Positions 1 to 40,392 of a stretch of 40,392 nt of DNA are shown one piece after another. Source of the DNA: an uncultured Aureispira sp. (GTDB lineage: Bacteria > Bacteroidota > Bacteroidia > Chitinophagales > Saprospiraceae); assembly GCA_937942475.1 (NCBI GenBank), contig CALDEP010000158.1, positions 1 to 40,392 on the forward strand, read 5' to 3'. A program made the position numbers and the translations under genes. Each line of letters begins with the position of its first letter. Position 1 is the first letter of the stretch. The notes under the pieces were generated by a model. The model made no database searches and was not told where the DNA came from. It saw only the letters and a list, made by a program, of their open reading frames with translations.

Positions 1-952
1 GCAGCTTTTTTTTTGGATAAAAACTCTTTTTTGTTTTTAACTTTTGCCCAATCAACCTTTATTTGAAGTTTTTCTAATGAGGCAAGAGATAAGGGGAGTG
101 TTATAGGATCTTTCGACCATAATTCTAGGTACTCTAAACTATCCATAGTTCCCATAACTTCGGGAAGTGCTGCCAAAGGATTGCCTCTAAATATTAAATC
201 TTGAAGTTGTTTCAATTGTACAACACGATCTGATACGGCTGTTATTTTGTTATAAGAAAAGTCTAAACGAAGTAAACCGTTACAAGTCCAGATTATCTGA
301 GGAATTTCTACAATTTCATTTACGGCAAGGTGCAAGTATTTTAGTTTATTCAATTGCTCAAAACTCAAGGGCAATTTTTTAATCTTATTGGCACTTAAAT
401 CTAATCGTTCTAAGGATGACAGTGCTCCAATGCTTACCGGTAATTTTTCTATGTTATTTTTTCTAAGGTAGAAGAATTTAAGATTGGATAAGGAACCTAT
501 AGAGGCTGGTAAAGTTTTTAGTTTGTTATCACTCAAATCCAAATTTTGAAGTTGTACTAAGTTCCCGATTGATTTAGGGATAGAATCTAATTGATTTGAC
601 ATCAAATTTAGATAAGTAAGTTTTTTAAGATTGCTTATCTCTTGAGGCAAGCTTGTAATTTGGTTATCGTACAAGAAAAGACGCTCTAGATTTTTTAAGC
701 TAAATAGCGCTGTTGATAAGGTTTGAATTTTATTGTGACTTAAATATAAGACCTTTAGATGCTTTAGTTTTGAAATCTGAGGAGGGATACTTGTTAAGTC
801 TTGGTTATTTAAATTGAGTATGTATACTTCATTAGGATTAGATAAAGCCTCAGAGAGTGAGCTATATATTTTGCTTGCTTGTGCGAATGAATTATAAGAA
901 AGAAAGGCAAAAAATAGAATAAGGTAAACGTTTATTGCTTTAAGGTGCATCA
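1..952 (-). CDS. Leucine-rich repeat (LRR) protein with N-terminal signal peptide; 3' end runs off window start (partial)
   Basis: Reverse-strand ATG at 950-952 gives MHLKAINVYLILFFAFLSYNSFAQA (signal peptide). It is followed by many tandem ~23-aa LxxLxxLxLxxNxL repeats (e.g. LKHLKVLYLSHNKIQTL, LKNLERLFLYDNQITSLP, LVQLQNLDLSDNKLKTLP). The frame stays open to nt 1. It is absent from the ORF track because no stop codon lies within the window. Confidence 0.75.
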
Positions 953-985
953 GGTACGATTTTTAATTATTCAATTAAGGTCTTT

Positions 986-1240
986 AATTAGTAACTGATG
1001 TTACGCAGAACTTAAAGCGCAGCGCTCATGAGCAAAGCGAACTAAAATTAATTAGGCTGCTTAAAACTAGTAAACAGCTCAATAAATATAGTTTAATTTT
1101 GAATTTTTAATGTTGAATGCCCTATTTTTAACCAAAAGGCATTCAACATTCAAAATTAAGCATTAAAACAATATTTTTTAAGTAAAAGCAAGTTCAATAC
1201 TATCTAAAATGTTCTTGCGTAAATGAGTTAGTAAGTATTC
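986..1240. repeat. MITE-like interspersed repeat, copy A (~255 bp, ~16-bp terminal inverted repeats TAACTGATGTTACGCA / TGCGTAA(C)ATGAGTTA, internal long imperfect hairpin)
   Basis: Near-identical (~90+%) to 38191-38457 by direct comparison. Ends are inverted complements of each other. The internal perfect 13-bp stem AATGTTGAATGCC...GGCATTCAACATT has a 16-nt loop. Confidence 0.8.
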
Positions 1241-2475
1241 CTCCTCCTTCTCCAAATGACAACAACAAACAAACCAAGAATAACAACATAACCAATGCCC
1301 AACAAGGTCAGTAAATAAGACTTATTCCGTTGCATGACCACATAATCAGCAATGCCAGCTTTCCAAAAAAGCCATTCATCTGCAATAGAAGACGCTATGT
1401 TGTAATTGCCTGTTTCTAGAATGATGATGCCATCTTTAGAGTTTAAATCAATTCTTGCGGCTGTATTAATTGCATTATTACCACTACCATCATGTCCTAT
1501 AATGTTAGAATTTGGATCGTTTTGACTATAAATATGTGGTCCCAAACCATAAATGCCCATCCCATTTATAAAGGTTTCAGGCGTGCTCATTTTTGTGATA
1601 GATTCTCTGGAAAGCACCTTGTTGTTGGACACATTGGCGTTTAAAAACTTTGACAAATCGGCTGTACAAGTAAATAAGGAAGCAGCCGCCAATGCGGTAA
1701 ATGTATTAAAGGGTCTTTTAGTTTTATCCTCTTTATAGACATCTACTAAGCTTAAATTGGGTTTCTCAGAAAGAACAAAAGTAGAATTTTCCATTCCCAA
1801 AGGCTCAAAAATCGCTTGGGTCATGTAATCTTGAAAGGATTGACCTGTAACTTCTTCAATTATTAATTGCAAAATGGTATAAGCAGCGCCCGAATACATA
1901 TATTGGCTGCCAGGTTCGTAACCAACAATTGCAATACCATCCGAGTAAGGCGCATCAGCTGCTTTGATTAAAGATTCTTCAATCGTTTGTACGGTATCAT
2001 TAGCAGTAAAACCCTCATAACCAAGATCGTCCACCAAGCCAGAGGAATGAGAAAGCAATCTTCGAATCGTAACCATTTGATTGTCAAATTCACTTTTGGG
2101 AAGTTGCCATCTTGTAAGATAGGTGTCAATTGGGAGATCTAAATCTAATATACCTTGCTCTACTAATTTTAAAACGCCAAAAGAAGTTATCCATTTGCTG
2201 ATGGAAGCAACAGGGAAGAGGCTTTGTGCATTTACAGGCTTATCTATGGAGTAAAAGAAATCTTTTGAAACGTTTCCATCCTCGATTAAGGTCATGGCAA
2301 AATTTCCAACAGATTCTTGCTCTATTTTTTCTTTAGCAGCCTCAATAAATGCCTCCGAAGTATTTTCAGAAGTAATCGGTTTTAATAAAAAACCATCAAT
2401 AAAACCATAGCCAATAAAAGCAGTCCAACTTAAAAGGGCAAAACTGAGGAGAGCAATATATTTTAATTTTTTCAT
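1228..2475 (-). CDS. Beta-lactamase-family serine hydrolase (PBP/esterase-like), N-terminal signal/anchor and C-terminal TM segment
   Basis: 415-aa ORF with an S-x-x-K motif (ASISKWIT), a Y-S-G motif (YMYSGAAY) and a HDGSG element, typical of the class C beta-lactamase/PBP fold. The N-term is hydrophobic (MKKLKYIALLSFALLSW). The C-terminus has a hydrophobic stretch (LLTLLGIGYVVILGLFVVVIW) followed by RRRR. Confidence 0.75.
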   Translation of the reverse strand: MKKLKYIALLSFALLSWTAFIGYGFIDGFLLKPITSENTSEAFIEAAKEKIEQESVGNFAMTLIEDGNVSKDFFYSIDKPVNAQSLFPVASISKWITSFGVLKLVEQGILDLDLPIDTYLTRWQLPKSEFDNQMVTIRRLLSHSSGLVDDLGYEGFTANDTVQTIEESLIKAADAPYSDGIAIVGYEPGSQYMYSGAAYTILQLIIEEVTGQSFQDYMTQAIFEPLGMENSTFVLSEKPNLSLVDVYKEDKTKRPFNTFTALAAASLFTCTADLSKFLNANVSNNKVLSRESITKMSTPETFINGMGIYGLGPHIYSQNDPNSNIIGHDGSGNNAINTAARIDLNSKDGIIILETGNYNIASSIADEWLFWKAGIADYVVMQRNKSYLLTLLGIGYVVILGLFVVVIWRRRRNTY

Positions 2476-2536
2476 GCTAATTTTAGGTGTAATTTCTATC
2501 CTTTTACCTACACTTCAAAAGTAGTCTTATGGGGTT

Positions 2537-3268
2537 TTATACATTGACAGCACCCAAAACACTTTCAAAATAAGCATTCACCTTATCCACAAAACTATTA
2601 TCAATCACAGAAACCTGAATCAAATATTCAGCACTTGATTTCTTTTCAATATTAATCGTTTGATTAGCAGAGATGTAAGGACAGTTTAAAGCCAAGTGAT
2701 ACAAGTCTTCAGAACGTTGATCTGCGGCTACTTGAACCTTAAAAGAATGTGTTTGAACGTTATTTTTTTTGTACAATTGTTTTAAAACAGCCGTTCTGAT
2801 TTTTGCATTAGGAATGACGACCAATTCCCCTTTTTCGTTTACTAATTTGGTCTGTGATAAGTTAATGGCAGACAATTGACCTTGTGCAAAATCGGCAGAA
2901 ATAATGTCACCTGCTCGAAATTGATTGCTAAACTTAATCAAAATTCCAGCAAAGACATTTCGCCAATAATTGAAACCAATTCCAAACACGAGAACAGATA
3001 AAATGACAGTCACAATAAGATTAGCTTGTAACATTTTGATATAAAACAGCGCCACAAACAAAACCCAAATAATGATTTGAATGCGCTGCCACCACTTTAG
3101 AGTCGTTGCTTGACGCTCCTTAATAAAAGGAATAATGTAGTTGTTAATAATATTAAACACTACAGCGATGATAAGACCTGCCACCAAGAAGGTTAAAATA
3201 TCTGAAACAGGTATGTTTTCTAGAGAGCGCATATTTTTTAGTTTAAGATTTTTAATTCTGTGAGCCAA
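2537..3268 (-). CDS. Small-conductance mechanosensitive channel (MscS family)
   Basis: 243 aa with N-terminal TM helices followed by the MscS pore/beta-domain signature (FRAGDIISADFAQGQLSAINLSQTKLVNEKGELVVIPNAKI). The start overlaps the stop region of the upstream transporter gene by 31 bp (3238-3268). Confidence 0.75.
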   Translation of the reverse strand: MAHRIKNLKLKNMRSLENIPVSDILTFLVAGLIIAVVFNIINNYIIPFIKERQATTLKWWQRIQIIIWVLFVALFYIKMLQANLIVTVILSVLVFGIGFNYWRNVFAGILIKFSNQFRAGDIISADFAQGQLSAINLSQTKLVNEKGELVVIPNAKIRTAVLKQLYKKNNVQTHSFKVQVAADQRSEDLYHLALNCPYISANQTINIEKKSSAEYLIQVSVIDNSFVDKVNAYFESVLGAVNV

Positions 3269-6200
3269 TTTTCTACATAATACTTAGCGTGATGATTCAA
3301 AACATAGGTTCCCTGTGACTGTTTGTAAATCAAACCTGCCTTGTCCATTTCTTTAAGCGTTCCAGGAATTCCCATTGGTTTCTTGGAGCCAAATATTTTC
3401 TGAAGATCGCCTTCTTTTAGTCGATTATGAATCAAAATATGATACAAAATAATCTTCCAATTTGGATCTTTAATATTAGGAAAACTCAAAGAAGTAGGTT
3501 TTTGAATGATCAATTTATCTTCCTCGTTTTTTTGGATGTTATACACCCAAGCATTTAAAGCAACTCCAATCGTTCCTTTGGTTTTTAGATGAATGTCATT
3601 CAACAGCACATCTACTTTTTTGTTACTATCTACCAAATTATCTTTGAACCAAAGTGCTGCACCAGCCGTTTTATGACGATTTAAAATGATGTCTTTCAAT
3701 TCACTTTTACTAGCAGGAGACATGATAATAGTCGATAATAAATTCTTTTCTAAATTGGAGGTTTTGCGGATGATATGAAAGCTTTGCAAGCTACAATTCA
3801 ATAAGAAATAATGTCGATTGCCAAAGTTTTCAATGATCTTCGACAAGTAATTAATTGCTTGACTACCATCTGGACTTTTTACCCACCATTCTTCAATATC
3901 GTTAAAAATCAAGACTGTTTTTTGATCGAGTTGATTAAGAATAGATTCCGTCGTTCCAGCTTTGCTAAAGGTTTTTTGAAAGGCTTTGTGCAAATCGGTG
4001 GCATCAAACTTTTGCTTAGAAGGCGGATTAATGTAGTATTTTTCCTTTTTTATTAAGGTCTTGGCAACCGTTTCTGTAAAGAAGGTTTTTCCAGATAAAG
4101 AAGCACCAATAACAATAATGGCTCCACTAGTGCCTTGATCCATTCGTTGAATGGCGTTTTGAGCAATGCTCAATTCCTTGGCTCTACTACTCGAATTCAC
4201 ATTGTTCAAGTGACTGCCTGTAAAGAGTTTTTTATAATAAAAGGGCAATTCCTGTTCTGCGGAAGCTTGGATGCTCAAAGCAGCCATAAAGTTACTCGTT
4301 TGCTCGATGTTATTAAGATATTGATAATGCTTGCTGTCAAATTTCAGGGTATTAATATCTCGTTTGCGTTGGGCAACAAAATCAAGCCCATTGTGGTAAA
4401 TTGTTGCCGTGCTTTTTTTCTTTTGATTAAACCAATCTTGAAATCTATTGGTGATAATTGGTTTTTGAGAAGCACCCGAATAAGAGTCAATCGACTCAAT
4501 AATCGTACGGATATTTAAGTCTACACTAGTGTTGTGCAAATTGGTATTGACAGAGTGGTTGAAGGTTGCAGCACTGTTCTCTAATTTACTGTTGGCTTGT
4601 TCAATGCGCTGTTGAACTTCTTCTACAATGCTTTCATAATAACTGTGGTCCTTATTATGAACAGATTCATCAATAATGTGCTTAATTAAGTTGGCAAGGT
4701 TGTAAATCTCTTCCGAATTACCATTATAAACAACCGCCAAATTGTGCATACTTTTATGCAAAGGAGAGAGGTAGGAAGATTGAATGATGTAATCTTCTAT
4801 GTTCGCCAAATTAATAGACAAACTCTCCACATCTTCTGCCTGCGATTTGAATAAGACATTAAACGATTCTGCACTCATCAAATCGGTGACTTTAGAAGCC
4901 GAACGAGAAATAGATAAAATATTATCCTCGTCATTTTCCAAAATGCTAGTAAAGTTAACATGTGCAATACTTTCCGCCAGTAAATCCAATTCTTTATCAT
5001 TAAAAGCAACTTTACTTTTGGTGGATAAATGCTCGGTAGCATGATTGACGGCTGTTAATAGCGCGGCAATTCGATCTTCTTGAGGAGCAATGACCTGCTC
5101 TTGCACATAGGTTTTTATTTTTTCATTGATATTAAAAACAGAAAGCCCTGCAATGGATAAATTCAATTCAGATTCTACTTGCTTGTGTCCCAACACTTGA
5201 TTGCGTTCCCAGTCGGAAGCAAAACCATAGAGATTGGATTCTGTCAATAAAATATCTTTTTTCTTTGCTTTTTTAATGTTTTTAAGCAAATCTGGATTTT
5301 CCAAATCCTTGATTAGAGCAATACAAGCATCACGCTCATAGACTTTTAATTCATGGACAATTTGATGTTCCAAACCAGAATAAATTTCCTTGGCATGAAG
5401 GATAAATTGTGTAATGTTATTATTGAACTCTTCTAGCGCATTTTCCTTGCTTTTTGGAGTGGCGACAATGTTTTCAATGACCAATTGAGATTGACTGGCA
5501 ATTTTTTCTGCCAATTGATTGATTGAAATGAAGTTTTGAACCCCAAATTCATAGAGTGTGTGCTGTATGTTTGGTAATATTTTGCCATCAAAATAATGCT
5601 CCAAAGCTTCTTTCCAATAGAGCCAGTGCCCGCCATTTTGAGCAGATTTTACCTTTTTAGGAGCTTTGGCAACAAATACTTTGCGCTCATTAATAAACTG
5701 ATGCACGCCTTTTTCCAAAATTTCTTCTAAAGAATGTAATTTATCATTCCTGAAATTCTCTGAAAGTGCCGTGAGTTCACCTAAAAAATTTTGTAGTTCG
5801 GCAATAAAGGTATGTGCTGATTGATGTTGCTTTAATTCTAACAATGTTTTGTCAAACACTTTGTCAATGCTATCAATATATTGATAATAAAAAGAAGCAA
5901 TCGTAGATAAACTAGGCTCCGTAAGTTGATTGGCACTGCTGTCCCAATGTTTGTCTAAATCGGACACCAAATCATTGATCGCAGCATCCGCAGAAATAGG
6001 CAAGGGGTTGAGTGCTGTAGATTGCTTGGCGATCACTCGCTTTTCTTGTGAAAAGTCTAGATCCAACTCATTAAAATCATCAGAAGCTTTGACTAAAAGT
6101 GTTGTGCCAATGGTTTCAAATAATTCATTGGTTTTTAGAACAAATGCCGCTTGTTTGTCTACAGGAATGTTTGGAATTCCTAGAACAATTAAATCAGTAT

Positions 6201-8226
6201 TGGCAGATTGCAATTCAATAATGTCGTAAAACGGTTTTTGCTCCACGCCATTGTTGATAATCTTAATTTCTGCGTCAATTCGAAGTTTGCTGATTAGTTT
6301 GGCAATTTTAGATTTAATGACCGCATTATCAACATTATTATAATTCACAAACAAGACCCGAATCTTAGCACTCGACCACTTAGACGATTGCACAATGAAA
6401 CGAGCGATGTTCAACATCATTTCCGCATTATTATTATCGGTATCTCGCCACCATAAATCAATCGTTTTGTATTCACCAAAATCATAACGCTTGTCATAAT
6501 CCAAATAGAGTAAATTATAATCCAAATGAATTAATTTCTCGGTCATTTGAGCATAATCGACTTGATCCTTGATGTTTTTGGGCCAAGTCATCATAATGGT
6601 ATTGGGCTCAATACCCGAAAAACCAAAGGTGGCAGCAATATTTTCGATCCCTTTATAGATATTATCAACTTCAATTCTTCGACCAAAAATACCTAAATTT
6701 TCAAGCGTTTCATCTTTTACATTTTGTTTGGTTTTGGCTAAAGGAGCGTTGCCATCAACATTGGTAATTAGGTTAAAATTAGTCACCATCCCCGTTCTTC
6801 CAGAGACAATTTTACTGAAGGTCAGTAATTGAGGGCGTTCTTCTTCTTGCTCGCTGCTGAATAGAATCACATTAGGATTCCAATTGTTGTTGGCAGTTTC
6901 AGTTTGTTCTAAACGTTTGAGTCCTTTGGCAACGATATTTTCCCAAACACTCCGCCAAACATCGCCAGAATCTAGCATAATTTGCTTGCGTTGCAACCAA
7001 AAATAAATGCCCATTATGATAAAAATAGAGGCAAACATGGCAATCATATCCAATTTGAACATGATTCCAAAACAAGCAATAAAACCAACTAAACCAAACC
7101 ACCTATTGACTTTAAAGGTCGGTTGGAAATCAGGATTTGCCCAACTTTCTAAGAAGAAAGACAGGTTAATAAAGCCATAAGCCGCTAAATAAAACATGGA
7201 AACAACTCCTGCAATAACATCTAATTCTCCAATCAAAATACCCATTTGAGCAATGAGAAAGACTAAGAAAAGTGCATTGACGGGTTCATTATTTTTACCT
7301 TTTCCTTTTCCAAAAATCTTTGGCGTTACTTTGTCAATAGACATTGCTTGCAAAATTCTTGGACCACCTAAAATTCCTCCCAAAGCAGAAGAAAGTGTTG
7401 CTCCCCAAACTCCTGCAACAACGGCTGGAGCATAAAAGGATATTTTCATTAAAATATTATAATCAGAACGCAATAGATCGGTGTTAACAGAATAGCTAAT
7501 AAAAACAGCCAAAGCCATATAAACGATAAAACCAACGGCAATAGCTGCAATCGTTCCTACGGGAATATCTTTTTTAGGATCTTGCAAATCGCCACTCATG
7601 GCAATCCCTGCGGTAAAACCAGTCACAGCAGGAAAAAATACAGCAAAAACAGTCGCCAAAGGAACCGACCCTTCCGTTGAAAATAGGGCAGGGGTGGCGG
7701 CAGGGGCAAACTCATTGGTTCCCCAGAAAATAGAGAATAAGGATAAAATAATAGCTGCCAAGATAAAGAACTGTGTCTTTAAGGCAACAGAAGTACTAAT
7801 TAAGGCAATTGCTGTCAACAAAAATAAGGCAACAGAGCCCGAAATTCTCAAACCATTAATATCGGTACTCAAACCAAAATAGCCGTTGAAACTTTCGGCA
7901 AAACCAATCAAATAAAGGGCAATAGAAAGGGCTGTCCCCACATAAAGCGCAATTCCAATCGCACCTCCAATAGGAATTCCCATACTTCTAGATAAGATAT
8001 AGTAAATTCCACCAGCACCTACTTTTTTATCAGTAGCAATAGAAGAAACACTCAATCCAGTTGAAATGGAAATAATATGTGCCAGGAAGACAATTAACAT
8101 CGTTCCAATTAGCCCTGCATTTCCAACAACCCAACCCATTCTCATGTACATGATAACACCTAGAATGGTTAATACAGAAGGTGTAAATACACCCGCAAAT
8201 GCTCCAAATTTTTTTTGTCTTGCCAC
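3238..8226 (-). CDS. SLC12-like cation-chloride cotransporter (12-TM APC fold plus USP-like C-terminal domain) fused to a ~900-aa cytoplasmic extension ending in a P-loop/AAA+-like NTPase domain
   Basis: 1662-aa ORF. Residues ~1-480 form a polytopic APC/SLC12 permease (MARQKKFGAFAGVFTPSVLTILGVIMYMRMGWVVG... with multiple hydrophobic helices). Residues ~480-740 resemble the SLC12 cytoplasmic C-terminal domain (RVLFVNYNN..., DLIVLGIPNIP). A long helical linker follows. The final ~290 aa carry Walker A GASLSGKT (nt ~4084-4110 on the reverse strand), Walker B-like VLIFNDIEEW, and a sensor-like FLLNCS. Confidence 0.7.
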   Translation of the reverse strand: MARQKKFGAFAGVFTPSVLTILGVIMYMRMGWVVGNAGLIGTMLIVFLAHIISISTGLSVSSIATDKKVGAGGIYYILSRSMGIPIGGAIGIALYVGTALSIALYLIGFAESFNGYFGLSTDINGLRISGSVALFLLTAIALISTSVALKTQFFILAAIILSLFSIFWGTNEFAPAATPALFSTEGSVPLATVFAVFFPAVTGFTAGIAMSGDLQDPKKDIPVGTIAAIAVGFIVYMALAVFISYSVNTDLLRSDYNILMKISFYAPAVVAGVWGATLSSALGGILGGPRILQAMSIDKVTPKIFGKGKGKNNEPVNALFLVFLIAQMGILIGELDVIAGVVSMFYLAAYGFINLSFFLESWANPDFQPTFKVNRWFGLVGFIACFGIMFKLDMIAMFASIFIIMGIYFWLQRKQIMLDSGDVWRSVWENIVAKGLKRLEQTETANNNWNPNVILFSSEQEEERPQLLTFSKIVSGRTGMVTNFNLITNVDGNAPLAKTKQNVKDETLENLGIFGRRIEVDNIYKGIENIAATFGFSGIEPNTIMMTWPKNIKDQVDYAQMTEKLIHLDYNLLYLDYDKRYDFGEYKTIDLWWRDTDNNNAEMMLNIARFIVQSSKWSSAKIRVLFVNYNNVDNAVIKSKIAKLISKLRIDAEIKIINNGVEQKPFYDIIELQSANTDLIVLGIPNIPVDKQAAFVLKTNELFETIGTTLLVKASDDFNELDLDFSQEKRVIAKQSTALNPLPISADAAINDLVSDLDKHWDSSANQLTEPSLSTIASFYYQYIDSIDKVFDKTLLELKQHQSAHTFIAELQNFLGELTALSENFRNDKLHSLEEILEKGVHQFINERKVFVAKAPKKVKSAQNGGHWLYWKEALEHYFDGKILPNIQHTLYEFGVQNFISINQLAEKIASQSQLVIENIVATPKSKENALEEFNNNITQFILHAKEIYSGLEHQIVHELKVYERDACIALIKDLENPDLLKNIKKAKKKDILLTESNLYGFASDWERNQVLGHKQVESELNLSIAGLSVFNINEKIKTYVQEQVIAPQEDRIAALLTAVNHATEHLSTKSKVAFNDKELDLLAESIAHVNFTSILENDEDNILSISRSASKVTDLMSAESFNVLFKSQAEDVESLSINLANIEDYIIQSSYLSPLHKSMHNLAVVYNGNSEEIYNLANLIKHIIDESVHNKDHSYYESIVEEVQQRIEQANSKLENSAATFNHSVNTNLHNTSVDLNIRTIIESIDSYSGASQKPIITNRFQDWFNQKKKSTATIYHNGLDFVAQRKRDINTLKFDSKHYQYLNNIEQTSNFMAALSIQASAEQELPFYYKKLFTGSHLNNVNSSSRAKELSIAQNAIQRMDQGTSGAIIVIGASLSGKTFFTETVAKTLIKKEKYYINPPSKQKFDATDLHKAFQKTFSKAGTTESILNQLDQKTVLIFNDIEEWWVKSPDGSQAINYLSKIIENFGNRHYFLLNCSLQSFHIIRKTSNLEKNLLSTIIMSPASKSELKDIILNRHKTAGAALWFKDNLVDSNKKVDVLLNDIHLKTKGTIGVALNAWVYNIQKNEEDKLIIQKPTSLSFPNIKDPNWKIILYHILIHNRLKEGDLQKIFGSKKPMGIPGTLKEMDKAGLIYKQSQGTYVLNHHAKYYVENWLTELKILN

Positions 8227-8391
8227 AATTATTATATCTAAGTTAAGAAGGTAGAATCGCTTTTTTTAAGTGCTAGGGAAAGACTTTTGAGCGACTACAC
8301 AATATACCCAAAAATAGAAGTATCCCCAATTTAGAAGGTAAATTCTAAGTGAAAATTTATGATTTTTAAATTTGTCAAAACACGAAATTTA

Positions 8392-9915
8392 CTAAAAGGC
8401 CAAACGGCTGAGATTTGTTGTCAACCAATCTCTATTGGCAACCGAACTACAAACTTCGATTTCTTGTTCTAATTTTTCAACAGCTTCTTGTATGATGTGC
8501 CGTTTGGTGTAGCCAATTTCTTCTTTGATTTTGAATAGTTTTTTGCTGAATTTCATTAGGTTAGCCGTAGATTTTTTTTGATAATCGGCAACCTGCTTGC
8601 TTCTTCTCAGATAGCTTTGACAAGCATCAATCAAAGCATAAAAAGCTTCGCCTTCTTCTCTTTCGTAATAAATTTTGAGTTGTATAATTTTGGTTCCCAA
8701 ATAATAGGTTGGATTAATAAAATCGACATTGTGTAAGGTTTCCAAGGCTTTGTTGTGGTCGCCTTGGCTATGTTGCAAGGAAGCTAGATTGTATTTGTAA
8801 ATATTGTTTTGGACATCTACAGGCAGTTTTGCTTTGTATTCTTCTATAAATTGTTCTGCCCAAGTATACTTTTTTAGTCGAACCGCCAAGGTGACAATAT
8901 TCTTATACTCTTGAGGCATTAGAAATCCACCAACAAAAATAGCTTCCGATTCGACCAAATAAAGATAAATTTCTAAGGTCTCCTCTAGATAAGTAGAGCC
9001 TTGCTGATTGATTTTTACAATCGCATAATTCAACGCATAACCATAGGTTCCTAAAATTTCCTCTTTTGTAAACTGACTTGCATATTTTTTGAGCAATTCA
9101 AGCAACATTCTATACTGTTTTTCAGTCGTTTCAGGTGCTTCTGTTAACATTCTGAAAATGGTATGATAGATCTGAATAATGGAATCAAATTCTTTGGATT
9201 CATCTTGCAGATGTTCCTCAATGCCCTTCATGATTGACCATTGATAATGCGCTTGAATAACCTTGTTTCGACTGGCCATATCGCAAGCCATTTTTAACTT
9301 TTCTAAGATAAAAAGATTGTCTAAAGAGTCATTCGCTAATTGTAAGTTTTCATTATAACTCCGACCACCTTGCTCTACAAATAAATAATCCAATTCTTTG
9401 TAGAACTTATATTGACTTTCATAATAACTATGATGGTTCAGATGTTCTTTGGCTAATTTTAATTTGTATTTTTTTTCTGTAGAACGATAATGTTTTTCCA
9501 GTTTATATTGGCGCAATTCTTCCAATAAGATCACCATGCGTTTGTTTTCTTTCAGTTGCAATGCGTCGTCTATTAGAAAGTTGTGGAGCAATAGGAGCAA
9601 TTGAGAGGTCAGTCGATGAAATTTTTTATTATCAAAATCCTCCTTCGGAAAAATACGCTTGTAAATACGATCCTTAGATAATTTTTCTGGCTGAGTAAAA
9701 TCAGGGGCATGTTTTAGTAGGTACAAACAAAGTTTGGTCGTTGCTTCATGTTTGTTAAAATAGGGAGAAAGCGTATACTCTTTAAATCGAGTCAGCATTC
9801 TACTATCTAATTCTTTGAGCAATTCTATGATTTTGGAATCTTGCATAAGATAAAGGGGCAATGCTTTGTGTGAAGAAAGCGTAGGGTAAATGTTGTGTTC
9901 TACGAAAATTAGCAA
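8392..9915 (-). CDS. Hypothetical all-helical protein (507 aa), possibly TPR-like; no signal peptide
   Basis: Long ORF with no recognisable catalytic motifs. The composition is K/E/L/Y-rich and helical. It stands alone between divergent or long intergenic regions. Confidence 0.5.
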   Translation of the reverse strand: MLIFVEHNIYPTLSSHKALPLYLMQDSKIIELLKELDSRMLTRFKEYTLSPYFNKHEATTKLCLYLLKHAPDFTQPEKLSKDRIYKRIFPKEDFDNKKFHRLTSQLLLLLHNFLIDDALQLKENKRMVILLEELRQYKLEKHYRSTEKKYKLKLAKEHLNHHSYYESQYKFYKELDYLFVEQGGRSYNENLQLANDSLDNLFILEKLKMACDMASRNKVIQAHYQWSIMKGIEEHLQDESKEFDSIIQIYHTIFRMLTEAPETTEKQYRMLLELLKKYASQFTKEEILGTYGYALNYAIVKINQQGSTYLEETLEIYLYLVESEAIFVGGFLMPQEYKNIVTLAVRLKKYTWAEQFIEEYKAKLPVDVQNNIYKYNLASLQHSQGDHNKALETLHNVDFINPTYYLGTKIIQLKIYYEREEGEAFYALIDACQSYLRRSKQVADYQKKSTANLMKFSKKLFKIKEEIGYTKRHIIQEAVEKLEQEIEVCSSVANRDWLTTNLSRLAF

Positions 9916-10133
9916 TTTTTGAACAGACTTTAGGAATGTTTAAAGATAGATTTTATATTTTGTTTTTTGATAATTGTCGGGTTTTTTTATGGCTTGTAGG
10001 TTTTCTCTTGCTTCATGAGTTATTTTTAGGCTATTACAACTAGGGTTTAATCGGATAATAGCGTGAAATAATTTTTTTATAAATAAAGAAGATGTTGCAT
10101 CTTTGAATTGTGAAGAAAGTTAAAAGGAAAATA

Positions 10134-10194
10134 AACCAAGGATGTGTTGCAAGTGCGGTGCAATGTGTCCTTGGTTATTTTTAGTTTGTGGGTA
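10134..10194 (+). terminator. Strand-specific hairpin plus U-run (intrinsic-terminator-like) inside a 660-bp intergenic region
   Basis: AACCAAGGAUGUGUUGCA [AGUGCGG] UGCAAUGUGUCCUUGGUU forms an 18-bp stem only as plus-strand RNA, since four G-U wobbles would be C-A mismatches on the other strand. It is followed by AUUUUUAGUUUG. Confidence 0.4.
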
Positions 10195-10576
10195 TATGAA
10201 AAATAGGGTTCAGTAACAAGTTTTGTGGTCATAAAAAAAGGAGGCACCTTTATTCATAGCCTTCAAAAGGATTCTAAATATTAAACGCTCACAAAACTTA
10301 CGATTGAGCTAAAAATATTACATTACTCCGTTGAAAAATCATATTAGTTTGATTATCAGTAGGATGAGATTTTGTTGATTAAATTAAGTACATGGATTTA
10401 ATCGTTTTTTTGCAAATTAGACAGTGTTTTTTCTAGTTTTTTTTATTTTTAATAAAAACTGTACAAATTAATAAAGCATAAAGGTTACTTTAATATTTTC
10501 AAAACCATAAAACAAAAAACAGTACTGTTTTTTGGATATTGTAAAGCTTGAAAGAGCTAAAATCAAAATCAAAAGA

Positions 10577-12439
10577 ATGAAGCACATATACCTTATATTT
10601 TTATTACTCAATATCATTTCAATAAGCCAACTTAGAGCACAATGTGCCGTAGACATTATTCCGCCTGTAGCCATTTGCCAAACTTCTCTAACCGTTTATT
10701 TAGATACATTTGGAATGGTAGAAGTTCAAGCAACAGAGATTGATAATGGTAGTTATGATAATTGTGGCATAGAAGCCTATACCATTAATGGAACAGCCTC
10801 TATTAATTTAAATTGCTTGAATATAGGTATTCCTGTAGCGGCGGAATTAGTCGTGACAGATACAACTGGAAATTCTGATACCTGTAATATGTTTATTACA
10901 GTAGTAGACAATATACCACCAAACCCAATTTGTGCAGCAGCAGGAACTATTTCCGTCTCTTTAGATGCTTTGGGAACGGCAACGTTTCCAGTGGCTCAAG
11001 TACTAATCGGTAGTTCAGATAATTGCTCTATTGCTGCTACGTTTATTAATAACGAAGTAGCACCCATATTATTGACCTGTGAGGATGTTGGAGTATATCC
11101 TTATGTTGTTAAGATGAAAGATCCTAGTAATAATACGGCCTGGTGTCAATCTCAAATTGAAGTGACTTGGGGAGCCGCTTGTGGTTTTGCAGGGCAATTG
11201 GATTCATTAGGAAGGACGGCATGTGATACTGGCATCTGTACGGGTTATGCCGCATTGTCTAGTAATGGCGCTACTGGGGCGGTAAGTTATCTTTGGGAAG
11301 ATGGTTCTACAGCAATTGTACGTAATAATCTATGTGCAGGTAAGTATATTGTTGTCGCAACAGATGCCGTCGGAACGACGGATACTTTAGTCTTTAGAGT
11401 TCGTTTTGAGGAGGATTGTGTTTGGCCTGGCGATACAGATAATGATACAAAAGTTAATAATTTTGATTTATTACCAATTGCCTTAGCTTACGGAACCTCA
11501 GGGGCTGCACGAGTATCGGCTAGTAATAGTTGGGCTGGTCAAAGTAGTAACAACTGGAATATTCCATTAGCCTTGACAGCTTTACCCAATTATAAACACA
11601 TAGACTGTAATGGAGATGCCTTGATTGATTCTTCTGATGTGCAGGCTATTTTGTTAAATTATGCGGAAGACTACTGGAGAAGTTCAGGAACGACGACAAC
11701 TAATTCAAGCAGTCATAGCCAAGATCCACCTCTTTATGTCGATTGTGATACCGTTAGAGAAGGTGACTTGCATTGTATGGGCGTTAATTTAGGAGATGCA
11801 GGAGCGGAAGCAGTGGATGCTTATGCAATTGCGTTTACAATTAATTACGATCCCTTATTGGTGAATTCTGCTAGCATTGTTTATGGTACTTCTTGGTTGG
11901 GGACTGCTCAAGAGTTGATCTCTGTCGAAAAAGATTATTCAGCACAAGGAAGGATCGAAACAGCAGTCGGACGAACCGATCAACAGCCTATAACGGGAAA
12001 TGGAAGAATTGGAACCGTTTGTTTTACCATTCGAGATGATATATTGAGAGCAACACAACCCGACACCGTAGTGATGCCTATTGGAATTAGTGGGGTGCGT
12101 TTTGTAGATGAAAAAGGCAATGAAATGCCAACAGATATAAGAGATGGTTGCTTGACAATCATAGAGGTATTGGATGCGGTTAAGGTAATTGATAATAATA
12201 ATAACATTGATTTGTATCCAAATCCAACAACGGGTTGGGTCAAAATTCGTGGCTTAGAGGCTGGGTTACAAAAAATAACAGTCCGTACAATTACAGGGCA
12301 GGTATTATTGTCAAAAATAGTTCAAGGAGAGAGTAATCTTGAATTGAACTTAAGTAAGCTGCCAGAGGCTGTATACCTTGTGTCTATCGAAACTTCAGAT
12401 AAAATAATTAATAAGAAATTATTAATTGTGAGGGGATAA
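10577..12439 (+). CDS. T9SS-secreted surface protein with HYR-like repeats, dockerin-like and cohesin-like modules, and a T9SS C-terminal sorting domain
   Basis: The likely true start is Met16 of the 10532 ORF (MKHIYLIFLLLNIISISQLRAQ signal peptide). There are two HYR-type repeats (DIIPPVAICQ..., DNIPPNPICAA...). Dockerin-like segments are DTDNDTKVNNFDLL and DCNGDALIDSSDV. A cohesin-like block is DAYAIAFTINYDP.... The C-terminus (LYPNPTTGWVKIRGLEAG...VYLVSIETSDKIINKKLLIV) is a classic T9SS CTD. Confidence 0.75.
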   Translation: MKHIYLIFLLLNIISISQLRAQCAVDIIPPVAICQTSLTVYLDTFGMVEVQATEIDNGSYDNCGIEAYTINGTASINLNCLNIGIPVAAELVVTDTTGNSDTCNMFITVVDNIPPNPICAAAGTISVSLDALGTATFPVAQVLIGSSDNCSIAATFINNEVAPILLTCEDVGVYPYVVKMKDPSNNTAWCQSQIEVTWGAACGFAGQLDSLGRTACDTGICTGYAALSSNGATGAVSYLWEDGSTAIVRNNLCAGKYIVVATDAVGTTDTLVFRVRFEEDCVWPGDTDNDTKVNNFDLLPIALAYGTSGAARVSASNSWAGQSSNNWNIPLALTALPNYKHIDCNGDALIDSSDVQAILLNYAEDYWRSSGTTTTNSSSHSQDPPLYVDCDTVREGDLHCMGVNLGDAGAEAVDAYAIAFTINYDPLLVNSASIVYGTSWLGTAQELISVEKDYSAQGRIETAVGRTDQQPITGNGRIGTVCFTIRDDILRATQPDTVVMPIGISGVRFVDEKGNEMPTDIRDGCLTIIEVLDAVKVIDNNNNIDLYPNPTTGWVKIRGLEAGLQKITVRTITGQVLLSKIVQGESNLELNLSKLPEAVYLVSIETSDKIINKKLLIVRG

Positions 12440-12711
12440 TTTGTTTTTTTTCTTTCATAAAGAATTTTTTTTTTGTACATTTCATGAGAATTAGCGCCAA
12501 GGGAAAAGCTTTTGGCGATGAGAGTAGATATGTGAGTTGTTTTTAATGATTATAAAACTGCTTATGAGTGCTTTTGCTTGTTTTGATGCCCATCGAAACG
12601 AGTGAATTTATGCCACGAAAATTGTCGTACATTCATTGAGATTTGTTCTATGTTTGTTGATCCTGATTTCACCGTCTATTCCTGTTAATTTGAACTATAG
12701 TATTTAGGAAT

Positions 12712-12751
12712 GATGCTCCAACTTTAGCCCAGTTGGAGCATTTCTTTTTTT
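12712..12751 (+). terminator. Strong rho-independent terminator (11-bp perfect stem ATGCTCCAACT/AGTTGGAGCAT, 7-nt loop, then TTCTTTTTTT)
   Basis: Read directly from the sequence. It lies 273 nt downstream of the 12439 stop and 45 nt upstream of the 12796 start. Confidence 0.55.
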
Positions 12752-12795
12752 AGAGGTTTTCATAAGCCTTCTTAGAACCCATAAACCCAATACTC

Positions 12796-14769
12796 ATGCG
12801 TTTGCCTTTAATCTTATTTCTTACCTGTATTATAAGCTGTCTTTATGGACAAGGTCCAACTGGCTTTACTTGTACAGCAGAACAAGCTGTTTTTGAAGTA
12901 GATTATCCAATCAAAATAACCTATACCTTATCGTTTGAAGATGAAATGCCTTCTAAAGAAGAAAAGGACCTTTTAGACGATTTGCAGATTCCAGAAGAAA
13001 TTCTTACAAGAAAAATTGGCGAGGAAAGTTCGGAATCATTCAGTTATAAAGATGGAAAGAGTAAAGGAACCGTCATACGGACTTTTTTCATTAAGATTCA
13101 AGATTTAGGCAGTTTTACCATCCCTGCTGTTAGGATAGATTATAAGGACAAAAAACTAAGTACAGAAGCTCTAGCGCTTAATATTGTCGCTAAAAATTCT
13201 AGGTTATCAGATTTGACAAAAGCGGAATTAAACGCAAAGGTCTTTGTTCGGGCAGAATTTGAGAATGGAAAAGAAACTTGTGTGCTCGGAGAACGTATTA
13301 TTATTAATACAGTGATTTATACACAGATAGCAATAGAAGGGACTGTTATTAATGAGTACTTGGGAGGAACTAATCCGTCGGTTTTGTTGGATTATCTTCA
13401 TCAAAGAACAAAGCCCGAAGAAGTAGAATTGGACGGAAAACCTTATTATAAACAAATCCTTCGAAGTTATGCTTATTATCCATTAATCGTAGAAGAAACA
13501 GTGCTTTCTCCAATGGAAATTGTGATTAAAAGAGTTGCCAATACAGCTAAAAGTGCCTTGGATACAACAAATATACTAACAGATACCTTGTATAGCAATT
13601 CATTGTTATTAAAGTCGGCATCCATTGCTGAAAAAGGGGTAAATTATTTGGCAAAGGATGCAACAGGTGTAAATTGGAGTTTGAATGATTCTTTGATTGA
13701 TAAAGGAACCCTTTTCTTAGACGTAGATTTGATAGGAACAGGGGCACCTTTTCTTTATCACCCACCTCCTTTAAACTTAGGAGATCGTGCAAGTGTTGAA
13801 ATTCTATATTTGGGTCAAGCGTACTTAGATATTAGAAAGGTTAAAAGAAGCTTTAGGTATGTGATTCATTGTCATGAAGCAGGAGATTTTAATATTCAAC
13901 TGAATTGGGTCACTTGGAATACCAAAATGAATAAAAAAGAGGTCTTATCAAAATCAATAGAAACGATAAGGATAGATAAAGTGCAAGCTCGAAGAAATAA
14001 ATTAGTGAATATTAATCCAATAGAACAGGTCAAAAAATCAAAGAGAGATGTTGTACTTGTTATAGATTGTTCTGCTTCTATGTTGGCTAAAGATTTTGAT
14101 TCAACGCGAATTCAGGCAGTTAAAGGATTGCTTCGAAATTTAATTCACCAGAAATTGAACGATGAACGCTTTAGTATAGTTCTAGTAGCAGGGGAAAGTT
14201 TTATTCTATGTCCATTAACTTTTAGTTCGTCGAAATTGTTAAATAGTGTAAATCAAATTAAGACAGAATATTTAATGGAGGGGACGGACCTTACTGCTGG
14301 ACTGATGCAAGGGATATTAAGCCTTTCAGAAAGTAAGATAAACCCAAAAGATATTGTTATTTTTACCGATGGTGCCTCTAATTTAAGTTATCTTGATCGT
14401 AAGCTGGTTTTGATGGCTGCACAAGAACAGAAAATTAGATTAAATACGGTTGGAATAGGGATTGATGGCGAGTTTTTAACGCCAGTATATCAAAAGCCAG
14501 ATGGAAGTTTTCGTTATGGAAAACAATTGTTAGAATTAGAAGACGAAGATCTAAAGAAAATAGCTGATCATGGAGGTGGAATTTACACCCGAATTAACAG
14601 ATCAGAACAATTTAAATTAGGTTTAAATTCATTTTTAGGTAAAAGAGACTTATTATTAATAGACAAGGAAGAACTTATAGCACTTAAATTGGTTAAACTA
14701 TTGTTACAAGATGCTAGTTATAGGCATCAGAAGATAAAAAAAGACTACGTAAATATAAAAGATAAATAG
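12796..14769 (+). CDS. Secreted von Willebrand factor type A (VWA) domain protein (BatD/BatB-like architecture)
   Basis: Signal peptide MRLPLILFLTCIISCLYGQ. It has a VWA MIDAS motif DVVLVIDCSASM with downstream VWA elements (GTDLTAGL, VIFTDGASN). Confidence 0.6.
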   Translation: MRLPLILFLTCIISCLYGQGPTGFTCTAEQAVFEVDYPIKITYTLSFEDEMPSKEEKDLLDDLQIPEEILTRKIGEESSESFSYKDGKSKGTVIRTFFIKIQDLGSFTIPAVRIDYKDKKLSTEALALNIVAKNSRLSDLTKAELNAKVFVRAEFENGKETCVLGERIIINTVIYTQIAIEGTVINEYLGGTNPSVLLDYLHQRTKPEEVELDGKPYYKQILRSYAYYPLIVEETVLSPMEIVIKRVANTAKSALDTTNILTDTLYSNSLLLKSASIAEKGVNYLAKDATGVNWSLNDSLIDKGTLFLDVDLIGTGAPFLYHPPPLNLGDRASVEILYLGQAYLDIRKVKRSFRYVIHCHEAGDFNIQLNWVTWNTKMNKKEVLSKSIETIRIDKVQARRNKLVNINPIEQVKKSKRDVVLVIDCSASMLAKDFDSTRIQAVKGLLRNLIHQKLNDERFSIVLVAGESFILCPLTFSSSKLLNSVNQIKTEYLMEGTDLTAGLMQGILSLSESKINPKDIVIFTDGASNLSYLDRKLVLMAAQEQKIRLNTVGIGIDGEFLTPVYQKPDGSFRYGKQLLELEDEDLKKIADHGGGIYTRINRSEQFKLGLNSFLGKRDLLLIDKEELIALKLVKLLLQDASYRHQKIKKDYVNIKDK

Positions 14770-14786
14770 AAGAGAACGTTTTAGAT

Positions 14787-15953
14787 ATGGAGAATTGGGA
14801 GTATGTAGAGACCAAAGAAGTTTTGGCAGATTGTGTTGAGGTATTAAAAAAACAAACAGCGCTTGCGATTGATTTAGAGTTTGATAAAAATCGTTATAGA
14901 TATGGTTTTAATCTTTGTTTAATTCAAGTGTATGCTGGAACGCGTTGTTTTATTATAGATCCTTTGGCAGAAGGAATTGATTTGACCGACTTTTATACCG
15001 TGATGGAAGATCCTAGTATAGAGAAAGTGGTCTACTCTTTTGGGGAGGATTTGAGGTTGTTCCATTCTTTGGGCTGTTTCCCTCAAAACACCTTTGATAT
15101 AGCCGTTGCAATGCGTTTGTTGGATTATCCTCCTGCGTCTTTGGCATCTGCTGTTTATGATATATTGGATATAGAAATCAGTAAATCTGCCCAAAAAAGC
15201 AACTGGTTTTTAAGACCACTTTCCGAAAAACAAATGAGTTATGCCGCTAAAGATGTGCTTTATTTAATCGAAATGCAAGGCATTTTGATTAAAATGGCAG
15301 AGGAAAAAGGCGTTTTGGAATGGATAGAAGAAGAAAATAAAATCATAGATGGACTTTCTTATGCAGATGTTGATAATAACAACTACTTAAAGGAAAAAGA
15401 TAAGCATGGTTTGTCTGAACATGAGTATTATCTTTTCAAAGGTTTGTTGGATTATAGAGAAACGATTGCCGAAAAACACAATCGCCCTAGTTATCAAATT
15501 ATTGATAAGGAATACTTGCGAGAATTGTCCGAACGTCCAAATCAAATTTATCGTTTTGAAAAAATTAGGGGCGTTTACAAAACACTCAAAAACGAAACGT
15601 TCAAAAATCAACTTTGGGAAAAATTCCAAAGCTTAGCAAAAGAAGCAGAAAAAGCGGGGCTTTCTAAAACAGAGAACGCCTTAAAAAGAATGAGCAGCGA
15701 GCTGTACCAAATTAAGAAAATCGAACGAGGTGTTCGTGACGAAGCTAAGAAAAAGATTTTTAAACCAATTCAGAAGCTAATTGCAGCAAATCATGGTGAA
15801 AATGTCGTGACTTACATCATGGGAAATCGTCTAATGGATGAATTGGCTTTAGGAAACACAACCAACCTAAGAAACTATAAACGAGTTTTAATAGAGCGTT
15901 ATGCAGCAGAATTAGAGCTAGATGTTTCGCCTTATTTGGAAATTAAGGAATAA
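14787..15953 (+). CDS. rnd: Ribonuclease D (3'-5' exonuclease domain plus HRDC domain)
   Basis: Exo motif I AIDLEF, exo motif III YAAKDVLYL, and a C-terminal HRDC-like block (YLFKGLLDYRETIAEKHNRPSYQII). Collinear with E. coli RNase D. Confidence 0.85.
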   Translation: MENWEYVETKEVLADCVEVLKKQTALAIDLEFDKNRYRYGFNLCLIQVYAGTRCFIIDPLAEGIDLTDFYTVMEDPSIEKVVYSFGEDLRLFHSLGCFPQNTFDIAVAMRLLDYPPASLASAVYDILDIEISKSAQKSNWFLRPLSEKQMSYAAKDVLYLIEMQGILIKMAEEKGVLEWIEEENKIIDGLSYADVDNNNYLKEKDKHGLSEHEYYLFKGLLDYRETIAEKHNRPSYQIIDKEYLRELSERPNQIYRFEKIRGVYKTLKNETFKNQLWEKFQSLAKEAEKAGLSKTENALKRMSSELYQIKKIERGVRDEAKKKIFKPIQKLIAANHGENVVTYIMGNRLMDELALGNTTNLRNYKRVLIERYAAELELDVSPYLEIKE

Positions 15954-16104
15954 GAAATTGCAACGTTATTAGCATTGCTAACGTCTTGGGTTTAGAAAAG
16001 CCTGTTGAAGTTTTAGAAAAAGGCATCTGTTCTTTTTATGAAATTTTAGCAGGCTTTGTGCTTTTCTGTATATAAATTATTTCTCAAGTTACTATTCCAT
16101 AAAT

Positions 16105-17259
16105 ATGCGTTATATCCTTGTTTTAGTTTATTTTTTAGTTGTAATAATGGCTTGTGATAAGCCAATATCAGAAAACCCTGTTGTGCCTTTTGAGGAAACG
16201 TATGGAGGGGCTTTGGTAGACTATGCGGCTGAAGCAGTTGCCTTGAATGGGGACATTTATATGGTAGGAACCTCTAAGAGCTTGCAAGCGTCTTCGGGGG
16301 GACTTGCGCTGACTAAAATAGATGCTTCTGGAAATCTGCTTTTTGAAAAATCTTATGGAGGAACAGTCTTAGATGCTGGAACCAATATCTGCAAGACTTC
16401 GGATGATAATTTGTTGTTGTTAGGAATTACTAGTCTTCCTACAGGATCGGGGACACAGGTAGATGTTTTCCTTCTGAAAGTGACTGCCAATGGAGATACT
16501 TTATGGACAAAAACGTATGGATCTCCCAGTCAATTTGATGTTGCAGAAGGACTTTTAGAAACGAGTAATGGCGAAATTTTAATTTTAGGATCGGCTTACA
16601 ATGGCTCTACCAATGATCTTAAATTGTTGCGTTTAGATGCCCAAGGCAATTTGCTTTGGGAAAGGATTTATAACAGTCCTTATAATGACGAAGGAATCAA
16701 CATAGAAAGTGCCAAAAACGATCAATATATTTTATTGGGAAGGCGTCAAGATGGAGACGATGATTTTTATGCTATGAAGATTGATGATCAAGGAAATACC
16801 CTTTGGGAAAATACCTATGGAACGCCTCAATATGAGCAGGCACATAGTATTTCTAGAACGTCTGATGGCAATTTTCTTTTATGTGGGCATTCTTCGGGAC
16901 TAGATCCTTTACATAATTTATATCTGACAAAAATAACAACGGATGGGCTTGTTTTGTTTGAGAAACACTATGGAGGTACAAAGCATGATGGTGGAACGAG
17001 TGCGATTGAATTGAGTAATGGCAATTTATTAGTGGTAGGCGAGACGGATAGTTATGGGAATGGAAGTAAGCGCGCTTTCTTTCTTGAAACAGATGAGACA
17101 GGGACCTTGATCGAAGAATTGAGTTTTGGAGGCGATTTGTCAGATAAATTTTCTGCTATAGTAGAAATGGATGCCGCTTATTATTTAATTGGAGAGAGTG
17201 CTTCTTTTTCGACTGCTGGAACGGCTGATATGTATGTAGTGAAACGGAAGAACCAATAA
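16105..17259 (+). CDS. Lipoprotein with six-bladed beta-propeller repeats (SBBP-type)
   Basis: Lipobox VVIMAC. Six ~55-aa repeats each contain YGG/YGS...DGN.LL.G...LLK.D..GN.LW. Confidence 0.65.
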   Translation: MRYILVLVYFLVVIMACDKPISENPVVPFEETYGGALVDYAAEAVALNGDIYMVGTSKSLQASSGGLALTKIDASGNLLFEKSYGGTVLDAGTNICKTSDDNLLLLGITSLPTGSGTQVDVFLLKVTANGDTLWTKTYGSPSQFDVAEGLLETSNGEILILGSAYNGSTNDLKLLRLDAQGNLLWERIYNSPYNDEGINIESAKNDQYILLGRRQDGDDDFYAMKIDDQGNTLWENTYGTPQYEQAHSISRTSDGNFLLCGHSSGLDPLHNLYLTKITTDGLVLFEKHYGGTKHDGGTSAIELSNGNLLVVGETDSYGNGSKRAFFLETDETGTLIEELSFGGDLSDKFSAIVEMDAAYYLIGESASFSTAGTADMYVVKRKNQ

Positions 17260-17261
17260 AA

Positions 17262-26408: not shown

Positions 26409-27131
26409 ATGATGAATTTTAAAATAATAATTCTAGCCTTCTGTTTTGGATTGACCTGTTTTAGTGCCTGTAAAAAAGATGGCGTAGAACCTACTCAAGC
26501 TCAAACGACGACAACGACTACTAGTGCTACAACAAATACCAATACGAACAATAATGGTCAAGGAACGAATACGAATAATGACCCCAATCAAATTACAAGT
26601 ATTGTCATTACTCCAGATTATGGAAAATTTGTAGCAATAATTAACCATTCAATCACTTATTCAGCAAAGGCTTATAATTATTTGGGCAATGAAATTGCGG
26701 CTACTTTTGCGTGGACTACTGTGGATAATAGCATTGCATCAAGTAATGTATCTGGAACTGTAACAGGACTTGGTTTAGGGCAAACATTTGTACAAGCATC
26801 TGCAAATGGAATTCAATCCAACCGTTTAGAGGTATTTGTAGTGGATGATTGTGTACAAGTCTATCCACCTCCTGTATCTTCTCCTGAGATTCTTGGTTTT
26901 CCTGCTTCTATAAGCTTGAATGTAGGAGATACTTATGAAATGAAGGATTATATAGAGTCCAAACGATGTCTTGTGCCGATGTTTGCGATGAAATGCATTG
27001 CCGATGCATCTGTTGTCAGTTTGTCTACGACAGGGATCAGCACGCTTACAGGATTGGCTCCAGGAAGAACAATTGTGACCTTATCTTTTCAAGATCTTAG
27101 AGCATATATTGTGGTAGAAGTTACTCCTTAG
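26409..27131 (+). CDS. Lipoprotein with Thr/Asn-rich linker and bacterial Ig-like (BIG2-type) domains
   Basis: Lipobox CFSACKKDG. Low-complexity linker TTTTTTSATTNTNTNNNGQGTNTNN. BIG2-like blocks (ITSIVITPDYG..., VSGTVTGLGLGQTFVQASANGIQSNRLEVFVV). Confidence 0.65.
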   Translation: MMNFKIIILAFCFGLTCFSACKKDGVEPTQAQTTTTTTSATTNTNTNNNGQGTNTNNDPNQITSIVITPDYGKFVAIINHSITYSAKAYNYLGNEIAATFAWTTVDNSIASSNVSGTVTGLGLGQTFVQASANGIQSNRLEVFVVDDCVQVYPPPVSSPEILGFPASISLNVGDTYEMKDYIESKRCLVPMFAMKCIADASVVSLSTTGISTLTGLAPGRTIVTLSFQDLRAYIVVEVTP

Positions 27132-28491
27132 GTGCTTCAACATCTAGTATGTCTTCTAGTACATCATCCCAAGGATTGTCGAACTCGTCTGCGTCAGCGA
27201 TCTTTTTCATGTCCGTTTCCAAGTCGGTTAATTGCAAAATGATAAAACCAATCACAAAAAACACCGTCATGAACAACATACTGTTACGCATAGAACCAGT
27301 GACTTGATTGATAAAGCCGTAAGCAAAACTGCCAATGACAATCGCTAATTTTTCTGTAATGTCGAAGAAACTAAAGTAGGAAGCAGTATCTTTTGTTCCT
27401 TTTGGAATCAATCTAGAATAGGTAGATCTAGAGATGGATTGGACGCCCCCCATTCCAAAACCTACAATGCCTGCAATAATGTAAAAACCGATTTTGATGG
27501 TCAAGAAATAGCAAGTAATACAAACAGCTACCCACATGATAAGGATGGCGCTAATGGCAAATCGACTGCCTTTTTTACTAGAGACCCAAGAGAAGAAATA
27601 AGCGCCAAAAATAGCTAAAATTTGTAGGATTAAAACAACAATAATCATTTCAATGGAATCAATGCCTACCTCTTTTGACCCAAATAAAGGTGCCAAAAGC
27701 ATGACGGTAAGAACACCCATGCTGTAGAAGAAAAAGGACATTAAGAACTTTTTCATCGTTGGTCGAGACTTGATTTCAGCATAGACTTTTCCTAATTCTT
27801 TTAGTCCCAAACCCAAGACTTTGGAAGACATTTTGTTTTCCGTCGGACGATCTTTTAGGTAGTAGAAAGCGATTTGAGCAAAGCCCATCCACCAAACCCC
27901 AACTAATAGAAACCCAAACTTAGTGGCACTTCCTGCACCGCTAAAGCCAAAGGTTTCAGGAGCGAGGATGAGAGCTAGGTTAATTGTCAGAAGGATCACA
28001 CTTCCTACATAACCAAAGGTAAATCCTTTGGCACTAACACTGTCCATTTGATCGGACGTAGCTATTTCGGGTAAAAAACCATTGTAAAAAACGAGCGAAC
28101 CGGCATAACCAACACTAGCCAGAACAGAGCACATGATTCCATATTCTATGTTAGGACCTTCAAAAAAGTACAAACCCATACAAGATAATGCACCTAAGTA
28201 AGTAAAAAATTGCATGAAGCGTTTTTTACTACCCGTGTAATCTGCAATTCCTGATAAAATAGGAGAGGTTAATACAATGACTAAAAAAGATAAGGAAATC
28301 GCATAGGTAAATAAAACACCACTAGAAATGGTGATTCCAAAAAAGGGAACCATTTCTCCACCAAAAGCTTCCTTGGTGACATTCTCGTAATAGGTTGGAA
28401 AAATAGCTGTTGTAACAATTAAATTATAAACGGAATTGGACCAATCATAAGAGGACCAAGCGTTGATGAGTTTTTTACTATTCTTTTCCAT
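27121..28491 (-). CDS. MFS transporter, UMF1/Atg22-like family
   Basis: The N-terminus NAWSSYDWSNSVYNLIVTTAIFPTYY is the characteristic UMF1-family opening. There are about 12 TM helices. The gene overlaps the convergent 26409 gene by 11 bp. Confidence 0.75.
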   Translation of the reverse strand: MEKNSKKLINAWSSYDWSNSVYNLIVTTAIFPTYYENVTKEAFGGEMVPFFGITISSGVLFTYAISLSFLVIVLTSPILSGIADYTGSKKRFMQFFTYLGALSCMGLYFFEGPNIEYGIMCSVLASVGYAGSLVFYNGFLPEIATSDQMDSVSAKGFTFGYVGSVILLTINLALILAPETFGFSGAGSATKFGFLLVGVWWMGFAQIAFYYLKDRPTENKMSSKVLGLGLKELGKVYAEIKSRPTMKKFLMSFFFYSMGVLTVMLLAPLFGSKEVGIDSIEMIIVVLILQILAIFGAYFFSWVSSKKGSRFAISAILIMWVAVCITCYFLTIKIGFYIIAGIVGFGMGGVQSISRSTYSRLIPKGTKDTASYFSFFDITEKLAIVIGSFAYGFINQVTGSMRNSMLFMTVFFVIGFIILQLTDLETDMKKIADADEFDNPWDDVLEDILDVEAPKE

Positions 28492-28781
28492 GCGAATGTT
28501 TTGTACAGCGTGTTTGTGTGTGCAGTTTTTTGTGTTACTACAATATAGGAATAAGGAGGAAAGAAAAGGATTTTAGGGCAAAAATAAATTTGAAGTAAAG
28601 ACTTCCAATAAAAGATAACTCCTGCTGTTTGCTATCATGACATCTGAAACAATCAAATCAACGTACTTCTAGATTAATCAATGTAAGAGTGCCTGTATTG
28701 GATCAAGGGAGTGAAGGTGCTTTAAGAACTATCTTTTAGATGGTGAATTTAATTTTACCATCATAAGGTTTAGGATTAGAT

Positions 28782-28817
28782 AAAAAAATAAGCGGCTATT
28801 CATTTGAATAGCCGCTT
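28782..28817 (-). terminator. Rho-independent terminator for the 28842-30230 gene (AAGCGGCTATTCA/TGAATAGCCGCTT stem, then a T-run on the minus strand)
   Basis: A 12-13-bp perfect stem at 28790-28817 with AAAAAAAT on the plus strand (28782-28789), i.e. a U-run on the minus strand, 25 nt past the stop. Confidence 0.6.
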
Positions 28818-28841
28818 GTATTATATTGAAAATATAATTTT

Positions 28842-30230
28842 TTATCTAGTAGAACTCATGTCTCCACCAGAATCAACATTTCCGCTGGTTTCTCCAAAAG
28901 TATAAGCACTATCTGGTACATCATAGCCATTAGGAACTACATAAGCAACTATTTTGCTCGTTGAGAATGATTTTACATTAACAGCATTCGCTTGATTGCC
29001 ACCTAACATCATTACATTGTTTCCTTTTTTACCAACAACAAAGCCTACGTGACCTTTCCAGCCAGGACCAGGACCATCCCAATCAATAACAGCGATCGCT
29101 CCATAAGCAGGTTTGTCTAGTTTTTTGCCATATTTCTTCCAAGAAATAGCCATGGCACTATTGGTACCACCTTTTCCAGCTTTTTTCATCACCCAGTTGA
29201 CAAAAGAAGAACACCAAGGCGTTTCATCATTATTAGTAATCCCAGTAGTAGCATGATATTCCATTACTCTAGGATCATGTTTAGTTTTACTGGTATTTTC
29301 TTTTACCCCTTTTTCTCCTTCTGCTATTACAATCCAATTAGGTTTGCCTTGAGGACCGCCACCGCCGCCGCTAGTATCACCACTGTCATCACTGTCAATA
29401 GCTTTTCCGCTACCCGTTAGTAGTTTCCAAGTTCTGCCATTAGGATCTATGAGTCCATCACTAAAGCCATTCATATTGACTTCTTGAAACTTTTTGATCG
29501 CTCTAATTGTCAAAGGACCACAAACTCCAAGACCTACTAATTTAGCTCCTTTGTCTTTAAGTAACTTTTGTACAAGTTTGACATCTTCTTTATCATTGAC
29601 CCCTTTCTTTCCAACGGATTTTTTGATCTCCGTGTTTTCTGCTGTTGCATCTGTATTCTCGCCAGAAGCGTCACTAGAAGCCGCAGTTAGTTTTTTCCAA
29701 GTATCATCACCAGGAGCAATAAGACCTGTTTCAGAGATACCTACTTTGGTTTGGAATTTTTTGATTGCTTTAATTGTTTTAGGGCCACAGATTCCAGAAC
29801 CTTTTAAGTCCGCATTATCTTTTTCTTTGAGTAGGTTTTGAACCACCTGCACATCTGCTTTTTTATTATCTCCTTTCTTTCCAACCGATCCCCCAATACT
29901 ACCACCACTACTAGTGTTGTCGTCCTCATCCTCTACTTCTGCATTAAGCAGTCCAGGATCAACGGTATCGTCTTTAGTGCTAGACCAATCTTTTTTGGCT
30001 TCTTCATTAGACTTTAAGGCATTGTCAGATCGCTCATTTGAACTTAGCTCTTTTTCTTTGCTTTCTATTTTAGCTAGAATTTTCTTTAGAGCAGCATTGA
30101 GCTTATCTAATTTTTTTTGTTCTTCTTTATCTATGGTACCATCTGCTAGATATAGTTTTTCATAGTGTTTTAGAGCATCTTCGTATTTGCGCAAGGATGC
30201 ACGTAATTTTTCTAGTTTTTGCAGTTTCAT
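28842..30230 (-). CDS. Peptidoglycan hydrolase-like protein: N-terminal coiled coil, two PG_binding_1 repeats, C-terminal CHAP/NlpC-P60-like Cys-His domain; no signal peptide
   Basis: Two ~65-aa repeats VGKKGDNKKADVQVVQNLL...ICGPKTIKAIKKFQ / VGKKGVNDKEDVKLVQKLL...VCGPLTIRAIKKFQ fit the PG-binding domain 1 pattern. The C-terminal ETPWCSSFVNWVM...GHVGFVVG has the Cys and His context of CHAP/TIGR02594-type amidases. The N-terminus MKLQKLEKLRASLRKYEDALKHYEKLY is helical and not a signal peptide. Confidence 0.65.
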   Translation of the reverse strand: MKLQKLEKLRASLRKYEDALKHYEKLYLADGTIDKEEQKKLDKLNAALKKILAKIESKEKELSSNERSDNALKSNEEAKKDWSSTKDDTVDPGLLNAEVEDEDDNTSSGGSIGGSVGKKGDNKKADVQVVQNLLKEKDNADLKGSGICGPKTIKAIKKFQTKVGISETGLIAPGDDTWKKLTAASSDASGENTDATAENTEIKKSVGKKGVNDKEDVKLVQKLLKDKGAKLVGLGVCGPLTIRAIKKFQEVNMNGFSDGLIDPNGRTWKLLTGSGKAIDSDDSGDTSGGGGGPQGKPNWIVIAEGEKGVKENTSKTKHDPRVMEYHATTGITNNDETPWCSSFVNWVMKKAGKGGTNSAMAISWKKYGKKLDKPAYGAIAVIDWDGPGPGWKGHVGFVVGKKGNNVMMLGGNQANAVNVKSFSTSKIVAYVVPNGYDVPDSAYTFGETSGNVDSGGDMSSTR

Positions 30231-30467
30231 AACTTTTATTTGATTTTAAAAATCAACGGGGGGTAATTCCTTTATTAGAAAGGTGTTGAAATTTAGTTTG
30301 GTAAAGGTTCTTTTTTATACAGTATGTATTTTGAAAAAATGTTCGAAGGGTAAATATAATTTTTTTTTTTGAAAAAACAAACACTTTTTATTATTGTCTT
30401 ATTAAAGACATCTTATTCTTTAATCCTTAAAAACCTATTATTTATGAAGAATTCACAAGGAATTACT

Positions 30468-30605
30468 ATGAAATGGCAGGTCTTATATTTTTGCTTATTT
30501 TTACTATTTATTTCAATATTTAGTGCATGTCGAGCCGATTCGAGTATAAATTTAGTAGGAACTTGGTCGACTTCTGATGGTGGATTAACAATTGCTGCAT
30601 GTTAA
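30468..30605 (+). CDS. Possible very small lipoprotein ORF (dubious)
   Basis: MKWQVLYFCLFLLFISIFSAC lipobox-like signal. The mature part would be only ~25 aa. The ORF is convergent with the protease gene and overlaps its stop. Confidence 0.2.
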   Translation: MKWQVLYFCLFLLFISIFSACRADSSINLVGTWSTSDGGLTIAAC

Positions 30606-33600
30606 GGCTGTTTTACTACTTTGAAAATAGCCGTAGCGTTTTTATTTGTTTTCACAACAATAAAATAAACGCCAGGACTGCCTTCAAAACTTAAATTCAA
30701 ACGTTGTTTTTGATTATGTGTACTTTGATGGACAACTTGTCCCAAAGTATTACTAATAAGAACGCTAGTGTTGGCTTGAACATCTTGTAAATCTACCGTA
30801 AATGTTCCCTTGTTAGGATTTGGATATAATGTAAAGTTATGATCCTTAGATACTTCTGTGAAGTCAATCGTGCTAATGACCTGAGCCTCTAAGTTAATAT
30901 CATCAATTGCTAAATCAGATTGGTAACCCCCTCCTGTAGCGCCTCTAAATGCTAAGACAACTTTTTGATCAACAAAAGCACTTAAATCAACAGAAATAGA
31001 ATCCCATTGGTCGCCTTGATCGCCTTGAACAGAGGGCATCACATCTTGATATAAATTGCCATCTGCAATGACGTCAAGGTGCAAAGATCCAATACCGCCA
31101 CCATAAGCATGATACCAAAAGGATAGATTGGGTTGAGTAACATTTGTAAGGTCTAGACAAGGAGAATGTAAAATAGCTTCTTTGTAAGTACAACCTGAAC
31201 CACCATTACCAGAACCTTCCAAGTATAAATAATTGCCAATACCAGAGGTATGATCGCCACTTGGTCCTGTTCCACCAGTCCCTGTTCCATTCTCATCTGT
31301 ACGCCAGTCAATATCATCGCCTTGTGTGTTGGTGACATTGTACCAACCTTGTGAAAGGTTGCATATTTCGGATTCACATCCCCAAGCAGTACTACACAAA
31401 GTAAAGGAGTCAAAAGAGTTGACTAAAGGCAAGGCAGCAGGTATGCTATTGTAAATAATTAGACTGTCGATAAGACTATCGTTCATCAAGTTTCCATCAG
31501 TAGGATAATGTGTCCAAACCGCTAAGCTATGGCTTCCTATACTTAGATTTAAGGGGGTATTGAAGGTCACTAATGCTTCAACGCCACTGGCTAAGTTGCT
31601 GTAAATGGTATCTAAAACAGGCGTTTGCCCATCTAAACTATAAGCAACAGGAATAAAACTAAGGGTATTGGTGCCCCAATTTCGTACATTTATTTTAATC
31701 GCTAGACTATTGTTATTACTACAAAGAGGAAGGACTGAATTGCCTGGAGTCGCTAAGCTAGTGATTCCAACATCATAAGGCGTACAGTTAATATTGGTTG
31801 GAAAGCGCTCAGTAGCAAGGCTTCGTTTCCCAATACTATTATTTCTAACCGCTGCTACCGCCAAGAATTCAGAAGCCGTCAAGGAGAGGTTATTAAGAAT
31901 AAAGTAATTGGAGGTACTGTAGGCAATAGAATCCATTGTTTGTGCTCCCAATTGATAAATAATGTAGCCATCTGCATCGGGAATGCTATCCCAGTAGATT
32001 AAACTAGAGTCGCTACAAGACCAAACTACGTTTAAGTTTTGAGCTTGTCCTAAGATGGAAAAAGTGGCATCACTAAGTCCGTCAATGCTTCCTCGATTCA
32101 CTCGAATTAAAGCTGTACTAGAAAAGGTATCAGGTACGGTCCAATCGTAAAAACGAGTATTATTAGCTAGATTAGAGGCAATATTAAGCCATGTTGTGCC
32201 ATTGTCTAAGGAATAAGAAAGATCAAAAGTATTCGTCGTGTCGCCTTGGCTGTCCCAACGAATTCGCTCTGTAGCACTAGGTGTGAAATGCTCTCCACCT
32301 AATGGATAGGTGACATACAACTCATCGTAAATAAATTCATAGACAATAAAATATTCTTGTGGCCCTACAGGGACTGAAAAACCAGTTACAGATAAAGTGT
32401 AATTCCCACTAACAGGGTTAAATAAACTAACTTGCTCTACATTGTTTAAACTATCTCTAGTTCTAACTGCTGGAGATTCTAATAACAAAGAATCAGGCGT
32501 GGGATTGAGTACCCAAGGTTGCCATTGTACAGCAGAAGGATCGTGTAGTCGAATGTCTAAATCGTTGACTAAGGCACGGCTTGTAATTCCTGCAACGGCT
32601 TCGTAATCGGTCCAGTAAACCATCACTCGAACTTCTTTTACATTATTAGGAACGCTAATGCTGTGTGTATTGGAATCGCCTTGCATGGCACTAGCCGAAG
32701 AAAACTGATTTTGGTTGATAATATTGTACGCTTTTCGAGCATTTATTTTTCCATAACCTGATTTGAAATCAGGACCAATATTGAGCATGTCGTCCGCAGA
32801 ATTCATCAAAATGGCTTTAATTAAGCCAGATTTAGGTAAGTTGCCTCCATTTTTTACTTTATAAACTTGTGTTAATTGGGCAAATAAACCTGCTAAATTT
32901 GGGGAAGCGTGAGAGGTTCCACCAGGACCAGTAGCGCAAATGTCTGGTAAAATACGACCATCCCAAGCAGGACCACGACTACTAAAACCTGTTAAATTTC
33001 CTGCCGTATTTAAGGCACCAACGGCAAATATATTTTTTGCAGATTTGATCAAACCAGTAATGTTTCCCCAACCTACACCTGCTGCACCATTGCCATAACC
33101 ACAATCACTTCCACCCATGTTTCCACAAGAATAAGTAATCATAAAAGAAGGATTGGTACGAACTAAATTATCATTGTTTGCTGCACCAGAATTATAAGTG
33201 CTTGTTGTTCCACTACCAATACAGCCATAACCAAAAGAATTATTAACAATCGTAATGCCACTAGTAGCAGCATTGCCAAAGTTAATGCCCCCAGAATGCA
33301 AGGTAGCACCAAAAGCAGTTCCTCTAAAATCTGGATTGAGATTACCCGCACTTGCCATGCGTCTACCAACGCCTGTTTTGTGTCCCGAAGCCGTTCCTGT
33401 TTCCAAACTTCTATCCAAGCGGTTTTTAAAATTGGCTTGATGGATAGAATCTACACGTCCACCTTCGTTAACGGCAATGTCAATGCCTGCGCCATTAAAA
33501 AAGAGTCCTTGCCCGATGTTATCAGAAATATAATTACTCTGAATAAGGGTTATTTCTTCCTTAAATTCATCTTCTTGTGGCGGCATTTTAAATTCAATGT

Positions 33601-34186
33601 ATTGAACCAAAGGATGCTTTGCAAACTCAATTAATTCTAACCAACTCGTATTTACTTCCACCCAATTGGATTCAGGTTTGCTATTTTCTACGGCTAATCC
33701 TGCTCGCTCACAAAGGTCTTGATAATCTACAGCAGCCGTTTTTTCCTTCCAAAATAGAATTCTAGCAGATAACAAATCAAGATTCCCTGCATGGCTGGGA
33801 ATATTTGCCGTTTCAAGGGCTAAAGACATTTTCCAAGCCGCTTTAAAGGCACTAAGACCTCTAAGTTTTAGTTGGTTTAAGTTTTCAATTGGAATGTCTT
33901 GGCTTATTTTGGCAATCCAAGCATAGTTAGGAACATAATGCATCAACTCAATGCCTTGTTGTTCCAGTACTGCTTTGTCCGTTCCTGTGGGAATGTCTTC
34001 CAATTGAAGCAAGACATAAACATGTTGCCCAAATTTACTTTGTGGATGCTCTTTTAAGTGTTCCCAACTTTTAGTAATGTCCTTGTCGAAATGAACAGAA
34101 CCATTGGATAGGAGCACTTTGTAATCTTTTTGACCAAACGTTATCAAAGAAACAAATAAGAAAAGAAAAGTGGCTAGATACTTCAT
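30602..34186 (-). CDS. Subtilisin-like (S8) serine protease with MAM-like domain and T9SS C-terminal sorting domain
   Basis: Signal peptide MKYLATFLFLFVSLITFGQ. Ser motif GTSHASPNLAGLFAQL. MAM-like block DHTSGIGNYLYLEGSG...LHSPCLDL...LSFWYHAYGGGIGSLHLDV. C-terminal T9SS CTD FTLYPNPNKGTFTVDL...GVYFIVVKTNKNATAIFKVVKQ. Confidence 0.75.
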   Translation of the reverse strand: MKYLATFLFLFVSLITFGQKDYKVLLSNGSVHFDKDITKSWEHLKEHPQSKFGQHVYVLLQLEDIPTGTDKAVLEQQGIELMHYVPNYAWIAKISQDIPIENLNQLKLRGLSAFKAAWKMSLALETANIPSHAGNLDLLSARILFWKEKTAAVDYQDLCERAGLAVENSKPESNWVEVNTSWLELIEFAKHPLVQYIEFKMPPQEDEFKEEITLIQSNYISDNIGQGLFFNGAGIDIAVNEGGRVDSIHQANFKNRLDRSLETGTASGHKTGVGRRMASAGNLNPDFRGTAFGATLHSGGINFGNAATSGITIVNNSFGYGCIGSGTTSTYNSGAANNDNLVRTNPSFMITYSCGNMGGSDCGYGNGAAGVGWGNITGLIKSAKNIFAVGALNTAGNLTGFSSRGPAWDGRILPDICATGPGGTSHASPNLAGLFAQLTQVYKVKNGGNLPKSGLIKAILMNSADDMLNIGPDFKSGYGKINARKAYNIINQNQFSSASAMQGDSNTHSISVPNNVKEVRVMVYWTDYEAVAGITSRALVNDLDIRLHDPSAVQWQPWVLNPTPDSLLLESPAVRTRDSLNNVEQVSLFNPVSGNYTLSVTGFSVPVGPQEYFIVYEFIYDELYVTYPLGGEHFTPSATERIRWDSQGDTTNTFDLSYSLDNGTTWLNIASNLANNTRFYDWTVPDTFSSTALIRVNRGSIDGLSDATFSILGQAQNLNVVWSCSDSSLIYWDSIPDADGYIIYQLGAQTMDSIAYSTSNYFILNNLSLTASEFLAVAAVRNNSIGKRSLATERFPTNINCTPYDVGITSLATPGNSVLPLCSNNNSLAIKINVRNWGTNTLSFIPVAYSLDGQTPVLDTIYSNLASGVEALVTFNTPLNLSIGSHSLAVWTHYPTDGNLMNDSLIDSLIIYNSIPAALPLVNSFDSFTLCSTAWGCESEICNLSQGWYNVTNTQGDDIDWRTDENGTGTGGTGPSGDHTSGIGNYLYLEGSGNGGSGCTYKEAILHSPCLDLTNVTQPNLSFWYHAYGGGIGSLHLDVIADGNLYQDVMPSVQGDQGDQWDSISVDLSAFVDQKVVLAFRGATGGGYQSDLAIDDINLEAQVISTIDFTEVSKDHNFTLYPNPNKGTFTVDLQDVQANTSVLISNTLGQVVHQSTHNQKQRLNLSFEGSPGVYFIVVKTNKNATAIFKVVKQP

Positions 34187-34420
34187 TAGAAAAGAAATTA
34201 GGAGGGTAAATATAATGTGACCTTTTAGTCAATATAGCTTGTTTTTTCTTCTTTTTGAAAGAACAAACCTATTATATATCTACTAATTGTACCGTTCTAA
34301 TGGTTTTTAATACATCAATAAAGATAGCTTATTTTAAGACCTCATGAAGAGATGACAGCCGAAATATGGCAAGCTCTTAACCTAGATAATTTAAAAAATC
34401 ACTAAATAGCGTTAACCTAA

Positions 34421-36532
34421 TTACCAGCCCATCCAAAATCCGAGACCATCTTCCCAGTTTATCGTAACTCTACAACTAAGTCCAATAGTATGCCTAGAGA
34501 CTATGGTTTGTTCATTCGTGGGGATCAGCGGTATTTTATAACTATAATAAAGACTAACATACACAGCATTAGTTCTGATAGGAACGATAGCCAAACGAGG
34601 CGCTAATCTTAAATCAAAAGCATTGTTATAATTAGTATAAGCAATCAAATCTAATTGAAAAGCAATCGGTTCTCGCACCCTTGAGTAATTGTATCCTACT
34701 CTATATCCCATTAAAAGATCAGGATTCTTGAGGTAATTCCATTCTACAGCAAAGGAGAAGGTATGAAAATGGAAAGGATTAGGCTGCGACCTATATTTGG
34801 ATTTACTTTTTGTCATAACTTCTTTAAAACGGCTATCTTTTTTTACAAAACTTGTTGGATACTGGGTATTTATGTAATATAGAAATTCGATACCTGTAAA
34901 AGCTGCTTGTCCCCAGCCGTATTCTGTATAAATTCCAAAATTAGCCCCTGAGGATGGAGCCTTACCCTCAAACCAACCATGCAGCTTCACTTCTGAGTCC
35001 TCTGGCAATGCCTTATATAATCTCCTATAGTGAATTTCATTTTTTATAGCTAGGATATTAAACTCGAGGTAGTTTAATTTTTTTAATTTTTTAAGTTTTC
35101 GAACATTCATTAATAACTTTCTCCTATCTCTGTAAGCCCCGCTGTGACCTAAGTCAAGTCTCTGTAAATTTTTGAATTGGTAGATTTGCTCTGGATACTT
35201 CCCCTCCGGCATGTAGGAATAACTCAAATCAAGTGAACGAAGCTTCTTTAAGGTGACAAGACTGTCAGGAAGCTTAGCAAGCGTTCTTTGAGGACTTATA
35301 ATAGTTAAGGCTCTGAGTTCCTTTAAAAAACGAATGGAATCTGAAAGTGCATAATACATTATATCTAATGTCTTCAGACTCCTCAGAGCATAGATAGATG
35401 AGGGCAAAGTATAAGTGCCAGATTCCTCCTGGTGAAGCAATAAGCTTTCTAACTGTGCTAGATTTTGGATGGAGTCTGAAATGGGATTCATGTTCGATCG
35501 TGGAATATGAATGGATAAATGCTTTAGTTTTTTCAAAAAGCGAATGGAGTCCGAAACATGATCGGTCCAGATGTACAAGGCTTCTAAATTTGATAGTTGA
35601 TATAAAGAGGAGGGGATTTCTAAACCTAAACGCCATCTCCACCCTCTAGGAATCTTCAAAGATTGGAGCGCAGAAAATAAATTAATATTGGAGGGGATAT
35701 ATTGAGGCGCAGGGGCTAAAGTTAGTTCTTTTAGACTAGGGATGGGGGGAGGGAAATGACCTGATTTAACATACATGGATTCCATCCCAGGATATATAAC
35801 GGGGCCAGAAGTATCTGTCAGATACTCTAATTGGCTACACTTACTCAATTTAGTTGCAAAGTATTTATAGGATATTTTTTCTGTATAAATGGTTTTTAGT
35901 TGAGGTGGGAAATTATATAGATGTCTTATCTTTGACCGCCATCTATAGTTAGCGTCTCCATAGTGATCTATAATAAATGTAGTAATATTCGTTAAGCTAC
36001 CTAAATGTCTATTTTGTAGCGCTTCATTTAGCCAAACGACGCTGTCTAGTTTGCTAAATTGTTGCAAGCATTCTATAAATAGTAAACTACTATCAGCTCC
36101 TTCAAAATAGCTGACCTCTTTAAATTTATTAAGTAAAGAAATTTGCTGAAGTTCAGAAGATGAATAGGCGTTTTCAGCAGGCTTTAATAGGATACGCTTG
36201 ATAGATGCATTTTTTGCTAATAATTCGATTAAATTTGGAGGCAGATAGCTGTACAAATATAAATTTTCAACGAATTGTATTTTATGGATAAAACTATCTA
36301 GGTGATGTTGAAGAATAGAATCTAATAAACAAGGTTTACCATAAAAAGGGGCTATCAAATCACTCTTCTGAATAGATAATGCCTTAATATCTTTTGTAGC
36401 AGATAAGACCTCCTCCAAACAATAAACAGAAGTATCTTCACTCCTAAAGAAGTGATCTGTTTTAATACAGCTCTGTGCCGATAAATCTAAAATAAATAGG
36501 AGCTGAAAAAATAAAAAACATTTAAATTTCAT
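34421..36532 (-). CDS. Secreted LRR-containing protein with C-terminal aromatic-rich (possibly beta-barrel) domain
   Basis: Signal peptide MKFKCFLFFQLLFILDLSAQS. Irregular LRRs in the middle third (LKELTLAP, LSNLEALYIW, LAQLESLLL, LKTLDIMYY). The C-terminal ~180 aa alternate aromatic and polar residues and end ...GFWMGW. Confidence 0.55.
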   Translation of the reverse strand: MKFKCFLFFQLLFILDLSAQSCIKTDHFFRSEDTSVYCLEEVLSATKDIKALSIQKSDLIAPFYGKPCLLDSILQHHLDSFIHKIQFVENLYLYSYLPPNLIELLAKNASIKRILLKPAENAYSSSELQQISLLNKFKEVSYFEGADSSLLFIECLQQFSKLDSVVWLNEALQNRHLGSLTNITTFIIDHYGDANYRWRSKIRHLYNFPPQLKTIYTEKISYKYFATKLSKCSQLEYLTDTSGPVIYPGMESMYVKSGHFPPPIPSLKELTLAPAPQYIPSNINLFSALQSLKIPRGWRWRLGLEIPSSLYQLSNLEALYIWTDHVSDSIRFLKKLKHLSIHIPRSNMNPISDSIQNLAQLESLLLHQEESGTYTLPSSIYALRSLKTLDIMYYALSDSIRFLKELRALTIISPQRTLAKLPDSLVTLKKLRSLDLSYSYMPEGKYPEQIYQFKNLQRLDLGHSGAYRDRRKLLMNVRKLKKLKKLNYLEFNILAIKNEIHYRRLYKALPEDSEVKLHGWFEGKAPSSGANFGIYTEYGWGQAAFTGIEFLYYINTQYPTSFVKKDSRFKEVMTKSKSKYRSQPNPFHFHTFSFAVEWNYLKNPDLLMGYRVGYNYSRVREPIAFQLDLIAYTNYNNAFDLRLAPRLAIVPIRTNAVYVSLYYSYKIPLIPTNEQTIVSRHTIGLSCRVTINWEDGLGFWMGW

Positions 36533-36904
36533 AAGCGTTTGATATTAAAATTGTAAAAAATCTACGACCACGAACTCTAAGCAAAACGCTCCTCTTTTGG
36601 TTCATTAAGAGAGCAGAGTATAGCGAATAAGTAGCAGCGGAACTAAGTATTATTAGTCCTAATAATGAAGTTATTTGCTAAGGTAGATTACTTGATTTTT
36701 GTTTCAATTAACATTAGATAATTAAACTTAATCGACGTTTTATTTATGCATTTAAGTCTATTGAGATAGCCTATAGACGTATATGTGTTTGAATTGATTG
36801 GGGGCTAATGATGATCATAGTGAAATAAAAAAGAAAAAATTTATTATGCGAATCAATAGCTAAAATTAGGTCTGATAAATAAAAAAGGGGAATAAAGGCT
36901 TCAC

Positions 36905-36995
36905 AAGAATGTTTAATGTTGAATTTTTAATGATGAATGCTCTATAGCATAAAAAACATTAAAAATTCAGTATTTAGCATTCAACATTTAAAAAG
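36905..36995. repeat. Degenerate fragment of the MITE-like repeat (internal hairpin core only)
   Basis: AATGTTGAATTTTTAATGATGAATGC...GCATTCAACATT matches the internal inverted-repeat core of the 986-1240 copy. Confidence 0.5.
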
Positions 36996-37096
36996 TAGGC
37001 TTGTAAAATGAGACAAGCCTGTTTTAAATGTACGATTTATTGATCTTTTAGCCCTTGATTCGCATAAACAGTTAAATTATAACAAATATAAAAATC

Positions 37097-38176
37097 ATGG
37101 CGGGCAATACATTTGGAAAGTTATTTAAGGTTACCACCTTTGGAGAGTCACATGGAAAAGGGATTGGTGTCGTTATTGATGGCTGTCCAGCAGGAATAAC
37201 ATTAGATTTAGCGTACATTCAAAATCAACTGAATCGCCGCAAACCAGGGCAATCTAAGATTGTAACTCAAAGAAAAGAAGCCGATGAATTTGAAATTTTA
37301 TCTGGAACCTTTGAAGGAAAAACAACAGGAACTCCGCTAACTTTATTTATTGCCAATACCAACCAAAAACCAAAGGATTACGAGCACATCAAAGATAAAT
37401 TTCGCCCCTCTCATGCGGATTTTACGTACGCAAAAAAATACATCAATAGAGATTATCGAGGTGGTGGGCGTTCTTCTGCTCGTGAAACTGCCGCTCGTGT
37501 TGCTGCTGGAGCTATTGCACAGCAGATTTTGGAACAAAAAGGCGTCAAAATTACCGCTTATGTCAGTCAAGTAGGTCCTTTGGTGATTCAACAAGCTAGG
37601 GAAGCTTTAGATTTTTCCTTGATTGAACAGACACCTGTTCGTTGTCCTGATCTATCTAGTGCCCAAGAAATGGAAAGCTACATTAAAAAAATAAAAAAAG
37701 AAGGCGATACAACAGGCGGTGTTGTTAGTTGCCTGATTCAAGGTTGTCCTGTTGGTTTGGGAGAGCCTATTTTTGATCGCTTACATGCCGAATTGGGAAA
37801 AGCTATGTTAAGTATCAATGCTTGTAAAGGCTTTCAATATGGTTCTGGCTTTGAGGGCGTTAGTATGCGAGGCTCTGAGCACAATGATATTTTTGTGAAT
37901 GATAATGGTAACATCAAAACAACTAGCAATTATTCGGGAGGTATTCAAGGAGGTATTTCTAATGGTATGGACATTTATTTTAGAACCGCTTTTAAACCTG
38001 TTGCGACGATTATGCGCCCTCAATCGTCCATTGATGTAGATGGAAATGCAGTAACAGTAACTGGCAAAGGGAGACATGATCCTTGTGTTGTCCCTAGAGC
38101 GGTGCCGATTGTGGAGTGTATGGCGGCATTGGTTTTGCTCGATTATTATTTATTGGCAATGACCGATCATTTTTAA
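37097..38176 (+). CDS. aroC: Chorismate synthase
   Basis: Canonical N-terminus [33 protein letters not shown] and downstream [17 protein letters not shown] and [12 protein letters not shown] motifs. 359 aa. Confidence 0.95.
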
Positions 38177-38190
38177 GAATCCTGTATTAT

Positions 38191-38457
38191 TAACTGATGT
38201 TACGCATAACTTAAAGCGCAGCGCTCATGAGCAAAGCGAACTAAAATTAATTAGGCTGCTCAAAACTAGTAAACGGCTCAATAAATATAGTTTAATTTTG
38301 AATTTTGAATGCTTAATTTTGAATGGCCTATTTTTAACCAAAAGGCATTAAACATTCAAAATTAAGCATTCAGCATTAAAACAATATTTTTTAAGTAAAA
38401 GCAATTTCAATACTACCTAAAATGTTCTTGCGTAACATGAGTTATTAATACATTATT
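38191..38457. repeat. MITE-like interspersed repeat, copy B
   Basis: Near-identical to 986-1240, with a ~13-bp internal insertion and a few substitutions. The same terminal inverted repeats TAACTGATGTTACGCA ... TGCGTAACATGAGTTA. Internal 15-bp inverted repeat TGAATGCTTAATTTT / AAAATTAAGCATTCA. Begins 15 bp after the aroC stop. Confidence 0.8.
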
Positions 38458-38602
38458 ATCAGATAAAGAATCCTGTAAATACAAATTAGGAGAGTTCTAT
38501 AAAAAAGCGTATTTTTGCGCTCTATTATAATTAATACTTTGTTTGTTTTTTTTATAAAAACTAAAAGATAGACGAAGTAGGCTAATGAAAAAATAAATTG
38601 CC

Positions 38603-39943
38603 GTGGCAACACCAAAAACCGTAGCCTTTCACACGTTGGGCTGCAAGTTGAATTATTCTGAAACATCTAGTATTGGACGTCTATTTGAAGAGGCAGGCTA
38701 TAATGAAATTTCGTTTAAAGAACCTGCTGACATTTACGTTATTAATACTTGTTCTGTAACCGATTTTGCAGATCGAAAATGTCGCAAAACGGTTCGTAAA
38801 GCCTTGCGCAACTCGCCCAATGCCTTTGTGGTCGTGGTCGGTTGTTATGCACAGCTAAAACCAGACGAAATTGCAGACATACCAGGCGTTGATTTAGTCT
38901 TAGGTGCTGCACAGAAATTTAGAATTTTAGATTATGTAGACGATTTGAGCAAAGCGCCTTCTAAGGGAATGGTGCAGGCTGGTGATGTCAAAGAGGCCAA
39001 TGAATTTGTGAATGCGTTTTCCTTTGGTGATCGCACACGCTCTTTCCTAAAAGTACAGGACGGCTGTAACTATAACTGTTCTTTTTGTACAATTCCACAA
39101 GCAAGAGGGGCTAGCCGAAGCAATACCATTGAGAGCATTGTTAACAATGCACAAGAAATTGCGGCGATGGGCATCAAAGAGATTGTCTTAACGGGCGTTA
39201 ATATTGGTGATTTTGGAAATGGAACGGAAGTCATTGAGGGTTTAAAGCCTAAAAAAGAAGCTTTGTTTATTGATTTAATCAGAGCATTAGATTTGGTAGA
39301 GGGCATTGATCGCTTTAGAATTTCTTCGATTGAGCCCAACTTATTGACCAATGAAATTATTGAATTTGTTGCCAATTCTAATCGTTTTGTGCCTCATTTT
39401 CACATTCCTTTGCAGTCTGGTAATAACAAACAATTGCGTGAAATGCGTCGTCGTTACAAGCGTGAATTGTATGCCGATCGAGTTGCTTCGATTCGTCAAC
39501 AAATGCCCCATTGCTGTATTGGCGTAGATGTTATTGTTGGTTTTCCTGGAGAAACGGATGAGGATTTTAAAGAAACCTACAAATTCATCCAAGAGTTAGA
39601 CATTTCTTATTTACATGTCTTTACTTATTCTGAACGTGCCAATACGCCTGCTGCTGAAATGGAAAATGTTGTTCCTGTACACATTCGCAGAGAGCGCAAT
39701 GAAATGCTTCGCATCTTGTCCGAAAAGAAACGTCGCCATTTTTACGAGCAATATGAAAACACGCAACAAATCGCCTTACTAGAAGGCAAAAATATTGATG
39801 GCAAAATGACTGGTTTTACACAAAACTACATCAAAATTGCGGTCGATTATGACGAGGCATTAATCAATCAATTAATTCCTATCCAACTGGATAAATTAAC
39901 GCATCGTAAAGATGAGTTGATGCTTGATGCTACTATTCTTTAA
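38603..39943 (+). CDS. mtaB: MiaB-family radical SAM tRNA methylthiotransferase, probably MtaB
   Basis: GTG start. N-terminal MTTase domain VAFHTLGCKLNYSETS. Radical SAM CNYNCSFCTIP (CxxxCxxC). C-terminal TRAM-like region. Confidence 0.8.
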   Translation: MATPKTVAFHTLGCKLNYSETSSIGRLFEEAGYNEISFKEPADIYVINTCSVTDFADRKCRKTVRKALRNSPNAFVVVVGCYAQLKPDEIADIPGVDLVLGAAQKFRILDYVDDLSKAPSKGMVQAGDVKEANEFVNAFSFGDRTRSFLKVQDGCNYNCSFCTIPQARGASRSNTIESIVNNAQEIAAMGIKEIVLTGVNIGDFGNGTEVIEGLKPKKEALFIDLIRALDLVEGIDRFRISSIEPNLLTNEIIEFVANSNRFVPHFHIPLQSGNNKQLREMRRRYKRELYADRVASIRQQMPHCCIGVDVIVGFPGETDEDFKETYKFIQELDISYLHVFTYSERANTPAAEMENVVPVHIRRERNEMLRILSEKKRRHFYEQYENTQQIALLEGKNIDGKMTGFTQNYIKIAVDYDEALINQLIPIQLDKLTHRKDELMLDATIL

Positions 39944-39979
39944 GAAAAAATATTACTATCAATATAAAAATAGCCACCA

Positions 39980-40392
39980 ATGAATTCGCATCCATTTATT
40001 CCTCATAGTCGCCCGATTATTTCTGATGAACAATTATTAGAAAACTCTAAAGCCTTTTATGAAGACATGGATACGCGGCGTACTGTGCGTCATTTTTCAA
40101 ATCGCCCTGTTCCCAAAGAAGTCATTGAAAATATTATCAAAACAGCTTCTACAGCTCCTTCTGGCGCACACAAACAACCTTGGACTTTTGCAATTATCAG
40201 CTCTCCTGAGATGAAGCAAAAGATTAGAATTGCTGCCGAAAAAGAGGAACAAGAAAATTATCACGGTAGAATGTCCGATGAATGGATTCGTGATTTGGAA
40301 CCACTAGGAACCGACGAACACAAACCATTTTTGGAAGATGCGCCTTACCTTATTGCTGTTTTCAAAAAAGCCTACGAGATTCACCCTGAGGG
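39980..40392 (+). CDS. Nitroreductase-superfamily protein, iodotyrosine-deiodinase-like; 3' end runs off the window (partial)
   Basis: ATG at 39980. The translation MNSHPFIPHSRPIISDEQLLENSKAFYEDMDTRRTVRHFSNRPVPKEVIENIIKTASTAPSGAHKQPWTF matches the RRSVR...TAPSGAH.QPW signature of IYD/BluB-type nitroreductases. The ORF is open to the window end. Confidence 0.7.
   Translation, partial: MNSHPFIPHSRPIISDEQLLENSKAFYEDMDTRRTVRHFSNRPVPKEVIENIIKTASTAPSGAHKQPWTFAIISSPEMKQKIRIAAEKEEQENYHGRMSDEWIRDLEPLGTDEHKPFLEDAPYLIAVFKKAYEIHPE

Follow-up and report, generated by a model that had tools for sequence, protein, structure and literature searches.

Bacterial MITEs in general have been reviewed (PMC3184786; PMC10969869). 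Families such as Correia, RUP, MITEAba12 and Chunjie are small, non-coding and AT-rich, and they combine terminal inverted repeats (TIRs) identical to those of an IS with target-site duplications (TSDs), stable predicted hairpins, an intergenic position near gene ends, and filled and empty sites between relatives. The duplicated target is TA in Correia and 9 bp in Chunjie and MITEAba12. Nezha, a cyanobacterial MITE of Anabaena and Nostoc related to ISNpu3, is 130-170 bp long and has ends that match an IS; a published example is flanked by a 10-bp direct repeat, CATTATCTAC (PMC6042816). ISAba11 measures 1101 bp (PMC7760358) and has terminal inverted repeats of 13 bp (PMC7519801). According to Rieck et al. 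(2012), HHEK in place of YREK is the signature of the strict ISAba11 family.

The window analysed here, a stretch of 40,392 nt from an uncultured Aureispira sp. (GCA_937942475.1, CALDEP010000158.1:1-40392), contains two intergenic repeats, copies A and B, with the general properties of bacterial MITEs. They are most probably (about 90%) non-coding MITEs that carry the ends of an IS701-family clade related to ISAba11 and are mobilised in trans. The earlier note on this DNA had called them MITE-like, an interpretation supported by the TIRs, 7-bp TSDs, a further copy in another metagenome (L118), a cognate IS elsewhere, and empty sites. The family differs from the named MITEs in its 7-bp TSD, TTA-N-TAA, in its cognate IS, in an apparently chimeric interior whose palindromic module is common to a second MITE-like family, and in a single 13-bp end that recurs on many unrelated interiors in at least 15 phyla. 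The end motif is common in cyanobacteria and Polaromonas, and Nezha was considered for that reason. Compared by its repeat only, the Nezha/ISNpu3 MITE has a 10-bp direct repeat rather than a 7-bp TTA-N-TAA and, on present evidence, is not the same family.

Two copies of one element

Near-identical copies had been placed at 986-1240 and 38191-38457, with terminal inverted repeats of about 16 bp. Both copies and their inverted ends are present, but the bounds are corrected to 995-1227 and 38194-38441 and the TIRs shorten to 13 bp, the outer 3 bp on each side belonging to the TSD. The features of the two copies are as follows.

988-994, plus strand: left TSD of copy A, TTAGTAA
995-1227, plus strand: MITE copy A, 233 bp
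995-1007: left TIR of copy A, CTGATGTTACGCA
1216-1227: right TIR of copy A, TGCGTAA-ATGAG, with 1 nt deleted
1228-1234, plus strand: right TSD of copy A, TTAGTAA
38187-38193, plus strand: left TSD of copy B, TTATTAA, 10 nt past the aroC stop codon
38194-38441, plus strand: MITE copy B, 248 bp
38194-38206: left TIR of copy B, CTGATGTTACGCA
38429-38441: right TIR of copy B, TGCGTAACATGAG
38442-38448, plus strand: right TSD of copy B, TTATTAA

The left and right TIRs of copy B match at 12 of 13 bases. In a pairwise alignment of the element proper, A and B agree at 225 of 233 aligned bases (96.6%), and their lengths differ through two 7-nt indels and one 1-nt indel. Similarity spans from TTA(G/T)TAACTGATG on the left to ATGAGTTA(G/T)TAA on the right, then breaks off abruptly at the element ends. 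With up to three mismatches allowed, the window contains the 16-mer TAACTGATGTTACGCA three times, at either left end and at the right end of copy B; over 100 shuffled sequences the average was 0.25 and the count never rose to three.

Neither copy has a long reading frame: no ORF exceeds 31 aa in copy A or 38 aa in copy B, and the longest ORFs, of those same lengths, have TTG as start codon and lack conservation between the two copies. Both copies also stay below the length of about 600 bp taken as the limit for a prokaryotic MITE. Since the repeats have the ends of an IS clade but nothing of its inner part, and ORFs of 38 aa at most, they are read as MITEs. Pfam confirms the genes that had been named beside the copies (beta-lactamase family, LRR, chorismate synthase and MtaB-type radical-SAM). 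Copy A runs antisense to its flanking genes, copy B in the sense direction. Several proteins of the window carry type-IX secretion sorting domains.

Target-site duplication and target preference

The search for target-site duplications that the earlier note had proposed finds a perfect 7-bp repeat at both copies (TTAGTAA at A, TTATTAA at B). The minus-strand beta-lactamase-family ORF 1228-2475 has its TAA stop codon at 1228-1230, so that the duplicated target of copy A supplies or regenerates the stop of the adjoining gene. This TSD has G as its central base on both sides, the pattern of a direct repeat; in an inverted repeat the two bases would be complementary. The flanks of elements retrieved from other genomes behave in the same way: they read TTA-n/TAACTSATG ... 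SAGTTA/n-TAA with n alike on both sides, which identifies a direct repeat, since an inverted repeat would show the complement.

Across 69 paired elements, the variable central base of TTA-N-TAA agrees left and right in 56. For the TSD test, the element was taken as CT(C/G)ATGTTACGCA...TGCGTAACAT(C/G)AG, and k bases outside each end were compared. A perfect 7-bp TSD is found in 42 of the 69, whereas permuting the partners yields 2.3 on average and 8 at most; other lengths show no excess, except that 8 bp are perfect in 6/69 where 0.2 are expected. The 7-bp TSDs of autonomous copies are non-palindromic (TTATTTA, TTAACAA, ATATTAA and CTTATAA), indicating that the outer TAA/TTA belongs to the target and not to the TIR.

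The search pattern imposed TAA beside one end of each retrieved element, leaving half of the target consensus ascertainment-biased; the positions free of this constraint read T (74%), T (66%), A (67%) and then N, against a background of 29%. This unconstrained half and the elements found independently of the pattern both fit TTA-N-TAA, and the target preference is real. The motif was considered as the cause of the intergenic location and rejected: 10 of the 46 TTANTAA sites fall in the intergenic 13% of the window, an enrichment of only about 1.7-fold, so that the location must be due mostly to selection against insertions within genes. That the copies sit at gene ends mainly reflects the survival of harmless insertions.

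Internal palindrome and element C

The internal hairpins of A and B are as the earlier note had described them, including the 13-bp stem with a 16-nt loop in copy A. The site at 36905-36995, which it had taken for a third, degenerate copy, proves instead to be the hairpin module of a different, complete element with its own TIRs, here called element C. The features are as follows.

1092-1167, no strand assigned: internal imperfect palindrome of copy A, arms 1092-1121 and 1138-1167
38297-38381, no strand assigned: internal palindrome of copy B, 29-nt arms, 90% complementary
36846-37065, plus strand: element C, a separate 220-bp MITE-like element
36846-36865 and 37046-37065: 20-bp TIRs of element C, ATGCGAATCAATAGCTAAAA and, as reverse complement, ATGCGAATCAAGGGCTAAAA
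36907-36982: shared hairpin module of element C
36997-37020: terminator-like hairpin of element C

The arms of copy A are 30 nt long, 87% complementary and composed of the 7-nt units TTTAATT/TTGAATT/TTTAATG/TTGAATG, with a perfect core stem at 1109-1121/1138-1150. Copy B and the L118 copy have one more 7-nt unit per arm. The inverted ends of element C read ATGCGAATCAAG(C/G)GCTAAAA, and in two contigs of the same species (L115, L121) it is flanked by a 5-bp duplication, AAACA. Similarity between C and copy A is significant only at 36911-36984, about 75 nt (local score 67, shuffle maximum 33); a wider homology between the left end of C and the interior of A/B was considered and dropped, the hairpin core being the only significant part. 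In relatives that lack element C, aroB and aroC are just 4-6 nt apart, which makes C an insertion as well. The window diverges from L115 and L121 exactly at the left end of C (36846), pointing to a rearrangement at that element end.

The A/B interior is unrelated to the parent IS, which corresponds to a 'type II' MITE. Its heptamer palindrome recurs in the differently ended element C, 1.1 kb upstream of copy B. Because the palindrome is common to element C, the A/B family looks, from this comparison, like a chimera that captured a pre-existing repeat.

The cognate IS clade

The earlier note had proposed a search for a cognate transposase with matching TIRs. Such transposases exist in other bacteria, including a member of the Cytophagales, of the same phylum as the host, but not in the host sequences searched. 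The IS elements are as follows.

L046:154-1268, Parashewanella: IS of 1115 bp, TSD TTAACAA
L044:3549-4658, Cytophagales MAG: IS of 1110 bp, TSD TTAGTAA / ATAGTAA (6/7)
L117:559-1670, A. schindleri plasmid: IS of 1112 bp, TSD TTATTTA
L120:570-1677, Cyanobacterium sp. HL-69 plasmid: IS of 1108 bp, TSD with a 5/7 match
L133, Moraxella osloensis: IS of ~1.1 kb, end CTGAAGTTACGCA, TSD ATATTAA
L134, Piscirickettsia salmonis: IS of ~1.1 kb, end CTCACCTTACGCA, TSD CTTATAA

The last four were found by BLAST against plasmids and have the same or near-identical ends. The 13-mer CTGATGTTACGCA itself stands at both ends of L044, L046, L117 and L120, each about 1.1 kb with a DDE transposase. L046 and L044 each have one ORF of about 350 aa, which matches Pfam DDE_5 and DDE_Tnp_1 and scores 330 and 314 bits, respectively, on the NCBIfam model NF049921, 'IS701 family transposase' (cutoff 250). 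All six clade transposases score 314-349 bits on this model and read YQ(K/R)RW.(V/I)E.(Y/F)H(K/R)SLK, that is, Y(2)R(3)E(6)K; identity within the clade is 44-54%. The depositor annotation of the L120 transposase is 'group ISAba11 transposase'. The clade comprises 1933 proteins at E ≤ 1e-30, mostly from contigs of 1.1-1.6 kb. Judged by its model scores, the transposase clade of these ends is a member of the IS701 family.

The size, the 13-bp inverted repeats and matches in Acinetobacter raised ISAba11 itself as the partner IS. The reference copy, from a plasmid of A. baumannii ATCC 17978 (L132:397-1497), is 1101 bp long. ISAba11 and the CTGATGTTACGCA clade both have a single ORF in about 1.1 kb and 13-bp TIRs whose inner seven bases, TTACGCA, are identical, and both exceed the NF049921 cutoff, the best-scoring model for ISAba11 (394 bits against 314-349 in the clade). 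In contrast, the ISAba11 TIR is TAGGACTTACGCA, with outer six bases TAGGAC where the clade has CTGATG; its TSD is 5 bp (CATAT in L132) rather than 7 bp; its motif is H(2)H(3)E(6)K, read as HSSHWKIEQYHRVIK, in place of the canonical Y(2)R(3)E(6)K; and its transposase is only about 25% identical to those of the clade. The window elements differ further from ISAba11 in being non-autonomous, with unrelated interiors. The outer half of the TIR, the TSD, the HHEK motif and the 25% identity refute ISAba11 itself as the partner. Since both groups satisfy NF049921 yet differ in outer TIR, TSD and motif, these comparisons make the partner IS a clade of the IS701 family that is sister to ISAba11.

Searches of the window, of contigs from the same species and of about 100 kb from related Aureispira loci (L115, L118 and L121-L131 in all) turned up no cognate transposase, and none of the best 120 homologues of the Cytophagales transposase is an Aureispira-named protein. 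Among the elements retrieved, MITEs with these ends far outnumber transposase-bearing copies. A partner in the host that mobilises the MITEs is therefore something we infer. A clade transposase acting in trans would bind the 13-bp ends CTGATGTTACGCA / TGCGTAACAT(C/G)AG and excise or copy the element, which would then insert at AT-rich TTA-N-TAA sites through cuts staggered by 7 bp. Insertions would survive mainly in intergenic DNA, where the target, which resembles back-to-back stop codons, is mildly enriched, and genic insertions would be selected against. Once in place, the element may affect neighbouring genes, for instance with its hairpin as a putative terminator or insulator, or through an outward promoter.

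Filled and empty sites

Copy B is filled in three assemblies of the species: the window, L115 and, in part, L121, where the contig ends within the element. In L115, 35 nt have been deleted from its interior directly after the left TIR. The window AroC shares 92% identity with the protein of an Aureispira MAG and 89% with its counterpart in Aureispira sp. CCB-E. With the type-IX sorting domains of several window proteins, this places the uncultured, Aureispira-like host in the Saprospiraceae; it is present in JGI 3300045300, ERZ27275031, SRR14527630 and ERR9287630. In relatives (L123/L124, L125/L126 and L130/L131), the aroC-mtaB spacer holds no element and measures 95-196 bp, against 426 bp in the window; these relatives are other species (AroC 89-93% identical) with diverged spacers. 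A conserved block upstream of mtaB in the relatives aligns directly to the right of the copy B insertion, and no base-for-base empty TTATTAA site was recovered in these related species.

A metagenome scan with an internal 20-mer gave one extra copy, at L118:750-1006, in an unrelated context. Its TSD matches at 6/7 positions, and its right TIR has a 1-nt deletion, as in copy A. The A/B family is thus seen at three insertion loci, two within the 40 kb window and one in L118. The earlier note took the similarity of the copies as a sign of recent mobility or concerted evolution. Recent mobility has partial support: the copies of the family are 94-97% identical but not fully so, and no transposase was found in the window or the same-species contigs. 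This level of identity, together with a damaged right end in two copies, suggests that the family may be inactive now, and its current activity is doubtful.

The end motif across bacteria

One representative genome per species was scanned with the pattern TAACTSATGTTACGCAN{1,2}AAC, which fits both ends. The motif occurs in more than 114 genome blocks, where about 17 chance matches are estimated from the size of the database, and these blocks span at least 15 bacterial phyla. Among the matches listed are many in Bacteroidota and others in Ignavibacteriota, Chlorobiota, Cyanobacteriota, several classes of Pseudomonadota, Planctomycetota, Acidobacteriota, Armatimonadota, Chloroflexota, Patescibacteria, Spirochaetota, Calditrichota, Latescibacterota and Bdellovibrionota. 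The viral contigs scanned gave no matches. Interiors between the motifs are wholly different from lineage to lineage. Joining each left end to the nearest inverted right end at loose stringency yields 83 pairs among the matches listed, of which 77 span 54-560 bp and six span 1.1-2.3 kb. A transposase ORF lies inside two of the six long pairs (L046 and L044); the other four hold unrelated genes or only short ORFs.

A literature search for the end sequence gave a single repeated match, to primers for the attI1 region of class 1 integrons (PMC2811028), with a 12-nt identity, GATGTTACGCAG, that we judge to be a coincidence. An integron attI/attC origin was set aside. Such sites have an R''/L''-L'/R' architecture with a GTTRRRY core and lie beside an integrase or cassette array; GTTACGC misfits that core, and the window ORFs were scanned with no sign of an integrase or cassette array.

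The 13-bp end CTGATGTTACGCA and the 7-bp TTA-N-TAA TSD might together define a very large, undescribed MITE superfamily in at least 15 phyla, a tentative proposal that we hold to be rather unlikely. If true, it would comprise dozens of unrelated interiors driven by a YREK-type sister clade of ISAba11 with almost invariant ends. Its target would amount to two back-to-back stop codons, so that insertions could regenerate the stop of the gene that they hit, and the Aureispira-like family would illustrate how a MITE can originate through capture of a palindromic module from a MITE-like element.

Alternative explanations

A structured small-RNA gene, with the long hairpin as its functional unit and the inverted ends as part of the fold, was offered in the earlier note as an equal alternative. 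Copies A and B do fold beyond shuffled sequences (z = -4.4 and -5.2), element C retains the hairpin module as well (z = -7.2), and A and B differ by a 7-nt unit whose gain or loss is symmetrical across the two arms. However, a palindrome with TIRs folds well as DNA or RNA and on either strand, which makes the z-scores uninformative, and the stem gives no covariation signal for an RNA: three substitutions in the inner stem of B are non-compensatory and B pairs in a shifted register. Rfam scans by gathering threshold and by E-value, covering the whole window and both copy regions, find no family at the gathering threshold, the sub-threshold matches being noise from AT-rich miRNA-precursor hairpins on both strands, and a tRNA/tmRNA scan gave nothing. 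The opposite orientations of A and B relative to their flanking genes, the conservation across phyla of the 13-bp ends and 7-bp TSD rather than the interior, and the target-site duplications, which an RNA gene leaves unexplained, make this reading very unlikely. Another reading is a domesticated regulatory module (terminator, insulator or promoter cassette) under selection at gene ends, its transposon features vestigial. Each of the three loci is 10-40 nt away from a gene boundary, a divergent secreted-protein gene has its start codon 37 nt beyond the left end of A and, likewise, 24 nt beyond that of L118, TAnnTTTG motifs in the hairpin arms resemble the Bacteroidota -7 box, and copy B is kept in three assemblies of the species. 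Yet three loci are too few for position to be statistically informative, TAnnTTTG occurs 75 times in this AT-rich window, neither A nor B contains a terminator-like site, and orientation to transcription is inconsistent. Scans for sigma-70 promoters, which are ill-suited to Bacteroidota promoters, and for terminators gave nothing above shuffles around the copies. With related species doing without the element at aroC-mtaB and one strain having lost 35 nt of it, selection for such a module appears extremely improbable.

Membership of another mobile class, either a TA-duplicating IS630/Tc1-mariner MITE of the Correia kind or a REP/REPIN doublet moved by RAYT, is suggested by ends that, as first read (TAAC...GTTA), start and finish with TA, and by short inverted motifs that flank a hairpin, as in REPINs. 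REPINs are not known to make a target duplication and have a GTAG-type 5' tetranucleotide. The agreement of the central base in 56/69 elements shows that the TSD spans 7 bp and not 2, autonomous copies have non-palindromic 7-bp TSDs (among them TTATTTA, TTAACAA and CTTATAA) and encode a DDE enzyme of the IS701 family rather than one of the IS630 or Y1 type, and the same ends recur in at least 15 phyla whereas REP hairpins are species-specific; another class is barely credible. Segmental duplication or gene conversion between the two loci, with no transposition, could appeal to the presence of just two full copies in the window at 96.6% identity. The flanks of A and B are unrelated, which excludes a larger segmental duplication, a possibility the earlier note had raised; on either side, the 7-bp duplications mark the exact limit of homology. 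The TSDs differ (TTAGTAA and TTATTAA), as independent insertions would give, the third copy, in L118, has unrelated surroundings, and the same ends surround unrelated interiors in many phyla. The flank comparison refutes this reading, whose probability is vanishingly small.

Implications for annotation

The reading of copies A and B as trans-mobilised MITEs accounts for two intergenic repeats and for a local rearrangement hotspot around aroC, and such stretches should be annotated as mobile-element scars rather than regulatory RNAs. This is mobile DNA of an ordinary kind and reveals no new mechanism, though the cross-phylum conservation of the 13-mer and of the 7-bp target rule may merit a dedicated survey. 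The 13-mer with a 7-bp TTA-N-TAA TSD provides a simple, highly specific signature for MITEs of this IS701-family clade in MAGs of many phyla. It can aid in following how an IS clade akin to ISAba11, itself of clinical relevance, spreads horizontally, in repeat annotation and in the explanation of contig breaks. Contigs that end inside the element (L116, L119) were considered as evidence of copy number and set aside. The L119 end is uninformative, and the L116 break, at 38209, is the very point at which the 35-nt-deletion variant diverges, a coincidence that strain heterogeneity explains.

Element C and copy B in the aro region

Element C represents a second MITE-like family, separate from the MITE of copy B, and was located in the window and in two same-species contigs:

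Window 36846-37065, element C
L115:9750-9969, element C
L121:2701-2920, element C

Its inverted ends are 20 bp long, ATGCGAATCAAG(C/G)GCTAAAA. In relatives, aroB and aroC are spaced by 4-6 nt; here element C is inserted between both genes, and in L115 and L121 it is accompanied by a 5-bp duplication, AAACA. The window departs from the L115 and L121 sequence exactly at the left end of element C, suggesting a rearrangement at this end that would have been mediated by the element itself.

The MITE between aroC and mtaB, copy B, varies within the species. A same-species metagenome contig (L115:11111) carries a 35-nt deletion within copy B, corresponding to window 38207-38241, which starts immediately after the left TIR and has TAA microhomology at its borders. 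L116, a Logan contig that comes from a different sample, is broken exactly at this deletion point, consistent with the coexistence of intact and 35-nt-deleted copy B variants in the L116 sample. Beyond its 7-bp duplication, copy B is bracketed by a 12-nt direct repeat, AAGAATCCTGTA (window 38175-38186 and 38466-38477). The right repeat copy is kept in relatives, just upstream of the conserved mtaB leader block, and the left copy is unique to the window species.

Related ends and transposases in other genomes

An unrelated Bacteroidales MAG (L043:3201-3220) also contains the 20-nt sequence that ends element C, ATGCGAATCAAGGGTTAAAA, so this second end sequence, of the element C type, is widespread as well. 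In that locus, ATGCGAATCAAGGGTTAAAA directly adjoins one end of a CTGATGTTACGCA-type MITE.

In a Cytophagales MAG (L044:3453-4658), an 89-bp MITE lies head to tail with an autonomous IS from the same clade, 1.1 kb in length. The two have a single TTAGTAA in common, and ATAGTAA forms the outer flank on both sides of the pair, as if MITE and IS had been inserted or moved as a unit. P0212 and P0225, two transposases that share about 50% identity with the Cytophagales enzyme, are annotated from archaeal MAGs (Aenigmarchaeota and "archaeon"), a hint that the IS clade extends to archaea or that the source bins are contaminated.

Other open reading frames in the window

An 834-aa ORF (23741-26245, forward strand) scores 97 bits on Pfam MVP_shoulder and also matches Vault_3; its product is a bacterial homologue of the major vault protein of eukaryotes. 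On the reverse strand, a 1662-aa ORF (3238-8226) carries an amino-acid permease/SLC12-like transporter domain at its N-terminus; to this is fused a C-terminal part of great length, in which AAA_16 gives a weak match.

Follow-up and report, generated by a model that had tools for sequence, protein, structure and literature searches.

A bacterial cation-chloride cotransporter fused to a conserved helical domain and a predicted AAA+ ATPase, encoded next to an MscS-like channel gene

The known cation-chloride cotransporters (CCCs), both the eukaryotic SLC12 proteins (NKCC1, KCC1-4) and the ~730-aa prokaryotic members, consist of a 12-TM core and a cytoplasmic C-terminal domain, and stop after the latter. 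Their K+ site is formed by Tyr/Pro/Thr, their Na+ site by A-x-x-S-S and their Cl- site by G-V-I. Animal CCCs are regulated via their cytoplasmic domains, with WNK-SPAK/OSR1 phosphorylation acting in trans, and the C-terminal domain of KCC1 binds ATP/ADP (PMC8280820). The protein described here has the core, the C-terminal domain and the three sites in common with these transporters, but adds 920 aa with an AAA+ ATPase of its own and is without the long regulatory N-terminus of animal CCCs.

Bacterial osmoregulatory transporters can be tuned in cis or from the same operon by cytoplasmic modules, some of which act by nucleotide binding; the RCK/KTN rings of Ktr/Trk/Kef, the CBS domains of OpuA and the coiled coil of ProP are examples. 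The USP-like TeaD is a further regulatory module of osmolyte transport (PMC8280820). None of these is known to be AAA+/Orc-like or to contain a 560-aa helical domain, nor is any known to bring an importer together with an MscS-type channel in a single cassette. The MscS family, represented by E. coli MscS, YnaI and MscK/MscM, shares a pore-lining TM3 and a β-domain with the product of the gene downstream of the fusion. In contrast to these channels, the downstream protein is shorter (221-257 aa), with its N-terminus and C-terminal domain trimmed, and its gene is tied genetically to an AAA+ protein, a link for which no MscS precedent was found in the open-access literature.

The window, that is, the whole stretch of DNA analysed, comprises 40,392 nt of a contig from an uncultured Aureispira sp. 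(CALDEP010000158.1). According to its ORF listing, the fusion gene occupies one uninterrupted frame of 4989 nt including the stop codon, as the first-pass annotation had claimed while leaving the strand unstated (Table 1). Translation from the GTG start gives the N-terminus M-A-R-Q-K-K-F-G, in agreement with homologues that begin with MAGKKKFG or MASKNKFG. The frame is collinear with the homologues P0001 and P0002 and aligns to them without a gap at the junction near nt 6000. Fifty other complete ORFs with this fusion, 1648-1782 aa long and independent of one another, were found elsewhere, and therefore the gene is not a mis-joined pair, which agrees with what had been argued from the unbroken frame; the fusion is one genuine gene on a chromosome of Aureispira-like type (Saprospiraceae, Bacteroidota). 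The other genes around the locus in the window are housekeeping genes. Two 703-aa ORFs of the window, considered as duplicates, turned out to be unrelated on comparison. An Rfam scan of the window found no riboswitch, and thus neither an osmotic nor a c-di-AMP riboswitch upstream of the fusion gene.

Table 1. Features of the fusion gene and its downstream neighbour, with positions numbered along the window.
Feature	Residues	Position (nt)	Strand	Remarks
Whole fusion gene	1662 aa	3238-8226	minus	GTG start, TAA stop
CCC/SLC12 transmembrane core	1-~420	6967-8226	minus	APC/LeuT fold; 12 TM, as in homologous CCCs of solved structure
SLC12-type cytoplasmic C-terminal domain	~421-735	6022-6966	minus	alignment to KCC4 residues ~640-912
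All-α domain	~741-1300	4327-6006	minus	very long helices (38-68 residues); conserved
P-F-Y-Y-K-K-L-F motif	1328-1335	4222-4245	minus	just ahead of the AAA+ N-terminal helix
AAA+ ATPase base and lid (predicted)	~1345-1565	3532-4194	minus	
Walker A, GASLSGKT	1374-1381	4084-4107	minus	follows β1
Walker B, VLIFNDIEEWW	1438-1448	3883-3915	minus	
Sensor-1 region, FLLNCS	1474-1479		minus	
R-H and S-x-G-N-x-G-x-A-L-x-x-W	1517-1518 and 1549-1560		minus	within AAA+ base/lid
C-terminal winged helix (predicted)	~1586-1660	3247-3471	minus	near-invariant H1600
MscS-like channel gene	231 aa	2537-3232	minus	ATG 5 nt past the stop codon of the fusion

The transporter part resembles solved CCCs. Pfam AA_permease matches residues 13-412 (2.7e-46), and TIGR00930 (K-Cl cotransporter) matches the whole protein at 7e-116, with its best stretch at residues 260-673. 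The NCBIfam score of 388.5 bits for TIGR00930 lies under the curated cut-off of 953.4; judged from these matches, the protein is a member of the CCC family and not an equivalog of this eukaryote-centred model. In the PDB search, KCC4 (6ukn) was matched at 4e-78, with the alignment extending to residue 658 of the query and residue 912 of the chain, and the similarity to NKCC1 (~1e-74) covers the whole transporter core. The C-terminal domains of K+/Cl- cotransporters (6vw9/6vwa) are matched at 7e-7 in the same search, and Pfam SLC12 scores 21 bits on the C-terminal domain, below its 27-bit cut-off. The core and the C-terminal domain together take up the N-terminal ~735 aa, and the earlier proposal of a complete SLC12/CCC transporter within the first ~740 aa holds. 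So does the expectation that such a transporter would normally end there, since the unfused orthologues terminate at 724-760 aa. Thousands of these orthologues, ~70% identical to the CCC part of the fusion, work without the helical and ATPase module, which makes the module an accessory. By hydropathy, TM-like segments are confined to residues ~1-410 and none is present in residues 741-1662 (maximum KD 1.21); the extension is soluble, in line with the cytoplasmic location that had been assigned to it.

Using the cation and chloride site definitions of PMC9713717, we found NKCC-type residues at all the ion sites (T20, I21, G23, V24, I25, Y105, P199, T202, A276, S279 and S280). Through alignment to KCC4 and NKCC1, the K+ site is made up of Y105 of TM3 together with P199 and T202 of TM6; the Na+ site is A276, S279 and S280, the A-x-x-S-S of TM8, and G23-V24-I25 of TM1 forms the Cl- site. 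These residues predict NKCC-like coupling. They are invariant in 180 homologues (62 fused and 118 unfused), which, given their NKCC type, argues that selection maintains the protein's transport function.

The region following the transporter had been described as a long helical linker. It is indeed helical, but it is not a spacer; it is a conserved domain of ~560 aa with invariant motifs of its own, such as W-x-R-N-Q-x-L-x-H-x-Q (residues 1006-1016). Pfam gave nothing consistent for this region, and a profile search against PDB sequences gave nothing significant, so that it belongs to no family known to these two resources. This 560-aa domain is new, and the model gives it a confidently predicted structure. 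Conservation within the family is strongest in the P-F-Y-Y-K-K-L-F motif between the helical domain and the ATPase (P 96%, Y 88%, Y 97%, L 96% and F 94% in 150 sequences).

The NTPase motifs pointed out in the first-pass annotation (GASLSGKT, VLIFNDIEEW and FLLNCS) are all present and conserved across the same 150 family members, the Walker motifs, the R-H and G-N-x-G motifs and the winged-helix His being 85-100% conserved overall. The Walker A residues are conserved as G 97%, S 75%, G 100%, K 88% and T/S 97%, and the Walker B pattern reads hhhh-x-D-h-E-x-W-W, with D 85%, E 95% and the two W 96% and 95%. In the structure model, which was built from an 82-sequence alignment (AF2 run on the ATPase domain without an alignment reached a pLDDT of only 42), the segment VLIF-N-D-I-E (1438-1445) lies on a predicted strand, at residues 698-701 of the extension. 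The predicted fold has the α-β-α base and the helical lid of AAA+ ATPases. It is followed by a modelled winged helix of H-E-H-H-E-E-H topology (extension residues 848-917), and its nearest relatives are Orc/Cdc6 proteins, with Foldseek alignments of ~400 columns covering entire Orc2/Cdc6 chains. The model thus agrees with the NTPase fold claimed for the C-terminal end, and also with the winged helix that had been suspected. Sequence profiles gave fainter signals. Pfam AAA_16 scores 23.9 bits on the ATPase domain of the window protein (cut-off 32.6) and is matched weakly by 17 of 17 family members tested (best 4e-7); all Pfam scores for this domain are under the gathering thresholds, and its profile search against PDB sequences was without significant match. 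The winged-helix region shows weak HxlR, MCM_C and TFIIIC winged-helix matches.

The module departs in several respects from archaeal Orc1/Cdc6, AAA_16 and STAND ATPases. No Arg is conserved at the canonical arginine-finger position (residues 1480-1496), the sensor-2 Arg is absent and its position is occupied by G-N-[IV]-G (150 sequences), and the sole near-invariant Arg is R1517 of the first lid helix. In the sensor-1 region, position 1477 is Asn in the window protein and in 60% of the family, and position 1479 is Asn in 81% of the family and Ser in the window protein. As both the conserved arginine finger and the sensor-2 Arg are missing, ring-type cooperative hydrolysis is doubtful; the domain may bind nucleotide and do no more than that. 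The order of nucleotide-binding domain, helical domain and winged helix is that of STAND NTPases, in which a conserved His of the winged helix contacts bound ADP; H1600 in the winged helix is 95% conserved (150 sequences) and may have such a role. The STAND sensor repeats (TPR, WD40, LRR), C-terminal to the NTPase module in most STAND proteins, were not found by Pfam, and the protein ends 2 residues past the winged helix. The present module is joined to, or encoded beside, ion-transport membrane proteins and not replication or immune effectors. An ionic-strength sensor made of an acidic helical domain and a basic ATPase was also considered and rejected, the net charge of neither being conserved.

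Directly after the stop codon of the fusion lies a gene that had been missed in the first-pass annotation. Its product matches PF00924 at 3.4e-12 (46.7 bits, cut-off 20.2) and aligns to residues 34-207 of E. coli MscS at 1.6e-9. It has some three hydrophobic TM segments and an MscS β-domain, and the pore-lining TM3 is retained. In 87 of 93 loci (94%) the MscS-like gene follows directly downstream in the same orientation, and the other six loci lack it; it starts -4 to +42 nt from the upstream stop in the 24 loci where the start codon was mapped. This spacing suggests that the two genes share a transcript and are probably coupled in translation as well. None of the other flanking genes is conserved. 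A small gene upstream of unfused CCCs was tested as a diverged MscS and is not MscS.

How widespread is this arrangement? Word-indexed protein searches returned 2 and 7 relatives, and it was the exhaustive HMMER search that revealed the family, with 421 clusters at 50% identity (E<=1e-10). Its members are now annotated as 'amino acid permease' or 'hypothetical'. The fusion, which the first-pass annotation proposed to look for in related genomes, is present from Saprospiraceae to Ignavibacteria, with 25-89% identity in the extension, and most family members have the module fused to the transporter. Neither an annotation nor a description in the open-access literature was found, which is consistent with the claim of an undescribed architecture. 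The helical and AAA+ parts also occur as stand-alone proteins of 903-1018 aa, which in the four clusters checked still have the MscS-like gene beside them but no CCC in the vicinity. Since the module can be unfused and yet retain its MscS-like partner gene, its occurrence is not restricted to CCCs. In an NJ tree of the ATPase domain, fused proteins are intermixed with stand-alone ones, a pattern that suggests repeated fusion or fission, which is a classic indication that functions are coupled.

We propose, with a probability of about 0.5, that the helical and AAA+ module serves membrane ion-flux proteins as a dedicated switch or scaffold under nucleotide control, tuning uptake by the CCC and release by the MscS-like channel. 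The fused module would sit on the cytoplasmic face of the transporter and dock to the channel; binding of ATP or ADP would alter its conformation or oligomeric state, and this state would set or coordinate salt uptake and solute release. The outcome would be a unit of cell-volume, turgor or ionic homeostasis, in which the module would play in cis the part that kinases play in trans on animal CCCs. This mechanism is inferred from the fusion and from the order of the genes. The roles suggested in the first-pass annotation, nucleotide-gated ion transport or a signalling receptor, are likewise hypotheses. A more far-reaching version is tentative: the module might represent a new class of ATP-dependent regulator physically bridging a Na-K-Cl importer and an MscS-type valve into a cell-volume homeostat, its Orc/Cdc6-like switch reading a cytoplasmic cue (ATP/ADP, ionic strength or crowding) and gating uptake and release reciprocally.

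Alternatively, the AAA+ part might help the MscS-like heptamer, the CCC dimer or both to insert or oligomerise, or help to remodel them, as an assembly or quality-control factor and not a regulator of flux. The tight gene spacing, which suggests translational coupling and co-assembly, would suit this role, and AAA+ proteins often act in assembly or loading (Orc/Cdc6, clamp loaders, TnsC). Nevertheless, the nearest folds are of switch or loader type and not pore-loop unfoldases, no such factor is needed for ordinary MscS or unfused CCCs to assemble, and the permanent fusion to the transporter in most members does not fit it either. We therefore consider this role unlikely. A membrane-tethered transcription regulator, whose winged helix would bind DNA as in Orc1/Cdc6 with the transporter or channel as co-sensor (a 'trigger transporter'), is somewhat less likely again. 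It would account for nearest folds that are DNA-binding initiators with a winged helix touching DNA, and for the net positive charge of the AAA+/winged-helix region (+14 in the window protein, positive in 75% of the family); the long helical domain could serve as a reach arm. However, the stand-alone form is soluble and linked to an MscS-like gene, not to a regulon, no conserved adjacent target genes were seen, and the winged helix of STAND/AAA_16 proteins is a part of the nucleotide switch and not a DNA reader, which the near-invariant His fits.

More improbable still is an anti-phage or abortive-infection system, in which the Orc/STAND-like ATPase would sense infection and open the MscS-like pore or the CCC so that the cell collapses. 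PADLOC matched neither the fusion nor the MscS-like protein nor the upstream ORF, no relatives were found among viral contigs, and a sensor repeat domain is absent. In addition, the ion sites are invariant in a CCC part very close to ordinary CCCs, identity roughly follows taxonomy, and the housekeeping flanks form no defence island. Finally, an assembly or frameshift artefact joining a CCC gene to an ATPase gene is effectively refuted already, for although unfused ~730-aa CCCs and stand-alone ~950-aa helical and AAA+ proteins are both known and the frames are interrupted in two MAG loci (L011 and L017), the fifty complete ORFs come from differing assemblies and phyla, the alignment runs without gaps across the junction, and no CCC lies upstream in the stand-alone loci.

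It has long been asked how CCCs sense cell volume and chloride, and in animals the answer is kinase cascades; almost nothing is known about the regulation of prokaryotic CCCs, and here a regulator appears to be fused to the transporter itself. An AAA+ fold not previously known to be linked to ion transport is bound genetically to a channel of the mechanosensitive type, and if the homeostat reading is true, an Orc/Cdc6-like fold whose other known settings are the initiation of replication and innate immunity would be at work in the control of ion flux. The gene pair offers a compact two-protein bacterial model for the coupling of salt uptake and release. A sizeable unannotated protein family is defined together with its new helical domain, and this family may matter for salinity adaptation in marine Bacteroidota.

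The first-pass annotation had read one continuous frame encoding an SLC12 transporter and an NTPase; this is borne out, and all the motifs that it quoted were found. The N-terminus read from the GTG start, MARQKKFG..., agrees with MAGKKKFG and MASKNKFG of homologues. The N-terminal 735 residues are of SLC12 type: the fusion is matched by AA_permease (Pfam, 2.7e-46) and by the eukaryote-centred TIGR00930 (NCBIfam, 7e-116, its curated cut-off not being reached), and the best PDB matches of the N-terminal part, KCC4 (4e-78) and NKCC1 (~1e-74), give alignments that extend across the cytoplasmic C-terminal domain. This part is a member of the CCC family, and it forms a complete and apparently functional CCC. 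Hydropathy confines the membrane segments to residues up to ~410 and shows nothing membrane-like in residues 741-1662, which, with the topology of CCCs, places the extension in the cytoplasm, as had been supposed. Compared with human NKCC1, whose ion sites are taken from PMC9713717, the aligned CCC of the fusion keeps the K+ site (Y105, P199 and T202), the chloride motif G-V-I of TM1 and, in TM8, the Na+ site A-x-x-S-S, which is missing from KCCs. The K+, Cl- and Na+ site residues are invariant across 62 fused and 118 unfused homologues. From the sequence we infer NKCC-like Na+/K+/Cl- coupling, and the CCC part is selected as a transporter rather than being a decayed sensor.

Features of the window, with sequence motifs in residue numbers of the fusion
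Feature	Position	Strand	Details
MscS-like channel gene	2537..3232	minus	231 aa; start 5 nt past fusion stop codon
Fusion gene	3238..8226	minus	single unbroken ORF, 1662 aa, GTG start
GASLSGKT	aa 1374-1381	minus	Walker A
VLIFNDIEEWW	aa 1438-1448	minus	Walker B
FLLNCS	aa 1474-1479	minus	
507-aa ORF	8392-9915	minus	directly upstream of fusion, same strand
T9SS-sorted protein	10532-12439	plus	Por_Secre_tail
BatD + von Willebrand A domain protein	12796-14769	plus	
Vault-like protein	23741-26245	plus	834 aa; Major Vault Protein shoulder PF11978 9.5e-28, Vault_3 repeat 8.7e-7
T9SS cargo	30602-34186	minus	subtilase + MAM domains

The fusion is real and widespread. A scan of species-representative genomes gave 20 loci, all in MAGs, from Aureispira, Flavobacteriales, Lutibacter, Vicingaceae, Bacteroidales, Lentimicrobiaceae and Ignavibacteria; 13 of the 20 contain complete fused ORFs of 1648-1703 aa. 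With the window, the Aureispira locus shares 89% identity over the extension and 94% over the CCC; the window is therefore Aureispira-like. A metagenome scan added 80 loci; 50 of the 60 complete ORFs are CCC-fused (104 non-redundant loci in all). An exhaustive HMMER search with the extension as the only query returned 665 clusters at 50% identity, 421 of them at E<=1e-10. In two MAG loci, L011 (about 12499-12503) and L017 (about 3925-3934), the fused frame is broken within the extension, by either assembly errors or pseudogene formation.

For residues 741-1662, AlphaFold2 gave a confident model from an alignment of 82 sequences (mean pLDDT 90.6, pTM 0.77). P-F-Y-Y-K/Q-x-L-F (1328-1335) is the most conserved element of the helical and AAA+ family. 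Among 150 family sequences, Walker A retains its Gly in 100%, its Lys in 88% and its Thr/Ser in 97%, and Walker B its Asp in 85% and its Glu in 95%; conservation is 83-100% for the lid R-H pair, G-N-x-G-x-A-L-x-x-W and the His of the first winged-helix helix. Where an arginine finger would normally lie, the family alignment shows no conserved arginine, and a sensor-2 arginine is lacking too; Pfam AAA_16 matched 17 of 17 members tested, every score lying below the gathering score. On the model, these motifs, the missing residues and the sub-threshold matches, we therefore call the AAA+ part an Orc/Cdc6-AAA_16-like switch ATPase, assigned to no curated family. It is predicted to fold like Orc/Cdc6 and AAA_16 switch ATPases and by analogy may work like them, but it falls below their curated sequence thresholds and lacks arginine finger and sensor 2; the sensor repeats of STAND ATPases are missing. 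Within the family, the Walker A Lys is replaced by Arg or Met in a few members, and the Walker B acidic residue moves one position between the window and the Saprospiraceae homologue P0001 (ILIFDGLEKWW at ~1437-1447, a NACHT-like hhhhDG). The stand-alone homologue P0117 (1151 aa) carries a low-complexity insertion of ~90 aa, rich in Pro/Ser/Gly/Glu, between Walker A and Walker B.

The joining of an SLC12/CCC transporter to a helical and AAA+ module is thus confirmed as an observation and supported as an architectural interpretation, to be extended by two elements that the first-pass annotation missed: an MscS-like partner and a stand-alone form. The partner's product scores above the PF00924 cut-off and aligns to E. 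coli MscS residues 34-207 at 1.6e-9. A same-strand MscS-like ORF lies directly downstream in 87 of the 93 loci with enough downstream DNA, its start codon -4 to +42 nt from the preceding stop (24 loci with mapped start); apart from it, no neighbour among the flanking genes compared is conserved outside the genus. Six loci are missing the channel gene, and at three or more of these the ATPase is fused to a CCC. One fused locus without the channel gene is L076, where the ORF that comes next after the fusion (5828-6235, plus) codes for a protein with a BLUF blue-light sensor domain (4e-32).

The module also occurs as a soluble stand-alone protein of 903-1018 aa, a type to which 30 of the 150 top cluster representatives belong; in all four such clusters whose gene context was examined, it is directly followed by an MscS-like gene, with no CCC in the vicinity. 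Unfused CCC orthologues, which measure 724-760 aa and share 68-73% identity with the CCC of the window, are far commoner, with 7535 matches at E<=1e-50, and neither partner adjoins the three genes checked. At the unfused loci L109-L112, a 222-235-aa gene without Pfam match precedes the ~735-aa CCC gene; those of L110, L111 and L112 form one family (62% identity), L109 has a different protein, and neither is MscS-like. In an NJ tree built on the ATPase domain, fused and stand-alone forms interleave, which suggests repeated fusion or fission. Taken together, these patterns leave as the constant feature a helical and AAA+ module with one or more membrane ion-flux proteins joined to it or encoded alongside.

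Elsewhere in the window, the 507-aa ORF has no Pfam or PADLOC match, and its conservation is limited to the Aureispira locus L003. The 834-aa protein is, by its domain matches, a bacterial protein homologous to the shell protein of eukaryotic vaults; the small ORFs flanking it (20968-23380, 26409-27131) have no Pfam match. The BatD/von Willebrand A and T9SS proteins are compatible with a Bacteroidota chromosome.

The domain identities are shown, and nucleotide-binding motifs, ion sites, fusion and operon partner are all conserved. With a probability of about one half, the module would act as a scaffold or nucleotide-dependent switch through which salt uptake by the CCC and solute release by the MscS-like channel are regulated or coordinated, and the cassette as a whole would be a unit for turgor, volume or ionic homeostasis. 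That it is instead an assembly or remodelling factor seems unlikely: the close gene spacing is compatible with co-assembly, but the nearest folds are switches and loaders rather than unfoldases. The same folds are DNA binders, as a membrane-tethered winged-helix transcription regulator would require, yet the stand-alone protein is soluble, and its tie is to a channel gene rather than a regulon, which makes this role quite improbable. We give still less credence to an abortive-infection defence system, given no PADLOC match, no viral relatives, housekeeping neighbours, absent sensor repeats and invariant transporter ion sites. An assembly artefact, or mis-joined gene pair, is excluded by 50 independent complete fused ORFs. 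Ionic-strength sensing through opposite charges of the extension's two regions was rejected, as the charges vary across the family, and Rfam found no riboswitch.

Regulatory domains of bacterial osmoregulatory transporters that sense nucleotide or ionic strength include RCK/KTN, CBS and the ProP coiled coil. With TeaD and the KCC1 C-terminal domain, these are the nearest functional analogies of the switch or scaffold proposed here; to our knowledge none has an AAA+/Orc-like fold or joins an importer to an MscS-type channel. USP-like TeaD is a regulatory protein of a bacterial osmoregulatory transporter, and the KCC1 C-terminal domain binds ATP (PMC8280820). In source databases the fusion is labelled 'amino acid permease' and the stand-alone form 'hypothetical protein', and a full-text search of the open-access literature found no description of the CCC, helical and AAA+ architecture. 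The cassette would represent a nucleotide-binding regulator that acts on ion transport in cis or from within the operon, and that combines an unexpected AAA+ fold with a new helical domain.
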